Shown: one piece after another, positions 1 to 64,000 of the stretch | Position numbering within the stretch: position 1 is the first letter of the stretch | How the letters are laid out: every line of letters starts with the position of its first letter | Source of the DNA: an uncultured Acidobacteriota bacterium | Lineage (GTDB): Bacteria; Acidobacteriota; Terriglobia; UBA7540; JAPUME01 | DNA: 64,000 nt | Assembly (NCBI GenBank): GCA_964605715.1 | Contig: CAZSDV010000002.1 | Span: 167-64,166, forward strand | Reading direction: 5' to 3' | Notes under the pieces: generated by a model | Databases searched by the model: none | The model's input: only the letters and a program-made list of their open reading frames with translations | Told to the model about the DNA's origin: nothing | Made by a program: the position numbers and the translations under genes

Positions 1-282
1 ATTCTCCAATATCTCTTGGCGGGTAACATAGCGATTCCCCTGCACTCTTACTCCAGAAGAAGAAAACTTGAACAGGCTTAGAGGATTAAGGTCTCTCACC
101 TCAAACCAGTAGGCTACGCCCGCTCCACCCACAAGAGTAAGTAGTAGAAACAAAACCCATTTCCTTAATCGCCGAGCAAGGCTGGGCATTCGACGCCTGC
201 GAACGACCCCGGGGCGTTGGCGCCTCAGATAGGGCGAATCGGAAGAATCTTCTTGCCTAAAGTCTGAAGTCTTTGTCGGCAT
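1..282 (-). CDS. ftsQ: cell division protein FtsQ, N-terminal part (gene runs off the left window edge)
   Basis: Absent from the ORF track because it has no stop in the window. Manual translation from the ATG at 282-280 gives MPTKTSDFRQEDSSDSPYLRRQRPGVVRRRRMPSLARRLRKWVLFLLLTLVGGAGVAYWFEV...GVRVQGNRYVTRQEILEN: a basic cytoplasmic tail, one TM helix and the start of a POTRA-like segment. It lies 39 nt downstream of murB, the usual dcw position. Confidence 0.6.
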   Translation of the reverse strand, partial: MPTKTSDFRQEDSSDSPYLRRQRPGVVRRRRMPSLARRLRKWVLFLLLTLVGGAGVAYWFEVRDLNPLSLFKFSSSGVRVQGNRYVTRQEILEN

Positions 283-321
283 CACTCCCGCTTGGGTTTC
301 CTGGCAAGGACCGACTGATCA

Positions 322-1245
322 TCAGGAATCCTCACGCCAGACGATAATCTCCTCTTCGAGTTCTACTCCGAATGCCTTTTTTACCCTCTCTCGCATAATA
401 TCCATCAAACGGAAAACGTCACTTGCTGTAGCCTTATGTTGATTAACAATGAAATTGGCATGTCGATTCGAAATCATCGCACCACCCACCCGCATCCCTT
501 TCATCCCTAGATCATCAATCATTTTACCGGCCGAGTAGCCAAGGGGATTCTTGAAAATACAACCGGCACTTTTTTCATTGATCGGCTGGGAAACGCGGCG
601 CTTCTGATTGCATTGCTTAATTCTCTCAACAATGCGTTCATAGGGGCTTTCTATCAGCTCCAGCGTCACCAATAGTATAATGTCATCAGCCCCGAAGGAA
701 GTCTGTCGGTACTCAAACCGGATCCCTTCAGGCTGCAACTCCTCAATTTCCCCGGTTGAGCTCCGAAATACCTTGACAGCCTTAACAAACTCTCCAATCT
801 GAGTTCCGTATGCGCCGGCGTTCATGTGGAGCGCTCCCCCAACAGTCCCTGGAACTCCGACCAATCCCGAAATACCTCCCAGATTATTTCTTGCGCATCG
901 GGTTACAGAAGCACCCAAACTCGCTGCTGCCGCAATTTCCACCCGAGAACCGTCAAAACGAACCCCATTCCTTTCTGGTGCGAGCTGCAAGGCAACCGAA
1001 TGTAATCCGTTGTCCTCCACCAGAAGATTAGAGCCTCCCCCGAGCAAGCGCCAAGGTATTCCTTTGCTACGGAAAAAATGGGCTATGTCAGGAAGACAAC
1101 GCCATTCTTCAATCACAACTACATCTACTGGACCTCCAATTGACATGGAAGTCAGTTCGCTCATATGTTGCGCCCGTTTCAGGCGAACAGGGAAGGCTTT
1201 CAGGTCTCTTGCAAGTTGTGTTCGACTGCTCTTGGCACTGGCCAT
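322..1245 (-). CDS. murB: UDP-N-acetylenolpyruvoylglucosamine reductase
   Basis: 307 aa. FAD-binding MurB pattern (LGGGSNLLV, GVPGTVGGALHMNAGAYG, AGCIFKNP). Start overlaps the murC stop (TAATG). Confidence 0.93.
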   Translation of the reverse strand: MASAKSSRTQLARDLKAFPVRLKRAQHMSELTSMSIGGPVDVVVIEEWRCLPDIAHFFRSKGIPWRLLGGGSNLLVEDNGLHSVALQLAPERNGVRFDGSRVEIAAAASLGASVTRCARNNLGGISGLVGVPGTVGGALHMNAGAYGTQIGEFVKAVKVFRSSTGEIEELQPEGIRFEYRQTSFGADDIILLVTLELIESPYERIVERIKQCNQKRRVSQPINEKSAGCIFKNPLGYSAGKMIDDLGMKGMRVGGAMISNRHANFIVNQHKATASDVFRLMDIMRERVKKAFGVELEEEIIVWREDS

Positions 1246-2684
1246 TACTTTGGTACCTTTTCGGCAGAATACTCAAGAGAAAAAGCTCTCAAAAGCTTAG
1301 CGGAAAATTTTGAAATGCTTCCCGCGCCCATTGTCAAAATCAGGTCACCAAACTGCGCTTCACGTACAATGCGGTCAATCAATTCTTCGTTTTCAGGAGA
1401 ATACATCACCAATCCTCCGCTATTCGATCGCATCTTACCTACCAGGCATTCTGCATTGACACCCGGAATTGGGACTTCACTGGCTGGATAGACATTGAGT
1501 ACATCGATGCGTGCACAACCTTCAAATGCACGCGAAAACTCGTCCATAAGTTGCGCTGTCCGCGTGTATCGATGCGGCTCAAAAATAGCCCACAATCGGC
1601 GCGGGTTCCGCAACAGAGCCGCCTCAATTGTGGCTTTAATTTCCGTTGGGTGATGGCAGTAGTCATCCATTAAAGTAACCCCACCAAAGGTTCCGGTAAT
1701 CTGCAGGCGCCGGTCCACGCCTGTAAACGCCTCAAGGCCTCGGCGAATCATTTCGAATGAAATGCCTAGCTCGAGTCCTACTGCCACCGCCGCAAGGGAA
1801 TTCAAAGCGTTATGCTTGCCGGGAACATGGAGGTTTATGTGCTGGCTCATCTCCCCTTCTACCAGAACATCGAAATCGGAGCTTTCTCCGTTCAATGTAA
1901 GGTCACGGGCACTTATCGTGGCACCTTCCCTGAATCCATAGGTTACTATTTTACGGCCCAATAGCTTAGCAGGTGTAGCTATGTGGCGAAGCCTCTTGTC
2001 GTCAGCACAAATAATAACGGTGCCGTTCATCGGAATTTTCCTTGCGAAGGATATAAAAGCTTCTTCAATTTCATCCATGTCTCGATAGTGGTCTAGGTGC
2101 TCTCGGTCAAGATTAGTAATCACAGCTAGGGTGGGCTCCAGGCAAAGGAATGAGCGATCGCTTTCATCAGCCTCTACAACCATCAAGCTGCCTCTGCCTA
2201 GCCGGGCATTACCCCCGCCGAAAATACCCAGTCGTCCGCCAATTACCACCGTTGGGTCTAGTTCTGCCGAGGCCAGCAACACCGCTATCATCGAACTCAC
2301 AGTTGTCTTACCGTGCGCCCCAGCTACGGCTATGCTCTGCTTTAGTTTCATCAGCTCAGCCAGCATCTCGGCGCGAGGAATTACCTCCAACCCAAGACGC
2401 TGAGCTTCAATAACTTCAGGATTATCAGGGCGAATAGCTGAAGAAGTAACTACTAAAATGCTGCCGTGAACATTCTCTGGTCGGTGTCCTGCATGTACGG
2501 AGGCTCCTAGACTTTTGAGATGGTCCGTAAGCTGTGTCAGCATGAGATCTGATCCGCTTATTGAATACCCAAGCGTTAGCAAGACCTCTGCAATGCCACT
2601 CATGCCGATTCCACCAATTCCAATAAAGTGGATACGCTGGCACTTCTCTCTTAGTTTTTCCAGAATCTGAATTGACTTTCTCAA
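1245..2684 (-). CDS. murC: UDP-N-acetylmuramate--L-alanine ligase
   Basis: 479 aa. Mur ligase motifs IHFIGIGGIGMSGIAEVL and AVAGAHGKTTVSSM, with dcw context. Confidence 0.95.
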   Translation of the reverse strand: MRKSIQILEKLREKCQRIHFIGIGGIGMSGIAEVLLTLGYSISGSDLMLTQLTDHLKSLGASVHAGHRPENVHGSILVVTSSAIRPDNPEVIEAQRLGLEVIPRAEMLAELMKLKQSIAVAGAHGKTTVSSMIAVLLASAELDPTVVIGGRLGIFGGGNARLGRGSLMVVEADESDRSFLCLEPTLAVITNLDREHLDHYRDMDEIEEAFISFARKIPMNGTVIICADDKRLRHIATPAKLLGRKIVTYGFREGATISARDLTLNGESSDFDVLVEGEMSQHINLHVPGKHNALNSLAAVAVGLELGISFEMIRRGLEAFTGVDRRLQITGTFGGVTLMDDYCHHPTEIKATIEAALLRNPRRLWAIFEPHRYTRTAQLMDEFSRAFEGCARIDVLNVYPASEVPIPGVNAECLVGKMRSNSGGLVMYSPENEELIDRIVREAQFGDLILTMGAGSISKFSAKLLRAFSLEYSAEKVPK

Positions 2685-2739
2685 ATCAATCTTTTCCTTT
2701 CAACTGCCATGCATCAATCAAGAAAAATCACTAGAGGTG

Positions 2740-3813
2740 TTACGAACTGACTGCGAGTCCCTCGATCAAGTCTGTAATGTCACGGGTAGCCTCAGGCCGT
2801 GAGCGCAGCCGTGCTCGAGCTTCCATTTCCTCCATTCGATCTGGCTGGCTCAGGAGGCTCAAGATTTCAGAGGCTAAGCGTTCACCGTTCAACTCAGATT
2901 GCGGAATTAGAACCGCAGCACCGGCGCGCACCATGTCTCGAGCATTTTCAGTTTGGTGATTATCTGTAGCGGCAGGAAAAGGAACCAGCAAGGGAACCTT
3001 GCCTGAGGCGGCAAGTTCTGCAACCGTAACCGCACCCGATCGCGCAATCACAAGATCTATTTTAGCAAATATACTCGGCATGTCTTGAATGAATGAGAAA
3101 ACCTCAGCTATCAGCCCATGTCGTCGGTAAGCCTCACTAACGCTATCGTAGTCCCTTGCACCCGCTTGGTGATAAAATTCCATTGAAGGAATTCGGTTGC
3201 GAAGGAACGGCAATGCTTCCACAACAGCACGATTGATCTCTCGCGAGCCCTGGCTTCCTCCAAATATCAGGATTGCCGGCGCACAGGGGCGTGCCCGAGG
3301 GGAAACCCCAAAAAACTCCTCCCGTACGGGACTGCCCGTAAGGACGGCTTTACTCCCAAAGTAACGCCTTGCACTCTCAAAGCTGATAGCTGCTCTTGTT
3401 ATCCACATCGTTAGCAACCGGTTGGTCAAACCGGGAACCGAATTTGGTTCGATTAATAGAGTGGGAATCCCGCGCAGTGCAGCCACTAGAACTAGGGGGC
3501 CAGCAGAATAGCCTCCTGTTCCCACAACAACCTGAGGGCGAAATTTCTTCAGAAGTATAGATGCCTCAATCAAACTTCGAGGAAGCATTAAAAGATGGCC
3601 AAGCATCCGAGCTGGACTAATACCTTTTAGCGGCGCCGCGCGGATCGTCTGCAAATTAAATCCCGCTGCGGGTACCGTCCGTGCTTCCAGGCCCCGATTA
3701 GTGCCAACAAAAAGAATATTACTGGACGCGTCCCGTCGACGGAGCTCCTTTGCTACCGCCAAGGCGGGAAATAAATGGCCACCCGTTCCGCCTCCGGAAA
3801 AAATCACTCTCAT
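2740..3813 (-). CDS. murG: UDP-N-acetylglucosamine--N-acetylmuramyl-(pentapeptide) pyrophosphoryl-undecaprenol GlcNAc transferase
   Basis: 357 aa. N-terminal GGGTGGHLFPALAVA and a C-terminal GT28 pattern (ARSGAVTVAELAASGKVPLLVPFP...HQTENA). Confidence 0.95.
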   Translation of the reverse strand: MRVIFSGGGTGGHLFPALAVAKELRRRDASSNILFVGTNRGLEARTVPAAGFNLQTIRAAPLKGISPARMLGHLLMLPRSLIEASILLKKFRPQVVVGTGGYSAGPLVLVAALRGIPTLLIEPNSVPGLTNRLLTMWITRAAISFESARRYFGSKAVLTGSPVREEFFGVSPRARPCAPAILIFGGSQGSREINRAVVEALPFLRNRIPSMEFYHQAGARDYDSVSEAYRRHGLIAEVFSFIQDMPSIFAKIDLVIARSGAVTVAELAASGKVPLLVPFPAATDNHQTENARDMVRAGAAVLIPQSELNGERLASEILSLLSQPDRMEEMEARARLRSRPEATRDITDLIEGLAVSS

Positions 3814-4116
3814 TTAATCGCCCCGCTCCTTGATTACAACCCTAGTGTCCTGTGAAACTATGAGCTCAAAAAGGAAATCTAGAATATTAGGCAACTCCCC
3901 ATAGCCTGCGATAGCTTTGCTCTCTACCGTCCAACAGCACTGCCAGGAAACGTAAATGAGTGCTCACTAATTGGCCGGAGTACTCTAGACAAGAATTCAC
4001 AACTTCGTCCCGAGTGGCATGGATTTGCACCGAATAGCAGGGTCCCGAAGACCAGTTCCCTTACTGCACCTCTGGCGGTCCAAAACGTTCCTGAAGAAAG
4101 GACACGGAGGCGGGCA

Positions 4117-4743
4117 TTAAGGTGTAGATTGCGTGATGGGAGCTGGGTTGCGCAAACCACCAAGAAAGATCTGGGTGAAAGCACATGCAAGTTCTTCCTC
4201 TTTGATCGGCCCGTTGGGGTCGTACCACTGGTAAAGCCAATTAATCATCCCAAGGAGCGCGTACGCAGCCAACCGAGGAGAAACCATCGGGCCGCTTTCA
4301 CCTTTCTGAACTTCAAACACTAAACCTTCTAAATACTCTATATAAGCACGTTTGCGAGCATTGATCTTTTTCCTTAAAGGTCCACGTACCGTACGATTCT
4401 CGTGCAGGACAACGGTTGTTTCCAGATCCCGGGTGTGGACGATTAAATGGATGTGTCCAGCGATGGTCTGTTTTAATTTCTCCATTGGGTCCTCGATTTG
4501 GGCCACACGACTCAGGACAGCTTCGTCAAGAATATCCATTCCGTAATTCATGATCTCAAAAAGCAGCTGTTCCTTACTTCCCACATAATGATAGAGCCCT
4601 GCCTTGGTCAGTCCTACAGCATTAGCAACTTCCTGCATGGAAGCACCCTCAAAACTTTTCTCACAAAATATTCGTGCTGCCCGCTGGTAAATTTCGCGCC
4701 GCTTTCGTTCTGCTTCTCCGGTCACTTTATGCCTCTCCGACAT
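4117..4743 (-). CDS. TetR/AcrR family transcriptional regulator
   Basis: 208 aa. N-terminal HTH FEGASMQEVANAVGLTKAGLYHYVGSKEQLL is typical of TetR_N. Confidence 0.88.
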   Translation of the reverse strand: MSERHKVTGEAERKRREIYQRAARIFCEKSFEGASMQEVANAVGLTKAGLYHYVGSKEQLLFEIMNYGMDILDEAVLSRVAQIEDPMEKLKQTIAGHIHLIVHTRDLETTVVLHENRTVRGPLRKKINARKRAYIEYLEGLVFEVQKGESGPMVSPRLAAYALLGMINWLYQWYDPNGPIKEEELACAFTQIFLGGLRNPAPITQSTP

Positions 4744-4761
4744 TCACCTTAGTCTTTGCTC

Positions 4762-4776
4762 TTCTTGTGTCAAGAA
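4762..4776. promoter_or_regulatory. candidate TetR operator (perfect inverted repeat TTCTTG-TGT-CAAGAA)
   Basis: A 6+3+6 palindrome read directly from the sequence, 19-33 nt upstream of the TetR start codon. TetR regulators commonly autoregulate through such sites. No experimental or comparative support. Confidence 0.3.
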
Positions 4777-4974
4777 AAAAGACAAGTTAATGGAACTTCT
4801 GGTGGAATAATGTCCATGCCTCCCTGTGGATAAAGAAGGGACTGTAAAAAATCATTAGGTTCTCTGCCCTCTAAAAAACCCTAACTACATCTTCACTTGG
4901 AACCGAAATTCACCTTCCAATTCCAAAAAAACCGCATGACATTGAATCACTTAGCTAAAATTCCTCGGTACCCT

Positions 4975-6195
4975 CTACGTCCGATACAATGCATTAATCC
5001 TGATGTAATCCTCAGTTAGATCACAGGTCCAAAAGCACGTCCTGGCCTTTCCTTGATGAAGATCAACGGTAACAGAAACTTTCTTTTGTTTCATTCGCTT
5101 CTGCGCTTCCGCTTCCTTAAAGGTAACTCTCCGACCTCTGCGGCACAGGGTTAACCCACCGACGCGAATCTCCACTAGGTCAGGATCAATCTCCGCTCCA
5201 GAGTATCCGGCAGCACAGAGAATGCGGCCCCAGTTAGGATCACCACCGGCGAAAGCAGTTTTAACAAGTGCAGAATTAGCAATGGCACGGGCTACCTGGT
5301 CAGCTTCATGAACCTTACGTGCCCCACGAACTTCAATCTCAATAAACCTCTTTGCACCTTCCCCATCAGCCACAATTTTTCGCGCAAGCACCGAGCAGAT
5401 CTGCTTGAACCCCTCTAGTACATCAGTGTAGTACCGGGAATCCCGACGAATCACCGGAAGCCCGGAAGCACCATTCGCAAGCACGGCCACGGTGTCGTTA
5501 GTCGAAATATCACCGTCCACCGTAATGCGGTTGAATGAATCCCTGATAGCCTCTCGGAGTATCACCTTGAGTGTTCGAGGTTCAATCGCAAGGTCGGTCG
5601 TGATGTAACAAAGCATTGTGGCCATGTGCGGGTGAATCATCCCAGCGCCCTTAGCAACTCCAGCAATGTGGGTGGGCTTTCCTCCAAATGAAGTTCTAAG
5701 CACGGCGGACTTAGGAACAGTATCAGTAGTCATAATGGCGGTTTCCACATCACCAGCCACTTTCGAAAGGTTTCTCTTTAAGATGGGTAGGGAATTAAGA
5801 ATGAGTTTTGGATCCAGCGGAACACCAATAACTCCAGTGGAAGAAACTAATACCTCTTGCACTGGAACACCCATTAATTTTCCTACTGCCTCAGCCGTTT
5901 TACGCGAGGTGCGAAGCCCTGCTGGGCCATTTGAAACATTCCCATTGCCCGAGTTCACAATGATGGCGCGCAACCGCCCACGGCTACGACGGAGATGCTC
6001 ACGTCCCAATACAACGGGAGCTCCGACCACCCGATTAGTGGTAAAAGCAGCTGCTGCCACAGTTCCAGATACTTCAGAAAAAATCAAAGCAAGGTCAAGT
6101 GCATTAAGTCCGTGTTTTATTCCAGCAGAGGTTGCAGCTGCACAAAAACCCGCTGGGGTGGCAATATTCCCATGGATTAACTTCCATCTTTGCAT
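4975..6195 (-). CDS. argJ: bifunctional ornithine acetyltransferase / N-acetylglutamate synthase
   Basis: 406 aa. ArgJ family pattern including the autoproteolytic site region HPHMATMLCYITTD and the C-terminal TEDYIRINALYRT. Confidence 0.93.
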   Translation of the reverse strand: MQRWKLIHGNIATPAGFCAAATSAGIKHGLNALDLALIFSEVSGTVAAAAFTTNRVVGAPVVLGREHLRRSRGRLRAIIVNSGNGNVSNGPAGLRTSRKTAEAVGKLMGVPVQEVLVSSTGVIGVPLDPKLILNSLPILKRNLSKVAGDVETAIMTTDTVPKSAVLRTSFGGKPTHIAGVAKGAGMIHPHMATMLCYITTDLAIEPRTLKVILREAIRDSFNRITVDGDISTNDTVAVLANGASGLPVIRRDSRYYTDVLEGFKQICSVLARKIVADGEGAKRFIEIEVRGARKVHEADQVARAIANSALVKTAFAGGDPNWGRILCAAGYSGAEIDPDLVEIRVGGLTLCRRGRRVTFKEAEAQKRMKQKKVSVTVDLHQGKARTCFWTCDLTEDYIRINALYRT

Positions 6196-6590
6196 CGACC
6201 ACTCCTCAAGAAAGATACTACCTAGGGTACTCAGTGTAGCAAGTTTTCCTCTTTTGAACGAGTCTTCGCCGCTTTAATAGACGAGCAGTTATCCAGGGGG
6301 TTGAAATCAGTATAAATGTTAAAATGAATATTAAGCTCACATACAAGAAAAGGTTTAACCCGTCTGACCATATGAAAGGAATATCTTACTGAATTAATGC
6401 AGCAGGTTTCTGAATAATACTCACGAGGGGCAACACTTGAGGAAACTCTACATAACGTAGATCTCTCCCACTTCCAGACAAAGATCCCAGGCTTCCAAGA
6501 TGGAGTCACTGGAAACATTGAGAAGGCGTACCAGGTGATCTCTTTTGATAACTGAGAAGGTCGCGGCTAGCATGACTTAGGAAACCCTAC

Positions 6591-7583
6591 TCATTTAACT
6601 CCATCCCAAGCAAAGGCACCAAAGCGCTGACGAGTATAAAACCCTAACCTTTTGTAGAAATGAACGGCATCTGAATTTTCATCTGTCACGGTAAGGGAAA
6701 CCTGTCGGATACCACGCTTATATAATCTCTCAAAACAGGAATGAAGCAGTGCCGTCCCAATTCCCCGTCCTTGGAACTCCGGTAAGATACAAATCTGAGG
6801 GATGTGACCACTAGAAGCCCCGACTGAGGTTACAAGTGCAGCTCCACAACAGACACCGGTCGGTACATGAACAGCCAGAATGGAATCTTTGGGTTCAAAA
6901 ATTCCACAACCCTGATGTTGAGTTACGTTTTCGACCACTTGAAATGCTCCTTGGTGAGAGCGGTACTGAAGATTAATGTCACTATCAACGTGACCCTTAT
7001 AAGATTCATAAATTAGAGCAGCAACCACACCTTCTTCTCTCTCTCCCCAATCTTCAAGCTCAACATCTTTGTTCAATAAAATGGGCCAAGAGGACGACAA
7101 ACGGAGATCGTAGATCATGAATTGTCGCCCGAAGGCCCGGAAATCTTTGAGCTTAAAACCCACGATAATATCTTCCAAATGGAATTGGGGGAACTGTGCC
7201 TCTATACGGTCAATTCCTGGAGTTGCCTGCAGGGTTTCTATTAAGTGGCGAAGTAAGAGCCGTGCGCATTCAGCACGGTCCGTGCGAGGACTGGCAAATA
7301 CATTGCAGATAACACCCTTAGGACCTTCGCAAATAAAAAAGCCGTAACCGAGTGGAACCGAATCTCTGAGGAGCACATAACCAGTTAATCTTTGTGTATC
7401 GAGACAGCTACCGATAAAAGTGGATGTCTGGCTGAAGTCCCACTGAAGCTCTTTTTTCCAAGACCGCCTCTCTTCCTCAAAGAGGTCCTTAAGCTGGCGT
7501 GAAGTGAACTGTCGAAGATCAACCACTCGCCAGGCAGAAACTGGGCTTCCAGCAGTCATTGCAGATTCGCTGAAACTGGCCAC
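6591..7583 (-). CDS. GNAT family N-acetyltransferase (two-lobed, 330 aa)
   Basis: The C-terminal half carries the acetyl-CoA motif ILPEFQGRGIGTALL...FYKRLGF. The N-terminal half looks like a second, degenerate GNAT fold. Substrate unknown. Confidence 0.75.
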   Translation of the reverse strand: MASFSESAMTAGSPVSAWRVVDLRQFTSRQLKDLFEEERRSWKKELQWDFSQTSTFIGSCLDTQRLTGYVLLRDSVPLGYGFFICEGPKGVICNVFASPRTDRAECARLLLRHLIETLQATPGIDRIEAQFPQFHLEDIIVGFKLKDFRAFGRQFMIYDLRLSSSWPILLNKDVELEDWGEREEGVVAALIYESYKGHVDSDINLQYRSHQGAFQVVENVTQHQGCGIFEPKDSILAVHVPTGVCCGAALVTSVGASSGHIPQICILPEFQGRGIGTALLHSCFERLYKRGIRQVSLTVTDENSDAVHFYKRLGFYTRQRFGAFAWDGVK

Positions 7584-7764
7584 AGATTACTCTCCTAGAG
7601 CCCCATTCTTTTTCATTGCACACTACCCCAAAACAAGGCTGCTCTCACCTGGAAAGGATACCAGAGGAAGATTAGCAGGAAACTATAATTCCTTCCCATA
7701 TGGATCCTTTTTCTGCCTCAGGGATTGTCTTGCCTAAGACTTTGAATCGGGCTATTCTGAGAGT

Positions 7765-7900
7765 ATTGTCCGAGGCTTAATTTACTGAGGCCATCTAAGG
7801 GAAAGATTCAGCACTGCGAGTTAAAAGATGCTGCAAAAACATCGCGCCTCACATTTTCAGAAAGGATCGTTTCCCTCCTCCGGGCGGAGGTGGTTTTTGG
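7765..7900 (+). promoter_or_regulatory. structured moaA leader, candidate Moco (molybdenum cofactor) riboswitch
   Basis: The leader of a divergently transcribed moaA contains CCGAGGC...GCCUC pairing, a GAAAGGA...CCCUCCUCC segment reminiscent of the Moco motif, and an intrinsic terminator (next feature). The aptamer assignment is from memory of the motif only and is not a covariance-model hit. Confidence 0.3.
7876..7898 (+). terminator. intrinsic terminator/attenuator inside the moaA 5' leader
   Basis: CCUCC-GGGC-GGAGG hairpin (7876-7890) followed by UGGUUUUUGGGUUU, about 50 nt before the moaA ATG. The upstream gene is on the opposite strand, so this terminator can only act on the moaA leader transcript. 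Confidence 0.55.
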
Positions 7901-7946
7901 GTTTGACTTGGCTGCATATTTGAAAACCTGAAGTGTTAGCTCTCCT

Positions 7947-8960
7947 ATGTTGCATGATAAATATACCCGCGACCTCAATGATCTACGGATATCTGTCACG
8001 GACCGGTGCAATTTTCGCTGCACGTACTGCATGCCGCTCGAATCCTACCGTTGGATAGAACGTCGAGAGGTTCTTTGCTACGAAGAAATCCTTCGGCTGG
8101 CAAGGCTGTTTATTGATGTGGGAGTAAATAGGATCCGGCTCACTGGAGGCGAACCACTTCTACGGAAAGATCTGGAGCAGCTGATTGAAAAACTTTCTGC
8201 TCTGGACGGCCTCAAAGACTTATGTCTGACCACAAACGGTGCCTTGCTTACTGAAAAAGCGTCGGCCCTCAAGTCGGCCGGACTCGGACGAATCAATGTT
8301 AGCCTAGACACGCTTGACACTAATAAGTTCAAAAAGATCACTCAAAAAGGAGATCTAGGGCGTGTTCTCGAAGGCTTAGATGCCGCCAAACACTGTCGGT
8401 TCTCGATGATCAAGATCAATACGGTCGTTGAGCGCGGCGTGAACGACGACGAGATCCTGAATCTTGTAGAATTCTCAAGGGAAAATCGCTTCCCCATCCG
8501 TTTTATAGAATTTATGGATGTCGGCAATTCGAATAACTGGAAATCCAATAAGGTGGTAACTAAAGAGGAAATACTTGATATAATTCATGCAAAATATCCT
8601 CTGCGCGAAACTGAAAGCAGTAATCCCAGTGCCCCGTCGACTGATTATGAATTCAAAGATGGTGGTGGTCGAATTGGCATCATTGCCTCAGTCAGTGAAC
8701 CATTCTGTTCCACCTGCACGAGGGCACGGCTCACAGCGGACGGGAAGCTTGTAACTTGTCTATTTTCGGAAAATGGATTCAATCTGAAAAAGCTCCTGAG
8801 GATTGGAGCGAAAGATCATGAGATTCGCAGGTTTATTGAAAAGGCGTGGAAGGAGAGAAAGGACCGTTATTCCGAAGATCGGCTCGAAGCACTACAGTCA
8901 GTGGACGGCTACCAAGCAGAGGCTCACCGAAAAATAGAAATGATCCAGCTTGGAGGCTAG
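7947..8960 (+). CDS. moaA: GTP 3',8-cyclase (molybdenum cofactor biosynthesis protein A)
   Basis: 337 aa. Radical SAM CNFRCTYCMP, a C-terminal second cluster CSTCTRARLTADGKLVTCLF, and the GG terminus typical of MoaA. Confidence 0.93.
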   Translation: MLHDKYTRDLNDLRISVTDRCNFRCTYCMPLESYRWIERREVLCYEEILRLARLFIDVGVNRIRLTGGEPLLRKDLEQLIEKLSALDGLKDLCLTTNGALLTEKASALKSAGLGRINVSLDTLDTNKFKKITQKGDLGRVLEGLDAAKHCRFSMIKINTVVERGVNDDEILNLVEFSRENRFPIRFIEFMDVGNSNNWKSNKVVTKEEILDIIHAKYPLRETESSNPSAPSTDYEFKDGGGRIGIIASVSEPFCSTCTRARLTADGKLVTCLFSENGFNLKKLLRIGAKDHEIRRFIEKAWKERKDRYSEDRLEALQSVDGYQAEAHRKIEMIQLGG

Positions 8961-9036
8961 ATCTTCAAAAAGCAGGACCCTACTCGGAGAAAGTTTGAAA
9001 TAATAAGGATAGAGTACCCGTAGAAGGCAGGTAAAC

Positions 9037-10131
9037 ATGGGCACGATGATTGCCAACCTACTCCCCTCCGATTACGTGGAGTTGTCGGAAGAGGAACTTG
9101 ATGCCAGAATTCTAGAGGCCAAGCGCGAGCTGGGCCAGCGCCTGGTCATTTTAGGTCATCATTACCAGCGTGACGAGGTGGTTAAATTTGCAGACTTCCG
9201 CGGCGACTCGCTAAATTTGTCACGCTTGGCTGCGAAACAAGATGCGGCAGAATACATAATTTTTTGCGGTGTGCACTTTATGGCTGAAAGTGCCGACATT
9301 CTGAGTCGTAACCATCAGCAAGTCTGCTTGCCTGACCTTAATGCTGGTTGTTCGATGGCCGACATGGCAGATCTTGATCAAGTTGAGGTTTGCTGGGAGT
9401 ATCTTGCACAATTTCCAGAATTTAAGTTTATTCCTATTACCTACATAAATTGCACAGCAGCCATTAAAGGCTTCGTTGGCAAACATGAAGGTGCAGTCTG
9501 CACTTCCTCAAATGCTCGAAAGATCTTCGAGTGGGCCCTGGCAAAAGGAGATAAAGGTCTATTCCTTCCCGATGAACACTTAGGAAGAAATACGGCCTAC
9601 CAGATGGGCATCCCCCTAGAAGAAATGGTAGTCTGGGACCCTTCCAAGGAGCAAGGAGGACTGGAAGAAGACGAAATCCGAAAGGCACGTGTCATTCTGT
9701 GGAAGGGGCACTGTTCCGTTCACCAACGCTTTTTACCTGAGCATGTAGAGAATACCCGGAAACAGTATCCTGGAATTCGGGTAATTGTACATCCGGAGTG
9801 TCGTTGGGAAGTTTGCCAATTGGCAGACGAGGTAGGGTCCACTGAGTACATCCTGAAGGCAGTGAATGCAGCACCCTCCGGAAGCCGTTGGGCAGTGGGA
9901 ACCGAAATTCACATGGTCAATCGACTAGCAAAAGAACATTTAGACCGTTTCGTGGTAAGTTTGGATGATTGTGCATGCCTATGCAGCACCATGTACCGAA
10001 TTTCACCTCAGCACCTCTGTTGGGTGCTTGAGAACCTTCAAGAAGGCCGTCTTGTTAATCAGGTTAGCGTGGATACAGAAACAAAACACTGGGCTCTGGC
10101 AGCTTTGAACCGTATGCTTGATATCGGCTAA
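9037..10131 (+). CDS. nadA: quinolinate synthase
   Basis: 364 aa. NadA pattern: VILGHHYQRDEV, FCGVHFMAESA, CSMADM, VHPEC, MVNRLA. Confidence 0.92.
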   Translation: MGTMIANLLPSDYVELSEEELDARILEAKRELGQRLVILGHHYQRDEVVKFADFRGDSLNLSRLAAKQDAAEYIIFCGVHFMAESADILSRNHQQVCLPDLNAGCSMADMADLDQVEVCWEYLAQFPEFKFIPITYINCTAAIKGFVGKHEGAVCTSSNARKIFEWALAKGDKGLFLPDEHLGRNTAYQMGIPLEEMVVWDPSKEQGGLEEDEIRKARVILWKGHCSVHQRFLPEHVENTRKQYPGIRVIVHPECRWEVCQLADEVGSTEYILKAVNAAPSGSRWAVGTEIHMVNRLAKEHLDRFVVSLDDCACLCSTMYRISPQHLCWVLENLQEGRLVNQVSVDTETKHWALAALNRMLDIG

Positions 10132-10200
10132 CAGAATAGGGAGTTGGAAATCTGGGCCGTCCCCTTCCAACACAAAAATTGAGAGAGAATTAACCAAACT

Positions 10201-10650
10201 ATGTCTGACCACTATTTTAATCGGCTGGAAGCAGAACAGTTGCTACCTTGGTTGTCTGACTTATTAAAGCAGGCCCGCGACCAAAAGCAAGCGGCAGACC
10301 GCATTGACGACGAGATTTCGTCAGTGTCCTCTAAGATTTTGATGACCGGAGGCATGACGCTGCCATATCGGGAATTAGCGGACAAGAAGATTCGCAAGGA
10401 TAGAATGTATGAGAAGCTTCACGGATTTGTCAAAAAAATTGAAGAAACCGGTTGCATTATTAAGAATCTGGAACAAGGCTTAGTAGACTTTCCTAGTATG
10501 CTGCGCGAGGAAGAAGTTTACCTTTGCTGGAAACTTGGGGAAGAACGCATCCTTTATTGGCATGGTAGGAGTGAAGGATTTAGAGGACGGAAGCCGCTCG
10601 ATGTCAGCACAACGGGTCCGTCGCCCCCCAGCTCATCTCGACCGAATTAG
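10201..10650 (+). CDS. DUF2203 domain-containing protein
   Basis: 149 aa. N-terminal F..LEAEQLLPWL and the later CWKLGEERILYWH match the DUF2203 family as I remember it. Function unknown. Confidence 0.6.
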   Translation: MSDHYFNRLEAEQLLPWLSDLLKQARDQKQAADRIDDEISSVSSKILMTGGMTLPYRELADKKIRKDRMYEKLHGFVKKIEETGCIIKNLEQGLVDFPSMLREEEVYLCWKLGEERILYWHGRSEGFRGRKPLDVSTTGPSPPSSSRPN

Positions 10651-10663
10651 CTTAGCATTATAA

Positions 10664-12118
<1,455 letters not shown>

Positions 12119-12135
12119 GGGAGCAAAAAAAGAGA

Positions 12136-12711
12136 ATGAGTTATATAGACAACCGATATGAAAAAAATTTCATGACCAGTACGGTCGACTACGTCTTCAA
12201 TTGGGCGCGGAAATCAGCGCTGTGGCCGCTTACCTTTGGCCTGGCCTGCTGTGCCATCGAGATGATCGCATCAAGTACGTCTCGCTTTGACATTGCCCGT
12301 TTCGGGGCTGAAGTCTTCCGCCCAAGCCCTCGCCAGTCAGATTTAATGATTGTAGCTGGAACCGTTACACTAAAGATGGCTCCAGTGCTCAAACGTGTGT
12401 GGCAACAGATGCCGAATCCAAAATGGTGTATCTCAATGGGAGCCTGTTCGAGCGTAGGTGGCCCATTCAATACCTACGCAGTTTTACAAGGAGTTGATCG
12501 AATTGTCCCCACAGATGTCTACATCGTTGGCTGCCCTCCTCGACCTGAGAACCTTTTCTATGGCTTGTTGAAACTCCAAGAAAAGATTGACTCTATGTCG
12601 CTTGCTAAACAACCGACTAAAGTCCGCTTAGAGGAATCTATGGTCGAGGAATTTAAAGATCAAATCCGTATCGGACAGGTAGGAACTCAAGAATTAGTGC
12701 ACTTTGGCTAA
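12136..12711 (+). CDS. nuoB: NADH-quinone oxidoreductase subunit B (NuoB/20 kDa family), isolated copy
   Basis: 191 aa. N2-cluster ligand motifs [13 protein letters not shown] and VGCPPRPE. No nuoA or nuoC/D adjacent. Confidence 0.88.
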
Positions 12712-12775
12712 GTAACCCACCTCGAAACAATAAAGTTGGCCTGGGTCCTGCATCCATCACACTCTGGGAGGAACA

Positions 12776-13084
12776 ATGGCAGATCACACCAAAGCAACCA
12801 ACCTGGCAGACCTCACACCCGGAAACCGCGTGGAAGTAGAAATAGAAGGTAAGGCCATTACCCTATGTAACATCGACGGTACGGTTCATGCGCTTGATAA
12901 TACATGTGCCCATGTTGGGGGTCCGCTCGGCCAAGGAGAGCTGAAAGGTGACGTGATAGTCTGTCCCTGGCACGCGTGGGAATACGATGTAAAAACGGGC
13001 GCCTGCCTAGGCCGGAGCGACATCAAGCTTGCTACCTATCCGGTTAAAATTGAAGAGGATGGCACCATCAAGGTAGCGGTCTAG
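12776..13084 (+). CDS. Rieske [2Fe-2S] domain protein (NirD/ferredoxin-like)
   Basis: 102 aa. Rieske ligands CAHVGGPL ... CPWHAWEY. Confidence 0.85.
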   Translation: MADHTKATNLADLTPGNRVEVEIEGKAITLCNIDGTVHALDNTCAHVGGPLGQGELKGDVIVCPWHAWEYDVKTGACLGRSDIKLATYPVKIEEDGTIKVAV

Positions 13085-13222
13085 TCGCACGCAACATGAC
13101 AGGACTCTGCCCAGATAACCCTTCCTCTCGATCATTAAGCTCAGAACCTGTCTGCTTAGATTCAACTTCAATGCTTGCAATTCAGTAATCCTCGTTCATA
13201 ATTCAAGGTCTCCGACCTCTTT

Positions 13223-14098
13223 ATGCCAGAACTACCTGAAGTCGAAAGCGTCGCTAGGGGACTGCGTGTTCACCTAGTAGGCCGCACTATCTCAGGGGTT
13301 GAAACAAGCTCCCTAATGACCATCGAAACAACCAGTTGCAGCAGCACTCAGAACCTGAAAGGGGCCACCGTTCGATCAGTGCGGAGAAAAGGAAAAACAC
13401 TGTATATTGAACTTCGCCGAAATGGGCCATTTCAAGAAACCAAATTCCTGCTCTGGAACCTAGGCATGACCGGACAATTAGTACTGACTACTTCGGATAG
13501 TCCTGTGCTGGACCACACCCATATCCGTCTGCGGCTTGACAATGGCCGAAATGAGCTACGCTACCGGGATGTCAGGCGATTTGGGCGTATTCGCTGGTAC
13601 GGGCCACAGGAATCAAAAAAAGTGCTGTCGAGCCTGGGACCAGATGCCGCTCGAATAAGAGCTAAAACATTCGAGAGGCTCTTAGAGGGCCGCCGAGGAG
13701 CCATTAAAAATCTCTTGTTAAACCAGAGGGTTCTTTCAGGACTTGGCAATATCTACACAGACGAGAGTCTGTTCGACGCACGCATCCATCCTTTAACTCC
13801 AGCTGGATGCATCCCTCCACCAAAAGTGCGCGCGCTCCATGGAGGAGTACGTCAAATATTACGTAGAGCTATTCGTAGCGGCGGCACTAGCTTCCGGGAC
13901 TACGTCAACGCCACGGGAGACCCTGGGTGGTTCCAGGTAAAACTGCTTGTCTATGGGCAGACAGGAAAAGACTGTCATCGTTGTGGGACCTCGATCCAGA
14001 AAATATTTGTCGGTGGGAGGGGAAGCCATTTCTGTCCTGAATGCCAACCGTTTCCCCCTGTTTATGATTCTCACAAAATCCTTAGGGAGAATTCGTGA
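13223..14098 (+). CDS. mutM: formamidopyrimidine-DNA glycosylase
   Basis: 291 aa. Catalytic N-terminus MPELPEVE, H2TH region, and C-terminal zinc finger CHRCGTSI...HFCPECQ. Confidence 0.92.
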   Translation: MPELPEVESVARGLRVHLVGRTISGVETSSLMTIETTSCSSTQNLKGATVRSVRRKGKTLYIELRRNGPFQETKFLLWNLGMTGQLVLTTSDSPVLDHTHIRLRLDNGRNELRYRDVRRFGRIRWYGPQESKKVLSSLGPDAARIRAKTFERLLEGRRGAIKNLLLNQRVLSGLGNIYTDESLFDARIHPLTPAGCIPPPKVRALHGGVRQILRRAIRSGGTSFRDYVNATGDPGWFQVKLLVYGQTGKDCHRCGTSIQKIFVGGRGSHFCPECQPFPPVYDSHKILRENS

Positions 14099-15048
14099 GC
14101 GACTATGCCATCGGTGTGGATCTAGGGGGGACCAACCTTCGCGTTGCAACCATACACAAAAGTGGAGAAATCATGGAGCGGCTTTCGGTGCCTGCAAAAG
14201 TCCATGAAGGACCAGGCAACCTTCTAGGTCGAATTGGTGCAACCGTAAACCAGGCCATCGACCAACTAAAAACTAAGGGCCAGGAGCCTGTCGGCGTCGG
14301 AATTGGAGTTCCAGGCATCATTCAAATGGACCGAGGTTTCGTTGAGGACGCACCAAACTTGGGATGGAAAAACCTTCCTGTGCGCAAGCATCTGGAGAAA
14401 ATCCTTAAATGTACCGTTATTCTAGAAAATGATGCTAATGCGGCGGCACTGGGGGAAAAGTGGATGGGAAGTGGACAAGGCACAAACCACCTATGTCTTC
14501 TCACGTTAGGTACTGGCGTAGGCGGTGGGTTTATCATGAATGGAAAAATCTGGCATGGTTTCCGAGGTATGGCCGGAGAGGTAGGCCACGTCAATATCTA
14601 TCCCGACGGAGTCGCTTGCAATTGTAATGGCCAAGGATGCTTGGAGCAGTATGCTTCGGCGCAAGCTATCGTCCGCGAGGGAGAAAAGGCAGCTCGCAAG
14701 GGGCTCTCTCCCAAACTTAGACATGAGCTAGGCCGGTCAGGTAAATTGACGGCCAAAACCGTTGGCCACCAGGCACGCCAAGGAGATAATGTCGCGCAAG
14801 CCATCTATGCGGATGCAGGAAAGGCGCTTGGCATCGCACTAGGAACCATTATGAGCTTACTCGAGCTCCCCTTGTACCTGTTAAACGGAGGTGTAGCTGC
14901 CGCCTGGGATTTATTCGCACCAGCCATGTTCGCTCAGCTCGAAAAGGGTGCTTATATGTATCGCACCGGTGGAATTCGTGTTGAGTCAGGCAAACTGAAA
15001 GAAGATGCCGGTTTGTTTGGAGCTGCCTATCTGCCGTTTTGTAAGTAG
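14095..15048 (+). CDS. glk: ROK family glucokinase
   Basis: 317 aa. IGVDLGGTN ATP motif and ROK zinc motif CNCNGQGCLEQY. The GTG start overlaps the mutM stop (GTGA). Confidence 0.85.
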   Translation: MSDYAIGVDLGGTNLRVATIHKSGEIMERLSVPAKVHEGPGNLLGRIGATVNQAIDQLKTKGQEPVGVGIGVPGIIQMDRGFVEDAPNLGWKNLPVRKHLEKILKCTVILENDANAAALGEKWMGSGQGTNHLCLLTLGTGVGGGFIMNGKIWHGFRGMAGEVGHVNIYPDGVACNCNGQGCLEQYASAQAIVREGEKAARKGLSPKLRHELGRSGKLTAKTVGHQARQGDNVAQAIYADAGKALGIALGTIMSLLELPLYLLNGGVAAAWDLFAPAMFAQLEKGAYMYRTGGIRVESGKLKEDAGLFGAAYLPFCK

Positions 15049-15136
15049 GTAACAGCCTTGCAGCTTTCCTGCTGGGTAAATTTAATATCCAACAGCATTA
15101 AAATTAACAATTTCCATTCGTTTTGGGAGGTTCCTT

Positions 15137-15619
15137 ATGTTTGGTAAATCCATATCTAGTTACCTTCGTTTTATTCGTTTTACGTGGTTGTTATTCTTGG
15201 TCGCGGCTGCAGGGAGACTCGCTCTCGGAACCATGGATGTTCCATACAGCAAAGGTACTTGGTTTTTCAGCATAGTAACGCTAACTGTTCACCTTTGTAT
15301 TATTTACGGTGCATTCTCAAAAAAACTTAAGGGATACCGGCTACCACAAGCGATAGTTCTCGGAATTCTAATCGCCTTGAGCGCACAAATCATTATCTTG
15401 GTTCTGACAGTGGCCTCCTATGCCCTGAACGCTGAAACATATTTTAACCACCCGCTTGCGATCGCTGGTGCAACGGAATATATACCCTTCGGAGAAGCAC
15501 TGAAGGCTCGATTATTAGGGCTGGTAGAAAATTCGCTTATGGGAGGTATAGGGAGTCTACTGGGGTGGCTGACAGGCGGTCTTATTCCCGGCAATGTGGA
15601 TGGAGGAGCATCCAAATAA
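15137..15619 (+). CDS. hypothetical integral membrane protein (about 4 TM helices)
   Basis: 160 aa, with hydrophobic segments throughout. I recognise no family. Confidence 0.5.
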   Translation: MFGKSISSYLRFIRFTWLLFLVAAAGRLALGTMDVPYSKGTWFFSIVTLTVHLCIIYGAFSKKLKGYRLPQAIVLGILIALSAQIIILVLTVASYALNAETYFNHPLAIAGATEYIPFGEALKARLLGLVENSLMGGIGSLLGWLTGGLIPGNVDGGASK

Positions 15620-15813
15620 AAAACTGGAAAAAATACCCGAGAACAATATTTTCGGTTGAGCAGACAGGGGGGCACCGGAATACAGGCCACTGTCTGCCCT
15701 GGCTAGAACCACCTTTATTCAACCAGGAAAGGAAAGGCCAAGCGAGTTCTCTTTAACCTTCTAGCAAAACTCGCCAACCGCAATTCTGAAGATATTAGGT
15801 AACCTCAAGTGAT

Positions 15814-17280
15814 TCAAGCTAGTAGTTCTTTCACCACGTGAGCAGGCTCAACGCCTGTCAGCTTTGCATTCAAGCCTTGGTGCTTGTAGGTAAACCGTTC
15901 ATGGTCAATACCAAAGAGGTGCAGGATAGTCGCCTGGTAATCCCGAATATGGACCGGGTTTTTGACAATATTATATGAAAAGTCATCCGTTTCACCGTGG
16001 ACAACCCCACCCTTGACCCCACCACCGGCCATCCACAAGCTGTAGCAGCGCGGATGGTGATCGCGGCCATAATCTGTTGGTGTGAGCTTGCCCTGGGAGT
16101 AGATGGTTCGCCCAAACTCACCGCCCCATATGACCAGGGTGTCTTCAAAAAGACCTCGCTCCTTCAGATCCTGAATGAGCGCCCAGGCGGCGCGATCAAC
16201 ATCTCTAGCCTGAGCGGGAAGGACTTCCGGCGCAAAAGCATGTACGTCCCACCCACGGTGATAAATCCGGACAAACCCCACACCGCGCTCAACGCGGCGG
16301 CGCGCCATCAGTGCCGCATTTTGGAACTTCCCAGGCTGCTTAGCTTCTTCTCCCCAGCGCTTAAAGGTGCTTTCTGGCTCGCTCGAGAGATCACCCATTT
16401 CTGGTACCGAGGACTGCATTCGAAAGGCCATCTCATATTGTTCGATTCGTGCGAGGGTTTCGGGATTACCGATCTCTTGGTGCCGGATTTGATTCAGCTC
16501 ACTCAAGCCATCAAGCATCTTGCGTCTAACCTCCCTAGAAACCCCGTTCGGATCTCTGATATATAAAACCGGGTCTTCGCCTCCACGAAGACCAACACCA
16601 GCATACTTGGCAGAAAGGAACCCCGAGCTCCATAATTTTGCAGAGATTGCCTGCACACCCGACTTAGGGTGGCTCTTTTCCGCATTCATTACAACAAAGG
16701 TAGGTAGGTCACGGTTCATGCTACCAAGCCCGTAAGCAACCCACGATCCGATGCATGGCCGCCCAGCCACCTGCCGGCCCGTCTGAATAAACGTTATCGC
16801 TGGCTCATGATTGATTGCATCAGTATTCATTGACCGAATAATAGCGATATCATCAGCCATCTTTGCTGTATAGGGAAGCAGCTCGGAAATCCACGCGCCA
16901 CTTTGGCCATGTTGCTTAAATTTAAAAACAGAAGGTGCGATTGGGAAGCGGGCTTGCCCAGATGTCATAGTTGTCAACCGTTGTCCCTGGCGCACAGACT
17001 CTGGAAGGTCTTTGTCGTACCAGTCTCTCATCTTAGGCTTATAATCGAGCAAATCCATCTGCGGAGGAGCACCCATCATATGGAGGTAAATACACCGCTT
17101 TGCCTTCGGAGCAAAATGAGGTAGGTGCGGCAGAGCGCCAAATATTTCTCCACTTTTAGACCCACCAAAGCTATTCTCCGCCAAAAGGCTAGCCAAAGCG
17201 ATTCCACCAATTCCCTTGGCACCACGAGCCAAGAACTGTCGTCTTGTTTCCGCCAGAATGGCTTCTTTGTGTGGATGCAT
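15814..17280 (-). CDS. DUF1501 domain-containing protein (sulfatase-fold, Tat-exported)
   Basis: Twin-arginine signal TRRQFLARGAKGIGGIALASLLA. C-terminal GEFGRT...GRDHHP pattern typical of DUF1501. Start set at the ATG MHPHKEAIL (17280); the ORF-track start at 17325 adds 15 non-signal residues. Confidence 0.85.
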   Translation of the reverse strand: MHPHKEAILAETRRQFLARGAKGIGGIALASLLAENSFGGSKSGEIFGALPHLPHFAPKAKRCIYLHMMGAPPQMDLLDYKPKMRDWYDKDLPESVRQGQRLTTMTSGQARFPIAPSVFKFKQHGQSGAWISELLPYTAKMADDIAIIRSMNTDAINHEPAITFIQTGRQVAGRPCIGSWVAYGLGSMNRDLPTFVVMNAEKSHPKSGVQAISAKLWSSGFLSAKYAGVGLRGGEDPVLYIRDPNGVSREVRRKMLDGLSELNQIRHQEIGNPETLARIEQYEMAFRMQSSVPEMGDLSSEPESTFKRWGEEAKQPGKFQNAALMARRRVERGVGFVRIYHRGWDVHAFAPEVLPAQARDVDRAAWALIQDLKERGLFEDTLVIWGGEFGRTIYSQGKLTPTDYGRDHHPRCYSLWMAGGGVKGGVVHGETDDFSYNIVKNPVHIRDYQATILHLFGIDHERFTYKHQGLNAKLTGVEPAHVVKELLA

Positions 17281-17385
17281 GATTAAACTCTCCCTAACAA
17301 TTAAAATGTGCGTCCTACCCAACACGGAGAACAGGCTAGCTTTTATAATCTTGGCATAGCAAGCAGAAGGGCCACAATCGCACCA

Positions 17386-20300
17386 TCACTTATTCAACAC
17401 CTCATCCAAATTCATTATTTGGCTCGCCAACATGGTCCACGCTGCCGATTCCGTAACAGGCAGTGCTTCATCAGACGGCGAGTCACCGATACCAAGGAGT
17501 TTCTTTGCCTCTTCAGTCTTCGTACTATAAAAAGTAACCAGTCCACCGTAAGTGCGTTTGGCAATGGCTCGCTCTTTTTCGTTATAGGCACGCGCGAGAA
17601 GGCGGGTTGTCATGTAGTTCAACCGTCGATCAAAATCATCTCCGGCCTCTCTCATGGCTTTCTGTGCAAGGTAGCGTGACGCTTCGACGAATTGCGTGTC
17701 ATTCATGATAACCAGCGCTTGCAATGGGGTATTTGTTCGGTCACGGCGCACCGTGGTCTCTTCCCTGGTGGGCGCATTAAAAATCTGCATCGAAGCAGGT
17801 GGTGCGGCTCGCTTCCAAAAAATATACATACTACGGCGATAAAGTTTAGCACCAGAATCTTGTTTGTAGATACTAGTGTTACTACCAGGCATAGCAACCG
17901 TTTTCCATACGCCTTCTGGCTGATAAGGCCTCACGCTTGGGCCACCAATCTTGCGAGTCAGCAACCCGCTCGCTGCCAAGGCATAATCACGAATCATTTC
18001 CCCATCCATGCGAAACTGTGGCCCGCGTGAGAGAAGCCGATTTTCTAGGTCTTTTTCAAGCTTCTCCGATGTTATTTTTGCAGACTGACGGTAAGTAGAG
18101 GATGTTACTAGCCCACGGAAGAACTGCTTGATATCCCAACCTGATTCACGGAACTCGATCGCTAGCCAGTCAAGTAACTCAGGGTGAGAGGGTGGTTCGC
18201 CTTGTGACCCAAAATCATCGCTAGTCTTAACTAATCCGACACCGAAAACCTCTTGCCAGTAACGGTTAACAATCACACGAGCCGTCAGGGGATTTTCCTC
18301 ATGAACCAACCACCTAGCCAACCCCATGCGGTTACGGGGGGCCGATACAGGCATTGGATGCAGGGCTGAAGGTGTGTTTGCTAGGACGCGCTCACGGGGC
18401 TGATCATACATACCACGGTGAAGAACGTGGGCCTCAGCCTCTTTACCCGGATTCTCTCCCATAACGTGCGTGACGCTGCCACGACGGCGAATCTCTCGCC
18501 ACTCCAGGTCAATTTTCTGCTCTCGGGCTCTCAACTGACGGTAATCTCCGTCATTAACAACGAGGTAATAGTGTCGTAACGCTTCACGCTCCTCAGTACT
18601 TAGATCTTCGGATTTCTTGCCTCGCACGCCCTGAAGAAGGTGCCACTGCGAAACAACCTGGGCTTCCTGAACGCTAATTTGGCGGTTAAAGATCCTAAAA
18701 TCTGCAATGCCACCCCCTGAAAAATAGCGAACCTTAGGTTCGCCCCGACCACCTCTGCCCTTCGTAACACCTCTACCCAAGTAGAGAGGTAAGCTGGTCT
18801 GAATACTTCCTTCTATACTCTCAAAAAACTCACTGCCTGCAAGCTCAACCACCTCCCCATTCTTATAAATACGCAGGCCAGCTCGCTCACCGGAGCCATC
18901 GTAGGTCATCACAAGGTGCGTCCATTTACCCGCAACCAGCCTCTTCGTACTAATAGAACTGACATTCACGCTCGGTGGATTTTTCTCTCCCGCTGGCTTT
19001 TCACCAGTCAACCGAAATGTAGCTCTCCGCTCCTGTACACGCACCCGCCACCCTCGATAATCACTGTTTGGATCGTACTGACCAGCAACGATAAAATTCG
19101 CATTAACCTCAGGATGGTAAACCCACATTGCAATAGAAAAAGGTGTGTCACTGTCAAGTTTCAAAGATGGGAGCTCTACCCATGATTCTTTCCCGAACCG
19201 CAGCGCCGGCTGACCTCCTACCAACCCCTCACCAACCAACGCTCCATTGTTAAGCTTGATTTCCTTGCGGACCCCTTTAACGTTGGCTGCGGGTTCATCG
19301 TCCAGGGAAAGGGTGAGTAGCTCCGCAGACTCCCCAAGTGGAGTCCGTAAAAGATGATATTCCTTGCTAGCAAGCCATTTCGTGAACGCTTTTTCGGCTG
19401 ACTTGGTACGATTTTTGATTTTCGTTCCGAGCTCCACTACTTCTTGGCGGAGCTCATGCCAACGCGAGCGATCTTCATCACGAGGTACAACCAAGACGGG
19501 TGGCGTGTCTGATGCATTCCCGTCCATTGCGTACTGAGTCGTGTTTCTAAAAAAAGCCGTCAAGGAATAGAATTCCCGCTGTGCAATGGGATCAAACTTG
19601 TGGTCGTGGCAGGTGGCACACCCTACTGTAAGCCCTAGGAAAACTGTAGATGTAGTATCGGCTCGGTCTTTGGCGTAGATTGCCTCGTATTCTTCAGGAA
19701 TAGCACCGCCTTCGTTTGTTGTCATATTGCAACGGTTAAAACCGGTCGCTACTAATTGTTCAAGCGTTGGATTGGGCAATAGGTCGCCGGCAATTTGTTC
19801 AATCGCAAACAGATCGAATGGCTTGTTGCTATTGAAGGCTTGAATCACCCAATCGCGGTAAGGCCAGATCTCGCGATAGTTGTCAATGTGAATGCCGTGG
19901 GTATCTCCATAACGTGCGGCGTCAAGCCAATAACGGGCCCGGTTTTCACCCCAATGTTTCGAAGCGAGCAACCTGTCAACCAGCTTTTCATAAGCCAGTT
20001 CCGAAGAGTCACTCAAGAAACTTTCAAGAGTTCCAGGATCAGGAGGTAATCCTGTTAAATCCAGAGCCACACGGCGAGCAAGTGTACGCTTATCAGCATC
20101 TGGACTTACCGCAAGTCCTTCCGTTTCGAGCCGTGCGAGAATAAAACGGTCAAGGGAGTTGCGGACCCAGGTTTTGTTTTTCACTGCTGGAAGATCAGGT
20201 CGTTTGATCGTCTTAAATGACCAGTGCTGGTCCCAGGAGGCACCTTGCTTAATCCAGTTCTGTAATACCTTGATCTGTTGTTCCGAAAGCTCCCTCTTAG

Positions 20301-20625
20301 AATGAGGTGGTGGCATCCGCATCATTTCGTTCTCATGGGTAATGCGCCTAGAAAGCAAACTCGCCTCTGGGTTCCCTGGAACAATCGTTATTCCGCTGGC
20401 CCGTTTGGCAAAGGCTCCATCATGGGTATCAAGCCGCAGCTTGACCATGCGGGTGGCCTTATCTGGTCCATGGCACTGAAAACAATTATTGGAAAGTATT
20501 GGTCGAACGTCCCGCTGGAAATCAATTGTTTCCAATGATTCCGGAGCTGGCCTAGCCAATGAATCTGCAGCTGAAAGTAAGGAAATCAACAATATAAGAG
20601 AAAGCCGACGGATGAACATGTACAC
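17386..20625 (-). CDS. PSCyt (planctomycete cytochrome c) / DUF1549 / LamG / DUF1553 domain protein
   Basis: 1079 aa. Signal peptide, heme motif CFQCHGPD near the N-terminus, CATCHDHKFDP (DUF1549), a central LamG-like block (WVYHPEVNANFIVAGQY...KWTHLVMTYDGSG...IYKNGEVV) and a DUF1553-type C-terminus. Canonical partner of the downstream DUF1501 gene. Confidence 0.85.
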   Translation of the reverse strand: MYMFIRRLSLILLISLLSAADSLARPAPESLETIDFQRDVRPILSNNCFQCHGPDKATRMVKLRLDTHDGAFAKRASGITIVPGNPEASLLSRRITHENEMMRMPPPHSKRELSEQQIKVLQNWIKQGASWDQHWSFKTIKRPDLPAVKNKTWVRNSLDRFILARLETEGLAVSPDADKRTLARRVALDLTGLPPDPGTLESFLSDSSELAYEKLVDRLLASKHWGENRARYWLDAARYGDTHGIHIDNYREIWPYRDWVIQAFNSNKPFDLFAIEQIAGDLLPNPTLEQLVATGFNRCNMTTNEGGAIPEEYEAIYAKDRADTTSTVFLGLTVGCATCHDHKFDPIAQREFYSLTAFFRNTTQYAMDGNASDTPPVLVVPRDEDRSRWHELRQEVVELGTKIKNRTKSAEKAFTKWLASKEYHLLRTPLGESAELLTLSLDDEPAANVKGVRKEIKLNNGALVGEGLVGGQPALRFGKESWVELPSLKLDSDTPFSIAMWVYHPEVNANFIVAGQYDPNSDYRGWRVRVQERRATFRLTGEKPAGEKNPPSVNVSSISTKRLVAGKWTHLVMTYDGSGERAGLRIYKNGEVVELAGSEFFESIEGSIQTSLPLYLGRGVTKGRGGRGEPKVRYFSGGGIADFRIFNRQISVQEAQVVSQWHLLQGVRGKKSEDLSTEEREALRHYYLVVNDGDYRQLRAREQKIDLEWREIRRRGSVTHVMGENPGKEAEAHVLHRGMYDQPRERVLANTPSALHPMPVSAPRNRMGLARWLVHEENPLTARVIVNRYWQEVFGVGLVKTSDDFGSQGEPPSHPELLDWLAIEFRESGWDIKQFFRGLVTSSTYRQSAKITSEKLEKDLENRLLSRGPQFRMDGEMIRDYALAASGLLTRKIGGPSVRPYQPEGVWKTVAMPGSNTSIYKQDSGAKLYRRSMYIFWKRAAPPASMQIFNAPTREETTVRRDRTNTPLQALVIMNDTQFVEASRYLAQKAMREAGDDFDRRLNYMTTRLLARAYNEKERAIAKRTYGGLVTFYSTKTEEAKKLLGIGDSPSDEALPVTESAAWTMLASQIMNLDEVLNK

Positions 20626-20967
20626 ACGCCCCGATCGATAATTTACTTAAATGGATTCTAATTCATTCATAGGAAATTTCCAACTCTGCTTTGAAAACTA
20701 TCTGCATGGTAAATGACATACCCAACCTCCTTCGCAACATGTCTGGAGGCCAACTTGGTCACTGTGTGAGTTGGTTACAATAAAGTCGATACGGCGAGCA
20801 TTGCATGAGAACAAGGAAAGCTCTTGCTTCCTCGACCGGACTTACCAGGTATGATAAAATCTCGTCCAAGCTATCCAAAAAAACTAGAAATTGGAACAGA
20901 AAAGATTATCAGCGGTAAAGCTTTGCCAAATACTCTTACAAATACATTTTAAGGGAACAGGAAGTTC

Positions 20968-21837
20968 GTGGCCTTACAAAACGCTCTATTAATTTTTCTC
21001 ATTACCTTTCTTCTTGAAGCATCCACTGAAACTCGAGGAGAAAGTATACAAGCCTCGGACGGGGTTTATTGTGTGGGACGCGGAGAGTGGGGGCGCCTGA
21101 AAGTACTTAGTCACCCTCAGGATTCAAACGTCTACCTGATCTCAGGAGGCAACGAACTGGCCTTAATTGACACTGGAACTGGAGTAAGGATTGACCGGAT
21201 CCTTTCCAATATTCGAACTCGAGGATTCAACCCGAAAAAAATCACAAAGATATTCCTTACCAGCGCACACTTCGATCACTCAGGGGGAGTTATTCCGCTA
21301 TTGAAACGGTTTCCAAATCTTAAGATCTATGCTGGCAAACCGGAGGTAGCCCCACTCAGAAACTCAAATTCCAGTTACCTTGCTTACTCGCTCCTTTCTT
21401 CAATGCCAGCCCTCGAACCCATCCAGGTTGATCACACTCCAGCTGACAAGGAGGTAATCCGTGTTGGGCGCGTTTCGGTAACCGCTTTTGAAGTTCCCGG
21501 GCATACGCCGGGAGCAATCGCTTACCTGGCCGAGGTGGGTGGTCAAAAAATTCTCTTTACGGGAGATACAGCCATCGGAGATCAACCTTTAGGAAAGGGG
21601 ATTCTTGGAAAACTTGATGGACATTGGCGCTCTAACGTCACTGATCTCGACAGCTCTCTGCGCCGGCTGTTTCACTTGAATGCAGAAGTCATGCTCCCTG
21701 GGCATGGTCGCTGGTTCAGGGGTCGCCGGCAGGTACAAGAAAATCTCCAGCATTGCCAATGGCGACTGGACTTCCTTTTGAGAATCCCCGACGTTGAAAC
21801 ACTTTTGATGATTGGCAAGGCACCTGACCCACGTTAA
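20968..21837 (+). CDS. MBL-fold metallo-hydrolase, secreted
   Basis: 289 aa. Signal peptide. Metallo-beta-lactamase motif region LTSAHFDHSGG plus the downstream GHTPG and GD..I motifs. Confidence 0.8.
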   Translation: MALQNALLIFLITFLLEASTETRGESIQASDGVYCVGRGEWGRLKVLSHPQDSNVYLISGGNELALIDTGTGVRIDRILSNIRTRGFNPKKITKIFLTSAHFDHSGGVIPLLKRFPNLKIYAGKPEVAPLRNSNSSYLAYSLLSSMPALEPIQVDHTPADKEVIRVGRVSVTAFEVPGHTPGAIAYLAEVGGQKILFTGDTAIGDQPLGKGILGKLDGHWRSNVTDLDSSLRRLFHLNAEVMLPGHGRWFRGRRQVQENLQHCQWRLDFLLRIPDVETLLMIGKAPDPR

Positions 21838-21895
21838 ACTCAGGGGCACAAATGGCTATATTTCTCCGAGCTACCAACATCCGGTTTCCACTACT

Positions 21896-23068
21896 GTGAA
21901 GATTCTTTCTCCTCTCACTCGATTCCTGACCGACGAACTTCATCGTCGTCGTCGTATTTCATTCCGAGAATATATGCACTGGTGCCTATATCATCCCCAG
22001 TATGGCTATTATTTACAGGCCCGAGGGCGCACCGGAAAAGAAGGTGACTTCTTCACTAGCAGTGATATTGGAACTCTATTTGCCCGTATTGTCGCGCGTC
22101 AGATCATCGAGATCTGGAATGTGCTTGAACGACCACATCCATTTGACCTAGTGGAAATGGGTGCCGGAAAGGGTCTATTTGCTCTCGATTTTCTGCGCTG
22201 GGTTGAGCGCAAGGCTCCCGAATTCCATCAAGCCTTGCGCTACACGGTGATCGAATCAGGAGGAGAGCAGGCAGCAGCTTGTGCAAGGCTACGCAAGTCC
22301 GAATTGGGTAACAAGGTGCAATTCGCTGATAACCTTGAGGCTCTTAATCCTGTGATTGGCTGTTTTTTTTCGAACGAGCTAGTAGATGCCTTTCCTGTTT
22401 CGGTAGTTGGCCGCATCGGTGGACGGCTAAAGGAACTCTATCTAACACTAAAAGACGGCAGGTTAACCGAAGAGTTCGGGCCACTAAGCAACACTGGAGT
22501 GGCAGCCTACGTCGCCCGTTATGCTCATGAACTCGAAGAAGGCTTACGAATGGAGGTCCAGCTAGAGGCGACCAAATGGCTAAAAGGGGTGGCTAAAAAA
22601 CTTAAGCAGGGATTCATTCTTACAGTAGATTATGGCAACTTGGCACCTCAACTTTACCGTATACCTCACCCACGAGGGACACTCCTCTCTTTTCGGCATC
22701 ATAAGGCAAGTGAAGATTTTTATAGAACGCCAGGAGAGCAGGACCTCAGCGCACATGTTAATTTCACATCACTTATTGATGCAGGAAAGGATGCAGGACT
22801 TATATCTACAGGCTTCACTACTCAGGAAAAATTCTTGATGGCGCTTGGCGAGTCTGACCAATTTGCAGAATTTTTCGAGGAAGAAAGCACTGAGGTTGGA
22901 AGGCTCCAAGCACGCCTACAGCTGAAACGACTCATTTACCCCGAGGATATGGGTGAAGTTTTCAAGATACTAATACAACACCGAGGAGTCAAGGAACCGG
23001 ATCTTACCGGGCTAAGATACGCTACTCCACCTCACCCTTTTAGCCCAAAGAAAGAGAAAGTTCGATAA
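21896..23068 (+). CDS. SAM-dependent methyltransferase, DUF185 / NDUFAF7-like family
   Basis: ISFREYMHWCLYHPQYGYY and VEMGAGKG motifs. The ORF track starts at 21812, overlapping the MBL gene. The family N-terminus aligns better with the GTG at 21896 (VKILSPLTRFL...). Confidence 0.8.
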   Translation: MKILSPLTRFLTDELHRRRRISFREYMHWCLYHPQYGYYLQARGRTGKEGDFFTSSDIGTLFARIVARQIIEIWNVLERPHPFDLVEMGAGKGLFALDFLRWVERKAPEFHQALRYTVIESGGEQAAACARLRKSELGNKVQFADNLEALNPVIGCFFSNELVDAFPVSVVGRIGGRLKELYLTLKDGRLTEEFGPLSNTGVAAYVARYAHELEEGLRMEVQLEATKWLKGVAKKLKQGFILTVDYGNLAPQLYRIPHPRGTLLSFRHHKASEDFYRTPGEQDLSAHVNFTSLIDAGKDAGLISTGFTTQEKFLMALGESDQFAEFFEEESTEVGRLQARLQLKRLIYPEDMGEVFKILIQHRGVKEPDLTGLRYATPPHPFSPKKEKVR

Positions 23069-23089
23069 AAGCCTTAATTCTAGCTGGCT

Positions 23090-25072
23090 TCAACCAATAC
23101 GGCGGGAAGCTTTACGAAAAGCTTCCTTGAGATATTTATTAGCTTCATCGAGAGCACCTTGCGCGTTGTCATTAGTCTGAAGTGCGCGACGATACTCATT
23201 CACGGCTCGGTCCCGTTGGCCGGTAAGATCAAAAATCTTGCCCAGGGTCAAATGGCACCATACCTCGATCCACCTAGGATTCAAGTCGCCTTTCAGTGCC
23301 GCGCGGAACGAACGATTAGCTTCCTGGTAATTCTGCAGCTTAAAAAAAATATCCCCAATGCGATAATTAGCAAGTGAGCTATTTCGGTTCAACTGGAGAA
23401 CATCTTGATAGGCCCTAATGGCTTCAAGATAAGCCCGCCCCTGCATTAACTGGTCCGCTCTTGCTAACTGGACCTCGTAACGGGTACGGTCATCATACTT
23501 TAGAATCCGACTGGCCGGGTCCACAATCACCTTCAAGGGCTTCGTTCTGGTATTGATTGTAAAATCAACGGTTGTCCCTATCATGTCCAGCTTTACGGAG
23601 ACGGGCCGTGCCCCCTCGGCAAGGATACGTACCTCCACCGGCATGCGAAAAATATCTAAATCTTGCTCAATTTTTCCAACTGTCTGGTAGCCCTGAGCGG
23701 TTCTGTAGACCACCCAGCTCCTCTTGAACTGAGGTACCCCGGTTGAGTTGACCCACTGAGCAAAGAAATAGGTGAGCTCCTGTTCGGTTTCCTCCTCCAA
23801 TAAAATCTGGAGGTCTTCAGAGGCAATAGTATCCCAGGCGTAATCGGTAACCATAGCCCGAAGTGCTTCAATAAATTTTTCCTGGCCCACTACGTAACGG
23901 AGCATATGAAAAACCATCGCCCCTTTTTGAAAAACAACTGATTGGAATTCAGCGGAGTACTCCCGGAGAAGCCCTGACTGACTGAGGGGAACCGCATCCT
24001 CTCTTGTTAATGCCCCAACAGATATCCTTCTCATGGTCTGCTCAAATCCCGCCTGACCCTTGACCTCTTCTTCAAACATAGCAGCAGAATAGGTCGCCAA
24101 CCCCTCCTCAAGATATCTATCGTGAATTGTTTCGGGACTTACGAGATTGCGCCACCATTGATGAGCTAGTTCGTGCCCCAGTAAACTGTAATTGACATTG
24201 GCAGTCAGTCCACGTGCGGCAAGAAGCGTTAGGCCCGGGCCGGAGTAACCTCCCACTCCACCATCCTCAATTTCGACGATGGCAAGCTGCTGAAAAGGGT
24301 AAGGGCCGAACTGGCGAGAGTAGAAATTTACAGCTTCAGAAATAGCCTCTGCGTAGACCTCTACTATTTCCGGGTCGTCGCGCTTCAGATAGAAGGTCGT
24401 ACTGGGCCCGGGTTCGGTAGAGGGAATAACATTGTAGCTACCTGCCGCAACAGTTCCAGGAAAGGTTGTGTTGTGTTCCCGAAACGTATAGGTAATCTTA
24501 CCGGATTCAGAAACCGGTTGAGCCCCCTCACCAGAAGCAATAACTACCTCGCCAGTGGGAACGGTAATACGCATTTCCGCCGAAAAGCGATCTACTCCAT
24601 AACCGCTTACCGGAAACCAACGTGCCGGGTAAAGCAGGTAAGAGCCCTCAGGTCCAATGTATGCGAGCTTTAGATTCTCAACTGGGCTACCTTCAGCCGT
24701 TGCAAGTACCCCCCCATATTCGATAGTAAGAAAACTAGCCTCACCTTCAGCCAATGGGTTAAGGAAATCTACATTCAGTTGATAGCCTCTATCCTGGCGG
24801 AATCCCAGGGGTTCACCTTTAGCATCGACTACGCTTTGAACCCGCAAGCTTCGATTAAGTTCAAGAGTAAGGGTTAGTAAGTCAGTGAGAGGAAGGAAAT
24901 CAATCCTCACTCTTGAAGTAATTAAGTGGGCAGATGGGAATAGCTCCGCCTCAATAGTGTAGCTCTCTACATCTACTCTCTCCAGCTGCCCGAAAACTGA
25001 AGAAGGAGTTGCTGCCAGCAACAAGATCACCCAGAACAGCATAATTGCTCCTATAGCTTCTTTTTGCCTCAT
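23090..25072 (-). CDS. M1 family metallopeptidase with C-terminal TPR repeats
   Basis: 660 aa. Signal peptide, zinc site HELAHQWW plus a downstream E (LEEGLATY), and a TPR-like C-terminal 120 aa. Confidence 0.85.
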   Translation of the reverse strand: MRQKEAIGAIMLFWVILLLAATPSSVFGQLERVDVESYTIEAELFPSAHLITSRVRIDFLPLTDLLTLTLELNRSLRVQSVVDAKGEPLGFRQDRGYQLNVDFLNPLAEGEASFLTIEYGGVLATAEGSPVENLKLAYIGPEGSYLLYPARWFPVSGYGVDRFSAEMRITVPTGEVVIASGEGAQPVSESGKITYTFREHNTTFPGTVAAGSYNVIPSTEPGPSTTFYLKRDDPEIVEVYAEAISEAVNFYSRQFGPYPFQQLAIVEIEDGGVGGYSGPGLTLLAARGLTANVNYSLLGHELAHQWWRNLVSPETIHDRYLEEGLATYSAAMFEEEVKGQAGFEQTMRRISVGALTREDAVPLSQSGLLREYSAEFQSVVFQKGAMVFHMLRYVVGQEKFIEALRAMVTDYAWDTIASEDLQILLEEETEQELTYFFAQWVNSTGVPQFKRSWVVYRTAQGYQTVGKIEQDLDIFRMPVEVRILAEGARPVSVKLDMIGTTVDFTINTRTKPLKVIVDPASRILKYDDRTRYEVQLARADQLMQGRAYLEAIRAYQDVLQLNRNSSLANYRIGDIFFKLQNYQEANRSFRAALKGDLNPRWIEVWCHLTLGKIFDLTGQRDRAVNEYRRALQTNDNAQGALDEANKYLKEAFRKASRRIG

Positions 25073-25256
25073 TCAGCACCTTCGAAGTGGACATATGCCG
25101 ACTCTCAATTATATTACGCTGTAACCTAAATCGTTGCCTACTAGTTTAACCGGACTGCGCAATGCCGTACAGTAAAGGATCCCAGGTGCCACAGTACTCA
25201 CCAAGGGTACTGCTTAGGAAACCCTCTCCCAAGAAGCCTAACAAGCAAATTCAAAC

Positions 25257-26420
25257 TTAGTGTCCGAGTGTTCTTAAAATCAATTCTGCAGCCCGCTCAA
25301 CCGCCCCTGGACCGCCTAAAGCTGACCTTACTTCGGTCAACTCCGCCACCATCTTCTCGCGCACCTGCCGTTCGTCTAATAGCCTCTCCACTTCACGAGC
25401 TATTTTAGGTCCCGTAAAATCTTGCTGGAAGAGTTCCTTCACAATCTCCCGCCCGGCAATCAGATTCACCATAGAATAAAAAGGGACGTCTACCAGTAAC
25501 CTACCCACTAACCACGTAAGAGCTGAAACCCGGTAGACAACCACCATTGGACACCCGAGCAGACAGGCTTCTAGGGTTGCTGTACCGCTCGCTACAACAG
25601 CGGCCGCAGAGTATTTTAGGGCACTATAAGCACTACCCTTCAGCACCCGCAAGGAAGAGATGTTCCCTCCCCAGTCTTTAACAGAACGCTGTATCAAGCC
25701 AGGAGAAAGAGTGGAGGCAGAGGGGATCACAAATTGAATATCACGAGAGCCAGAAAGAATCGTAATGGCCTCAAGCATTTTCGGCAAATTGTGGCAAACC
25801 TCTCCTTTCCGACTGCCAGGTAACATTGCAACCACAGGGCATACCGGGTTGAGGAAATTCTGGGAAAAAAACTCCTCTCGACTCAACGAAGATTCAACTG
25901 ACCCCACCAACGGATGCCCAACATACTCAACATCAATTCCTGCCTGACGATAGAAATCTTCCTCAAACGGAAAAATGCATATCATCTTACTTATTGTCTT
26001 GCGCATTACATGCACGCGAGATTTTCTCCATGCCCAAATCTGAGGGCTTACAAAGTAGATGACCGGAATTCCTCGTTGCTTCAGTTTTTTTGCCAGCCGA
26101 AGATTGAAATCTGGAAAGTCAATTAAGATGGCAGCACGTGGCTTGCGCGCATCCACCTCCTGAAGAAGTCTGTGAAAAGCTCCAAGAATCCGCGGGAAAA
26201 AACCTGCGACTTCGGTGATTCCCACCACAGAAACATCACGCGCATTAACAACGGTATCAACTCCTGCGCGCCGCATCTCCTGCCCTCCACAACCAAAGAA
26301 TTTTAACTCCCCTGACTTCCTCCTGAGAGAGTCGGCAAGCTGTGCACCGTACAGGTCTCCAGAGAGCTCCCCTGCGACGATAAGCAGTGGGTCACCAGCT
26401 AATGGTGTTTCAGTCGGCAT
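25257..26420 (-). CDS. lpxB: lipid-A-disaccharide synthase
   Basis: 387 aa. LpxB pattern: AGELSGDLYGAQL, YFVSPQIWAWR, PGSR..E, SGTATLE. Confidence 0.92.
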   Translation of the reverse strand: MPTETPLAGDPLLIVAGELSGDLYGAQLADSLRRKSGELKFFGCGGQEMRRAGVDTVVNARDVSVVGITEVAGFFPRILGAFHRLLQEVDARKPRAAILIDFPDFNLRLAKKLKQRGIPVIYFVSPQIWAWRKSRVHVMRKTISKMICIFPFEEDFYRQAGIDVEYVGHPLVGSVESSLSREEFFSQNFLNPVCPVVAMLPGSRKGEVCHNLPKMLEAITILSGSRDIQFVIPSASTLSPGLIQRSVKDWGGNISSLRVLKGSAYSALKYSAAAVVASGTATLEACLLGCPMVVVYRVSALTWLVGRLLVDVPFYSMVNLIAGREIVKELFQQDFTGPKIAREVERLLDERQVREKMVAELTEVRSALGGPGAVERAAELILRTLGH

Positions 26421-26424
26421 AGCC

Positions 26425-28278
26425 TTAAACCTGTTTCTCCTGAAGACTTAAGATTTCCTGTTGTTTGTATTGGAGCTGGTAGAGTTTATAGTAGAGTCCT
26501 CGCTCTTCCATTAACTCCTGGTGAGTGCCAGTTTCGCGGACTTGGCCTTTGTGCAGTACGACAATCTTGTCAGCATTTTGGATGGTTGAGAGCCGATGGG
26601 CGATAACCAGGGCAGTCCGACTTTCAAGTAACTTTTCCACGCCTTCGCGCACAGCAAATTCGGTCTCAGGATCAACACTCGAGGTGGCTTCGTCAAGAAT
26701 CAGTATTCGTGGCTCGTGCGCCAGCGCACGAGCGTACGAAAGCAATTGCTTCTGGCCAACCGAAAGTATAGAACTTCGTTCGTCCATTTGTGCCTGGTAC
26801 TTTTTTGGAAGTTGATTGACATACCGATCAAACTTCACACGCCTGGCAGCACTTTCGAGTGCTTCCTGTTGAATACCCTCAGTTCCCAAGCGGATGTTGC
26901 TTGAAATTGTACCCGAAAACAAATAAGGGTCCTGGAGCACAACTGCAAAGTTGCGTCGCAGGTCCGATTGCCGCAGCAGGCGGATGTCCACTCCGTCTAT
27001 AAGAATCTCCCCTTCACTGACATCATAAAATCGCAAGAGAAGGCTAGCAAGTGTCGTTTTTCCAGCCCCCGTGTGGCCTACCACCGCTACCGTCTGGCCC
27101 GGATCTACAGTAAAGGATGTACCTCTCAGGACCTTATGATCGCCCTGGTAGGCAAATGTTACGTTACGAAATTCAATCCTGCCCTTCCCTAGCTTTAATT
27201 CCTTCGGCTGTGAAGGATCGTTAACAGTAACAGGGGCATCAAGAAGGTTAAAGATTCTCTCAGAACTCGCCATTGCTGATTGGAGAATATTGTATTTATC
27301 ACTCAGATCCTGAATTGGCCGGTAAAAACGTTGCGAGTACTGGATGAAAGCCAACACCACTCCAAGACTAACCAAACCATCCATTGTTAGTCCTCCTCCA
27401 AACCACAAGACGATCGCTACTGCAACCACACCAAGACATTCTACTGCTGGGAGAAAAAGACCGTAGGCAAAAATGGAATCCTTGTAGGCCCTCAATTGTT
27501 TACGGTTTATAGTTTTAAACTCCTCAAAACTCAACTGCTCACGATTCGAAAGTTGGATGACGACAATGCCTGAAAGGTGCTCCTGTAGATAGGCATTGAT
27601 TCTAGCTAAAGTTGTGCGTGTGCGCCGATAGGACTCCCTCACGACACGCCGGAAAACCATAGTGATAATGATGATGAACGGAAGGACAGCAAAAGTCATA
27701 AGCGCAATACGCCAATTTATAGTCAGCATGACAATAATGATGCCAAAGAGTGTAAAGAGATCTCCAAAAATCGCCACTACACCGGAAGCAAAAAGTTCGT
27801 TCAATACATCGACATCTGCAGTAACGCGAGTTACAAGTCTTCCCACAGGATTCTTGTCGAAGAAACTAAGAGGAAGTCTTTGTAGGTGGGCAAAGACCTC
27901 CCTTCGCACATCAAACATGATCTTCTGCCCCACTAGTTGCATCGTGTATGTCTGGAGAAACTCAAGTGCAAAAGTAAGAAAAAGCGTTGGTAAAAAGATG
28001 AGCAGTACAATCTGAAAGATGCCAATCTGAGGATCAGGACTAAGCCACGGGTCAAGGAAAGCGGCAACGGGCCTGGATGGGTCTGGGTCAAGATAGTGGT
28101 CTACTTCCACCTTAAGCAAGTACGGAGGGATCACCTGCAAAAAGGATGCGCCGACAATGGCGACAAAGGCGACCACCGCAACTTTCCGGTAAGGCGACAT
28201 ATAGCCTAGAAGTCGCCGCATTAATTGCCAGTCGTAGGCTTTCCCGAGAACTTCCTCTTCATGGTAAATGTTAGACAC
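26425..28278 (-). CDS. ABC transporter permease/ATP-binding protein (type I exporter half-transporter)
   Basis: 617 aa. Six-TM domain, then Walker A GHTGAGKTT, signature LSVGQKQ and Walker B ILILDEATS. Confidence 0.9.
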   Translation of the reverse strand: MSNIYHEEEVLGKAYDWQLMRRLLGYMSPYRKVAVVAFVAIVGASFLQVIPPYLLKVEVDHYLDPDPSRPVAAFLDPWLSPDPQIGIFQIVLLIFLPTLFLTFALEFLQTYTMQLVGQKIMFDVRREVFAHLQRLPLSFFDKNPVGRLVTRVTADVDVLNELFASGVVAIFGDLFTLFGIIIVMLTINWRIALMTFAVLPFIIIITMVFRRVVRESYRRTRTTLARINAYLQEHLSGIVVIQLSNREQLSFEEFKTINRKQLRAYKDSIFAYGLFLPAVECLGVVAVAIVLWFGGGLTMDGLVSLGVVLAFIQYSQRFYRPIQDLSDKYNILQSAMASSERIFNLLDAPVTVNDPSQPKELKLGKGRIEFRNVTFAYQGDHKVLRGTSFTVDPGQTVAVVGHTGAGKTTLASLLLRFYDVSEGEILIDGVDIRLLRQSDLRRNFAVVLQDPYLFSGTISSNIRLGTEGIQQEALESAARRVKFDRYVNQLPKKYQAQMDERSSILSVGQKQLLSYARALAHEPRILILDEATSSVDPETEFAVREGVEKLLESRTALVIAHRLSTIQNADKIVVLHKGQVRETGTHQELMEERGLYYKLYQLQYKQQEILSLQEKQV

Positions 28279-28326
28279 TGAAGTAATAGCCCTCAGACAA
28301 AAAAATGGAAACCATCAAGAATCGTG

Positions 28327-30090
28327 TCAGGTTTTCTCTATTTCCTCTTCAATTATTTGTTTGTTGTAGAGGTTCATGTAGATCCCGTTTTCACCTAGTA
28401 ATTCCGAGTGTGTCCCTCTCTCAACAATGGTACCTTCATCCAAAACCACAATCTGGTCGGCATGCTGCACGGTGGAGACACGGTGAGAAATCAGGAGTGT
28501 TGTTTTCTCACGCATTACTTCCTTTAAATGGCGAAGAATCTTCTCTTCGGTAAACGTATCAACACTAGAAAAGGAATCGTCTAAGACCAAAATCGGCGGA
28601 TCGTGAAGTATCGCGCGCGCTATGCTAGTGCGCTGCTTCTGGCCACCTGAAAGCGTTATCCCTCGCTCACCAACCATAGTATTCATGCCATGAGGAAACA
28701 TCTGTATATCGGGAAGAATCTGGGAAATTTTGGCTGCCTGCTCCACCCGGTCTTCCGAAGCTTCTCTCACTCCAAAAGCAATGTTGTTACCGACGGTCTG
28801 GCTAAATAAGAACGGCTCCTGAGGAACAAAGCCAATTTGCGAGCGAAGGAAAACCAGTGGGATCTTCTGCACTGAAACACCATCAATCAAAACACTTCCA
28901 GGAGGCGGATCGTAGATGCGAGGCAATAAATTAACTAATGTAGATTTACCTGAGCCTGTGGCTCCAACAATCGCAATTGTCTGTCCACTCTCGATTTTTA
29001 GGTTGATATCTTTCAGGACCACTTTACCGTTATAACTGAAGGTCAGGTTGCGAAACTCGACATTCCCTTCCAAACGTTTGGCCTTAAAATTTCCTCTCAC
29101 TCCCTTTTCCATATCTATATCCCTGTCGATGATATCGGGCTGAGCCTGAAATATTAAGTCGATCCTATTGAGGGAAGCTATCCCCCGCTGAAACAGATTT
29201 GATACCCATCCGAGGGCAATCATGGGCCAGATTAAAACCATGAGGTAAACGTGAAATGCCATGAAAGTCCCAATAGTGATTCGCCCGCTGAGGACATGAA
29301 AGCCTCCTACCATCACAACCAACCCAAAGGAGATCCCGGACAACAAGGCCAGGCCAGGATAAAGGAAGCTCCAAATAGTAATCAATTGCTTGTTAGCTAA
29401 AACTAACTTACGGTTGAGCTTAGCAAACTCAGTCTTCTGAGCCTCTTCCTGCCGATAGGCCCGAAGCATCCTTACACCCACCACATTCTCACGCACTTTT
29501 TCACTGAGAGAAGAGTAAAGAGCTTGAATAGATTCAAACCGGTCATGTATCTTTTTTCCGAAGTGTTTGACTAAAATTGAAACCACAGGCAGCGGCAGCA
29601 GCACAAGCAACGCTAGCAGCCAATCGAGACTGAGCATTAGGGTGATAGCCCCCAAGCCAATAACCAGTGTATTGGCCGCATACATGATGCCTGGGCCAAT
29701 CATCATGCGTACGGCATGTAGGTCATTTGTCGCCTTCGACATCAAATCACCTATGCGGTTCTGGTTGTAATAAGTGAGTGAAAGGCTCATTAGGTGGCAA
29801 AACAAGTCATTTCGTAAGTCATATTCCACTTCACGAGAAATCCCAATGAGAATCCAGCGCATCCAAAACTGGAAGACCACCTTTACTAGCGCCACACCGA
29901 GCAACAAACCAGTAAAAAAAAACAGGCGGTCACGGTTCAGTATTTCGACCAGGCTATCCACTCCGGAACGAATTACCAAAGGTAAAGAAACCCCGAGTAA
30001 TTGGGTTACAAGCAGCGCGACAAATCCAATCAAGTAGCGTTTCTTATAACGAAACAGGTAAGGATATAATGGACGCAAGCGTTCGAGCAT
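28327..30090 (-). CDS. ABC transporter permease/ATP-binding protein (type I exporter half-transporter)
   Basis: 587 aa. TMD, then GATGSGKST, LSGGQKQR and ILVLDDSFS. Probably forms a heterodimer with the adjacent paralog. Confidence 0.9.
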   Translation of the reverse strand: MLERLRPLYPYLFRYKKRYLIGFVALLVTQLLGVSLPLVIRSGVDSLVEILNRDRLFFFTGLLLGVALVKVVFQFWMRWILIGISREVEYDLRNDLFCHLMSLSLTYYNQNRIGDLMSKATNDLHAVRMMIGPGIMYAANTLVIGLGAITLMLSLDWLLALLVLLPLPVVSILVKHFGKKIHDRFESIQALYSSLSEKVRENVVGVRMLRAYRQEEAQKTEFAKLNRKLVLANKQLITIWSFLYPGLALLSGISFGLVVMVGGFHVLSGRITIGTFMAFHVYLMVLIWPMIALGWVSNLFQRGIASLNRIDLIFQAQPDIIDRDIDMEKGVRGNFKAKRLEGNVEFRNLTFSYNGKVVLKDINLKIESGQTIAIVGATGSGKSTLVNLLPRIYDPPPGSVLIDGVSVQKIPLVFLRSQIGFVPQEPFLFSQTVGNNIAFGVREASEDRVEQAAKISQILPDIQMFPHGMNTMVGERGITLSGGQKQRTSIARAILHDPPILVLDDSFSSVDTFTEEKILRHLKEVMREKTTLLISHRVSTVQHADQIVVLDEGTIVERGTHSELLGENGIYMNLYNKQIIEEEIEKT

Positions 30091-30340
30091 AGTTGCAAAT
30101 TTACCGGATATCGGGTCCAGCCAGCTTTCTGACAGTCACCGAAAGATTGAAAAACATTAACCAGGTGTCAATTCCCAGGGAATTCCGTAGGCGCTCAGCA
30201 GAAGGTCGTTTTATTCCGGCAGCCTGAGGAGGGCCCCACCCGTTGGCAACACGCCGCCAACCCGTAAGCACCTTCACAGGCGGGAAAATTCAAGTAGAAA
30301 TCACAAAGGAGAGAGAATGACCCGCAGGAATCAATTTAAC

Positions 30341-31222
30341 CTAGAAAAATTCCCCGTATAATTGGTCGAAGATTTCCTTCTTCATAGGAAGAGATTTTTT
30401 CACCAGAGGACCTTCTTTAAGGACCGGCTCGCTGTCCTCATAGGTGGGCTGCTCATCCTTATAAAGAACTCCGAGAGGAATCTTATCTCCCCACTCGAAG
30501 GATTTGTCGAGTGCAGAACGAGACTCACTCGGATTATATCCAGCTTCATCTTCGAGCTTATAAACCCGTTGCTTAAAAAATTGATAGGTATTGATCTTGT
30601 TGTAAGTTACGCATGGGCTGAAGACATCCACCAATGAGAATCCTTTGTGGGCAATAGCTCCTGCAATCAACTCCGTCAGATGCTTAGCTTCCCCTGAAAA
30701 CCCGCGTGCAACATAGGTTGCACCGGAAACAATTCCCAAGGCTAGCGGGTTAATAGGAAGCTCAACATTGCCTCGAGGGGTAGACTTAGTCCGGTGTTCC
30801 TTGGTGGTGGTGGGAGAAGCTTGGCCAGTGGTAAGACCATAAATCTGGTTATTCATAACGATGTATGTAAGGTCAAGATTCCGACGCATCGCGTGGACGA
30901 AGTGTCCAAGACCGATGCCGTAGCCATCGCCGTCACCACCGGTGATGACAACGTTCAATTCATGATTGGCAAACTTTGCGCCTGAAGCTACCGCTACCGC
31001 CCGGCCGTGGAGGCTATGTACTCCGTATGCGTGAATGAAGCCCGGAAGATTCGAAGAGCAGCCGATACCTGAAACCAGGAGTAAGTCCTTGGGTTGAATG
31101 GCAAGCTTGGTAGCAGCAAGCTCAACTGCTCTCAGTACCCCAAAATCCCCGCAACCGGGACACCAGTCCGGATCTACCACCCATTTGAAAGTTTCAACCG
31201 GTAACTCTACAACAGTTGCCAT
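30341..31222 (-). CDS. korB: 2-oxoacid:ferredoxin oxidoreductase subunit beta
   Basis: 293 aa. TPP-binding GDGDGYGIG and the CPGCGDFG N-terminal motif. Confidence 0.9.
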   Translation of the reverse strand: MATVVELPVETFKWVVDPDWCPGCGDFGVLRAVELAATKLAIQPKDLLLVSGIGCSSNLPGFIHAYGVHSLHGRAVAVASGAKFANHELNVVITGGDGDGYGIGLGHFVHAMRRNLDLTYIVMNNQIYGLTTGQASPTTTKEHRTKSTPRGNVELPINPLALGIVSGATYVARGFSGEAKHLTELIAGAIAHKGFSLVDVFSPCVTYNKINTYQFFKQRVYKLEDEAGYNPSESRSALDKSFEWGDKIPLGVLYKDEQPTYEDSEPVLKEGPLVKKSLPMKKEIFDQLYGEFF

Positions 31223-31264
31223 AATCCCTACTCCTTAAGTCTTGAAATCTTTGGCGGCCCTTGC

Positions 31265-33238
31265 CTAGGTAACCTGCCACGAGTAAATCGCACCAGTTTC
31301 AACGCCAATCCTTAAATCGCCCTGCTTTGCACCGGTAACTCGATTTACGACCTCCACGCCCCATACTTCCTCGCCATTTTCCTTACCCTTCCTTTCAATG
31401 CGCCCTGGACGAGCCTGATCTCTCAGGTATACGCGAGAGTAATGGTAAGCCATCTCCCTGGCTTCATCTTCGTTGACATCCAGCGAGTGCAGGAGACCCG
31501 CAAGGATTGCCTCGACCTGATCAGCAATGTAAAGGGGTTCAAAGGGCTCCCCGTCGTATTTAAGGATCTGATCATGGGCACCGATTCCCGTCTCTGCTCT
31601 CAAGTGTCGCGTAAACTGACCGGTGAAATTTACCTCTATCGAAATAATACGCTTCGATCCCTTCAAGATATTCGTGATCTCTTCTGTGTGAAAAGGTAGG
31701 AGGTATTTGACATGTAATTGATTGGTTTCTACGCCCCGGGACTTCAGGATTTCCCGACCTTCTGATATAACTCCCTTCGTCGATCCCCAACCAACCAGAG
31801 TAATGTCTGCTCCGGCCGGCCCTTCTAGCTTAGGAGCCTCAAGTTCGCTCAGCACACCCTCCATCTTCTTCATCCGCTTTTCCATCATCTTCCGGCGAAC
31901 CGCAGGAGTTGTGAAAACGTCGCTGATCAGCACACCTTGTTCGTCATGATCGTCGGTGCCAGCAACATGCGCTGCATTGGCCGTCCCAGGCAATGCACGA
32001 GGAGAAATGCCAGACTTGGTGAGTGCAAACCGCTTGTAAGGTCCATTTCCAGCCGGCCAATCAGAAATCAACTCCCCACGGTCGATGGGCGCATCGGGAC
32101 ACAGGGCATCGGTTTCAATCGTTTCAGGATGCTCGGATAGCAAAAGATCCGACATAATTATCACCGGCAATTGATACTTCTCAGCTAAATTAAAGGCTTC
32201 TATTGAAGCATTGAAGCAGTCAGCCACATCAACTGGAGCCATAATGACTCGAGGAAAATCACCTTGAGAGGCTCCAAAAACCTGATTTAAGTCACCTTGC
32301 TCGGTCTTGGTTGGCAAACCCGTTGAAGGACCTCCACGCTGCACTTCGATAACCACAACCGGCGCTTCGATCATTCCCGCTTGACCGATCGCCTCTGTCA
32401 TAAGGGCAAATCCTCCCCCTGATGTGGCACACATTGACCGCACGCCAGCATACCCTGCCCCGACAGCCATATTCATCACGGCCAACTCATCTTCACCCTG
32501 TTTTACGAGGATTCCCGCCTTTTCGGCGTGGGATGCCATCCAATGAAGGATGGTTGATGCTGGTGTCATTGGGTAAGCAGAATAGAATTTGCAACCGGCA
32601 ACAGCTGCACCAAAAGCAAAAGCTGCGTTACCAGTAAGAAAGGGGCGTTGGGTTTTGGTAAATGTCCACTCTTCGTGCAGCGGCACAAAGTTTTCCTTAG
32701 TATAATTGAATCCTGCCTTGAGAATACCTAGGTTTTGGTCAACAACAGCCTGCCCTTTATGCTGAAAGGTTTCCTTAATTACTTCATTGGCAGTGTCAAA
32801 ATCAAGGCGCAAAAGGAACATTAAGGCACCTAGCGCGACTGTGTTCTGCACGATCGGAAGTACCCGACCGAATGGCTTAACAATTTCAGACACGGGAAGC
32901 GGAACCGTAATGACACCATCTTGTAGTTTTATACCGTCACAGTTCAGCTTGCTGGAGTTGAATATAACCGCCCCACCAGGCTCCACCTCCGAAGCGTGTC
33001 GTTCAATGGTGTCCTGATTAAGAGCAATCACTCCATTTAAGTGGTCGCCGTGCGAATGCAGCTTCTCCGACCCTATGCGAACGCGCAGCCAGATGTGGCC
33101 ACCTCGAATCAGCGACTGATAGCTATTGTAGGCATACACATACTTGCCACGGCGAGATACCGTTTTTGCCAGCGTATCACCGGTCTTGTCCAGGCCATCT
33201 CCGGCCGCTCCTCCTATCCCGACCGTAACCTCATCCAT
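31265..33238 (-). CDS. korA: 2-oxoacid:acceptor oxidoreductase subunit alpha (fused gamma-alpha type)
   Basis: 657 aa. N-terminal gamma-like domain (GGAAGDG), then the alpha domain (YPMTPAS, GGPSTGLPTK). Confidence 0.9.
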   Translation of the reverse strand: MDEVTVGIGGAAGDGLDKTGDTLAKTVSRRGKYVYAYNSYQSLIRGGHIWLRVRIGSEKLHSHGDHLNGVIALNQDTIERHASEVEPGGAVIFNSSKLNCDGIKLQDGVITVPLPVSEIVKPFGRVLPIVQNTVALGALMFLLRLDFDTANEVIKETFQHKGQAVVDQNLGILKAGFNYTKENFVPLHEEWTFTKTQRPFLTGNAAFAFGAAVAGCKFYSAYPMTPASTILHWMASHAEKAGILVKQGEDELAVMNMAVGAGYAGVRSMCATSGGGFALMTEAIGQAGMIEAPVVVIEVQRGGPSTGLPTKTEQGDLNQVFGASQGDFPRVIMAPVDVADCFNASIEAFNLAEKYQLPVIIMSDLLLSEHPETIETDALCPDAPIDRGELISDWPAGNGPYKRFALTKSGISPRALPGTANAAHVAGTDDHDEQGVLISDVFTTPAVRRKMMEKRMKKMEGVLSELEAPKLEGPAGADITLVGWGSTKGVISEGREILKSRGVETNQLHVKYLLPFHTEEITNILKGSKRIISIEVNFTGQFTRHLRAETGIGAHDQILKYDGEPFEPLYIADQVEAILAGLLHSLDVNEDEAREMAYHYSRVYLRDQARPGRIERKGKENGEEVWGVEVVNRVTGAKQGDLRIGVETGAIYSWQVT

Positions 33239-33304
33239 ACGTCCTTCTCCTCAAAATCTTAAAGTATTCTTTATCTTTTACTTACCACTAAATAAGCCCT
33301 TTTC

Positions 33305-33904
33305 TCAAAGCTCTTGCCGCCCTTCCATGGCCCTCTGCATGGTTATCTCATCAGCATACTCCAGCTCACTTCCCACCGGGACTCCCCTGGCAATACGTGT
33401 AACCTTGATCCCAAGGGGTTTAATCAGCTTCGCAAGATACAAGGCCGTAGCTTCCCCCTCCACGTTAGGATCCGTAGCCACGACTATCTCCTTTATATTA
33501 CCGCCTTTGAGGCGCTCCATCAAACTCTTAATTTGTAATTGCTCCGGCCCAATACCTCGAAGAGGGGACAAAGACCCCTGAAGAACGTGGTAAAGACCCC
33601 TGAATTCACGAGTTTTCTCGACTGCCAGCACATTATGCGACTCCTCTACCACACAAATGAGGCCCGGATCCCGCCCTGGCATGGTGCAATACCTGCATGG
33701 GTCAACATCGGTTATGTTGTTGCAGGTACTGCATAATTTAATCTTTTCTTTAACCTCAAGGATAGATTCCGCCAATTGCCGGGCATCATCCTGTGAAGCT
33801 CTATGTACATGAAAAGCAATCCGCTGGGCAGACTTCTGCCCGATGCCCGGAAGTCGTTTAAACTCCCGGATCAATCGCTCCATAGGATCAGCAAAATCTT
33901 TCAT
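33305..33904 (-). CDS. recR: recombination protein RecR
   Basis: 199 aa. [15 protein letters not shown] HhH, C4 zinc finger [16 protein letters not shown], Toprim domain. Confidence 0.95.
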
Positions 33905-33931
33905 GGCTTCGTGGGGCCCCCAACCCTAAAT

Positions 33932-34246
33932 TCACCCAAATATCCCCGGCAATTTCAGATCTGAACCCAAACCGCCCATCTGGCCTGAAACCTGCTCGTC
34001 CACTTTTCGGGACGCCTCGTTAACAGCGGCAAGAATCAAGTCCTGGAGCAATTCAATGTCTCCTGTGCTAACAGCCTCTTTTTCCACACGAATTGATAGG
34101 AGTTGCTTCTGCCCGTTCATCCGCACCGCTACCATCCCGCCGCCAGCGGTCGCATCCGCCTCGATTTCTTCCAACTGCTTCTGGAACTTCTCCTGCAGCT
34201 GCTGGACCTGTTTCATCATTTGCTGCATTTGTACCAGATTTTTCAT
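33932..34246 (-). CDS. ybaB: YbaB/EbfC family nucleoid-associated protein
   Basis: 104 aa. MQQMMKQVQQLQEKFQ and GGGMVAVRMNG motifs. Conserved dnaX-ybaB-recR order. Confidence 0.92.
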   Translation of the reverse strand: MKNLVQMQQMMKQVQQLQEKFQKQLEEIEADATAGGGMVAVRMNGQKQLLSIRVEKEAVSTGDIELLQDLILAAVNEASRKVDEQVSGQMGGLGSDLKLPGIFG

Positions 34247-34256
34247 CGTTTTACTC

Positions 34257-35945
34257 CTAACTCAAGTCTCGGGTCCCCAGCCATGTCCCCTTAAACCTCT
34301 TCATTACAGCCCGGACACGTGGGTCCAACTCAGCTCTCTCACGAGAGCTCAATTGCATGGAATTCTGACTAACCTCCACATTCTCCGACTCTTCTACAGA
34401 AACCGAAATCTGAACCGGCTTCCCCAACACTTCAGAACAGATGGTCCGCAACAACTCACGGTTTCCGTGTTCCGTCAGAATATCAAGTGCCCATCGTACT
34501 TCTTCGGAAAATGTAAAACAGGCCTGCCCATCCTGCAGTCGCCATCCAACCAAGTTGTGTTCGAGAAAGTTTCCCAACAGCTTGGAATGATCTTGCACGC
34601 GGTCCCGTATCAACGTCAGTGGTTGTGCATCCTTAAAGGTGGAAGGTTCGGCAGGCGGCGTACTGGTTAGTCCACGCGCGGCATCTGGCTCGGAGGCGCT
34701 AATAGCCGTATCTTGCTTCACGTCTCCGGACAAAGGAGACTTCTCAACTCTACTACCAAACGCAGATCTCGAAGCTGCATTAGTAGGAGTAGATTTTGGG
34801 CCAGTCGCCCCTTTCCCTTTGGTTAATTCGGCCAGGAGAGTCTCCAACGGCTCCAACCTCTGTGCGTGCAAAAGCTTCATCAAGGCGAGCTCCAGGTGAA
34901 AACGCGGCTCTAGGGCATAACGAATATCAGCTTGCGCCCGAAGCATGATCTGCAAAAAGCGGCTTAGATCTTCAGAGCCATGTGCAGCAGCCAATTCTTT
35001 TAGCCGGAGCATGCTCTCTTCTGGCAGAGGAAGCAACTTTGAGTCTGCCCCACACGTTCGGGCAACCATGAGGTTGCGAATATATCGGGTTAATTCAGTT
35101 GCAAGCTGTTGAATTTCAAATCCCTGTTGAATCAATCGTTCCACTAGTTCAAGTACGCGAGCTGCGTCGCCTGCATAAACTGCGTGCATTATCTCTTCAA
35201 GAATCTGATTCGGCACGGCTCCCAACAATTGCCGAAGCGATTCCTCTTTCAACTCTTTCCCGGAAAATGCAATAGCCTGATCAAGTAGCGAAAGGCCATC
35301 TCGAAGGCTCCCCGCTGCAGCTTGAGCAATCAAGCCAAGCGAGGCTGGATCACTTTCAACCCCTTCCTCTCTAGCAACACGCTGAAGCTCTCCTAAAATC
35401 TGCTGGTAATTAACTAATCGGAATGCAAAATGCTGACACCGTGAAAGAATGGTCGTTGGAATCTTGTGGGCCTCAGTTGTCGCCAATATGAACAGAACGC
35501 TTTCGGGTGGCTCCTCCAAGGTCTTAAGGAGCGCATTGAACGCTTCCGGGGTAAGCATATGAACTTCATCAATAATGAAAATCTTTTGACGATCCCGCGA
35601 AGGGAGGTAGCGAACGCTCTCGCGTAATTCCCGAATCTCGTCGATTCCACGGTTCGACGCCGCGTCAATTTCCAATACATCAACAGCTCTCGAGGAGGAA
35701 ATCTCGTGGCAGGGATCACACTCACCGCATGGTGTAATGGTCGGTCCTTGGGCACAATTGAGGGCCTTGGCCAAAATGCGGGCCATAGAGGTCTTACCTA
35801 CCCCTCGCGCACCAGAAAAAAGATACCCGTGCGCTACGCGCTCCCGTGTGATGGCATTCTTCAGCGTGTCGGTAACCAATTTTTGACCGACAACTTCATC
35901 GAACTTCTGAGGTCGGTATTTTCGGGCCAGGACTTCGTAGGCCAT
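34257..35945 (-). CDS. dnaX: DNA polymerase III subunit gamma/tau
   Basis: Starts at MAYEVLARKYRPQKFDEVVGQ (ATG at 35945). Walker A GARGVGKTS, zinc module CGECDPC, and SRC motif. The 41 extra codons in the ORF track (to 36068) run into the SRP RNA and are rejected. Confidence 0.93.
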   Translation of the reverse strand: MAYEVLARKYRPQKFDEVVGQKLVTDTLKNAITRERVAHGYLFSGARGVGKTSMARILAKALNCAQGPTITPCGECDPCHEISSSRAVDVLEIDAASNRGIDEIRELRESVRYLPSRDRQKIFIIDEVHMLTPEAFNALLKTLEEPPESVLFILATTEAHKIPTTILSRCQHFAFRLVNYQQILGELQRVAREEGVESDPASLGLIAQAAAGSLRDGLSLLDQAIAFSGKELKEESLRQLLGAVPNQILEEIMHAVYAGDAARVLELVERLIQQGFEIQQLATELTRYIRNLMVARTCGADSKLLPLPEESMLRLKELAAAHGSEDLSRFLQIMLRAQADIRYALEPRFHLELALMKLLHAQRLEPLETLLAELTKGKGATGPKSTPTNAASRSAFGSRVEKSPLSGDVKQDTAISASEPDAARGLTSTPPAEPSTFKDAQPLTLIRDRVQDHSKLLGNFLEHNLVGWRLQDGQACFTFSEEVRWALDILTEHGNRELLRTICSEVLGKPVQISVSVEESENVEVSQNSMQLSSRERAELDPRVRAVMKRFKGTWLGTRDLS

Positions 35946-36035
35946 AGGGCTGATCAAGAATTGAAGGAGTTCATGCGGGCGAAAACCTGAATAAATGCTC
36001 CTCAAGCATCGACAGATACAACACCGCTCGCGTAG

Positions 36036-36155
36036 GCATTTGCCAGGCTTCGGGTTGGCCTGCAGCACACAGAGAGGACCGCTACCGTTGCTTCCTTCCG
36101 GACCTGGCGGAGTTCACAGACATCTGTTGCACAGATCCCAAAGCCTGGCAAATGC
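36036..36155 (-). ncRNA. ffs: signal recognition particle RNA (small, 4.5S type)
   Basis: The minus strand reads ...CCGCCAGGUCCGGAAGGAAGCAACGGUAGCGG..., the conserved domain IV core. It is closed by a 19-bp terminal helix: GCAUUUGCCAGGCUUUGGG / CCCGAAGCCUGGCAAAUGC, with one G-U pair. About 120 nt, immediately upstream of dnaX, a common bacterial arrangement. Confidence 0.85.
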
Positions 36156-36259
36156 TAAACGTCAATACTAACATGCTCTATAATTGCCGTGTAGTCTAAA
36201 ATCCCCCTAGGTAACTACTAGAAAACCCAGGCCAAATGTACAGCATCAGCTGGGTTTGC

Positions 36260-36288
36260 TTGGCAAGTGCCCGAAGCACCGATATAAT
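36260..36288 (+). promoter_or_regulatory. sigma70-type promoter of tRNA-Arg
   Basis: TTGGCA (36260-36265), 17 bp spacer, TATAAT (36283-36288), 12 nt before the tRNA 5' end. Confidence 0.6.
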
Positions 36289-36300
36289 GGGTTGAAAGTG

Positions 36301-36377
<77 letters not shown>

Positions 36378-36478
36378 TTAATCCCAGTAAATAATTTACT
36401 TTGGTGGCTTCACCTAACGGACACAGTCATACGCACTGACAAAAGTTACAGGTGGTCCATTCCAAATTCATGGAGGAC

Positions 36479-38296
36479 CTAAGGTAGCCTTTTCAACCAA
36501 ATCCTGTGCAGTGCCATGACCTCTCGGCCCACAATGAAGAGGGGTTTGATTTCAAAAATCATGGGCCCTTTGCTCAGATTTAGTGTGCCGACCACAAAAC
36601 GTCGAAATATGCCACGCCCCCCCGTCTCGCGAACAGTATGCTCAATTCTTGAGTGTCCAGCAGAGAGATAAAATTTAGAACCTTCATCACCCCTCCGGCA
36701 CCCATAACTCAAAAGGACCTCATAGTTCCCAGTACGGACAACATCCAGTTTCCATCGGACCAAATCCTCCGTTTCACTCCAGTCGTCAATTGTGTCTCCG
36801 ATATCTCCATGATACGCTGGGCGGACCTTCTTGCCGACGGGTTCTCCCCAGGTGATTTCAATCGGTACTGGATTTTCATCCTCGCGTCCTATCTGAATCC
36901 AATCCCGATAAAAGTAATCTTGATCGCGTGTGACATCCTCGAACCATTTTTCGAACTCATTATAAAGTCCTCGAACAATCCCAGGATGTTGTGCGGAAAT
37001 ATCGTTAGTCTCACCAGGATCGCTTTCTAGATCAAATAGCTGGAGCTCTGGCTCTGGATCTGAACTTCCCCATCCCTTCATCAAGAACCGTACCAATTTA
37101 TAGCCTCGAGAGTCCCGCACAGCCCAATTCGGGCGAAATCCACCCTGATCTGCAGGATCCACGGTCAATAACCGTTTGGAATTTGGCAAGGAAAAAAGAG
37201 GTTGCACACGATTCCATTGGTGAAACATGTATTCGTGAGGACTTTCACCATCTCCTTTCCGTAATAATGAAAGGATACTCTTCCCGTCAACTTTAAGTCC
37301 GTTTGGCAGTGTTGCTCCGATCAACTGACAAAGTGTTGGAAATAAATCAATGTGCTGAGCCATAGCTTGAACCGTTGCGCCCTCCGGAAACTCACCGGGC
37401 CATCGGACAATGAAAGGTATACGAATACCGCCTTCATAGACTGTGCCTTTCTCGCCACGCAAGCCCGCCCGGAAGTGTCGGCTTACCCCCCCATTATCAC
37501 TCATGAAGATAACCACGGTATTTTTCCGGACACCCACTTGGTCGATTGTCTTTAATAAACGCCCCAAATTTTCGTCAAGAGAAGTAATCATTCCATATAC
37601 TTTTGCTTCGCGGAGCGGTAACCCCTTCTCCAGATACTTTTCTGTGTACTTGTCAGGAACCCGAAAAGGGCTGTGGGGCGCATTGTGAGCAAGATACAAG
37701 AAAAAAGGCCTATTGCGATTCTGCTCTATGAAAGAAATAGCCTGGTCATTAAGAACATCGGTAATATACCCAGTCGTGCTAACGGGATACGTGTTCCAAT
37801 AAAGCTCGTCGGGATCCAGGTACCGATGGAGTCCCTCGTAAGGCCATGGTCCGAAAAACTCATCGAAACCACGGTTAACGGGATGGTGCTTCATATACTG
37901 GCCAAGGTGCCACTTTCCAACCAAAGCGGTGCGGTAGCCCTGACTTTGGAAGACCTCGCCAAGGGTTACCTCATCATCGTGCAAGTTAAAACGCCCCTTA
38001 TAAGTATCAAATACACCAGTTCTTTGGTAATACCTGCCCGTCATCAGAGAGGCCCGCGTGGGCGCGCATACGGGTGACGCGTAAAAATTGGTGAATCGGA
38101 CACCTTCACGGGCAAGTTGATCCATTATCGGTGTTTGGATAAATTTGTTCCCATTGATGCCCACGTCCCACCAACCCTGATCATCAGTCACCACCAGAAC
38201 AATATTGGGCTTATCCTGGGCCACTAACCTGACAGAGAAAGCCACATGGATAAAAAATGTGAAACAGAAAATAAAAATTGCGAAACGTGAAAACAT
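36479..38296 (-). CDS. sulfatase (arylsulfatase A family) with an extra C-terminal beta-sandwich-like domain
   Basis: 605 aa. Signal peptide. Formylglycine signature CAPTRASLMTGR. DDQGWWD metal-binding N-terminus. About 150 aa of C-terminal extension of unknown type. Confidence 0.9.
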   Translation of the reverse strand: MFSRFAIFIFCFTFFIHVAFSVRLVAQDKPNIVLVVTDDQGWWDVGINGNKFIQTPIMDQLAREGVRFTNFYASPVCAPTRASLMTGRYYQRTGVFDTYKGRFNLHDDEVTLGEVFQSQGYRTALVGKWHLGQYMKHHPVNRGFDEFFGPWPYEGLHRYLDPDELYWNTYPVSTTGYITDVLNDQAISFIEQNRNRPFFLYLAHNAPHSPFRVPDKYTEKYLEKGLPLREAKVYGMITSLDENLGRLLKTIDQVGVRKNTVVIFMSDNGGVSRHFRAGLRGEKGTVYEGGIRIPFIVRWPGEFPEGATVQAMAQHIDLFPTLCQLIGATLPNGLKVDGKSILSLLRKGDGESPHEYMFHQWNRVQPLFSLPNSKRLLTVDPADQGGFRPNWAVRDSRGYKLVRFLMKGWGSSDPEPELQLFDLESDPGETNDISAQHPGIVRGLYNEFEKWFEDVTRDQDYFYRDWIQIGREDENPVPIEITWGEPVGKKVRPAYHGDIGDTIDDWSETEDLVRWKLDVVRTGNYEVLLSYGCRRGDEGSKFYLSAGHSRIEHTVRETGGRGIFRRFVVGTLNLSKGPMIFEIKPLFIVGREVMALHRIWLKRLP

Positions 38297-38632
38297 CTAG
38301 CCCTCCTTAACTAACGTCCCTAATCACAAGGGCCACCTCTTCCCAATAAGGACTCAGCGAAGTGGCACAGCCATCCAGGGCATACAGAGATAATCACATA
38401 ATTTTATCAGGACATGAACGACAAAAGCCCTATAGGGACCTCGGAATACCAGCGATCTAGACACCTTTACATTGAAAGAAAAGTGGATTACTTTACTCTG
38501 GAATAAAAAGTCTATTGACAAGATTTAAATGTCGTATAGATTTATCCCCTTAACTTTACACAGAAGTACCTAGACACGAGAACCCGTCGGGCCGTCCCGC
38601 CGCCCGAACTGACTTATCCTTGGAGGGCTCGC

Positions 38633-40531
38633 ATGGAAACTGCATTTCCCGATTCCTTGAATCGTCAAAGATGCATGGAATTACCTAGGACTCATTTCTA
38701 CCTTGGGCAATTGATTGCATCCATTATAATCCTAGCAAGCGCCGCCTGCGGAGGACCCTCTAACGAAAAGGTGGCTGTTCGCATCACGCACGGACCGATC
38801 CTGGGACGATTAAGCTCTCACGAAATCGGCATCTGGGCTCGAACTTCGCAACCTGGCCCTTTCCAAGTTCTCTATGGTACGGCACCAGAAAAGCTGGACC
38901 TAACCTCCCAGCCTATCTCCACAAGCCTCGACCACGACAACAGTAACTGGGTCCACCTCGATGGACTTAAATCCAACACTAAGTATTATTATCGCCTGAG
39001 GACCAAAGGTGATCACCAAGGCCCCGGAGGCTCCTTTCGTACGCTTCCTAACCCCGACGACTTTCGCCACCCCGACCTAAACCCTCAGGGGCTTTTTAAT
39101 TTCGGTTTTGAATTTGCCTGTGGCAATAACCAGAACCCCAGGCAAGGCCTTGGTCCTTCTGTGCCAGCTTTCAAGACAATGCTTGACCAACTCCGAGATA
39201 AAATCTATTTTGCAATCCAAAATGGTGACTGGCTTTACGAAGATCGTCGCGATTTTTCACCTGATCAATGGCTCAAGCAGGTCAAAATTTCCAGTGACGA
39301 AGTTCCTTCGGTGGTTCAAAACGCTCCAACGATTACTGGTGTCTGGGAGAACTACAAAGTGTATCTTGAGAGAAGCAAAAATCTAGCAGCGTGGCACCGT
39401 GAAGTGCCCTCCTTCTTCACTTTCGACGATCATGAAATCCTGAACGACACCTACGGAGCAGGTTCGGCTGGGCTGCGAAACCGCCGTGCCGTGTTTCGAG
39501 ATATTGGCATAAGAGCCTGGTACGACTATTTGGGTTGGAGTAATCCGGTCGAACATACCCAGAGGGTTCAGTTTGGCCAAGCACAACTAAAAGCGGGAAG
39601 TGATATCCTCACCGACCCCTTGGCAGATTTCCAATTTCTTGACTTAACGCAAGTTGCAAACCTTCATGTCCACTGGGGTGGGCCAACTGCCGGAGTAAAC
39701 GATGAGAGCCTGGATGTCGTTGGAGGAGACCCCAACGCTGGAGTATATGACTTAGTCGAAGTGATTGATTCAAATCGTGTTCGGATTCATCCTCCAGCAA
39801 AACATACTGGCGATGCCTCCTACTCTCTTGGACGGCTCTCCTACTATCGCCTTAGCATTGGCAATGTCGATTTCTTCGTACTAGACACGCGCAGTCACCG
39901 ACAGACACACGACGTACGTCAACCTGACAAGCCGGGACTCTCTATGATCGGAACGCGCCAGAAGGCATGGCTAAAGAAAGGTATGGCCTCGAGTAATGCG
40001 GACTTCATTTTTGTAGTTTCGTCAGTTAATTTCATGATTCCCCATATAGGCGGAGGAGACCTTGCCACACCCAACAAGGATGATGCCTGGACTGTCTTCC
40101 TGGAGGAGCGAGAAGAGTTAATTAACTTTTGGGATTCTCTAAACAAACCTATCTTTATTCTGACTGGAGACTTGCACAATAGTTTTGCTATAAAAATTAC
40201 GGATCGCTTATGGGAATTCGCCTCTGGGCCGCACAACTCAGCAAACCATCTTTCCCGCGACGAAAGTGGACGGCCTCCAAACGGGCTCTTCAATTCCCAG
40301 GGTCGCTTGTGCGAGATTCGCTGGTCAACTCACTTTCGGGATGATATTCCCCGAAAAAACCTCCGTTACCCAATTTACTGCGATGTGCAGATAAACAACG
40401 TTTTCAATAATCCGCTGGAACTGGGTGGAGACCGTTGGATTGCCTTTCCTCGACCCCAAGTAATTTTCAAGTATTTTGATGGTCTCACAGGCAAGTTGCT
40501 GTACGCAGAATCAATATTATCCACCAATTAG
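38633..40531 (+). CDS. alkaline phosphatase D (PhoD)-like metallophosphatase, probable lipoprotein
   Basis: 632 aa. PhoD_N-like THGPILGRLSSHEIGIWARTS, then a metallophosphoesterase-like core (FDDHEILND, GDLHNS). Lipobox ILASAAC|G if translation starts at the internal Met (38675). Possible promoter TTGACA-16-TAGATT at 38515-38542. Confidence 0.75.
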   Translation: METAFPDSLNRQRCMELPRTHFYLGQLIASIIILASAACGGPSNEKVAVRITHGPILGRLSSHEIGIWARTSQPGPFQVLYGTAPEKLDLTSQPISTSLDHDNSNWVHLDGLKSNTKYYYRLRTKGDHQGPGGSFRTLPNPDDFRHPDLNPQGLFNFGFEFACGNNQNPRQGLGPSVPAFKTMLDQLRDKIYFAIQNGDWLYEDRRDFSPDQWLKQVKISSDEVPSVVQNAPTITGVWENYKVYLERSKNLAAWHREVPSFFTFDDHEILNDTYGAGSAGLRNRRAVFRDIGIRAWYDYLGWSNPVEHTQRVQFGQAQLKAGSDILTDPLADFQFLDLTQVANLHVHWGGPTAGVNDESLDVVGGDPNAGVYDLVEVIDSNRVRIHPPAKHTGDASYSLGRLSYYRLSIGNVDFFVLDTRSHRQTHDVRQPDKPGLSMIGTRQKAWLKKGMASSNADFIFVVSSVNFMIPHIGGGDLATPNKDDAWTVFLEEREELINFWDSLNKPIFILTGDLHNSFAIKITDRLWEFASGPHNSANHLSRDESGRPPNGLFNSQGRLCEIRWSTHFRDDIPRKNLRYPIYCDVQINNVFNNPLELGGDRWIAFPRPQVIFKYFDGLTGKLLYAESILSTN

Positions 40532-40540
40532 GAGAAAATC

Positions 40541-41527
40541 ATGCGCACCTTAGCTATTGTTATACCCCTGGCAGCCCTCCTGGTATGGGGCTGCAGTCAA
40601 GCGGGGCCACCTCTTCCGCAAGCTGCTCGAGAGGGCGCCTACCAGGTCGTTCACGGTTGGCCGGTACTCCCCAACGGCTTTGCCCTGGGGCAGGCTACCG
40701 GCGTGGATGTCGATTCCCACAACCATGTCCTCGTTTTTCATCGAGGGGATCGTCCTATTCTGATGATCGAAGGGGATACAGGGGAAATAGTCAACTCCTG
40801 GGGGGATGGCATGTTCTCCAGTGCACACGGCCTGACGGTAGATAGCCAAGATAACGTTTGGGTCACCGACAACGGTCACCATCAGGTATTCAAGTTTTCG
40901 CACGAAGGGAAACTGTTAATGACACTCGGCGAGCAAGATACTCCTGGTTTGGATGAGAAGCACTTCAATGGACCGACTGATATTGCAGTCACGCCAACGG
41001 GCGAAGCCTATATCTCCGATGGTTATGGGAATAATCGCGTACGAAAATTCTCTGCCGATGGCAAGTTTCTTTTTGATTGGGGGAGCAAAGGAACTGACCC
41101 GGGCAATTTCGATATACCGCACGGTATTGCGATTGACTCGCAGGGTCGCCTCTACGTTGCGGACCGACAGGATTTTTCCGCCAACGGGCGCGTTCAAGTC
41201 TTCAACGGCGATGGCGAATTCCTGGACCAGTGGAAGAGCCCCGGACTCGCCCGACCCTGGGGAATGACCGTCGGTGCGGATAACTACCTCTACCTGGTCG
41301 ACGGCGGCGATTTCATTCCAAATCCACCCAAGAAACAGGGGGGGAATGGCCGTGGGCGCATCCTGAAGATGACGCTAAAGGGAGAAATCCTTGAGGAATG
41401 GGGCTCATTTGGTAGCCACGACGGCCAGTTCTATTGGCCGCATGATGTTGGCGTCGGTAGAGACGGAGCAGCTTACGTTGTTGACGTTAACGTTGGCATG
41501 CGCGTACAGAAGTTCGTGAAGAAGTAA
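40541..41527 (+). CDS. NHL-repeat six-bladed beta-propeller protein (peptidyl-alpha-hydroxyglycine amidating lyase-like), lipoprotein
   Basis: 328 aa. Lipobox LLVWGCS. Repeated NHL units (F..P.G.AVD..G..YV.D..N.R.Q.F). Confidence 0.75.
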   Translation: MRTLAIVIPLAALLVWGCSQAGPPLPQAAREGAYQVVHGWPVLPNGFALGQATGVDVDSHNHVLVFHRGDRPILMIEGDTGEIVNSWGDGMFSSAHGLTVDSQDNVWVTDNGHHQVFKFSHEGKLLMTLGEQDTPGLDEKHFNGPTDIAVTPTGEAYISDGYGNNRVRKFSADGKFLFDWGSKGTDPGNFDIPHGIAIDSQGRLYVADRQDFSANGRVQVFNGDGEFLDQWKSPGLARPWGMTVGADNYLYLVDGGDFIPNPPKKQGGNGRGRILKMTLKGEILEEWGSFGSHDGQFYWPHDVGVGRDGAAYVVDVNVGMRVQKFVKK

Positions 41528-41643
41528 GGGGCAAAACCTCACCCTCAGAGGTCAAAGGAAAAGCACTTGGCGGGGCGGGCCAAGCAGTGAGGCTTTGATT
41601 TTTGATGCGAGCCACTCATATTTAATTTGTTCCGGTTCGACGA

Positions 41644-43188
41644 ATGGCAAGGACTGAAATGAATCGCAGAGATTTTCTAACGCATGCAGCTATCGCAAGC
41701 CCAGTAGCAGCAATGCTCACAGGGAGGCGCACCGCGACGGCTGCTGCTCTCCTTAAAGTTGGGTATGCCGAGACAGACATCACCCCAGACATCGGAATGG
41801 AGCAGCCAGGTGGATACGGCAAGGTTTACCACCAGAGCTTCCATGATCCATGCAAGGTCCGGGCAGCAGTATTCGATGATGGATCGAAGCGCGTGGCATT
41901 GGTAGGAACGGATACCCTGATGATTCCGCGCCATTTGGTGTTAACAGTCCGAAAGGCAATCGAGCACGAAACAGGGATCGCTGGTAAAGCAATCCTGATT
42001 GGAGCTTCACACTCGCACTCGTCTGGGCCGATTGGAATGGTACAACCGGGCGACTATGATCATGCTTCAGAACTTGTTCGGAAGCTGGCTTACGAGCAGT
42101 CGTCAGCAGCCGATCCTGGATTCTTGAAGTATGTGGAAAAACAGATTATATCGGCCGTTTTGCAAGCCAACGGCCATCGGCGAGCACTAGCTTGCGGCGT
42201 GGGATCAGGATACGAAAAAGAGGCAGCATTTAACCGCCGCTTTCGGATGACGAACGGCCAGACACATACACACCCGCGCCAAGGAAATCCAAATATCATC
42301 CGGCCAGCAGGACCAACAGATCCTGAGGTCGGTGTAATCGGCACTTTTGACGAAAACAGCAACCTAGTCGGCTGTATTGTGAATTACGCCTGTCATGCAA
42401 CGACGAGTCCCGGTGGTATCTCGGCTAACTGGATCTATTACCTGGAGAAGACAATCCGAGGTGTTTTCGGGAATGATGTGGTTGTCATTTTTTTAGCTGG
42501 AGCGAATGGAGACATTACGCAGGTCAACAACTTAAGTCCTTATGCGAATCCGAAACCTGAGGAATGGGCAAGGCTAGTAGGGGCACGCGTGGGTGCAGAG
42601 ACGGTAAAAGTCTTAGTCTCAATGCACACGGGAGCAATGGGACCGGTTAACTCAGCGATCGAACTACTAAAGATCTCTCGTCGGGCGCCAAGTCTAGAAC
42701 ACCTAAATAAATCGATCGAGTTGGTGAAGCGGGGATCAGAGAACGTCAACCAAACGGAGTGGATATTTGCAAAGGAAATCGTGATGCTAAATGCTCTAAT
42801 CACTAAAACCCCAGAAGTCGATACTGAAGTACAAGCCATCCAGATAGGACCAGTAGTATTCGTGAGTAATCCTGCGGAGTATTTTGTGGAGTATGGCCTG
42901 AATATCAAAAAGCACAGTAAGTTCCCTTACACCTATCCAGTGGAATTAGCAAACGGCTGCGTAGGTTACGTTCCCACGGAAGAAGCTCTTAGTAAAACCG
43001 GCGGCGGATATGAAACGCGGCTGACGAGTTACAGTAATCTCGAGCGGACTGCCGGGAGTAAAATTGCCAAGGCTGGGGTGCGCTTAGCAAACAACCTGAA
43101 GCCCGGAAAGGCTCCAACGCGACCACCTCATGCGCCGTTTGAGGGAAAGAGCTGGTCCTACGGAAACAAGCCTGCGGAATTAAAATAG
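41644..43188 (+). CDS. neutral/alkaline ceramidase N-terminal-domain-like hydrolase, Tat-exported
   Basis: 514 aa. Tat signal MNRRDFLTHAAIA. VGYAETDITPDIGMEQPGGYG...HDPCKVRAAVFDDG..RVALVGTD and GASHSHSSGP resemble the ceramidase N-domain pattern as I remember it. Substrate not established. Confidence 0.55.
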   Translation: MARTEMNRRDFLTHAAIASPVAAMLTGRRTATAAALLKVGYAETDITPDIGMEQPGGYGKVYHQSFHDPCKVRAAVFDDGSKRVALVGTDTLMIPRHLVLTVRKAIEHETGIAGKAILIGASHSHSSGPIGMVQPGDYDHASELVRKLAYEQSSAADPGFLKYVEKQIISAVLQANGHRRALACGVGSGYEKEAAFNRRFRMTNGQTHTHPRQGNPNIIRPAGPTDPEVGVIGTFDENSNLVGCIVNYACHATTSPGGISANWIYYLEKTIRGVFGNDVVVIFLAGANGDITQVNNLSPYANPKPEEWARLVGARVGAETVKVLVSMHTGAMGPVNSAIELLKISRRAPSLEHLNKSIELVKRGSENVNQTEWIFAKEIVMLNALITKTPEVDTEVQAIQIGPVVFVSNPAEYFVEYGLNIKKHSKFPYTYPVELANGCVGYVPTEEALSKTGGGYETRLTSYSNLERTAGSKIAKAGVRLANNLKPGKAPTRPPHAPFEGKSWSYGNKPAELK

Positions 43189-43231
43189 TTGAGTTCTCCT
43201 GGCCAGCCCCGACTCATATCTCCTCCACTCC

Positions 43232-43493
43232 TTGTCAACCAGACCTAGTTAGCTAGAAAAAGAATTATGATATCTTAATGCCTTCATCAGCATTGTTAAG
43301 TTACTCATAGAGTTTCCTCACTCCCCCATAAAATAGTTGTGTTATAATGCGCCTGCAGTTTGTTGTTGTAATTCCGATGAGCATCACATCAGATTTAAGA
43401 GTAGTTCCTTCTATTGCTCCTCCCTTTTGTGACCTGCGGTATTACAGCGGGTCGTCCGGTGAATGCCTGCAACCTTAATACGAATTGCCAAAT
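43232..43493. repeat. 262-bp perfect inverted repeat, copy A (csp promoter plus 5' leader)
   Basis: Base-by-base comparison by eye: 43232-43493 equals the reverse complement of 61243-61504 with no mismatch seen. Identity stops 22 nt before the csp ATG on one side and at TTGTCAACC on the other. Confidence 0.9.
43340..43348 (+). promoter_or_regulatory. extended -10 promoter element (TGTTATAAT) for the cold-shock gene
   Basis: TGn-TATAAT at 43340-43348 with no good -35. Predicts a 5' UTR of roughly 160 nt, similar in length to the E. coli cspA leader. The mirrored copy lies at about 61388-61396 on the minus strand. Confidence 0.45.
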
Positions 43494-43515
43494 CAATTAA
43501 AAGGATGTTTTCAGA

Positions 43516-43725
43516 ATGAGTGATAAAGAGCAAGGAACAGTAAAATGGTTTAAATCCGAAAAAGGTTACGGGTTTATCCAACGGGAAGCTGGTGACGACG
43601 TTTTTGTTCATTTTTCGGCCATTCAGGGTGACGGCTATCGTACCCTCGAAGAGGGCGACAGAGTGAGCTTTGAGGTCACCAAGGGACCTAAGGGCCTGCA
43701 AGCAGCCAACGTCGAGCGAGCTTAA
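43516..43725 (+). CDS. cold-shock protein (CspA family)
   Basis: 69 aa. RNP1 KGYGFI and RNP2 VFVHFSAI. Confidence 0.95.
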
Positions 43726-43744
43726 TCAGAGCGTGGGCAAAAAA

Positions 43745-43770
43745 GGCGACCCTTTTGGGTCGCCTTTTTT
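43745..43770 (+). terminator. intrinsic terminator after csp
   Basis: GGCGACCC-UUUU-GGGUCGCC followed by a U6 run. The A-run upstream makes it potentially bidirectional. Confidence 0.85.
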
Positions 43771-43990
43771 ATTTCACCCCAGAAATAACTTTAAATCAAA
43801 TTTACCATACTCCATTTAGAAAATACGGCTCGGTGCCTGACCATGTTCTGGTTTATGTGGCCGTTTCCAAATCCAGAGAGATTTAATGAGGAAGCAGAGA
43901 GTCTACAGTCGGGTCAATTTGGGTATTATTCCTCTTACGCTCGCAATCGTAATGTGCGGTTCGATCGAGCAAAGGAGAGAAAGGGATGGA

Positions 43991-44428
43991 ATGATAATCT
44001 CAACAGGCAATAAAGTTTCCATCGAGTACACGCTATCCCTGGAAGACAAAACTGTGGTCGACACCAACGTAGGATCACAACCCTTAACCTACATTCATGG
44101 ATCTTACCAGATTGTCCGGGGGCTAGAAGAAGGGTTAGGGGGGTTGAAAGTCGGGGACACTAAGCAGGTTACCGTTCAAGCTGAGGAAGGTTATGGTGCT
44201 ATCAATCCGGATGCCTTTCGAGAAGTCGATAAAGAGGAGATCCCACTTGAAAGTCGAGAAGTTGGTGCAAAGCTACGGGGCCGTGATACTGCTGGCAGAA
44301 ATCTTGAAATTCAAGTGGCAGAAGTAAGGAATAAGACGGTTCTCCTAGATTTTAACCATCCCCTTGCTGGCAAAACCCTCTATTTTGAAATCAAGGTGCT
44401 TGACATCGCCAAGCAACCTGTCCAGTAA
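43991..44428 (+). CDS. FKBP-type peptidyl-prolyl cis-trans isomerase (SlyD-like)
   Basis: VSIEYTL...VD, an IF-type insertion, and LDFNHPLAGKTLYFEIKVLDI. ATG at 43991 is preceded by AAGGAGAG. The 35 extra codons in the ORF track lack support. Confidence 0.85.
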   Translation: MIISTGNKVSIEYTLSLEDKTVVDTNVGSQPLTYIHGSYQIVRGLEEGLGGLKVGDTKQVTVQAEEGYGAINPDAFREVDKEEIPLESREVGAKLRGRDTAGRNLEIQVAEVRNKTVLLDFNHPLAGKTLYFEIKVLDIAKQPVQ

Positions 44429-44562
44429 GCTCCCTGCTGCAGCCTCAGCCGAAACAAAAATCCCAGCGGGAGCCCCCTGAATCAATGAACTAGCAAATGG
44501 GAAAGCATGGGTATTCATATGTCTCACGTACCTTGTGAAGTAACTAGGCGAGGTTCATGGAA

Positions 44563-45081
44563 CTACTGTCCTAGGCTGTGACACAGGTGGCACTCGTTTG
44601 AAACCTTTCTGGAGAAATGGCAGCTCATACAGCTATTCATTCTCGTCGAAACTTCTCTGGCCAGTACATCACTTTGTTCAACCCTACCGTGGCAGGCGGA
44701 GCACTTCTCTCCAGCATTCAAATGGTTGACATGACTAAAGAAAACAAAGTGTGGAACCTGATAGATGCGTACCCATTTCACCTGCTGCCCTCGTTGGTCG
44801 AATTCCGCTAACTTCTTGAGCTCAGGATGGGTGGCACGGCTGGAAGCATGGCAAAGCACACATTGTTCAACGTTAGGAATACCTGCTCGGTCTTTGCTGT
44901 TTGCATCAGCATGGCAGGTTTGGCAAGGGAGGCCAGCCGTAGCATGCTTCTTGTGGCTGAAGGAGATGGGTTGCGAATCCACCCGCATAGGGAGCTTTTC
45001 TTCTTTTCCTTTATAGGACTTTGGTTCTTGGCCAAAAGAAGCCGTTACCATTACGCAAACGAGAAGGTTTCTTAGAAACAA
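44563..45081 (-). CDS. pentaheme c-type cytochrome (cytochrome c3/c7 family)
   Basis: Five CxxCH motifs (CQTCH, CVLCH, CSACH, CMSCH, CHLCH) plus FSHKKH. Start uncertain. The TTG at 45081 has a GGAGA RBS and gives a clean signal peptide (M)FLRNLLVCVMVTASFG. The ORF track extends to 45282. Confidence 0.8.
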   Translation of the reverse strand: MFLRNLLVCVMVTASFGQEPKSYKGKEEKLPMRVDSQPISFSHKKHATAGLPCQTCHADANSKDRAGIPNVEQCVLCHASSRATHPELKKLAEFDQRGQQVKWVRIYQVPHFVFFSHVNHLNAGEKCSACHGRVEQSDVLAREVSTRMNSCMSCHFSRKVSNECHLCHSLGQ

Positions 45082-45324
45082 CCATCTCCAGTTGCTCCCT
45101 CTGAGTTGGTAGCAATAATTTGAGACCCATGCCTTGTAAACCAGGCAGTTAGGCCATAATCTCAGCGGGCTCGACATGCTAAGCGCAGCGAAGAATCTCA
45201 TCCAGACCACAAAACATAAAAAATTAAATTCTTTGTTTTTTCTAGTATGTTCCCAGGCCTCGCCTGTAACTTTAGTTATCAATGCAACAATAGACTCTTT
45301 TGAAATATTACGTCCACCCCGAAA

Positions 45325-47289
45325 CTACGGAAGGGAAAACACCATGAGCTTCCCGGAGAAATTCTCATTGTACTTATTTCCTCCTCCGGCAGCGATTACG
45401 ACGAACTGTTTACCAGTTTTCCTGCCCAGGAAGGTCATTGGGGAAGCGTGGCCACTGGCCGGAAGGTGCGTCACCCATAGTTGCTCTCCTGTATCTTTGT
45501 CAAAGGCGCGAAATCGCTCGTCGTTAGTTGCGGCGATAAAGACGAGGCCTCCTGCAGTCACAATAGAACCTCCAATATTTGGAGTTCCGGTCTTGGGGAC
45601 TCCTTGCGCCTTGAGTTCATCAAACTCACCGAGCGGCACACGCCACTGAAATTCACCTGAGATCAGATCGATCGCTGTTAAGGATCCCCAGGGAGGCTTT
45701 TGGCAGGGGTACTTGTTGGTATCCCAGAACCGCCCTCGGAGTGCGCGCACAGCGTACGGAAGCATCGAACCTTCAGGTCGCTTGACCATTCGGAATAGGC
45801 CACCGACATCCATCGAATTAACGTATAATACGTGGTTCAAAGGGTCAAACGAGCCCCCACCCCAGTTTGCCCCACCATTCGTTCCCGGAAACATAACTGT
45901 GGTACGTTCACTGACAGGATGGTAAAGGCTTTTGGGTAAAATGGCATCTTGGATCAATCCTAGGCATTCTTTCTTAGATTCCTCCGTTACCTCAGTTAAT
46001 TCATCATGAGTCATAAACTGTCGAGCAAAAGGTGGTGGTTTCACCGGAAAGGGCTGTGTGCGCGAGGTTTTTTCCCCAGGAACATTTGATTGCGGAACGA
46101 GCCTCTCCTCTACATCGAATAGTGGCTTACCCGTGACTCGATCCAGCAAGAAAAGAAACCCAGTCTTCGTGATCTGGGCGATGGCCTGTACCTCTCTACC
46201 GTCGCGGGGCACGCTCACAAGTATTGGCTGTGCCGGTAAATCATAATCCCAAATATTGTGGTGGACCGTCTGGAAGTGCCACTCTCGCTTGCCAGTTTTA
46301 CAATTCAGTGCCACAACACTATCGCCAAAAAGGTTTGCTCCTTTTCGGTCACCTCCGAAAAAATCGTAAGATGGTGAGGTAAGCGGCACGAAAACTGTCC
46401 CTTTTCGCTCATCAACACTTAATATCGACCAAGCATTAACGCCTCCCCGGTCCTTCCATGAATCCACTTCCCAGGTATCATGGCCGAATTCCCCCGGACG
46501 AGGAACGGTATGGAACCGCCAAAGCTGCTTTCCTGTTCGAGCATCCCATGCGCGAATATCTCCGCTCGGTCCCCGTGGCCGCCCGTCGCTTACCAGGCCG
46601 CCCGCAATAACGATGTTTCCACATACGGCCACCGGTGATGTCAATTGGTAGTGACCCTCAGGAAAGTTTTCTGTGATTCCCCGCTTGAGATCAAGCATTC
46701 CACCTTTACCGAACTCTGGGTCGGGTCTCCCTGTAACAACATCGATAGCGAAAAGCCGACCCTCCATATCGCCGAGGAATATTCGTTTCCGTTTTCCATC
46801 ACTCCAGTAAGCTACCCCACGATTTATGAAGAGATTGCCACGCATCATCTTGTTGATCTTTGGGTCAAATTGCCACAGCTCTTTACCTGTTTCTGCCTCA
46901 AGAGCGATCAGGCGAGAGAAAGGCGTAGTAATATACATGATCCCGTCCATCACGAGCGGAGTGGCTTCAAAAGTTGATCGAATAAGATTCACGGTACCGT
47001 CACTGAAATCTCCTGTATCGTAGATCCAAGCAACCCGGAGCTTAGCCACATTGCCTTTGTTGATTTGCTCGAGTGGAGAGTATCTTTGGCCACCGGGATT
47101 GCCTCCATACGCTGGCCACTCTTGAGAAAGAACGTGGGTGGGGCCCAGGTATACTATTAAAACAATTAGAACGACCCTAGAAAGAGAGAGACCGCCATGA
47201 ATTTTTGGGATAAATCCTAAAAGCGAGCCAGAAAAGCAGGTTTTACGATTTTTCCGTAAGCTTGCATAACTACCGACATAGTTGTTCAA
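45325..47289 (-). CDS. PQQ-dependent dehydrogenase (eight-bladed propeller quinoprotein)
   Basis: 654 aa. Signal/anchor segment, WPAYGGNPGGQRYSPL N-terminal motif, and repeated W-containing propeller motifs. No fused heme domain. TTG start. Confidence 0.85.
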   Translation of the reverse strand: MNNYVGSYASLRKNRKTCFSGSLLGFIPKIHGGLSLSRVVLIVLIVYLGPTHVLSQEWPAYGGNPGGQRYSPLEQINKGNVAKLRVAWIYDTGDFSDGTVNLIRSTFEATPLVMDGIMYITTPFSRLIALEAETGKELWQFDPKINKMMRGNLFINRGVAYWSDGKRKRIFLGDMEGRLFAIDVVTGRPDPEFGKGGMLDLKRGITENFPEGHYQLTSPVAVCGNIVIAGGLVSDGRPRGPSGDIRAWDARTGKQLWRFHTVPRPGEFGHDTWEVDSWKDRGGVNAWSILSVDERKGTVFVPLTSPSYDFFGGDRKGANLFGDSVVALNCKTGKREWHFQTVHHNIWDYDLPAQPILVSVPRDGREVQAIAQITKTGFLFLLDRVTGKPLFDVEERLVPQSNVPGEKTSRTQPFPVKPPPFARQFMTHDELTEVTEESKKECLGLIQDAILPKSLYHPVSERTTVMFPGTNGGANWGGGSFDPLNHVLYVNSMDVGGLFRMVKRPEGSMLPYAVRALRGRFWDTNKYPCQKPPWGSLTAIDLISGEFQWRVPLGEFDELKAQGVPKTGTPNIGGSIVTAGGLVFIAATNDERFRAFDKDTGEQLWVTHLPASGHASPMTFLGRKTGKQFVVIAAGGGNKYNENFSGKLMVFSLP

Positions 47290-47423
47290 AACTATTTGCT
47301 CCGACTGCTTTTTAGGAGATTAGCCTGGTCAGTCGGCAGAAATACTAGACGAGCAGGCAGAAGTTTTCAAGTCTAGTTGGATATTTTTTCGAGTAAGAAG
47401 TTTTCAGCCTCCGAATTTCCCGC

Positions 47424-47452
47424 TTGACTCCTGATCCCACATTCGGTTAATA
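47424..47452 (+). promoter_or_regulatory. promoter of the riboswitch-btuF-cobO transcript
   Basis: TTGACT (47424-47429), 17 bp spacer, TTAATA (47447-47452), just upstream of the aptamer. Confidence 0.45.
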
Positions 47453-47462
47453 ATGACCGCGA

Positions 47463-47610
47463 ACTTGGTACCAACGGGAAGCCGGTGAAAAACCGGCACG
47501 GCCCCGCCACTGTGAGCGTAGAGGGCCGGAGCAGTACGGGCCACTGGGGTAAATACCCTGGGAAGGCAGCTCTGGTTCAATGAAGCGCAAGTCAGGAGAC
47601 CGACCAAGTA
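47463..47610 (+). promoter_or_regulatory. cobalamin (AdoCbl) riboswitch
   Basis: Core GGUACCAACGGGAAGCCGGUGAAAAACCGGCACGGCCCCGCCACUGUGAGCG, B12 box GGGCCACUGG...CCCUGGGAAGGC, AGUCAGGAGACCGACC, and P1 ACUUGGU/ACCAAGU. Upstream of B12-binding and salvage genes. Confidence 0.9.
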
Positions 47611-47856
47611 ATCCCCAAGCTTGAATCGACCTCGAAGGGGGTGTCGATGAGCATTCTTTACCCTTCATTTTAAAACTTTGGTAAGAGCGCTCTTGCTATC
47701 TTCCCTCGGGAAGTTAGCTTTGTGGATTCCTGGAATATCGGAAGAAGGAAAGGTCATCCCCCTAATACCAGGAAGTCCAGTTGAGGAAAAGGCTAATACA
47801 TGCAAATCCTAGATTTCCATCGTGAGCTTGTGGCATATCCGACGCCGGGTGCATAA

Positions 47857-48741
47857 ATGAAAAAATCAACTAGAAATATGGTGTGGGTTGCGTTGATTTT
47901 CGTTGCTGGCACACAGGGAATGTTCGCTCGCAAACTGACGGATGCATTGAATCGCACTGTAAATCTTCCGGATCGTCCTCAAAGAATTGTTTGTCTTTCC
48001 CCAAGCCTCGCAGAAACAGTTTTCGCATTGGGACTTGACGAATTCGTGGTTGGAGTAACCGATTTTACTGAATACCCACCAAGTGTACCCAGCAAGCCCA
48101 GTGTGGGCGAATTGGTAAATCCGTCTATAGAGAGGCTCATTTCACTTCAACCCGACCTGGTCCTGGCAGAAATGGGCCTGAATCGGCCCGGCTTGATCAT
48201 TCAATTGGAACATCTTGGAATTCCCGTTTTCGTTTTTAATCCACAGAGCTTGAATGAAGTCCTAATAACCATTCAGCAGATCGGTGACATTTTAAATCGG
48301 ACCTCTGAGGCACAGAACCTGGTTAAGCTGTTAATGGAAAGGCGCCAGGAAGTACACCGAAAGGTAAGTAAATTCCCACGGCCAAGGGTCCTTATGGTGG
48401 TCTGGTATTCACCGGTCATCACAGCTGGAGGCAAGGCGTTTGTTACAGATGTGATTTCAGCAGCAGGTGGAGAATCAGTCACGGCGAACATCCCTCAAGC
48501 CTGGCCACAGATAAGCCTTGAAGAAGTTCTACGCCGTGAACCGGATATTCTACTCCTTGTGCAAGGACCTCATGGTGGAATGACGCTTGAGGAGTTAAGA
48601 AACCACGAGGGGTGGAGTCGACTAGGCGCTGTTATCCAAAATCGAGTGGTTTATATGGGTCAGAATATGGAACACCCTAGTCCTCTCGTTTTTGATGCTC
48701 TAGAAGAATTGGCAAGAAAGCTTCATCCAAAAGCATTTTAA
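47857..48741 (+). CDS. btuF: cobalamin/siderophore-type ABC transporter periplasmic binding protein (BtuF-like)
   Basis: 294 aa. Signal peptide. PBP type 8 pattern PQRIVCLSPSLAETVFALG. Riboswitch and btuCD context. Confidence 0.8.
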   Translation: MKKSTRNMVWVALIFVAGTQGMFARKLTDALNRTVNLPDRPQRIVCLSPSLAETVFALGLDEFVVGVTDFTEYPPSVPSKPSVGELVNPSIERLISLQPDLVLAEMGLNRPGLIIQLEHLGIPVFVFNPQSLNEVLITIQQIGDILNRTSEAQNLVKLLMERRQEVHRKVSKFPRPRVLMVVWYSPVITAGGKAFVTDVISAAGGESVTANIPQAWPQISLEEVLRREPDILLLVQGPHGGMTLEELRNHEGWSRLGAVIQNRVVYMGQNMEHPSPLVFDALEELARKLHPKAF

Positions 48742-48759
48742 CCAGATTGAGGTGGAGAT

Positions 48760-49317
48760 ATGAAAAAGAAAATCACGCGGGTTGGTAGCTCAGCAAGAAA
48801 GCAGAAAGGGCTAATCATAGTAAATACAGGAGATGGAAAGGGCAAGACCAGTGCGGCCTTAGGAGTGGCCCTGCGAGCTTCAGGCTACGGTATGAAAGTG
48901 GCTATGATCCAGTTCTTTAAGGGAAAGTGGAAGTACGGCGAACTTAGAAGTGCTCCGAAGCTTGAAACTTTTGAAATCCTGCCTATGGGTAAGGGGTTTA
49001 CCTGGGAAAGTGACGATATCGAGATCGACAAGAACATGGTTCGAGCCGCATGGCAAGAAGCCAAGAAACGTATACATTCGGGAGAATACAAAGTGTTTAT
49101 TCTGGATGAGATCAACTACGCGCTAAGCTATGGGTATCTTCCGGTTGATGACGTCATTAATTGCCTAAAGACCAAGCCCCCAATGCTCCACATCATTCTA
49201 ACCGGACGGGATGCAAAACCTGAAATTATTGAAGTGGCAGATCTTGTAACAGAAATGCGCGAAGTTAAGCATCCATTTTCACGGGGAATTTCGGCTCAAA
49301 AAGGAATCGAGTTCTAG
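48760..49317 (+). CDS. cobO: cob(I)yrinic acid a,c-diamide adenosyltransferase (CobO/BtuR type)
   Basis: 185 aa. P-loop TGDGKGKTSAALG and the ILDEINYAL and VKHPF motifs. Confidence 0.88.
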   Translation: MKKKITRVGSSARKQKGLIIVNTGDGKGKTSAALGVALRASGYGMKVAMIQFFKGKWKYGELRSAPKLETFEILPMGKGFTWESDDIEIDKNMVRAAWQEAKKRIHSGEYKVFILDEINYALSYGYLPVDDVINCLKTKPPMLHIILTGRDAKPEIIEVADLVTEMREVKHPFSRGISAQKGIEF

Positions 49318-49346
49318 GCTTGTTGCGTTAGGAAGAACACAAAAAC

Positions 49347-49495
49347 TCGCCGGCAGGATGAATGAAAAGCGCAGTGAAATTCCGCTACTGCCGCTAACTG
49401 TAAGCAACGGTCAAATCTGCAAAACCACTACCCGCAAAGGTGGAAAAAATGGGTATTCCGAAACGTTGCAAGTTGAGGGACTGGTCCCGTTGGCA
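49347..49495 (+). promoter_or_regulatory. second, divergent cobalamin-riboswitch-like element
   Basis: GCAGUGAAAUUCCGCUACUGCCGCUAACUGUAAGC parallels the GGUGAAAUCC...CCCGC.ACUGUAA core, and ACCACUACCC...GGUGGAAAA parallels the B12 box. Several normally invariant positions differ. Located directly upstream of the TonB receptor-btuC-btuD genes. Confidence 0.5.
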
Positions 49496-49533
49496 TATCC
49501 CCAGTCCTCTCTTCCGAGGGTGAAAGAGCACGC

Positions 49534-52011
49534 ATGTCACTTTTGAAGTGTTGCCAAAGTCGCTTCTATTTTTTCCTTTTGATATTCGTTTACTTTGTCA
49601 CTTTGGGACCATCGTTGCCTGTCTCTGGAAAAAACCTAAAAGGAGCGGTCCGTGGGCGGGCGCTTGATCCGCTAGGAGATGTGGTCCCATATGCAAAGGT
49701 TGACCTACTTCAAAAATCAATCGTGATTCAATCAACAACGACGGACCGAGAAGGGAGATTTGAATTTAACGTTGTAATTTCAGGTCGCTATTACATCCGG
49801 ATCAAAGCGACAGGATTTCAGGTCAAGGAAAGCGAGACCGTATTTCTACCACCGATGGGAATCGTCCAAATCGATCTAGCCCTCCCCATCGGCACCTTAC
49901 GCCAACAATTCGTTGTGTCGGCTACAGGCACAGAAGTGTCTGCATCCCAGGTTGGTGCCTCAGTGAGCGTGATCGATAATCAGCGACTCGAATTAGCTAA
50001 CAAGTTAGACGTACTAGAAGTTTTGCGTTCGGTCCCAGGCGTGCAGGTCGTGCAAACCGGCCAGCGGGGAGGGGTAACATCACTGTTTATCCGTGGTGGC
50101 AACGCTAACTTCAATAAAGTGCTCATCGATGGGGTCCCTGCCAATGACATCGGAGGTAGTTTTAATTTCGCGAATTTATCAACAACGGGAGTGGAACAAC
50201 TAGAATTATTGCGAAGCCCCAACAGTGTTCTTTACGGCACAGACTCCCTAGGAAGCGTCGTCAATATTACTACCCGTCGTGGTGCTTCTAGTGTTCCGGA
50301 GTTCACATATTCTGCCGACGGGGGGAATTTCCGAACGGCTCGGCAAGAAATTTCCTTGGCTGGTGCACTTCGCCAAATTGACTATTTTTCTGATTTATCG
50401 TACTTCAAGACACGCAATGCTCTTCCTAATAGTGCCTTCCGCAATCAAACCTACTCTGGAAATTTTGGTTGGAAGGCTAATCGTACAACAGATATCCGAC
50501 TTAATATCCGACATACTTCCGTTGCGTTGGGTCTGCCAAGCGCTCTCGATTTCTACGGAATTCCGGACGACTCATCTCAGCGGGACCGCACCACGCGTAT
50601 CGGTGTAACCGCTAGAAATCAAACCACCACGCGCTGGCATAACCTAGTGCGGTTCGCCTCCAATGGGCTCAATTTGAATTTTACAAATCCCACACCAACG
50701 GGGGAAGCATTCGACCCCTTTGGCTTTGGGGCTAACTTCCTCGGCAATCAGGTTACGATTAAAGCGGCCAACGGGTTTAGCGTAAATGGCAGGGCTATCC
50801 TCGATTTCGGTGGCATCTACCCACAGCTTTTTGATGTCAACACATTGAGGCGCTCTCTCTACACCCAATCAGATTTCAACCTTAAACCTGACCTAAAAAC
50901 TACCTTTGGTTTTCGCTTTGAAAACACGCATGGGTTTACTGCAACTTCTAGTTCTCGGTCAACCACGGAGCGAAAGAGCCTTGGGGCTTTCATGCAAGCT
51001 CACGGACGGATTTGGCGTCGTACTTACCTTACGGCGGGGTTAGGCCTCGAAAAAAATGCCATCTTCGGATTTGCTGTAACACCACGTGTTTCGTTGGGTT
51101 ACTACCTGAGACAAGGTGCCTCAGGGACATTTTTAAATAGTACGAAACTGAGATTTAATTTTGGAACTGGCATTAAGGAGCCAAGTGTCTTTCATGAAAG
51201 TTCTTCTCTCTTTAGTCTTCTAACGGAACTCACAAATGGTAGTTCCTCGATCTCACAGTTCGGTGTTTTTCCAATCGGACCTGAGAAAAGCCGGAGTTTT
51301 GATTTCGGATTTGACCAAAAATTATGGGACGGGCGTGCTAGCCTAGGAATCAACTTTTTTCATAACCAATTTTTTGATCTGATCGAGTTTGTTGCCAAAG
51401 ATACTCTTCCTCAACTTGGAGTACCTATAGCGGCCGCGGTGGCAACTCCCTTTGGAGCTGCAATTAACTCTTCTTCTTTTTATGCCCTTGGCATGGAAAC
51501 GGAATTCCTAGCGCGACTTAGCAGCGGATTGCATGTACAAGGGCAGTATACCTACCTGAAGGCAGCGGTGAATGAATCCTTTTCCAGTGGCGCTATTCAG
51601 CCAGCTATTAACCCCTTGTTTCCTGACATCCCTATTGGTGCATTTTCACCCCTGATAGGAGGTAGGCCTTTCCGGCGCGCGCCACATTCAGGAAGTTTCG
51701 AGGTAGGGTATTCGAATGGAAACTTAGCGTTCATGTTCAGTGGTTACTTTGTTGGGCGCCAAGATGGCAGTAGCTTTCTTTCTGACCCGCTTTTCGGAAA
51801 CTCACTGCTCTTGCCAAATCATAATTTCATCTCGGGTTACCAGAAAATTGATTGGAGCGGATATTATTCTTTTGACCACGGGATTGCATTTTATACCAGC
51901 ATCGAAAACCTTCTTAGCCAGCATTACCAGCCGGTACCAGGATTCCCCGCTTCCCCACTAACGTTCCGTACCGGCCTCAAGATTAGGCTAGGAGGAGAAA
52001 ACTGGAGATAA
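49534..52011 (+). CDS. TonB-dependent receptor with N-terminal carboxypeptidase-regulatory-like domain
   Basis: 825 aa. Signal peptide, a CarboxypepD_reg-like beta-sandwich (GRFEF...GRYYIRIKATGF), a plug domain (RSVPGVQV...IRGG) and a C-terminal beta-barrel. Context suggests a BtuB-like role. Confidence 0.85.
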   Translation: MSLLKCCQSRFYFFLLIFVYFVTLGPSLPVSGKNLKGAVRGRALDPLGDVVPYAKVDLLQKSIVIQSTTTDREGRFEFNVVISGRYYIRIKATGFQVKESETVFLPPMGIVQIDLALPIGTLRQQFVVSATGTEVSASQVGASVSVIDNQRLELANKLDVLEVLRSVPGVQVVQTGQRGGVTSLFIRGGNANFNKVLIDGVPANDIGGSFNFANLSTTGVEQLELLRSPNSVLYGTDSLGSVVNITTRRGASSVPEFTYSADGGNFRTARQEISLAGALRQIDYFSDLSYFKTRNALPNSAFRNQTYSGNFGWKANRTTDIRLNIRHTSVALGLPSALDFYGIPDDSSQRDRTTRIGVTARNQTTTRWHNLVRFASNGLNLNFTNPTPTGEAFDPFGFGANFLGNQVTIKAANGFSVNGRAILDFGGIYPQLFDVNTLRRSLYTQSDFNLKPDLKTTFGFRFENTHGFTATSSSRSTTERKSLGAFMQAHGRIWRRTYLTAGLGLEKNAIFGFAVTPRVSLGYYLRQGASGTFLNSTKLRFNFGTGIKEPSVFHESSSLFSLLTELTNGSSSISQFGVFPIGPEKSRSFDFGFDQKLWDGRASLGINFFHNQFFDLIEFVAKDTLPQLGVPIAAAVATPFGAAINSSSFYALGMETEFLARLSSGLHVQGQYTYLKAAVNESFSSGAIQPAINPLFPDIPIGAFSPLIGGRPFRRAPHSGSFEVGYSNGNLAFMFSGYFVGRQDGSSFLSDPLFGNSLLLPNHNFISGYQKIDWSGYYSFDHGIAFYTSIENLLSQHYQPVPGFPASPLTFRTGLKIRLGGENWR

Positions 52012-52112
52012 TGGAAGGCAAGGTAGAGGTATCTACTGGGCAAAATAAGTTGGATGTCTATTTCAGGTGAAAATTGAATTTTAAACCCGAAAGGTTCTCC
52101 AGGGAATCGGCC

Positions 52113-53174
52113 ATGTTAGATCGCAGCGGGAACGCTACAGCGCGCTATCGTTTTGGACTTTTTTTCCTCGCGGGACTCCTCCTACTCTCTACCATCCTTG
52201 CGGTTACGATCGGGGTTGTGGAGGTTTCTCCACGCACTATGCTTTCTGTGTTACTTAACCGGATAGGGTTTACTGACTTTCCTCAGATGTGGGCGCCTAG
52301 CGATGAAGTTATTATCTTGCATCTCCGTCTGCCCCGTGTTTTAGGAGCCGCACTTGTCGGGGCGGCCCTTTCGGTTGCAGGCATTCTTTTTCAGGGACTC
52401 TTAAGGAACCCCATGGCTGACCCGTATGTAATCGGCACTTCGGGGGGGGCGGCACTGGGCGCAAGCATCGGCCTAGTGCTCTCCAATTATTTTTCCATCT
52501 TGGGTTTCAGTGCAATCCCAACCTTTGCATTTCTAGGGGCAACAGGAACCATGATACTCGTTTACCACCTAGCAAAAGTGGGGGGACGCACGCCGGTGGT
52601 GAATATTCTCTTGGCTGGGTTTTCGGTAAGCGTAATTCTCGGGTATACCATGTCATTTCTGTTAATCGTGAACGATCGATTGCAGGTAAACGTGCGGATT
52701 CTCTACACGTGGTTGTTAGGAGGAGTTTCGATCTCTCGCTGGCCCCAGGTGGGGATCATTGCTTTGATAGTTGTTTTGGGTATTATCCTGGCATTTGTGT
52801 TCGCTAGAACCTTAAATGTTCTTTCATTAGGGGAGGAGCATGCTGCCCACCTAGGTATTCCTGTTGAGCGTCACAAAGCTGCACTAATTGCGATTGGCTC
52901 TCTATTGACAGCGGCTGCCGTTACTACGGCGGGGCTGGTCGGATTCGTTGGTTTAATCGTTCCTCATTTCCTCCGCTTGCTGTTTGGTCCAGATCACACT
53001 CGATTGCTGCCATTGGGAGCTCTAGGGGGAGCTGCCTTTCTAGTTTTTGCTGACTTACTAGCACGAATTGCCATGCCTCCTACAGAATTGCCCGTCGGAA
53101 TCTTGACCGCCTTTGTGGGGGGGCCAGCTTTCCTGTTTTTATTACGCCGGGCAAAGCGTGAGTATCGCCTTTGA
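52113..53174 (+). CDS. btuC: FecCD/BtuC family ABC transporter permease
   Basis: FecCD pattern: RLPRVLGAALVGAALSVAGILFQGLLRNPMADPYVIG, and the C-terminal GILTAFVGGPAFLFLL. ATG at 52113 is preferred over the TTG at 52074. Confidence 0.88.
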   Translation: MLDRSGNATARYRFGLFFLAGLLLLSTILAVTIGVVEVSPRTMLSVLLNRIGFTDFPQMWAPSDEVIILHLRLPRVLGAALVGAALSVAGILFQGLLRNPMADPYVIGTSGGAALGASIGLVLSNYFSILGFSAIPTFAFLGATGTMILVYHLAKVGGRTPVVNILLAGFSVSVILGYTMSFLLIVNDRLQVNVRILYTWLLGGVSISRWPQVGIIALIVVLGIILAFVFARTLNVLSLGEEHAAHLGIPVERHKAALIAIGSLLTAAAVTTAGLVGFVGLIVPHFLRLLFGPDHTRLLPLGALGGAAFLVFADLLARIAMPPTELPVGILTAFVGGPAFLFLLRRAKREYRL

Positions 53175-53190
53175 CTCTTGGAAATTAACC

Positions 53191-54009
53191 ATGAAGACAA
53201 TTGAGGTTCACAAACTCTGTTTTCAATACAAACACCACCCGGTGCTGGAAAGAGCTTCTTTGGGCATTAAGGCCGGAGAACGCGTGGCCTTACTTGGCCC
53301 CAACGGCGCAGGGAAAACGACTTTATTAAAACTTATCAGCGGGGCGCTAGCTCCGGCCCGGGGAACAGTTAGTCTTAATGGACTTACACTAAGCAGCATT
53401 TCAAAGAGAAGCTTGGCACGAACAATCGCTATCGTCCCACAGGAATTCAGTGTGCCTTTTGCATTTACCGCCCAGGAAATCGTTGAGCTCGGGAGGACGC
53501 CTTATCTGGGCCTTCTGCATGGTGTGAGGGCCGATGACCGCCTTGCCGTCGAGAAAGCCATGGCATTGACCGATACGATTCCGCTCGGGCAACGCATTTT
53601 CAATGAGTTGAGCGGAGGCGAACGCCAACGTGTCATGATTGCCATGGCACTGGCACAGGAACCGAAAATTCTGCTTTTGGATGAGCCAACTCAACAACTG
53701 GATATTGCTCGCCAAGCTGGAATTCTAGATTTAATCGTAAATCTAAATCAAGAGCAAGGGCTGACGGTACTGTGTGCGATCCATGATCTAAACCTCGCGG
53801 GCAGCTACTTCCATCGACTAATCGTTCTTCATGGTGGTTCAGTTCTGGCGGATGGGCCCCCGACTGATGTGCTACGTTCAGACCTTCTTGCGAAAGCGTA
53901 CGATGGCCCAATAGAGGTGGCATTAATCGAGAACCGTCGTATACCAGTGGTCTTGTCTCCATCCGAGCCTAATATTAAGCTGACGAAGAGAACAGAGTTT
54001 GACCACTGA
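53191..54009 (+). CDS. btuD: ABC transporter ATP-binding protein (BtuD/FecE type)
   Basis: Starts MKTIEVHKL. Walker A GPNGAGKTT, signature LSGGERQR, Walker B LLLDEPT. The ORF-track start at 53113 would overlap btuC by 62 nt. Confidence 0.9.
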   Translation: MKTIEVHKLCFQYKHHPVLERASLGIKAGERVALLGPNGAGKTTLLKLISGALAPARGTVSLNGLTLSSISKRSLARTIAIVPQEFSVPFAFTAQEIVELGRTPYLGLLHGVRADDRLAVEKAMALTDTIPLGQRIFNELSGGERQRVMIAMALAQEPKILLLDEPTQQLDIARQAGILDLIVNLNQEQGLTVLCAIHDLNLAGSYFHRLIVLHGGSVLADGPPTDVLRSDLLAKAYDGPIEVALIENRRIPVVLSPSEPNIKLTKRTEFDH

Positions 54010-54119
54010 ACCACTCAGTCACAGAAAATTTCCTGGCCATTATTAAATAAAACATCTTGGTGCAAGGGATGAAACTATGAATAAATTTTCGATGAAAAAG
54101 AACCCTTGTAGAGTGGAGC

Positions 54120-55076
54120 TTATTCGCTTTGAGGGGATTTTAATCCTAAAAGCTTAGCCCCATTCTCATAAAGAATACGATGGAGCTTACCACTATCAGG
54201 TATGAGATGGCGCAAGACGGCAAGGGACTTCGCACCAATACAATTTCCTCGATTTACTCCAGCACCCTTTCCGTCTAGGCAATCACAGTCACTGCCCCAA
54301 ATCAGCTGACGGTGGTGGCGCTCCAAAAACCCGGATGCGAAATCCGGGTCGCGAGTGATCGAGTTTAAGCCAGAGCCAGCTGACAAATCCCCATACATGT
54401 TTGGGTAATCAGAAAGTAATCGATCAGTAAGTCCACCCGGCCTTACCTTTCCGGTTGGGTACGTAACCTGAGGATTCAGGTCGGCACTGATATTTCCCCA
54501 CCAGGTTTGAGCATGACCAATGAATTTAACAGTTGGATAATGATCCAAAATCTTTGAAAATCTGGGGAAACCCGTATTATATCTTTCGTATAAAAAATGG
54601 ATCAGTACAGGAATATCCATCTCCTTGGCTAGCGAGTAGATCCGATGCATTTCAGCTGAGTCAACTGCAACATGAAATTTCATCTCTCCAATACCGATTG
54701 CACCTCTTTCTATATTTTCCCGTAGGACATCCACTGCGCGAGATTCAGCTGCATCGGCACAGGCAAACCGAACAAATCGACCTGGATAGCGCAATTCAAC
54801 CTCTGTGCAACTCTGATTACTACCCACCTGATCAAGCATCCAGCCCTCACCGGGCAACAGGACTGTGGTCGTTACCCCAAGGAAATCTTGATGGGCTACA
54901 AGGTGGTCATGTGGGCGTCTTTTATAAAAAGTGTGTTGGTGGAGGTCAAGAATTGGCTTACCCAATTCAAAAGGAATCTTCCAACTTAATGCCCCAGCGC
55001 TCAAACTCGTCCCAAGAAAACTTCTCCTCGAAACTCTCAAGGTCAACTGAAATCTCCTTTCCCTCAGTGAGGACAA
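54120..55076 (-). CDS. amidohydrolase-family (TIM-barrel metal-dependent hydrolase) protein, Tat signal
   Basis: 318 aa. RRSFLGTSLSAGAL signal. DLHQH near the N-terminus and the HAQ.. and GSD.. motifs are consistent with the Amidohydro_2 fold. Substrate unknown. Confidence 0.6.
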   Translation of the reverse strand: MSSLRERRFQLTLRVSRRSFLGTSLSAGALSWKIPFELGKPILDLHQHTFYKRRPHDHLVAHQDFLGVTTTVLLPGEGWMLDQVGSNQSCTEVELRYPGRFVRFACADAAESRAVDVLRENIERGAIGIGEMKFHVAVDSAEMHRIYSLAKEMDIPVLIHFLYERYNTGFPRFSKILDHYPTVKFIGHAQTWWGNISADLNPQVTYPTGKVRPGGLTDRLLSDYPNMYGDLSAGSGLNSITRDPDFASGFLERHHRQLIWGSDCDCLDGKGAGVNRGNCIGAKSLAVLRHLIPDSGKLHRILYENGAKLLGLKSPQSE

Positions 55077-55126
55077 TGATTATCATAGAGCATTCGGCTC
55101 TCGCATTTTACCAAACTGATTAAGAC

Positions 55127-58100
55127 ATGAGAAACTCAATACTCTTGTCCCTATTTTCGTCGGCGATATTTTTCTCGGGTTGCTCCGTTGAGGATCGATC
55201 GCCAGGGCCCCTTTCCCCCGAGCAAGCCCTAAAAAGCTTCCAGATCCACCCGGATTTCCGCATAGAGATTTTTGCTACTGAACCCCATGTAATAGATCCG
55301 GTTGAATTGGTATTCGACGAGGACGGTCGGGCATTCGTAGCTGAAATGCTTGATTACCCAATTGATCCAGTTATAGGCAACCCACCCCGAAGTCGCATCC
55401 GCTTGCTGGAAGATTTTGATAAAGACGGCCGAGTGGATCACTCACGGATCTTTGCAGAGAACCTTTTGCAAGTAACGAGCATGCTCCCCTGGAAAGGTGG
55501 CCTTATCGTTACTTCAGCTCCAGATATCCTCTATTTAAAAGACACCGATGGTGACCTTAAGGCTGATCTTCGTCAGGTTCTTTTTACTGGATTCTCCATG
55601 GGTGACCCTCAGGCACGCATTACGAATCTCCGGTTTGGTATTGACAATTGGATCTATGCATCTAATTATGGCCAGCCAGGAACTATCACATCACCAGCAT
55701 TCCCCGGCGCACAATCTGTATCAGTTTTTGGAGCTGACTTTCGTTTCCAAATTGACCAAGGTCGATTCGAGGCAGCTTCTGGTACGGCACAGTTTGGCCT
55801 AGCCATTGATGACTGGGGTCGTCGCTTTATTACGCAAAATACAGTCCACGTTCGCCACGTCGTCATTCCCAGACGTTACTTGGAGAGAAATCCTTACCTT
55901 TCACGTGGCAACACCATGCAAGATATCTCCGACCATGGACGTCCTACAGCCCAGATTTTTCAGCTTACCTCCCCGCAGGACTGGAGGAAAACAAGAACCC
56001 AGATTCGCCAGCGCCGCTTCGATGAGTTAGATGTGGATCGCACTGAAGTGGTAAGCGGCTATTTCACTGGAGCTTCAGGTGGGACTTTTTATACAGGGGA
56101 CACGTTCCTTGAAAAATACCGTGGGAATTTGTTTACCGGTGATGTAGTAGGAAATCTGGTTCATCGTGACCTTATAGTTCCAGAAGGACCTATCTTTCGT
56201 GCTGAGCGTGCGCCCGAGGAACGGGACCGAGAATTTCTAGTTTCAACCGATCCATGGTTTCGTCCTTGTAACTTCACTACTGGTCCAGACGGGAACCTGT
56301 ATATGATCGATATGTATCGCGAGTTCATTGAGACACCTGCTTCAATTCCTTCGAGTCTACTAAAAAACATGAACACGTTCAGCGGGGACGAGCTCGGACG
56401 AATTTACCGTATCGTTCGAGTAGATTCGCCCCCAGTACAGCCCATTGAACCTCGCCTCTCCGATACAGCAACACAAATGCTAGTTCGACTTCTTGAACAG
56501 GAGAATAACTGGTGGAGAATAACGGGACACCGAATGCTACTCGAAAAAAAAGATCTCTCAGCAATTCCAGTACTACGGAGTTTAGTGCAAGGAAACCCTC
56601 CCCCTACACGCGTGCATGCACTCTACATTCTCGATGCTTACTCTGCTCTGGATCAACAACTAGTTGAGGTTGCCCTGGGGGATCCAGCCTCAGGAGTTCG
56701 GGAAAACGCTCTTAGGCTAGCTGAAAACTATCCTGAGCTTGAAACTCGCGTGGCGGAAATGACAAATGATCCGTCTTCTCGAGTTGCACTGCAACTCGCT
56801 TTAAGTTTAGGGGAATTCTCTGGCCAGGAAAGCTCTAAGGCACTTACCACGTTGGCCTCAAGATATGGCCATGACCCATGGTTTCAAACAGCAATTTTGA
56901 GTTCTAAGACCGGGTCCTCGCCCCAGCTCCTTCAAGCCATGCTTCACCAGGAAAATTTCTTTGTTGAACCGAATTCAGGAAAAGAGAAATTCTTAGAAGA
57001 GTTAACAGCAATCATTGGAGCACGATCCGAGCCACAACAAGTCGCGCAGCTTATAAACTTGCTTTACCAAGAGCAACAGCTGCAGGCTGAAGCTTGGCAG
57101 GTCGCCGGATTGAACGGGCTAGCACGAGGGCTTGATCTTGCAGGGACCCATCGGTCTAGAATTCGCGTTGAAGATATGGTGCTGACACGGTGGTTGCAAA
57201 GTGGATCCGAAAAGGTTCAAGTGGCAGCACTAAACCTTGCACGCCATTTCACAAATTCGTATCTCATCGCGGTATCTTCCCGCCAGGCAAAAGATGTAAG
57301 CCTTCCTATGGAAAGACGCAGAGCGGCAATCCAGTCCCTAACAGGAGGAGAGCTCCTTAACGTCCAAAAAGTGTTTGAGCAATTACTTGATTTAGAAATG
57401 GATCCGGAACTCCGAAAAACATTAATTTTCTCACTCGGACAATTCGATGACCCGAGCGTGACGGATATTTTGATTTCCCATTGGAAAAGGCTTAGCCCTA
57501 ACGCGCGCAAACACGTTCTGGACGTTTTGCTGGGGCATCAAACCCACATGCTTCAGCTTTTAGAAGCAATTAGAGATGGGAGAATTGAGCGCGCAGCCCT
57601 CGATCCCAGCCGACGCGAAAAACTCCTGCACCACTCTGATTTCAAGATTAAGGAGCAGGCCGCACGATTATTCCCAAGCGATGAGGCGCCGATCGATAGG
57701 CCGAAGCCTTGGGAAAACTATCGTTCGGTACTTGACATCAATGGAGATAGTGCACGGGGCAGGCCAATTTTTGAGGAGAGGTGTGGGGCCTGCCACTTGC
57801 CGAAAAAGAATAAACAAGTGGGCCCTGACCTAGCGCGCGTGAAAGGTAACACCGGAGCCCAATTACTACAGAAGATTCTTGATCCCAGTCAAGAGATCGA
57901 CCCCAAGTATACAAATTATATAATCACGACTACCGATGGGCTGATACACGATGGCGTGATATTCTCCGAAACTCCGGGCACATTGACTTTGTGGAGTGGA
58001 GAAGAGGAGGACAACGCGATCCTTCGTTCAAACATTTTGAACATTCGTGCCTCGAGCATATCATTGATGCCAGAGGGATTAGAAAAAGACCTCAGCCAGC

Positions 58101-58156
58101 AGGATTTGGCTGACATACTTGCATTTCTGCAAGGAGGCACCCTCCATAACCATTGA
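55127..58156 (+). CDS. PVC-type heme-binding CxxCH protein (putative membrane-bound dehydrogenase domain + HEAT repeats + C-terminal cytochrome c), lipoprotein
   Basis: 1009 aa. Lipobox FFSGC. N-terminal FATEP...DPV.L.FDEDGR..V.EM.DYP pattern. HEAT-like middle. C-terminal CGACH ... M ligand region. Confidence 0.8.
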   Translation: MRNSILLSLFSSAIFFSGCSVEDRSPGPLSPEQALKSFQIHPDFRIEIFATEPHVIDPVELVFDEDGRAFVAEMLDYPIDPVIGNPPRSRIRLLEDFDKDGRVDHSRIFAENLLQVTSMLPWKGGLIVTSAPDILYLKDTDGDLKADLRQVLFTGFSMGDPQARITNLRFGIDNWIYASNYGQPGTITSPAFPGAQSVSVFGADFRFQIDQGRFEAASGTAQFGLAIDDWGRRFITQNTVHVRHVVIPRRYLERNPYLSRGNTMQDISDHGRPTAQIFQLTSPQDWRKTRTQIRQRRFDELDVDRTEVVSGYFTGASGGTFYTGDTFLEKYRGNLFTGDVVGNLVHRDLIVPEGPIFRAERAPEERDREFLVSTDPWFRPCNFTTGPDGNLYMIDMYREFIETPASIPSSLLKNMNTFSGDELGRIYRIVRVDSPPVQPIEPRLSDTATQMLVRLLEQENNWWRITGHRMLLEKKDLSAIPVLRSLVQGNPPPTRVHALYILDAYSALDQQLVEVALGDPASGVRENALRLAENYPELETRVAEMTNDPSSRVALQLALSLGEFSGQESSKALTTLASRYGHDPWFQTAILSSKTGSSPQLLQAMLHQENFFVEPNSGKEKFLEELTAIIGARSEPQQVAQLINLLYQEQQLQAEAWQVAGLNGLARGLDLAGTHRSRIRVEDMVLTRWLQSGSEKVQVAALNLARHFTNSYLIAVSSRQAKDVSLPMERRRAAIQSLTGGELLNVQKVFEQLLDLEMDPELRKTLIFSLGQFDDPSVTDILISHWKRLSPNARKHVLDVLLGHQTHMLQLLEAIRDGRIERAALDPSRREKLLHHSDFKIKEQAARLFPSDEAPIDRPKPWENYRSVLDINGDSARGRPIFEERCGACHLPKKNKQVGPDLARVKGNTGAQLLQKILDPSQEIDPKYTNYIITTTDGLIHDGVIFSETPGTLTLWSGEEEDNAILRSNILNIRASSISLMPEGLEKDLSQQDLADILAFLQGGTLHNH

Positions 58157-58203
58157 TGGCCATCGAGACAATTTCTAATTTCAAGTAGCAAGGGAGGATA
58201 GCA

Positions 58204-58935
58204 GTGAACCTAAAAGGAAAAGGCGCAATAGTCACCGGTGGTGGGAGTGGCATTGGACGGAGCATTGCCATATCGCTCGCAGCAGAAGGGTGCAAGGTTG
58301 TTGTTGCGGGACGGCGACAAGAACACCTACGCGCAACGGCTCAACTTTGGGCAGGTCAACCACAGATCCTTAATTTCCCCGTGGATGTAGCAGATCGCGA
58401 GAGCGTCAAGAAGCTTTTCATCTGGGCTGAGGAACAACTGGACTCCATTGATATCTTGGTTAACTCCGCTGGGATAAATATTCAGAACCGTACTATGGCA
58501 GATGTTATACCAGAGGATTGGGATCGTGTTCTTGCCATCAACGCCACTGGTACGTTCAATTGCATCCATTCTGTTGTGGGGAAAATGCGTGAGCGCGGCG
58601 AAGGACTTATCATTAATATTTCCTCAGTTGCAGGAAAGCGCGCTTCTGCTCTTGGAGGGATTCCATACAATGCGTCTAAGTTTGCCATGACCGCGCTTGG
58701 GACGACAGTTGGACTTGAGGAGATGAAAAATGGCATTCGAGTAACAAATATCTACCCCGGCGAGGTAGATACACCCATCTTAGAAAAACGCCCATCACCG
58801 GTGACCAACGAACACCGCTCCCGAATGTTAAAAGCTGAGGATGTTGCTGCTGCCGTTCTCATGGTTGCCCGCCTGCCAAACCGGGCACATGTTCCCGAGC
58901 TAGTCATTAAGCCAACTTACCAAGACTATGTGTAA
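58204..58935 (+). CDS. SDR family oxidoreductase
   Basis: 243 aa. TGGGSGIG cofactor motif, NSAG, catalytic YNASK. GTG start. Confidence 0.88.
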   Translation: MNLKGKGAIVTGGGSGIGRSIAISLAAEGCKVVVAGRRQEHLRATAQLWAGQPQILNFPVDVADRESVKKLFIWAEEQLDSIDILVNSAGINIQNRTMADVIPEDWDRVLAINATGTFNCIHSVVGKMRERGEGLIINISSVAGKRASALGGIPYNASKFAMTALGTTVGLEEMKNGIRVTNIYPGEVDTPILEKRPSPVTNEHRSRMLKAEDVAAAVLMVARLPNRAHVPELVIKPTYQDYV

Positions 58936-58982
58936 TAGGATCTATTCCCATCTTAAGAAGATCACCTTATCATGGGGGGCAA

Positions 58983-60938
58983 ATGGCTGAACCTCTTTGG
59001 CGTCCCTCGGAGTCTCGTGTGCGCAAGGCAAACCTGACAGCATTTACACGGGTGGCCGAGAAAGAGTGGGGGAAAAAATTTCCAAACTTTAAATCCCTAT
59101 ACCGTTGGTCGATTGAGGATCCTGAGGAGTTCTGGGTGTCCCTCTGGAATTTCTGCGACGTCGTTGCTAGCCGGAAGTGGGATAGGGTTCTGGCCGACGC
59201 AGATCGGATGCCAGGCTCAAAATGGTTTGAAGGAGCAAGACTGAACTTTGCTGAAAACCTCCTTCGGCGTCGGGACCAGCAGCCAGCCCTAATTTTCCGC
59301 TCGGAGAGAGGTGAGCGTCGCGAAATTTCCTACGCGCAACTTTATAACGACACAGCCCGACTGGCGCATTCCTTAAAGAGCCTTGGTGTCACCCAGGGAG
59401 ACCGCGTAGTGGGCTTTCTCCCTAATATTCCAGAAACTATAATCGCCATGTTAGCAACGACTGCGCTTGGCGCCATATGGTCCAGCTGCTCGCCTGAGTT
59501 TGGCCTGCAGGGGGCACTTGACCGCTTCGGACAGATTACTCCGAAGGTCCTTTTTACCGCTGAGGGATATGCCTATAACGGCAAGGCCATTGATTCGCTG
59601 AAACGCGTGGGTGGCATGGCGCGTAAAATTCCGACGCTAAAGAACGTGGTGGTGATTCCATATCTGGAAACCAGCCCATCAATAAGTGAGATTCCTAACG
59701 CGATTTCCTGGCGAGAATTGGTGAGTGGAGAAGCAGTAGAGTTGCAATTTGAACAATTTCCGTTCAGCCATCCTGCCTATATTTTATATTCATCGGGTAC
59801 AACAGGAGCTCCTAAGTGCATTGTTCACGGTGGGGGTGGAGCGCTACTCCAACACCTTAAAGAACACCGTCTTCACGCTGACCTCAAAGTGGGAGAGCGG
59901 ATATTTTATTTCACAACGTGCGGCTGGATGATGTGGAACTGGATGGTAAGTGCGCTTGCTAGCGAAGCCACTATAATCCTATATGAGGGATCGCCAATGT
60001 TTCCAACACCTCAGGTGCTTTTCGATATTGCTGCTGAAGAACAGATAAATGTTTTTGGAACTAGTGCCGGATATCTGTCAGCTATTCAAAAAGCCAGGCT
60101 TGAACTACATCGCACTCACGACCTTTCGGCCCTGAAAGCAATATTATCCACCGGCTCACCTCTTGCTCCACGAACTTTTGATTACGTTTATGAGAAGATT
60201 AAAGCAGACTTGCAATTGGCTTCAATCAGCGGCGGCACCGACATCGTAGCCTCCTTTGCTGGAGGCAATCCTACCGGAGCAGTATACCGCGGCGAACTTC
60301 AGACTCGGACACTGGGAATGAAAGTAGAGATCTTTAACGAAAAAGGACAATCAATTCGAGGACAGAAAGGGGAGCTAGTTTGCACGGCCCCGTTTCCTTC
60401 CATACCAGTAGGATTCTGGGACGATGCAGGAGAGAAGAAATTCAGGGCTGCCTACTTTGAACATTACCCCAATGTGTGGAGGCACGGTGACTACGCCGAG
60501 CTTACGGAGCACGATGGTATGATCATCTACGGGCGCTCTGATGCAGTACTCAACCCGCATGGGGTTCGTATCGGGACAGCGGAAATTTACCGGCAAGTGG
60601 ATGAATTGGATGAAGTGTTAGAAGGCCTTGTCGTTGGGCAGGAATGGGAGGGGGATGTGCGAATTGTCCTTTTCGTTCTCTTGCGTCCGGGACTAATCCT
60701 AGATGAAAGATTGAGCCAAAAAATTAATGATCAGATTCGTATCAATGCCTCGCTTCGACACGTTCCGGCCAAGGTAATTCAGGTCCCTGACATTCCCCGA
60801 ACGCAAAGCGGTAAGATTGTTGAACTTGCAGTCCGGGAGGTGATCCATAACCGCCCCATTGATAATCAAGTGAAGGCCGCACTCGCCAACCCTCAGGCAC
60901 TAGAATTTTTTAAGGATCTAAAAGAGCTTAAAGATTAG
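58983..60938 (+). CDS. acetoacetate--CoA ligase (acetoacetyl-CoA synthetase)
   Basis: 651 aa. N-terminal LWRPSE...FTRV pattern of acetoacetyl-CoA synthetases. AMP-binding YSSGTTGAPK. C-terminal PRTQSGKIVE. Confidence 0.85.
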   Translation: MAEPLWRPSESRVRKANLTAFTRVAEKEWGKKFPNFKSLYRWSIEDPEEFWVSLWNFCDVVASRKWDRVLADADRMPGSKWFEGARLNFAENLLRRRDQQPALIFRSERGERREISYAQLYNDTARLAHSLKSLGVTQGDRVVGFLPNIPETIIAMLATTALGAIWSSCSPEFGLQGALDRFGQITPKVLFTAEGYAYNGKAIDSLKRVGGMARKIPTLKNVVVIPYLETSPSISEIPNAISWRELVSGEAVELQFEQFPFSHPAYILYSSGTTGAPKCIVHGGGGALLQHLKEHRLHADLKVGERIFYFTTCGWMMWNWMVSALASEATIILYEGSPMFPTPQVLFDIAAEEQINVFGTSAGYLSAIQKARLELHRTHDLSALKAILSTGSPLAPRTFDYVYEKIKADLQLASISGGTDIVASFAGGNPTGAVYRGELQTRTLGMKVEIFNEKGQSIRGQKGELVCTAPFPSIPVGFWDDAGEKKFRAAYFEHYPNVWRHGDYAELTEHDGMIIYGRSDAVLNPHGVRIGTAEIYRQVDELDEVLEGLVVGQEWEGDVRIVLFVLLRPGLILDERLSQKINDQIRINASLRHVPAKVIQVPDIPRTQSGKIVELAVREVIHNRPIDNQVKAALANPQALEFFKDLKELKD

Positions 60939-61017
60939 AAAAACCTAACAAATAAGGTAGTTATTTGCCAAGTTGACGTGCGGAAGACTGCAAACGAATA
61001 GGTCCTGTCTCGTTCAT

Positions 61018-61221
61018 CTAGAGGCGTTCCACATTCTCCGCCTGCAGACCTTTGGGCCCCTTGGTGACCTCAAAGCTTACGCTCTCCCCTTCTTGAAGAG
61101 AACGGTAGCCTTCACCTTGAATGGCCGAAAAATGAACAAAAACGTCGTCCCCATTTTCGCGGCCGATAAACCCATAACCTTTAGAGGCATTAAACCACTT
61201 AACAGTTCCTTGTTCCTTCAT
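61018..61221 (-). CDS. cold-shock protein (CspA family), second paralog
   Basis: 67 aa. KGYGFI and VFVHFSAI. About 75% amino-acid identity to the 43516 copy by eye, with many synonymous DNA differences. Confidence 0.95.
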
Positions 61222-61242
61222 GCCCTAGCATTCCTTTTTCCA

Positions 61243-61504
61243 ATTTGGCAATTCGTATTAAGGTTGCAGGCATTCACCGGACGACCCGCTGTAATACCGC
61301 AGGTCACAAAAGGGAGGAGCAATAGAAGGAACTACTCTTAAATCTGATGTGATGCTCATCGGAATTACAACAACAAACTGCAGGCGCATTATAACACAAC
61401 TATTTTATGGGGGAGTGAGGAAACTCTATGAGTAACTTAACAATGCTGATGAAGGCATTAAGATATCATAATTCTTTTTCTAGCTAACTAGGTCTGGTTG
61501 ACAA
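61243..61504. repeat. 262-bp perfect inverted repeat, copy B (csp promoter plus 5' leader)
   Basis: Reverse complement of 43232-43493 with no mismatch seen by eye. Confidence 0.9.
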
Positions 61505-61672
61505 CCTAGTTCTGCTTGGATAATTGCCCTCGCTGCATTTATCAGGTTTTGGACTGCAAGATGGAGTTATACCGGTAGATGTCATTTAGGAGAAGCAGTA
61601 AGCTCGCCATGGGTTGCATTCGAGCAAAACATGAGTAATCATCGGTGCAGTTAGACACTCGGAGGAAAACAC

Positions 61673-61990
61673 ATGGGTTGCTCAACGCCAAATATACCGA
61701 GTCCTCCTGCCCCAGGGCAGCGGGTGGTCAAATGCGTCAAATTCCAGAAAGAACTTCCAGGACTGGACGCACCCCCCTGGCCAGGAGAGTTAGGTAAGCG
61801 GCTCTTCGAAAACGTATCTGCTCAAGCCTGGGACTTATGGAAAGAACACGCCAAGATGGTGCTAAACGAATATCGAATAGCTCCTTGGACCAAAGAAGGG
61901 AGGGAGATGATTCAGGACCAACTGGAGAAATTTTTCTTCGGCGAAGGTGCTGCGCTTCCTCCAGGTTATGTTCCTCAGCAAGCTAAATAG
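61673..61990 (+). CDS. yggX: oxidative damage protection protein / Fe(2+)-trafficking protein (YggX family)
   Basis: Homology block VKCVKFQKELPGLDAPPWPGELGKRLFENVSAQAWDLWKEHAKMVLNEYR mirrors E. coli YggX. The true start may lie downstream of the listed ATG. Confidence 0.8.
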   Translation: MGCSTPNIPSPPAPGQRVVKCVKFQKELPGLDAPPWPGELGKRLFENVSAQAWDLWKEHAKMVLNEYRIAPWTKEGREMIQDQLEKFFFGEGAALPPGYVPQQAK

Positions 61991-62073
61991 TAAGACCAAA
62001 TAGTTGACGTACATAAACTGACCGCTTTCCTCACAACCGTATTGGGTGGGTTGTTTGTTCTGAGGAAAAAAGT

Positions 62074-63375
62074 TCACACTATAGGCAAGGTAGGGCTTAT
62101 TCGAAATCGGAGTTTTTCTTGCGCTCTACGGAGATGCCTTTCAACCTCTGTCGGTGAGCCAGCCTGGGCAAAGATAAAACCTAGGTAGCTCGCACCTTCA
62201 GGAAGAGGAACTAGCCGCTGCTGGGTTTTCGCAGTAATGCGGATCTCCTTGATCCCTGTGGCTTGGCATGCTTCCTCCTCACCTTCTACCCCTTCATAAA
62301 ACCCTTCACGAGGAATCGGGATCATCATTACTCCAGAAGCGGTGCTCACTCGGCTAACTTTTGATATGTCCTCACCAAGACCCTGTCGGATTATCAACTC
62401 TTCAAGTGAAAGTTGTTGCATTTCCCGCTCGAAGAGAAGCGAGCGAGCGCAAAGCCCTCCAATTGAACGGGCTGCCACTTCAAGGATCCAAACTCCCTCC
62501 TCATTCAACCTTACCTCAGCATGGAGAGGACCATGCGATATGCCTATCTTCTCTGATGCTTCCTGGACAGCCTGGATAATTCTTTGCTGAGAATCCTGCG
62601 GGAGCCTTGAAGGGGTGACGTATAGAGTTTCTTCGAAATAGGGACCCTGGAGCGAGTCGGGCTTATCAAATAGTGCCAGAACTTTCAGCTTGCCTTGTGT
62701 GACCATTCCTTCTAGGGCATATTCGGAACCAGGAATAAACTTTTCCACTTGAAGAAACCGGCTTGTCTCCTCACCTAGTACCTGCACACTTGGCGATAGA
62801 AGCAGCGATCTAATCCTGTTAAAGGATTCCACGAATTCACGACTGCTATTAGCTCGAATCACTCCGCGGCTGCCCGATAGTGCTAGAGGCTTAAGTACGC
62901 ATGGAAACTCAACTTGAGAGGTAAGGCTGCCAGGATTCTCATCTATAGAAAATCTTCGAAAGGATGGGATCTTGAGGCCTGCAGATTTGAGCCGCACGCG
63001 AGCTTGGTATTTATCCCGACAAACCTCTACCGCGTCAGGAGAATTGTATGTCAAGCCTAGCTGGCGACATGCATGTGCAGCGGTAACCGTGGCCCGGTCA
63101 CCAAGGGCTACCACCGCGTCAACGGGGTAGCTTCGTGCATACTCAATAATAGCTTGAGCGGATTCACAGGGATTCTCAAATCGCAGAGCAAGAGCACCAT
63201 CCCGCCACGGATCGTCAAGCTTCCAGCAGCGGTCTGAACCAAAGGCCACCCTGAGATCTAACTTTTCTGCCGCCTCGACAAAAGCACGAGTCTGGTACCC
63301 CGTGGTGGTACACAAAAGAAGTAATCTCTTCTGTCGTATTTTTTGTGTGGCATGTTGAGGAATCTTAGAGTGCAT
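62074..63375 (-). CDS. ATP-grasp domain protein (carboxylate-amine ligase-like)
   Basis: 433 aa. Pre-ATP-grasp N-domain, VLKPLALSGSRGV, EKFIPGSEYALEG, and HAEVRLNEEGVWILEVAARSIGG, which is typical of ATP-grasp_4-type ligases. Substrate unknown. Confidence 0.8.
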   Translation of the reverse strand: MHSKIPQHATQKIRQKRLLLLCTTTGYQTRAFVEAAEKLDLRVAFGSDRCWKLDDPWRDGALALRFENPCESAQAIIEYARSYPVDAVVALGDRATVTAAHACRQLGLTYNSPDAVEVCRDKYQARVRLKSAGLKIPSFRRFSIDENPGSLTSQVEFPCVLKPLALSGSRGVIRANSSREFVESFNRIRSLLLSPSVQVLGEETSRFLQVEKFIPGSEYALEGMVTQGKLKVLALFDKPDSLQGPYFEETLYVTPSRLPQDSQQRIIQAVQEASEKIGISHGPLHAEVRLNEEGVWILEVAARSIGGLCARSLLFEREMQQLSLEELIIRQGLGEDISKVSRVSTASGVMMIPIPREGFYEGVEGEEEACQATGIKEIRITAKTQQRLVPLPEGASYLGFIFAQAGSPTEVERHLRRAQEKLRFRISPTLPIV

Positions 63376-63416
63376 CGTGTTGGCAAGATTCTTGCCTGCC
63401 CCCTGCTATCGCACAT

Positions 63417-64000
63417 TCAGAAAAGAGCAACCTGCTCTTCGGTAGGCTCAGCTCAGCAATACCAAGGTTCATCCATATATGGAATCGCCGCCCGAGACAA
63501 CGGCACCTGTGACACGCAAGGTTCACGAAGATTTTCCTCGGTGCCATCATTAGTACGGTTCCAAATTGCACTGAAAATTTCCCGCCGACTTGAGTTCCTT
63601 GCCTTCCCTTCCTTGATCAGCTTCAAAACATCAGCTTGCAAACTCTCTACTTGCGATTCAGAATTTTTCCAGCGGTAGCTAAGAGCTACTGAATCAAATC
63701 CCTCCAAAATACTTAATGTCTCCGAAAATTCAAGTAGCTTTGAGCCAGCTGGAATTAAGAGTCGGATAGCTAATTGAATAGGCGCAACATTTTCCACCAG
63801 GTCAAGTTCTAGTAAATCGTTAAGAAGCTTTTGATAATCTTCACGCGAGGTCCAAGGGGTGAACGGCACGAAAGTGGGCGCCAAGATAAGGTCCGCCTGC
63901 CGGAACCGGCGGACCACTTCAAAAAAATCATCACGCGTATGATTTTTTGCCAGCAGCCTGAGGGTGTGGTCATCAACTGACTCAACCGCGCTCGTAACAA
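63417..64000 (-). CDS. radical SAM protein, C-terminal part, predicted selenoprotein with CUAEP tail (gene runs off the right window edge)
   Basis: The frame is open from the window edge: ...VTSAVESVDDHTLRLLAKNHTRDDFFEVVRRFRQADLILAPTFVPFTPWT..., a radical-SAM-like C-terminal half. The ORF track stops at TGA 63455-63453 after ...PYMDEPWYC. Read-through gives C-U-A-E-P-TEEQVALF and then a TGA at 63419-63417. A SECIS-like hairpin follows the first TGA. Confidence 0.65.
63422..63440 (-). promoter_or_regulatory. candidate bacterial SECIS hairpin
   Basis: The mRNA reads UGA GCUGAGCCUACC GAAGAGC-AGGUU-GCUCUUU. This is a 7-bp stem (one G-U pair) starting 13 nt after the UGA. Counting the U of UGA as +1, the apical-loop GGU falls at +24 to +26, comparable to G23/U24 of the E. 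coli fdhF SECIS. Confidence 0.5.

Follow-up and report, generated by a model that had tools for sequence, protein, structure and literature searches.

Two diverged csp genes of an Acidobacteriota bacterium carry an identical 262-nt control region, probably through recent recombination between inverted copies

The DNA analysed here (the window, a stretch of 64,000 nucleotides) possesses two genes encoding cold-shock proteins, cspA and cspB, which lie in opposite orientation and are preceded by the same 262 nucleotides (Table 1). A repeat search of the window gives two arms, 43232–43493 and 61243–61504, which are 100% complementary and spaced 17,749 nt apart; reading of both strands shows sharp boundaries, with unrelated DNA outside the 5′ ends. 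The exact reverse complementarity described in a previous sequence-only reading is thus borne out, and so are the boundaries that it proposed to verify by comparing the window with itself. Two copies of the module were found in the window search. The identical tract stops at ...AATTGCCAAAT, which is 22 nt before the cspA start codon (ATG at 43516), as had been stated for both genes, but 21 nt before that of cspB (61221). A second pair of arms covers the coding sequences (43525–43718 and 61025–61218; 194 nt, 79% identity). For random sequence, 262 straight matches have a probability of 7e-149; if identity is set to the 79% of the neighbouring coding sequences, the value is 1.5e-27.

The encoded proteins share 54 of 65 amino acids (83% identity by BLASTP, against approximately 75% estimated earlier). 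The coding sequences are diverged, with the many synonymous differences that had been reported: they are 79% identical overall and only 32 of 64 third codon positions (50%) coincide. The 32-nt block described as common to both coding sequences is real and occupies positions 43594–43625 and 61118–61149.

The gene cspA is followed by an intrinsic terminator and then by an FKBP gene, and cspB adjoins a gene for acetyl-CoA synthetase (ACS) and is divergent from a YggX-like Iron_traffic gene. The complete order of the interval is cspA, FKBP, cytochrome c, PQQ dehydrogenase, a B12 riboswitch with an uptake operon, DUF7133, short-chain dehydrogenase (SDR), ACS and cspB. The host belongs to the Acidobacteriota, the samples are mostly marine, and homologues of the Csp proteins and of their neighbours are labelled Acidobacteriota or Bryobacterales. 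Ten relatives, hereafter group 2, encode an identical CspA protein beside an FKBP gene; the group-2 FKBP protein is 66% identical to that of the window (P0124, encoded on the same 3,037,681-nt contig as L005). The upstream neighbour of cspA is unlike that in every relative examined, indicating that locus A has been rearranged. An orthologue of the ceramidase-like gene from this flank is found in contig L053 without an adjacent csp gene.

Table 1. Features of the two csp control regions and of the interval between them (positions in the window).
Feature	Position	Strand	Basis
Module copy A: upstream DNA, putative promoter and first 139 nt of the predicted cspA 5′UTR	43232–43493	+	Repeat arm; A-flank junction also in L052
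AT-rich (67.5% AT) first 80 nt of the module, 5′ of the promoter	43232–43311 (mirror 61425–61504)	+	
Putative extended −10 promoter element TGTTATAAT	43340–43348 (mirror 61388–61396)	+	Read from sequence; position conserved across lineages
Predicted cspA 5′UTR, 161 nt, from the putative start G43355 to the ATG	43355–43515	+	Conservation onset at GCAG
Invariant U/G-rich 5′ block GCAGUUUGUUGUUGUAAUUCCGAUGAG, candidate Csp-binding or 'cold-box'-like element	43355–43381 (mirror 61355–61381)	+	
Small predicted hairpin GAGUA...UGCUC	43399–43419	+	Sole helix with compensatory changes
Predicted hairpin GACCUGC-GGUAUUACA-GCGGGUC	43431–43453	+	Conserved; 89% of cells pair; no compensatory changes
Conserved AAUUGCCAAAU block just 5′ of the Shine-Dalgarno sequence	43483–43493	+	Alignments; identical tract ends at the last base of the block
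Interval between the inverted copies, 17.7 kb	43494–61242	.	Pfam annotation
cspA-type gene, 69 aa	43516–43725	+	Translation; identical protein beside FKBP gene in 10 relatives
Intrinsic terminator of cspA: GC-rich stem, then a U run	43739–43770	+	Read from sequence; aligns with the terminator part of several Rfam models
cspB-type gene, 67 aa	61018–61221	−	Translation; orthologues beside ACS in relatives
Predicted cspB 5′UTR, 160 nt	61222–61381	−	First 139 nt as in copy A; last 21 nt, including the ribosome-binding site, cspB-specific
Module copy B: same sequence, upstream of cspB	61243–61504	−	Repeat arm; L011 100% identical; L012 and L013 break inside

The module is composed of upstream DNA, a putative promoter and most of a predicted leader. 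An extended −10-like element of the TGn plus TAnnnT type occurs 6–7 nt upstream of a conserved GCAG in all lineages, conservation across lineages starts at this GCAG, and its distance to the ATG is 160–163 nt in every lineage (nine JGI contigs). We infer from these regularities a promoter at 43340–43348, a transcription start near G43355 and a 5′UTR of 161 nt. The extended −10 promoter suggested by the sequence-only reading fits the comparative data, as the element keeps a constant spacing from GCAG, and the length of roughly 160 nt that it gave for the leader agrees with all lineages. No good −35 element is present in the window's clade, and a consensus promoter scan missed this sense promoter, which lacks a −35; the sole match of the scan was weak, antisense and no better than those in shuffled sequences. 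In E. coli, the cspA promoter likewise pairs an extended −10 with AT-rich upstream DNA.

The predicted leader recurs well beyond the immediate relatives. The exact 27-mer GCAGTTTGTTGTTGTAATTCCGATGAG is found in 10 JGI metagenome contigs, always 160–163 nt upstream of a csp start codon, and among its carriers are soil relatives whose identity drops to ~70% in the remainder of the leader and in the coding sequence. The upstream regions of group 2 align with the window from position 43312 on, at 88–91%, and the cspB orthologues located beside ACS in a more distant lineage (L014–L023, L027) possess leaders of ~71% identity. The AAUUGCCAAAU block is common even to more distant leaders of the csp-sigma70 type, a paralog type which shares the 3′ half of the leader in profile searches. 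A leader that is ~90% identical where the neighbouring FKBP protein is only 66% identical points to strong selection on the leader. The family profile matches only the 43355 site and its mirror in the window, and elsewhere only upstream regions of csp genes. Scanning a genome collection with the hairpin pattern yielded one species representative, L027, a 'Terriglobia bacterium' MAG; the source organism and its close relatives are absent from that collection.

The region thus has the features of a csp 5′UTR leader: it lies directly upstream of a gene with a cold-shock domain (CSD), its length is within or near the 110–160 nt class, and it is conserved beyond neutral expectation. Judged by sequence comparison, it is a conserved, uncatalogued csp-leader family, common to marine and soil Acidobacteriota and not lineage-specific as proposed earlier. 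In the literature searched, neither a csp leader from Acidobacteriota nor conversion of a csp promoter is described. Scanned at gathering thresholds, Rfam models match only a cobalamin riboswitch, tRNA and SRP RNA in the whole window, with no match to RF01766. In a permissive scan, this cspA thermoregulator model reaches 50.3 bits (E = 7.8e-12) over 43371–43771, below its gathering threshold of 78 bits, and the high posterior support of the alignment falls mainly on the coding sequence and the terminator; the other matches of that scan are terminator look-alikes. An upstream ORF within the leader (ATG at 43377, 33 codons) was rejected, as its ATG or its frame is lost in other lineages.

The structure of the leader was predicted with RNAalifold from 17 distinct leaders representing four lineages. 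The consensus contains three helices, namely a long-range helix, a UCRCA/UGUGA helix and the small hairpin at 43399–43419. All cells (100%) pair in this structure, and changes on both sides of a pair are seen in only 2 of 21 pairs among approximately four independent lineages; both of these pairs belong to the small hairpin, for which 100% of cells are paired in the 17 sequences. The long-range helix joins the 5′ block (UUGUUGUAA..CC) with GG..UUACAGCGG, i.e., with the loop and 3′ arm of the hairpin at 43431–43453. Nine of its 11 pairs never vary, and what variation there is sits in an internal loop; this agrees with the helix without proving it. An attempt to support this helix by covariation in csp-sigma70 leaders was dropped, as the manual pairing was not reproduced by folds.

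The hairpin at 43431–43453, which the sequence-only reading had singled out as an example of leader structure, is indeed conserved, but it shows no compensatory change, pairs in 89% of cells and reaches a predicted probability of ~0.1 in the cspA mRNA. Moreover, its loop and 3′ arm are complementary to positions 43363–43375 of the 5′ block, so that the local hairpin and the full long-range helix are mutually exclusive. A two-state model, as described for other csp leaders, may therefore apply to this one. The thermodynamic signal is slight: compared with shuffled sequences, folding is barely better (z = −0.45 and −1.9 for two leaders with their first codons, −2.45 for the UTR alone), and single-sequence folds and a temperature series produce unstable structures with low probability for either helix and were set aside. 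Thermodynamic prediction gives no rise in the unpaired probability of the Shine-Dalgarno sequence and AUG at 4–15 °C, and no pairing between the ribosome-binding site (RBS) and an anti-RBS conserved across lineages was found in the alignment.

Csp proteins bind U/G-rich sequences. By analogy with E. coli cspA and S. aureus cspB/C, the leader would most likely set mRNA stability and translation in the cold and mediate autoregulation by Csp, the likely means being the invariant U/G-rich 5′ block and its alternative pairings with the downstream hairpin. The role of a thermosensor or autoregulatory leader is plausible by analogy.

The identity of the two copies extends beyond what the conservation of the leader accounts for. 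This becomes apparent in comparison with sister strains, represented by three contigs (L038, L039 and L048) that carry the cspB locus at ~93% identity. The window differs from L038 and L048 at 14–15 of 81 positions in the first 80 nt of the module (82–83% identity), at 4–6 of 42 positions in the promoter, and at 5 of 139–143 positions in the leader (96.5% identity). The whole tract accordingly has 23–26 differences from its sister-strain orthologues and 0 of 262 between the window's own copies; at the region-specific rates of the sister strains, 262 matches out of 262 have a probability of ~3e-12. Since the first 80 nt evolve fast and are identical nevertheless, while third codon positions of the adjacent genes agree at 50%, a recent non-reciprocal copy is required. 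The pattern is that of interlocus gene conversion, with a tract identity of 262/262 exceeding both that of the coding sequences (79%; third codon positions, 50%) and that of the orthologous tract. The earlier proposal of a recent gene conversion or transplantation of a regulatory module, as opposed to plain duplication, is supported by the identity of the fast-evolving 80 nt and by cspA/cspB chimeras with varied breakpoints, described below.

The distribution of the first 80 nt gives a hint of the direction of transfer. They are found only at both loci of the window and at the cspB locus of L038, L039 and L048, where they run collinearly into the B flank. The cspA locus of group 2 lacks them and has a remnant of a dehydrogenase gene at this place. 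The most parsimonious reading suggests that cspB is the original site of this segment and that cspA received a copy of it. Searches for the cspA locus of the sister strains via FKBP and ceramidase-like homologues returned no diverged A locus, so direction and timing rest on parsimony. The cspB-specific ribosome-binding site, which lies outside the tract, matches that of the sister strain L048.

The two ends of the tract differ in character. The 3′ end falls inside a block that is conserved in all leader types. At the 5′ end, the flanks share neither homology nor microhomology, in disagreement with homologous repair on two sides; this calls for either an event anchored on one side only (homology-facilitated illegitimate recombination) or a deletion at a later time. 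In the scenario that we favour, the two inverted homologous loci 17.7 kb apart recombine, and a recent non-reciprocal transfer would have overwritten one control region with the other, ending on the 3′ side in the AAUUGCCAAAU block and proceeding from cspB to cspA at least for the first 80 nt. Both proteins would thereby come under the same transcriptional and leader-level control. We consider it probable, with good but not full confidence, that the two csp control regions belong to one conserved leader family and were made identical by recent recombination between the copies. The phenomenon is best described as concerted evolution, in which inverted csp paralogs recombine and, in this case, only promoter and leader are affected.

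Sister strains provide further traces of exchange. Two database proteins, encoded on contigs L038 and L039, are cspA/cspB chimeras. L038 has the context of the cspB locus, with Iron_traffic upstream and ACS downstream, and L039 has a B-type 3′ region. Both carry an A-type ribosome-binding site and A-type N-terminal codons, which reach as far as codon 12 in L038 and, in L039, as far as the 32-nt block in the middle of the coding sequence. The contigs stem from assemblies with k = 119 and k = 141, and no shared run of such length exists at the switch points, which makes assembly chimeras unlikely.

Another contig may represent the inverted form of the interval. Cluster look-ups place five proteins on one 10,139-nt ENA contig. 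Three are products of A-flank genes (a PhoD fragment, an NHL protein and the C-terminal 422 aa of the ceramidase-like protein); the others are a CspB-type protein (P0002) and, from the B side, the C-terminal 252 aa of DUF7133. The same genes are 14–20 kb apart in the window arrangement. They fit into 10 kb only if the A flank with the module joins cspB–ACS–SDR–DUF7133, an order that requires inversion of the interval. The reciprocal join would be represented by a 2,556-nt contig, to which a full CspA-type protein (P0404) and an Iron_traffic protein (P0373) are both assigned. A sister strain thus probably carries the 17.7-kb interval in inverted form, although this is deduced from co-listing of proteins and not from sequence, and a mis-join across the repeat is possible.

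Together, the chimeras and the likely inversion point to ongoing recombination between the inverted copies. This recombination substrate would account for the chimeric csp genes of sister strains and, probably, for an inverted interval. The chimeras of L038 and L039 would also arise if the interval inverted twice in succession, with the crossovers at different points. Pfam annotation reveals no recombinase in the 17.7-kb interval or its flanks, in disagreement with a programmed, site-specific inversion. Since the repeats are 262-bp control regions of genes and no recombinase accompanies them, any inversion would proceed by general homologous recombination. A bolder reading combines these elements: the csp regions would act as a hinge that repeatedly flips the 17.7 kb and shuffles N- and C-terminal parts of the Csp proteins, and the leader would be an RNA switch, whose 5′ block alternates between binding Csp and pairing with the loop of the downstream hairpin to make translation cold-dependent. 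We regard this combination as speculative and, taken as a whole, unlikely.

Among the alternatives to recombination between resident copies, the best surviving one is a one-off transplant by imported DNA, for example a fragment of a related strain brought in by transformation and integrated through one-sided homology. It would agree with the 5′ junction at locus A, where homology is absent, and with the rearranged state of this locus, whose upstream gene differs from that of every relative and whose ceramidase-like neighbour is not beside csp in L053. However, copy A matches the resident B copy exactly and none of the sister-strain variants, and the sister-strain chimeras and the likely inverted form show resident loci recombining; we hold the import to be rather improbable.

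The sharp boundaries, and a 5′ boundary devoid of flank homology, might suggest that a mobile element carrying a promoter (MITE-like or cassette-like) had inserted in front of both csp genes. The module possesses neither terminal inverted repeats nor a target-site duplication, and it is present in only two copies in the window. Furthermore, the module is orthologous over its last 180 nt to csp leaders occupying the same position in other genera, and all JGI matches to the 27-nt block, as well as all profile matches, lie directly upstream of csp, which leaves very little probability for such an element.

Purifying selection alone, keeping old paralogous leaders identical because every base is functional, would be in line with the conservation of the transcribed part (96.5% between sister strains, ~90% to relatives with an FKBP identity of 66%), but it is scarcely credible given that the first 122 nt (80 nt plus promoter) differ at 18–21 sites between sister strains and the leader at 5, that the copies within the genome differ at 0 of 262, and that the module shares only ~71% identity with the orthologous cspB leader of a more distant relative.

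Finally, a collapsed or mis-joined repeat might have created the duplication or its perfect identity during assembly, the more so as the source is probably a metagenome-assembled contig and a 262-bp repeat exceeds common k-mer sizes. This was one of the two conditions named by the sequence-only reading as capable of overturning its claim. Each junction is, however, reproduced in an independent scaffold with unique sequence on both sides. For B, the 16-kb scaffold L011 from another study contains the B flank, the module and cspB at 100% identity over 801 nt and carries ACS as well. For A, the scaffold L052 from a third sample set contains the 3′ part of the ceramidase-like gene, the A junction, the module with no differences, cspA and FKBP; its junction is the same as in the window, with ...CTCCTCCACTCC on one side and TTGTCAACC... 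on the other. The recurrence of both junctions in independent assemblies of other samples speaks against an assembly artefact. In a de Bruijn graph, contigs end one k-mer into a genuine repeat that has two contexts. Contigs of three other assemblies stop exactly k bases into the shared sequence: L012 (k127) opens with exactly 127 nt of the module, L013 opens with 55 nt, and the Logan k = 31 contig L050 opens inside the 32-nt coding block. Such breaks indicate a true repeat with two contexts, and we give next to no weight to the artefact. In genome and MAG work, this 262-bp repeat fragments assemblies and can yield alternative joins.

Neither concerted evolution nor long regulatory leaders of csp genes are new as biology, and the leader described here belongs to the latter known class. 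The 5′UTR of E. coli cspA is 160 nt long (PMC6386945). As in the E. coli cspA family (cspA, cspB, cspG and cspI; RF01766), leaders of ~160 nt are common to paralogous csp genes and contain a conserved block at the extreme 5′ end and another just before the Shine-Dalgarno sequence. In contrast, the present UTR shows no detectable sequence homology to that family and comes from a different phylum; its structure is a predicted one and its temperature response hypothetical.

Another parallel is provided by cspB and cspC of S. aureus, whose paralogous 5′UTRs of 110–160 nt are RNA thermoswitches with proposed mutually exclusive pairings (Catalan-Moreno et al. 2021, PMC8034633); a UUUGUUU motif in the cspB/C leaders has been put forward as a binding site for the CspA protein of this species (PMC8034633). 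Here too, two csp paralogs possess paralogous 5′UTRs, and the invariant UUUGUUGUUGU block is able to base-pair with a downstream hairpin, at its loop and 3′ arm. However, the alternative structures are predictions in our case, with no anti-RBS/RBS pairing conserved across lineages; the staphylococcal UTRs are similar and not identical, and conversion is not described for them.

With respect to recombination, the precedent studied in most depth, and one that the whole pattern resembles, is that of the inverted tufA and tufB genes of Salmonella. These undergo gene conversion, and approximately half of the events are accompanied by inversion of the interval (Hughes 2000; Paulsson et al. 2017, PMC5485169). 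The contiguous tracts average a few hundred nucleotides, with an average walk of ~500 nt each way (PMC5485169). The csp genes resemble this pair in being paralogs of inverse orientation on one chromosome with non-reciprocal contiguous tracts, here of 262 nt, with varied end points of the chimeras and a probable inversion. They differ in that tuf conversion homogenises the whole coding sequence, whereas here promoter and leader are affected and the coding sequences stay 79% identical, and in that one end of the tract lies in non-homologous DNA.

The locus offers a clean natural case in which recombination between inverted paralogs would have homogenised only the regulatory part of two genes, placing two diverged proteins under identical control, while sister strains gain chimeric genes. 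A second outcome is a strongly conserved Acidobacteriota csp leader of ~160 nt, which Rfam does not contain. The interest of the finding, which we consider moderate, lies in this uncatalogued leader and in the mosaicism at the population level. Acidobacteriota are abundant in soil and ocean and have almost no experimental genetics. For this phylum, the leader represents a concrete target for asking whether the cspA-type RNA response to cold may reach beyond Proteobacteria and Firmicutes.

Group-2 relatives carrying an identical CspA beside FKBP (L001–L010) contain, at about 2200–2783, a short-chain dehydrogenase gene in short fragments upstream of cspA, and L001 possesses IS21-type transposition genes there too. 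These loci are otherwise near-identical and differ in their upstream context, indicating that DNA on the 5' side of cspA rearranges readily.

Upstream of cspA, the ceramidase-like gene has its stop codon within the 15-mer TAAAATAGTTGAGTT, which recurs with one mismatch inside the module, just upstream of the −10 element. Its gene-end part is native, as the orthologue on a contig where this gene does not adjoin a csp gene (L053) ends with ...GAAATAGTGG. The recurrence is probably a coincidence; it could alternatively be a relic of rearrangement at locus A.

Antisense to csp, a weak sigma-70-like match (TTAACA-16-TAAGAT) lies within the module's first 80 nt; it scores no better than shuffled sequences. 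At locus B it is directed toward a divergent Iron_traffic (YggX-like) gene, and at locus A it reads into the terminal part of a convergent gene, an orientation which would fit an origin of these 80 nt at locus B. In the more distant lineage (L014–L023), cspB and ACS are separated by an RRM_1 RNA-binding protein gene (3223–3606), and a non-coding stretch of about 1 kb precedes csp; the window has neither. A 33-codon upstream ORF (MSITSDLRV...) found within the predicted leader of cspA is unlikely to encode a leader peptide, because its ATG or reading frame is not maintained in the other leader lineages.

Additional features of the window (window coordinates)
Feature	Position	Strand	Remark
Bacterial small SRP RNA	36045–36143	−	
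tRNA gene	36300–36373	+	
15-mer, gene end	43181–43195		
Sigma-70-like match, locus A	43272–43299	−	
15-mer, module	43329–43343		1 mismatch
Upstream ORF	43377–43478	+	
32-nt block, cspA	43594–43625		
Cobalamin riboswitch	47449–47622	+	107 bits
Genes downstream of riboswitch	47857–54009		
32-nt block, cspB	61118–61149		
Sigma-70-like match, locus B	61437–61464	+	
Iron_traffic gene	61673–61990		

The 17.7-kb interval separating the module copies harbors a cobalamin riboswitch, followed by what looks like an operon for B12 uptake and salvage, with genes for a periplasmic binding protein, a CobA/CobO adenosyltransferase, a TonB-dependent receptor, a FecCD permease and an ABC ATPase. Elsewhere in the window, the SRP RNA and the tRNA gene are neighbors of a sulfatase gene.

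The coding sequences of cspA and cspB share an identical 32-nt block, which encodes a 12-residue stretch and is also almost invariant in nucleotide sequence among several relatives. The switch from A type to B type in the cspA/cspB chimera of a sister-strain contig (L039) falls at this block, which may serve as a recombination anchor or be under nucleotide-level constraint.

In a relative, a csp gene and its downstream sigma-70 gene are present twice as a 2.37-kb unit with 96% identity (L029 and L036, 2820–5189, both parts of one 3.6-Mb contig, ERZ28763718:ctg125244). The unit begins about 180 nt upstream of csp, corresponding to the leader start, and the sequences flanking it are unrelated, giving a second instance of csp control regions located at a duplication edge.

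Follow-up and report, generated by a model that had tools for sequence, protein, structure and literature searches.

A conserved module of a radical-SAM selenoprotein, an L-amino-acid-ligase-type ATP-grasp protein and YggX in Acidobacteriota

Genes and features at the window edge

We examined the end of a 64,000-nt stretch of DNA from an uncultured Acidobacteriota bacterium, here called the window. Its last gene, on the minus strand (63417..64000), is the 3′ part of a radical-SAM gene cut by the window edge, leaving the C-terminal 193 codons and the stop. The frame enters from beyond 64000, runs to a TGA at 63453-63455, continues in phase through AEPTEEQVALF and closes at a second TGA (63417-63419), so that the encoded tail reads PWYC-U-AEPTEEQVALF, with a C-U/C-A-E-P motif whose selenocysteine (Sec) is specified by an in-frame UGA. 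The full protein, of about 473 aa including Sec, was taken from a metagenome contig (L001) that is identical to the window over their shared part. A sequence-only reading of this DNA had supposed that the unit continues beyond 64000 and that only its tail end is visible; in L001 the radical-SAM gene goes on for only ~840 nt past the edge, and the module is small, with a third member, yggX, inside the window.

The window fragment scores 175 bits against NF040546 (model positions 277-457) and the full protein 596.4 bits, above the curated cutoff of 500, which identifies it by sequence as a member of this uncharacterised family of CUAEP/CCAEP-tail radical-SAM proteins. The CX3CX2C radical-SAM motif, which falls beyond the window edge, is C-LHL-C-RH-C in both L001 and P0121. 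Among 59 orthologues the only invariant Cys/Sec positions are those of this motif, C284, C467 and U/C468. Pfam matched Radical_SAM and, below threshold, a B12-binding domain, and nothing else; it found no SPASM/twitch or RRE domain, and a PDB sequence search with the protein gave no match. MiaB is among the closest solved folds, and MiaB family models score it at only 24-28 bits. The C-terminal 30 residues have low confidence in the AF2 model and are therefore probably flexible. A literature search on the CUAEP/CCAEP family, on YggX with ATP-grasp and on DUF169 found the family mentioned only once, in passing and as uncharacterised. Most database entries of NF040546, typically 455-461 aa, stop at the Cys just before the UGA, and are therefore truncated.

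The in-frame TGA (63453..63455, minus strand) aligns with TGC or TGT in orthologues. In a first sample 49 loci had TGA at this codon and 22 had TGC/TGT; a second sample had 67 TGA and about 10 genuine Cys codons, and roughly 70-85% of NF040546 members use Sec. Downstream of the codon the frame is conserved, with AEP in phase among orthologues. A SECIS-like stem-loop, GAAGAGC-AGGUU-GCUCUUU (63422..63440, minus strand), forms in the centroid fold and starts 13 nt after the UGA; its 7-bp stem and its loop (AGGUU or AGUU) recur with differing stem sequences in 43 Sec-type orthologues, and the stem covaries (41 double-change cells vs 15.7 in shuffles, with none of 500 shuffles as high). Because of the alternation of TGA with Cys codons, the conserved frame beyond it and the covarying hairpin, we read this TGA as a real Sec codon, beyond what chance would give, in agreement with the earlier call of a selenoprotein. 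The hairpin has the stem-loop and compensatory changes of a bacterial SECIS and is a candidate SelB site. A tRNA scan of the window found tRNA-Arg only, and no tRNA-Sec.

The ATP-grasp gene (62074..63375, minus strand, ATG at 63375) encodes 433 aa. Pfam matches, all above cutoff, are ATP-grasp_4 (PF13535, 113.7 bits), LAL_C2 (PF18603, 51.8) and ATPgrasp_N (PF18130, 29.6). By sequence the closest solved relatives, ranking first, are 3VOT (BL00235; E 8.5e-39 over full length), BacD (3.5e-20) and 30vh. Modelling of the structure, which had been proposed as a way to infer the substrate class, gave an AF2 model with pLDDT 88.5, for which Foldseek returned 3VOT, BacD and RizA at the top (E 3.6e-33, TM ~0.8); the exception among its top matches is 4dim, deposited as GAR synthetase. 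Domains, sequence and fold thus predict an L-amino-acid ligase (LAL) of the BacD/BL00235/RizA type, acting on free amino acids, and set the protein apart from housekeeping ligases, with which it does not cluster, and from RiPP cyclases and graspetide/RimK-type enzymes. The protein has the three-domain ATP-grasp fold with LAL_C2 seen in BL00235, BacD/YwfE and RizA, yet is only 17-25% identical to them, and its genomic partners are a radical-SAM selenoprotein and YggX rather than an antibiotic cluster. Its orthologues make up a separate, very conserved group, with >57% identity among the best 120 matches.

The ligase ATG follows the extended stop of the radical-SAM gene after 41 nt on the same strand (63376..63416), as first described. 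Where these genes abut in relatives, the gap ranges from -14 to 56 nt. The GGCAAG-AAU-CUUGCC hairpin noted in the spacer (63382..63396, minus strand) does form in both MFE and centroid folds, and a pattern scan found no promoter or terminator between the genes, in keeping with the lack of an obvious terminator noted before. The 83-nt stretch holding the hairpin folds no better than shuffles (z -0.20), and the hairpin is not conserved in relatives; we therefore claim no function for it, and rejected it as a regulatory element. On the other side of the ligase, the convergent intergenic region (61991..62073, 83 nt) contains an imperfect hairpin, rejected as a terminator: it is not significant (z -0.15), neither strand shows a canonical intrinsic terminator, and the pattern scan of this region found none. 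An Rfam scan of 60900-64000 gave nothing relevant.

Convergent with the ligase gene lies yggX (61673..61990, plus strand), encoding 105 aa of the iron-trafficking and oxidative-damage-protection family. It scores 114.6 bits against NF003817 (PF04362, Iron_traffic; cutoff 74), with the Cys and PGELG motifs conserved relative to the E. coli sequence.

Conservation and partners of the module

The neighborhoods were compared in about 160 loci. In 48 of the 59 ligase-centred loci with full flanks a radical-SAM gene lies within 3 kb; the other 11 have none nearby. The pair is conserved in related and in distant genomes. The pairing spans Acidobacteriota, Methylomirabilota and unassigned metagenome lineages, takes about seven gene orders and orientations, and is kept with protein identity down to 41-52%. 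The same 3-kb span around the ligase includes YggX in 50 of the 59, and among 80 loci centred on the radical-SAM gene there are 30 in which yggX immediately precedes it. YggX is thus a conserved third member, encoded just outside the stretch that the sequence-only reading had considered, and overlooked there. In Acidobacteriota the module is very widespread (at least 558 species matches), single-copy and core-like; its neighbours are core metabolic genes, and it keeps synteny with housekeeping genes. We conclude that the radical-SAM protein and the ligase form a conserved, uncharacterised unit that is probably co-transcribed, and that these two and YggX are very probably linked in function.

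The ligase-centred loci come mostly from one phylum, and this, the mostly convergent rather than co-transcribed yggX and the 11 loci lacking a nearby radical-SAM gene could be taken to mean that adjacency is inherited synteny, the ligase having an unrelated role. We regard this as very improbable, since the association survives the several rearrangements and the divergence just described and occurs in at least two phyla, Nfu carriers take the place of YggX in some loci, and the remaining flanking genes are not conserved. Aconitase, G6PDH, glucokinase, HAD, formyltransferase and a bshA/bshC-like pair were seen by Pfam in subsets of loci and were judged lineage synteny. A thioredoxin-like (DsbH) gene upstream of the radical-SAM gene in L001 was rejected as a member because it is present only in the closest relatives.

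Pairs of radical-SAM and ATP-grasp enzymes do occur in RiPP clusters, and two such genes stand here side by side on one strand. Maturation of a ribosomal precursor peptide is nevertheless hardly credible for this module, given the LAL rather than graspetide type of the ligase, the single-copy, core-like setting, and the absence of an RRE or SPASM domain. Clustering of ORFs of at least 75 aa across the ~160 loci revealed no conserved precursor peptide, and no transporter, regulator, protease or resistance gene is conserved among them either. Of the features that the sequence-only reading had proposed to look for upstream of the window, the same comparison at 75 aa or longer showed no conserved small ORF or transporter, and the radical-SAM protein has no SPASM domain and a B12-binding match below threshold. 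Of the two roles that had been proposed for the pair, amide-bond formation is therefore kept and RiPP maturation is not, while the observation that no precursor, transporter or regulator is visible extends from the window to the whole set of loci. The product is likely a small amino-acid-derived molecule rather than a RiPP, and an intracellular one since no transporter or resistance gene is conserved.

The coupling of ligase and radical-SAM protein has exceptions. In the Thermomicrobium-like branch a ligase is near the radical-SAM gene in only 9 of 34 full-flank loci (T. roseum has none adjacent), and some Bryobacteraceae loci carry ligase and YggX with no radical-SAM gene nearby; hence either coupling of the ligase step is not obligatory, or its partner gene lies at another place in the genome.

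Several partners relate to iron. Of 34 full-flank loci, 23 have YggX or an Nfu-type carrier next to the radical-SAM gene; in some loci NfuA-like or Nfu_N+NifU proteins replace YggX, as in the NC10 order ligase > NfuA-like > rSAM, and in two loci (L086 and L087) the module adjoins a suf operon. The arrangement resembles that of NfuA, which serves LipA and MiaB, in that the gene for a radical-SAM enzyme is accompanied by one for a small protein that traffics iron or Fe-S clusters. In enterobacteria yggX neighbours mutY, without a dedicated client, and the molecular role of YggX is still debated; in the present loci, by contrast, its position is bound to a single radical-SAM family, and Nfu-type carriers can take its place. 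An occasional fourth member is DUF169, which has several conserved cysteines.

These partners could also fit a different target, namely a cofactor or protein: an ACP-type (3-amino-3-carboxypropyl) change to a residue, then amidated by the ATP-grasp enzyme much as in diphthamide synthesis, or NifB-like processing of Nfu/YggX clusters with DUF169 as scaffold. The lack of a transporter, the tight link to Fe-S carriers, the recurrence of DUF169 with its cysteines and the frequent pairing of the radical-SAM gene with YggX alone are all consistent with it. We consider it distinctly unlikely, however, because the ligase has the complete LAL architecture for free amino acids, including LAL_C2, and the only conserved candidate targets in the loci are YggX and Nfu, two proteins with no relationship between them.

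Relation to ArsL and a proposed pathway

Against the ArsL model NF040542 the radical-SAM protein scores 269.3 bits over residues 8-412, below the cutoff of 450, and it is 32-33% identical to RCCLKC-tail proteins over 89% of its length. By these comparisons it is a full-length paralogue of ArsL, its closest characterised full-length homologue. Both have a Rossmann-like N-terminal domain, a CX3CX2C barrel, motifs shared through the C-terminal half, and a vicinal Cys pair (CC/CU) on the C-terminal tail. In the present family C-U/C-A-E-P is followed by 8-25 residues, whereas RCCLKC stands at the very end of ArsL; its third conserved Cys, C284, belongs to the core and is Val in RCCLKC proteins, whereas all three cysteines of the ArsL motif lie in the tail (compare the RCCLKC protein of B. 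cereus), and the acceptor site therefore differs. ArsL yields methylthioadenosine (MTA) and ACP, its C-terminal Cys motif binding the acceptor (bioRxiv 10.1101/2024.02.01.577332; 10.64898/2026.04.29.721666). The contexts differ too: RCCLKC loci carry ars genes, and the present family has instead YggX or Nfu, a LAL and DUF169. To our knowledge no radical-SAM enzyme of canonical fold other than ArsL is yet known to cut SAM on the "wrong" side.

Arsenic islands on plasmids of Bacillus cereus and Priestia carry an ArsL-family RCCLKC-tail gene 3.3 kb away from a LAL-type ATP-grasp gene, which is co-directional with arsR; we count this as an independent second case of ArsL-family and LAL genes together. 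It also fits a direct role in metalloid chemistry, in which ArsL-type formation of a C-As bond (or C-Sb, C-Se or C-Te) on a metalloid bound to the cysteine/selenocysteine triad would be followed by ligation of an arsinothricin-like amino acid into a peptide. The sister relationship to ArsL, the vicinal CC/CU resembling the CC of RCCLKC, and the CU motifs described for proteins that handle Hg and organometals (bioRxiv 10.1101/2022.07.06.499078) point the same way. Such a role is still decidedly improbable: none of arsR, ACR3, arsM, arsC, arsN, arsQ or aquaporin genes is conserved in the ~160 CUAEP loci, there is no exporter or self-resistance gene, and the arsinothricin cluster is reported to be narrowly distributed (PMC8552651), unlike this widespread module with its core-gene setting.

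The gene identities, the Sec codon, the conserved linkage, the ligase class and the relationship to ArsL are established by this analysis; from here we infer an ACP-type cleavage of SAM, a role for the triad and an order of steps. The module would be a small intracellular biosynthesis comprising yggX (or an Nfu-type carrier), the LAL, the radical-SAM selenoprotein and sometimes DUF169. Like ArsL, the radical-SAM protein would reductively cleave the C-gamma-S bond of SAM to give MTA and an ACP group on or near the [4Fe-4S] cluster. A soft nucleophile on the family-invariant triad Cys284/Cys467/Sec468, the last two on the flexible C-terminal arm, could capture this group, giving a gamma-substituted 2-aminobutyrate, a methionine-like amino acid. 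The ligase would then activate a carboxylate as acyl phosphate and join the amino acid to a second one, producing a dipeptide kept in the cell. Methionine is itself S-methyl-ACP, and BL00235, the closest solved relative of the ligase, makes Met-Gly and Met-Met (PMC6920838). YggX or Nfu may supply Fe(II) or clusters, so that the oxygen-sensitive or turnover-damaged radical-SAM cluster stays loaded.

We tentatively prefer this ArsL-like chemistry followed by ligation, with YggX/Nfu keeping the cluster loaded, by analogy with ArsL; similarity of ~33% does not guarantee the same cleavage of SAM. The loci in which ligase or radical-SAM gene occurs without the other nearby count against it, as does the mostly convergent orientation of yggX and ligase. 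A redox role is another possibility for the Cys-Sec dyad, by analogy with the C-terminal arm of thioredoxin reductase, where the same adjacent pair lies on a flexible extension and Cys-Cys variants occur without Sec, although that enzyme differs in fold and class.

Dedicated Nfu carriers are more familiar as partners of radical-SAM enzymes that give up a cluster to insert sulfur, which also weighs against our preferred reading. The radical would on that account be 5′-deoxyadenosyl, inserting S or Se from an auxiliary cluster or triad persulfide that is consumed and rebuilt by Nfu/YggX, with the substrate built or later ligated by the ligase. The carriers beside the radical-SAM gene, the NC10 gene order, the adjoining suf operons, the service of NfuA to LipA and MiaB, and MiaB among the closest folds are in favour, and the three extra invariant Cys/Sec might serve as cluster ligands or bear a persulfide. 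We nonetheless think sulfur insertion unlikely, since the closest characterised full-length homologue is ArsL rather than a methylthiotransferase and the MiaB model scores are low. We know of no precedent for Sec as a ligand to an Fe-S cluster. Moreover, removal of the equivalent Cys tail left the Fe/S content of ArsL unchanged (bioRxiv 10.1101/2024.02.01.577332).

Implications

The module is real, widely conserved and unstudied, and its predicted product is probably a small amino-acid-derived molecule inside the cell. Perhaps, though we would state this with more doubt than the general scheme, a selenolate or thiolate triad captures the aminocarboxypropyl group of SAM, as a second type of noncanonical radical-SAM chemistry, and, with the ligase, gives a new intracellular dipeptide-like metabolite or cofactor, tied to iron or Fe-S homeostasis as a core trait of Acidobacteriota and Methylomirabilota.

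Annotation of NF040546 is affected directly, most of its entries being cut at the Cys before the UGA. If the chemistry is ArsL-like, this large sister family, mostly using Sec at the presumed acceptor site, would show whether such chemistry is general and what else is built by it. The fixed link with YggX/Nfu offers a concrete candidate client for YggX. Acidobacteriota are among the most abundant soil bacteria and NC10 is a methane-oxidising phylum; with the module in hundreds of Acidobacteriota species and in NC10, its product could be a widespread, unrecognised metabolite or cofactor.

The gene pair and its selenocysteine codon

The radical-SAM frame enters from beyond 64000 on the minus strand and reads ...IPYMDEPWYC up to a TGA at 63453-63455, followed in frame by AEPTEEQVALF and closed by a second TGA at 63417-63419. 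This extended stop is separated by 41 nt from the ATG (63375) of the ATP-grasp ORF (62074..63375, minus strand, 433 aa). The spacer contains a GGCAAG-AAU-CUUGCC hairpin (63382..63396), and a pattern scan found neither a sigma-70-like promoter nor an intrinsic-terminator-like site between the genes. The coordinates confirm the sequence-only reading, which had described the pair by its extended stop, 41-nt spacer, hairpin and lack of an obvious terminator. The hairpin itself carries no weight, since the spacer region folds no better than shuffles and the corresponding spacers in relatives (-14 to 56 nt) are unrelated in sequence.

The UGA at 63453-63455 is, on comparative evidence, a selenocysteine codon. 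Of 71 orthologous loci, 49 have TGA and 22 have TGC or TGT immediately after the conserved ...EPW[YF]C; a second, more distant sample has 67 TGA versus about 10 genuine Cys codons at the same position, and A-E-P follows in frame in Sec and Cys forms alike. The Sec form accounts for roughly 70-85% of CUAEP/CCAEP-tail members. A SECIS-like stem-loop, GAAGAGC-AGGUU-GCUCUUU (63422..63440, minus strand), starts 13 nt 3' of the UGA and recurs among Sec-type orthologues with other stems (for example GCGGGC/GCCUGC and GGGACC/GGUCCC). When 43 distinct sequences were aligned, there were 41 cells with changes on both sides of the stem, versus 15.7 in column shuffles (0 of 500 as high), and the true stem register outscored every slid register; the raw percentage of paired cells is lowered by the existence of two loop registers.

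The cultured species Thermomicrobium roseum has the same TGA-AEP-hairpin layout, and its annotated protein stops at the UGA. On the megaplasmid of strain DSM 5159 (NC_011961; locus L092, 8935-10440), the TGA that ends WP_012643191.1 is followed by an in-frame AEPLEDPSGP... and a GGACCC-GUC-GGGUCC hairpin, so this RefSeq protein has probably been cut short at a Sec codon. T. roseum offers a cultured host for experiments, though the ligase is not adjacent there. Nearly every database sequence of the family (P0121-P0240) stops with the Cys that precedes the UGA, usually at a length of 455-461 aa; gene callers systematically shorten these proteins, losing the U-AEP tail.

Conservation of the neighborhood

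Two samples of best 80 loci per scan were compared, nearly all of them MAG or metagenome contigs, with co-occurrence counted inside 7-8 kb flanks. The first, a ligase-alignment scan in which each GTDB species was represented by a single genome, gave at least 558 confirmed loci, of which the best 80 are nearly all from Acidobacteriota MAGs, with one from Methylomirabilota. Among the 59 of these whose flanks reach 3 kb or more in each direction, a CUAEP radical-SAM gene lies within 3 kb of the ligase in 48 and a YggX gene in 50. Clustering of all ORFs found only the ligase, radical-SAM and YggX families conserved across this set; aconitase, G6PDH, glucokinase and HAD genes were rejected as members, being local synteny. 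The second sample came from a metagenome scan and comprised the 80 loci most similar to the T. roseum radical-SAM protein, at 52-63% identity. In 30 of these YggX immediately precedes the radical-SAM gene, and in 12-13 an Nfu-type carrier (Nfu_N + NifU) immediately follows it; the ligase, 41-52% identical to that of the window, is found in 14, and DUF169 in 10. Full flanks were available for 34 loci (YggX or Nfu in 23, ligase in 9, none of these in 9). The linkage is asymmetric: the ligase usually has a radical-SAM neighbor, while the radical-SAM gene often stands with YggX or Nfu alone or is solitary. In T. roseum it neighbors aminotransferase and MFS-transporter genes. Several Bryobacteraceae loci have ligase and YggX and lack a radical-SAM gene in the surrounding 4-8 kb.

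Seven gene orders were seen: rSAM>LAL<yggX (the window's own), yggX>rSAM..<LAL, rSAM>LAL>yggX, LAL>NfuA>rSAM(>DUF169), rSAM>DUF169>LAL<yggX, rSAM>Nfu>(DUF169>)LAL and LAL>rSAM>Nfu, where LAL is the ligase. Look-ups that started at the radical-SAM gene gave the fourth order in Methylomirabilales and NC10 contigs, whose NfuA-like protein combines Fe-S_biosyn and NifU domains, as well as two long contigs in which rSAM>ligase<yggX comes after a divergently oriented suf operon. The chief reason for thinking that these genes cooperate is that they stay associated throughout such reordering, at 41-65% identity between the proteins and with Nfu taking the place of YggX, and the same persistence makes mere synteny of functionally unlinked genes highly improbable.

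Other genes were noted nearby. The suf operon beside the module in the two long contigs, which come from a 72%-identical relative (L086/L087, 481-7262), is complete and divergent (Rrf2 regulator, SufB, SufC, SufD, SufS, A-type carrier, NifU_N, FeS_assembly_P). The DUF169 (PF02596) protein, about 240 aa long and containing several conserved cysteines, is encoded between the radical-SAM and ligase genes or after the former in a subset of loci (L003 7100-7921; L016, L019, L021, L022, L056; L085 9534-10244; ten of L095-L174), and is a possible fourth member. In Methylomirabilota (L083 13309-16387; L088-L090 9575-12397), a GT4 glycosyltransferase gene (BshA-like by Pfam) and a gene with a BshC domain, which hint at bacillithiol synthesis, are convergent to the ligase-NfuA-rSAM unit or a few kb from it. 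A 318-aa formyltransferase-domain protein (PF00551) divergently adjoins yggX>rSAM in one clade of the second sample (20 loci, including L098, L103, L106, L113, L122, L126 and L155). The window YggX (61673..61990, plus strand) and its close relatives have an N-terminal extension of about 15 residues starting M-G-C (MGCSTPNIPSPPAPGQR...), absent from the Thermomicrobium-like branch and presumably from E. coli-type YggX. A cold-shock protein gene (61018..61221, minus strand) is separated from the divergent yggX by 450 nt of intergenic sequence (61222..61672); the sole Rfam match here, to the cspA thermoregulator, falls inside the CDS (16 bits, E 0.38) and is probably due to chance.

Family and fold of the two enzymes

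The missing part of the radical-SAM gene (63417..>64000, minus strand) was taken from an identical marine-metagenome contig (L001; ENA ERZ909419). The complete protein scores 596 bits (cutoff 500) with NF040546, the "CUAEP/CCAEP-tail radical SAM (seleno)protein" family, and 269 bits (cutoff 450, residues 8-412 aligned) with NF040542, the model for the arsinothricin-biosynthesis enzyme ArsL. It is 32-33% identical, across 89% of its length, to RCCLKC-tail proteins of Bacillus and Priestia plasmids. Pfam finds Radical_SAM and a sub-threshold B12-binding-like N-domain only, with no SPASM or RRE domain, and clustering of ORFs of at least 75-80 aa found no conserved transporter, regulator, protease or short-ORF family near the module; we give RiPP maturation hardly any credence. 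No solved structure was found to match by sequence. The AF2 model (pLDDT 75) has a Rossmann-like N-domain and a radical-SAM barrel, with AprD4, TsrM, MgmA, MiaB and OxsB as closest folds; its last ~30 residues are of low confidence, which fits a mobile arm. Among 59 orthologues, Cys/Sec is invariant only at CX3CX2C, C284 (in G-C-x-F-V-x-S-A-V-E), C467 and U/C468. ArsL-family RCCLKC-tail proteins carry a Val in place of C284, and their tails contain three cysteines.

The ligase has ATP-grasp_4, LAL_C2 and ATPgrasp_N domains, each above its Pfam cutoff, while its NCBIfam matches, with the ATP-grasp half of PRK02186 best and BacD and DdaF next, are all far below theirs. Its best solved relative by sequence is the L-amino-acid ligase BL00235 (3VOT; E 8.5e-39, full length), with BacD second, and fold matches to the AF2 model (pLDDT 88.5) are led by 3VOT, BacD and RizA, followed by PurT, PurK, PurD and biotin carboxylases. 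The orthologous group is tight (>57% identity among the 120 best database matches). The clustering with a housekeeping ligase against which the sequence-only reading had cautioned is not seen; the protein is nearest L-amino-acid ligases by both sequence and fold, in an orthologous group of its own.

A second and independent pairing occurs on plasmids B. cereus pAH820_272 and Priestia pB2.1, where an ArsL-family RCCLKC-tail gene lies alongside aquaporin and CobW-type GTPase genes, together in B. cereus with arsR, ACR3-family arsB, arsC, arsD and arsA. A CMD>ATP-grasp>ArsR unit is found 3.3 kb from the RCCLKC-tail gene (L093 1148-2976, L094 3339-5151); in B. cereus it sits within the arsenic island. 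The plasmid ATP-grasp protein has the same LAL architecture as the window ligase (23% identical, E 1e-16). Such sequences suggest that LAL-type ligases may be recurrent partners of radical-SAM enzymes that transfer 3-amino-3-carboxypropyl (ACP) units; no arsenic-linked amino-acid ligase appears to have been described.

Proposed chemistry

ArsL cuts SAM to methylthioadenosine and an ACP unit, forming an Fe-C(gamma) organometallic intermediate and passing ACP to arsenite held on three C-terminal cysteines; tailless ArsL yields only 2-aminobutyrate (bioRxiv 10.1101/2024.02.01.577332; 10.64898/2026.04.29.721666). From homology to ArsL we tentatively propose similar steps, as the likeliest of the readings considered, though with less than an even chance. 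The CUAEP enzyme would make ACP as ArsL does and hand it to a soft nucleophile held by C284 and the mobile C467-U468 dyad; the predominance of Sec argues for residue 468 as a nucleophile or redox center and not a passive ligand. The ligase would then take the gamma-substituted 2-aminobutyrate product, its nearest characterized relative preferring methionine, an S-substituted ACP (BL00235 products are Met-Gly and Met-Met; PMC6920838). YggX or Nfu would keep the radical-SAM cluster intact. The absence of ars genes from CUAEP loci makes arsenic unlikely as acceptor and a role in metalloid metabolism improbable; the acceptor may be a sulfur or selenium species, or the tail of the enzyme itself might act as a covalent relay.

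NfuA serves LipA and MiaB, and the main rival is canonical 5'-dA chemistry, in which sulfur would be inserted and a cluster sacrificed. This explains the Nfu/YggX link better than the ArsL-like model but suits the homology worse, and we consider it unlikely; a role in modifying a cofactor or protein is rather improbable.

The radical-SAM family is catalogued and explicitly uncharacterized, with a single sentence in the literature (bioRxiv 10.1101/2022.07.06.499078), and our literature search turned up no publication that connects the family with an ATP-grasp ligase, YggX, Nfu or DUF169. Each component belongs to a known kind; what is new is the way they are combined, the presumed acceptor arm with its Sec, and a partner that traffics Fe. 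The module gives direct experimental access to what may be a second chemistry of the ArsL type, and its hosts are very abundant bacteria.

Follow-up and report, generated by a model that had tools for sequence, protein, structure and literature searches.

Does the radical SAM gene at the edge of this contig end at the UGA where gene callers end it, or is that UGA translated as selenocysteine (Sec), so that the protein continues into a short tail? The window, meaning the whole stretch of 64,000 nucleotides that was analysed, carries the 3' part of this gene on its minus strand (63417..64000), with the C-terminal 181 codons, the Sec codon, an 11-codon tail and the stop codon; the remaining 838 nt, at the 5' end of the gene, fall outside the window. 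The minus strand reads ...GAT GAA CCT TGG TAT TGC TGA GCT GAG CCT ACC GAA GAG CAG GTT GCT CTT TTC TGA, which in frame is translated as ...MDEPWYC*AEPTEEQVALF*. The first TGA (63453..63455) directly follows the codon of Cys461 (TGC, 63458-63456), and the mechanical list of open reading frames ends the gene there, at 63453. The tail AEPTEEQVALF (63420..63452) comes next, and then a second TGA (63417..63419), which is the probable true stop codon. An earlier inspection of the letters, here called the sequence-only reading, had described the gene call that ends after ...MDEPWYC, both TGA codons and the read-through tail, and all of these were recovered on the minus strand. A single open stretch of 11 codons after a stop codon is trivial by chance. 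A scan of the window for other genes with an in-frame TGA gave no convincing case.

The answer that we favour, with a probability of roughly 0.88 and on comparative sequence grounds, is that the UGA at 63455-63453 is recoded as Sec by means of a SECIS-type hairpin, yielding a product of 473 residues that ends ...EPWY-C-U-AEPTEEQVALF and carries Sec as residue 462. The hairpin (63440-63422), which lies in the coding tail, would direct Sec insertion at the UGA, and translation would stop at the second UGA (63419-63417). As the window cuts the gene, its full-length form (473 codons, Sec at 462) was taken from an identical metagenome contig, L001 (positions 2499-3920). The contig belongs to marine metagenome SRR5007147/ERZ909419, and close relatives are found on Mb-scale contigs in ERZ25766727 and ERZ28763718.

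By its sequence, the gene is a member of a family which is already curated by NCBI as 'CUAEP/CCAEP-tail radical SAM (seleno)protein'. A family of this name had been proposed in the sequence-only reading, and it does exist, as NCBIfam NF040546. The full-length read-through protein of L001 scores 596.4 bits against this model (cut-off 500), and the window fragment alone scores 197.9 bits in a match that runs end-to-end over profile positions 277-467. The radical SAM motif CX3CX2C, which lies beyond the window, is found in L001 as C184-L-H-L-C188-R-H-C191 and is invariant in the homologue alignments, and the family's C-[U/C]-A-E-P tail, with its Sec/Cys alternation, is represented in the window by WYC-TGA-AEP. 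The closest named relative of the marine-metagenome radical SAM protein, at 72% identity, is in Acidobacteriota. The identification is unsurprising, since NCBI's curated family carries exactly this name. Very few radical SAM selenoproteins are known, and the CUAEP family is one of them. It is mentioned as uncharacterised by Haft & Gwadz (10.1101/2022.07.06.499078), the sole paper found in the searchable literature that mentions it, in agreement with the earlier remark that no function had been established.

The putative bacterial SECIS-type hairpin (63422..63440, minus strand) was assigned from folds, covariation and published criteria for bacterial SECIS elements (bSECIS). It consists of a 5' arm GAAGAGC (63440-63434), a loop AGGUU (63433-63429) and a 3' arm GCUCUUU (63428-63422). 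Counted from the U of the UGA as +1, it spans +16 to +34, begins 12 nt after the UGA and places GGU at +24 to +26; the 7-bp stem and the position of GGU are as previously described from the letters, and ViennaRNA also recovers the hairpin. The bSECIS criteria (PMC13188914, Zhang & Gladyshev consensus) comprise a loop of 3-9 nt, an upper stem of 4-16 bp, a G in loop positions 1-2, usually followed by G or U, a distance of 16-37 nt from the UGA to the apical loop and an energy of at most -7.5 kcal/mol. The window hairpin lies within each of these limits, with 7 bp and a 5-nt loop, or 8 bp and a 3-nt loop, the loop sequence A-G-G-U-U, a spacing of 19-20 nt and an energy of -7.9 kcal/mol for the hairpin alone. 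Rfam SECIS families gave no match in the whole window at the gathering threshold, nor in a permissive scan of 63300-63600, a null result that is uninformative because the bacterial SECIS models of Rfam are lineage-specific; the permissive scan returned only a chance snoRNA match (E 1.5).

Taken by itself, the window hairpin is unexceptional. Its dinucleotide-shuffle z-score is -0.38, with 66 of 200 shuffles folding at least as well, and when AEPTEEQVALF is recoded at random with synonymous codons, 16% of trials yield a stem of equal or greater length. Since these single-sequence statistics are not significant, we relied on comparative tests, and the evidence that hairpin and tail are more than chance is entirely comparative. 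The codon that follows EPW[Y/F]C was read in 78 related loci of other species, where it is TGA in 65, TGC in 9 and TGT in 4. Cys is the only sense alternative seen at this column, which is the hallmark of a Sec site. Among the observations that, according to the sequence-only reading, would speak against Sec are homologues that simply end at the Cys and hairpins that are not kept at related loci. The homologues do not end there, as A-E-P-x-x-x-Q continues in frame in all 78 loci, in Sec and Cys forms alike, with A, E, P and Q (+7) invariant. After the TGA, the first and second codon positions are fixed and the third varies. Where homologues have the same 11-residue tail, their stop codon, whether TGA, TAG or TAA, falls at the same place, and across the family 11 to 32 conserved residues follow the Cys-Sec dyad.

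The hairpin, likewise, is kept in place in the TGA forms, with compensatory changes, and is lost in the Cys forms. No indels occur between +1 and +36 across 77 loci, and the TGA forms show two hairpin registers, one with a 5-nt loop (AGGUN/AGUUN) and one with a 4-nt loop (AGUU). In these two classes of Sec forms 92% and 89% of cells are paired, 4 of the 7 pairs in each are compensatory (double changes), and every shuffle and every slid control scores below the real alignments of both classes. In the Cys forms pairing falls to 48% and 37%, which is the level of the shuffles, and the hairpin has decayed in every one of them. The local minimum free energy has a median of -10.5 kcal/mol in Sec forms versus -5.2 kcal/mol in Cys forms (Mann-Whitney p 2e-8, a statistic which, like the others given here, treats the loci as unrelated by phylogeny). 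The loop is A-G-[G/U]-U in 64 of 64 Sec forms, the variants CAA and CAGC being restricted to Cys forms, and a strict, bulge-free SECIS test is passed by 36 of the 64 Sec loci versus none of the 13 Cys loci. Covariation and coupling to the UGA, as expected of a SECIS element, are both found in the comparison of Sec with Cys loci. Thermomicrobium roseum DSM 5159 has a TGA form (NC_011961.1, 796591-798027) that would read ...ESWFC-U-AEPLED..., with a hairpin at +18 to +32.

These observations bear directly on the possibility that the TGA is a genuine stop, with a protein that ends ...EPWYC and with downstream conservation that reflects an RNA or regulatory element, or chance. Annotation is on the side of such a stop, since gene callers and RefSeq give the truncated form (the called sequence stops at ...EPWYC in all of the top 120 database proteins, and RefSeq annotates the truncated form in cultured Thermomicrobium roseum), and the hairpin could be an attenuator- or terminator-like element before the ligase gene that follows. 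The machinery for Sec is also not seen in the window: selA, selB and selD are absent from its 30 largest open reading frames (NCBIfam scans, which gave housekeeping genes only), and ARAGORN finds no tRNA-Sec in the 64 kb, the sole tRNA being tRNA-Arg. However, 13 species with TGC or TGT read on into the same A-E-P...Q peptide, the third-position variation after the TGA is codon-like, all three kinds of stop codon are found at the same downstream position, and the hairpin lacks a U-tract and disappears in just those loci that have lost the TGA, so that a genuine stop is extremely unlikely. Missing Sec machinery in a 64-kb window says nothing on the rest of the genome, and Acidobacteria and Chloroflexi are known users of selenoproteins (PMC1794560).

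A near-cognate or suppressor tRNA (for Trp, Cys or Gly) might, alternatively, read through the UGA, or the Sec trait might have been lost in this organism and the gene left as a decaying remnant. UGA is the leakiest stop codon, and the Sec machinery is judged here from 64 kb. Both variants are nevertheless very unlikely, given that Cys is the only sense alternative seen at the column, that the SECIS-type hairpin with its invariant loop G/U co-varies with the TGA, and that the window copy, which is 98-100% identical to independent metagenome contigs, keeps its 7-8 bp hairpin and its tail intact. With recoding to Sec as the favoured reading, the gene would be what the sequence-only reading had taken it for, a Sec-form member that standard gene calling truncates. 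Gene callers shorten the CUAEP-tail protein by 12 residues, among them the probable catalytic Sec, and do likewise in essentially all of its close public-database relatives. Sec looks ancestral within the sample of 80 loci, which were picked by similarity to a Sec-form query, and Cys forms appear to have arisen from it at least five independent times among the sampled loci, a pattern that may be new.

The genes around the radical SAM gene offer leads to its role. Co-oriented with it and starting 41 nt after its stop codon lies a gene for an ATP-grasp enzyme of the L-amino-acid-ligase type (62074..63375, minus strand, 433 aa), which has the Pfam domains ATPgrasp_N, ATP-grasp_4 and LAL_C2 of the ligase architecture and matches the L-amino acid ligase BL00235 (PDB 3VOT) with E 8.5e-39 over residues 14-423 and BacD with about 3.5e-20. 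The flanking sequence retrieved for the 80 loci contains a ligase homologue in 55 of them, with several different gene arrangements, and the close relatives L087-L089 carry one as well. Convergent to these genes lies one for a YggX-type protein of Fe(2+) trafficking and oxidative damage protection (61673..61990, plus strand, 105 aa), identified by Pfam Iron_traffic and by NF003817 (114.6 bits, cut-off 74). In 44 of 80 loci a YggX gene accompanies the radical SAM gene, placed either downstream in convergent orientation or immediately upstream on the same strand, and NfuA and SUF are also among the recurrent neighbours. The association of the radical SAM gene with an ATP-grasp gene of the L-amino-acid-ligase type and with a gene for an Fe-S helper (YggX or NfuA) may be new, and the module occurs in some 600 species-level genomes or more, chiefly of Acidobacteriota, Methylomirabilota, Latescibacterota and Chloroflexota.

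Other neighbours were considered and set aside. A Thioredox_DsbH protein encoded upstream in L001 was rejected as a partner, being found only in the clade of the window (L001, L089) and in 0 of 80 GTDB loci, and the clustering of aconitase and glucose-6-phosphate dehydrogenase near the gene was judged to be lineage synteny. A RiPP-type reading, with radical SAM and ATP-grasp enzymes acting on a precursor peptide, was dropped as well, as no conserved small open reading frame appeared in the neighbourhood clustering (frames of at least 80 aa).

As to chemistry, ArsL appears to be the closest characterised relative, as a sister family, and this relationship may be new. ArsL cleaves the C-gamma-S bond of SAM to give a 3-amino-3-carboxypropyl radical and MTA, and it is the only CX3CX2C radical SAM enzyme that, to our knowledge, makes this radical. 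To form the C-As bond, ArsL requires its tail, which binds As(III) (10.1101/2024.02.01.577332; 10.64898/2026.04.29.721666). The ArsL model (NF040542) is second-best for the full-length protein, with 269.3 bits over residues 8-412, below its cut-off of 450, and a protein with an RCCLKC tail shares 35% identity over about 410 residues, in an alignment that stops at residue 410. Where ArsL has RCCLKC, with three As(III)-binding Cys, the tail is here YC-U-AEP, and the conserved family-specific residues C38, C87/88 and C278 are absent from the ArsL-like RCCLKC-tail protein. The arsenic gene context of ArsL was not found either: near the radical SAM gene there are no ars genes in 80 loci (the sequences of arsM and arsQ themselves being outside this search), with aquaporin in 0 and an ArsR-like gene in 1 of the 80. 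The structure model of a 59%-identical Cys-form homologue has a mean pLDDT of 84.5 and predicts the tail to be disordered (pLDDT below 50). Foldseek with this model returned only the generic class-B-like radical SAM enzymes AprD4, TsrM, OxsB and MiaB, and a PDB sequence search with the radical SAM protein gave no match.

By analogy with ArsL, we tentatively consider a scheme that is possible, although we hold it at less than even odds. The Cys-Sec tail, being flexible, would hold out a thiophilic atom (chalcogen, metalloid or soft metal) to the [4Fe-4S]/SAM site, the amino acid so formed would be joined into a dipeptide by the conserved downstream L-amino-acid ligase, and the upkeep of the Fe-S cluster would fall to YggX or NfuA. 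The sub-cut-off ArsL score, the two-ligand tail, the three extra Cys and the lack of ars genes all count against it, as do the neighbours YggX, NfuA and SUF, which are as suggestive of Fe-S biology as of natural-product chemistry. The same Sec reading would also accommodate a dyad that does not bind substrate but, carried on a mobile arm at the C-terminus, works as a redox-active selenenylsulfide, in the manner of the Gly-Cys-Sec-Gly tail of mammalian thioredoxin reductase. The dyad would quench or resolve a radical intermediate by shuttling electrons or a hydrogen atom, with the family-specific cysteines as its partner. The predicted flexibility of the tail that bears the vicinal C-U, the three additional conserved Cys, the lack of metalloid-resistance genes in all 80 neighbourhoods and the Sec/Cys interchange, which is typical of redox sites (PMC1794560), are in line with such an arm. 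We nevertheless regard it as unlikely, if still worth weighing, since ArsL, the closest characterised homologue, binds its substrate with a vicinal-Cys tail, since 11 to 32 conserved residues follow the dyad, as against the penultimate Sec of thioredoxin reductase, and since CU motifs cluster in heavy-metal-handling proteins according to Haft (10.1101/2022.07.06.499078).

The searchable literature yielded no description of the neighbourhood with an L-amino-acid ligase and YggX/NfuA, of the pair of SECIS registers or of the recurrent loss of Sec to Cys. The ArsL sister family, the link to an L-amino acid ligase and the Fe-S helper genes are three leads to function, which make the question directly testable. 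Should the ArsL analogy be true, non-canonical radical SAM chemistry would extend to a new element or substrate, and the contribution of selenium to such a reaction would be shown. A wider reading, which is speculative and quite improbable, is that the radical SAM protein with its Cys-Sec tail, the L-amino-acid ligase and YggX/NfuA constitute a widespread unrecognised pathway, in which an ArsL-like, non-canonical radical SAM enzyme would form a carbon-heteroatom bond (C-Se, C-S, C-As or another soft-element bond) on the atom held by the Sec tail, and the ligase would turn the resulting 2-amino-4-X-butanoate into a dipeptide. Such an amino-acid metabolite, organo-chalcogen or organo-metalloid in kind and produced by a selenoenzyme, would represent a new class.

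Among known systems, NF040546 agrees with the gene in model score, CX3CX2C motif, alternating C-[U/C]-A-E-P tail and truncation by gene callers, with no difference at the family level. Bacterial SECIS elements of the fdhF type share with the present hairpin its position in coding sequence directly 3' of the UGA, a stem of 7-8 bp, a small loop with G and then G/U, the spacing of 19-20 nt and an energy of at most -7.5 kcal/mol; it differs from them in lacking an Rfam match and an evident bulged U, in the two registers within the family and in an A-C stem mismatch in many long-tail members. The ligase neighbour has the three-domain ATP-grasp architecture of BL00235 (3VOT) and BacD and matches them in sequence over its full length, but it falls below every NCBIfam equivalog cut-off and is coupled to a radical SAM selenoprotein and not to a known antimetabolite pathway. 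Mammalian thioredoxin reductase, a pyridine-nucleotide disulfide oxidoreductase, carries a Gly-Cys-Sec-Gly C-terminal redox tail and, like the CUAEP family, has Cys-for-Sec variants in other lineages. What the CUAEP tail has in common with it is limited to a vicinal C-U borne by a flexible extension of the C-terminus: fold (here radical SAM) and cofactors are unrelated, and the dyad is not penultimate but followed in the window protein by 11 residues. ArsL resembles the CUAEP protein over about 410 residues, across an N-terminal Rossmann-like domain and the radical SAM core, and in having a C-terminal tail whose short, cysteine-rich motif includes a vicinal pair, and an RCCLKC-tail member on a Priestia plasmid likewise lies near an ATP-grasp gene. 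The CUAEP protein differs in its C-U/C-A-E-P tail versus R-C-C-L-K-C, with two versus three chalcogen ligands, in a linker of about 45 extra residues before this tail, in its three additional family-specific Cys and selenocysteine, and in a gene neighbourhood without arsM, arsQ, arsR or aquaporin (within the scope of the search given above), where an L-amino-acid-ligase-type gene and Fe-S helper genes recur.

At the end of the radical SAM gene (63417-64000, minus strand), the sequence reads ATG GAT GAA CCT TGG TAT TGC TGA GCT GAG CCT ACC GAA GAG CAG GTT GCT CTT TTC TGA, which translates in frame as ...MDEPWYC*AEPTEEQVALF*. The mechanical ORF list ends the gene at 63453, with the first in-frame TGA (63455-63453, minus strand), and the in-frame translation continues to a second TGA (63419-63417, minus strand). 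Between the two lies a hairpin, GAAGAGC / AGGUU / GCUCUUU (63440-63422, minus strand), which, numbered from the U of UGA (+1), spans +16 to +34 and carries GGU at +24 to +26. The sequence-only reading, which took this UGA for selenocysteine (Sec) followed by a SECIS-like hairpin, was exact in coordinates and sequence: the minus strand was re-read and the hairpin recovered by ViennaRNA folding. The gene extends past the window end, and the entire gene is present in an identical marine-metagenome contig (L001), reached by look-up of the neighbouring ATP-grasp protein, where it has 473 codons, the TGA as codon 462 and a CX3CX2C motif at C184/C188/C191.

Against the equivalog model NCBIfam NF040546, 'CUAEP/CCAEP-tail radical SAM (seleno)protein' (cut-off 500 bits), the complete read-through product reaches 596.4 bits, and the window fragment by itself covers profile positions 277-467. 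The family name given in the sequence-only reading is therefore right and, since the Sec reading is already encoded in this curated model, the window protein is a further member of a known family. The sole paper found to name the family calls it uncharacterised, in agreement with the earlier statement that no function has been established, and its author counts it among the rare CU-motif selenoproteins and ties CU to heavy-metal handling (10.1101/2022.07.06.499078). The family is not named in a 2026 review of prokaryotic selenoproteomes.

Taken by itself, the window sequence provides no evidence beyond chance for the hairpin. The folding of the 45-nt segment does not stand out from that of dinucleotide shuffles (z = -0.38), and random synonymous recoding of AEPTEEQVALF yields a stem of at least the observed length in 16% of trials; Glu codons (GAR) pair naturally with Leu and Phe codons (CUY and UUC). 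As these single-sequence tests are not exceptional, the case depends on comparison across species. In a 5.8-billion-protein database, the 120 best homologues all terminate in ...EPWYC, so that gene calling has placed their stop at this same position. Scanning the DNA of one genome per GTDB species revealed relatives in at least 597 species, and 80 loci were fetched. In the loci of other species, the codon following EPW[Y/F]C is TGA in 65 and Cys in 13 (TGC in 9, TGT in 4), and an in-frame A/S-E-P-x-x-x-Q continues past it in every locus, so that the proposed tail is indeed conserved beyond the cysteine. An alignment mixing Sec and Cys forms shows no variation at A, E, P and Q, and the codons past the TGA are fixed at positions 1-2 and variable at the third (GCG/GCC/GCA/GCT, GAG/GAA, CCN). 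Loci with an 11-residue tail like that of the window share a common stop position, occupied by TGA, TAG or TAA, and the second TGA is therefore a real stop. By Fitch parsimony on a neighbour-joining tree, which is rough and drawn from a sample skewed towards Sec forms, Sec is the root state of the sample and has changed to Cys at least five times.

The hairpin follows the same division. Across 77 loci there are zero indels between +1 and +36, so its position is strictly kept. Sec forms fall into two registers, class A (31 loci including the window; 5-nt loop AGGUN or AGUUN, tails mostly short) and class B (33 loci; 4-nt loop AGUU, tails mostly long), in which 91.7% and 88.7% of positions are paired, respectively, and four of seven pairs in each class have changed on both sides. 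None of 500 shuffles matched the observed pairing or covariation score, and slid controls were all much lower. On the same two structures, the 13 Cys-form loci are 48% and 37% paired, indistinguishable from shuffles, and the structure is lost in all five Cys clades; the hairpin is thus conserved where the codon is TGA and lost where it is Cys. Local folding energy over +13 to +38 has a median of -10.5 kcal/mol in Sec forms and of -5.2 kcal/mol in Cys forms (Mann-Whitney p = 2e-8, kinship between loci ignored). The loop is A-G-[G/U]-U in 64/64 Sec forms, and the synonymous Gln codon CAA, as well as CAG-C, occurs in Cys forms only. The bacterial SECIS consensus asks for 3-9 nt in the loop, 4-16 bp in the stem, a G at loop position 1 or 2 with G or U after it, a UGA-to-loop distance of 16-37 nt and an energy of at most -7.5 kcal/mol (PMC13188914). 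The window hairpin lies within all of these limits (8 bp, loop GGU, spacing 20, -7.9 kcal/mol), and a strict bulge-free version retains 36/64 Sec loci and 0/13 Cys loci. An Rfam scan of the window gave no matching SECIS family. From the comparison of these loci, we put the probability that the Sec reading of the window's UGA is real at roughly 0.9. Public protein calls for the NF040546 family are systematically truncated ahead of the likely catalytic residue.

Tails in 76 loci come in two lengths, short (11-13 residues, ending F, L, V or I) and long (18-32 residues, ending ...[AS][ED][AS]F[VI]), and largely follow the SECIS register, short with the 5-nt and long with the 4-nt loop. A TGA-form member is also found in a cultured organism, on the megaplasmid of Thermomicrobium roseum DSM 5159 (NC_011961.1; locus L083, 7935-9440). 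Its RefSeq protein ends ...ESWFC, the frame goes on AEPLEDPSGPVASQVRMVDQPLR until the next TGA, and the hairpin GGACCC-GUC-GGGUCC occupies +18 to +32. In place of the ligase and YggX genes, its neighbours encode a PLP aminotransferase and an MFS transporter.

Within the 64-kb window, which is uninformative on the remaining genome, no tRNA-Sec was found, nor were selA, selB or selD among the 30 largest ORFs, which are housekeeping genes (murC, murG, thiC, moaA, nadA, argJ, lpxB, dnaX, ABC exporters, B12 uptake and others). The nearest named relative of the radical SAM protein (72% identity) is from Acidobacteriota, and Acidobacteria and Chloroflexi are recorded as selenoprotein users (PMC1794560). 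Elsewhere in the window, a cobalamin riboswitch (47449-47622, plus strand; 107 bits) precedes a B12-uptake-like cluster (47857-54009), the members of which include a TonB-dependent receptor (49534-52011) and a BtuC-like permease (52074-53174). The mechanical ORF start of dnaX (34257-36068, minus strand) overlaps a bacterial small SRP RNA located directly upstream (36045-36143, minus strand), and dnaX probably begins ~41 codons further downstream; tRNA-Arg(ACG) (36300-36376, plus strand) adjoins this pair. A 1009-aa PVC-type heme-binding CxxCH protein (55127-58156, plus strand), with Piru_Ver_Nterm and a C-terminal heme-binding domain, is a small hint as to the organism's lineage or lifestyle.

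The ATP-grasp gene downstream of the radical SAM gene (62074-63375, minus strand) has a homologue in 55/80 loci, mostly at 46-65% identity and usually directly downstream, sometimes upstream or on the opposite strand. Its product has L-amino-acid-ligase domain architecture and aligns along its whole length with the solved ligase BL00235 (3VOT; E 8.5e-39); it also matches BacD. A YggX-type Fe(2+)-trafficking protein (61673-61990, plus strand, in the window) occurs in 44/80 loci in two different arrangements, and the trio is intact in the two closest relatives having long contigs. An NfuA-type Fe-S carrier (Fe-S_biosyn and NifU domains) lies directly upstream of the radical SAM gene in six loci of Methylomirabilota and Latescibacterota type, with the ligase further upstream (L005, L008, L011 at 5315-5905, L014, L024 and L047). 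DUF169 is found in 11 loci, between the radical SAM gene and the ligase or adjoining them; directly after the radical SAM gene (L018, 7603-8316; L058, 7504-8253), this COG2043 protein has ~237 aa and several conserved cysteines. In a 71% identical relative (P0010; L087/L088, 481-7262), the trio is divergent from an adjoining complete suf operon and Rrf2 regulator, and SufB or SufS is also nearby in L004 and L024. The best plasmid homologues of the ligase belong to an apparent phosphonate-peptide cluster on a Priestia megaterium plasmid (L085, 2548-11236), which comprises two ATP-grasp ligases, split TPP enzymes, a PEP mutase family protein, an MFS transporter and an M20 peptidase.

The second-best model for the protein is ArsL (269 bits over residues 8-412, under its cut-off of 450), and a plasmid-borne protein with an RCCLKC tail is 35% identical across 410 residues. 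ArsL converts SAM to MTA and a 3-amino-3-carboxypropyl radical, and the cysteines of its C-terminal RCCLKC motif, which bind As(III), are needed for C-As bond formation and dispensable for SAM cleavage (10.1101/2024.02.01.577332, 10.64898/2026.04.29.721666). A PDB sequence search with the radical SAM protein gave no close solved structure. For a Cys form of 59% identity, AlphaFold2 gives a model of high overall confidence (mean pLDDT 84.5, pTM 0.87) in which pLDDT drops below 50 at tail residues 450-462, indicating a flexible arm, and Foldseek points to a class-B-like radical SAM fold with an N-terminal Rossmann-like domain (AprD4, TsrM, OxsB, MgmA, MiaB). Tentatively, and by analogy, we favour an ArsL-like enzyme in which the Cys-Sec arm would bring a thiophilic atom to the SAM site, the amino acid made there would be the substrate of the ligase, and the Fe-S helpers would maintain the radical SAM cluster in aerobes. 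The main alternative, a redox arm of the thioredoxin-reductase type, we rate only slightly less likely, because Fe-S helper genes are frequent near the radical SAM gene and metalloid genes, including those for arsenic, were not found in the 80 neighbourhoods searched. ArsL kinship, the linkage to ligase and Fe-S helpers, and a cultured TGA-form host make the family's role open to experiment.

On a Priestia aryabhattai plasmid (pB2.1; L084, 2635-8008), an RCCLKC-tail gene of the ArsL family lies near an ArsR/SmtB regulator, an aquaporin and an ATP-grasp gene, the product of which is 22% identical to the window's ligase; this sister family may also be paired with an ATP-grasp enzyme, judging from gene order. 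With an RCCLKC tail in ArsL and a C-U tail here, each family has two vicinal chalcogens on its C-terminal tail, as CC or CU. They differ in that the tail of the window's family has two ligands, whereas that of ArsL has three, and is preceded by a ~45-residue linker. Furthermore, the conserved C38, C87/C88 and C278 of the CUAEP/CCAEP family (L001 numbering, outside the window), which might make up an additional metal, cluster or redox site with the C-U tail, are absent from an ArsL-family protein, where V, F and V take their places.
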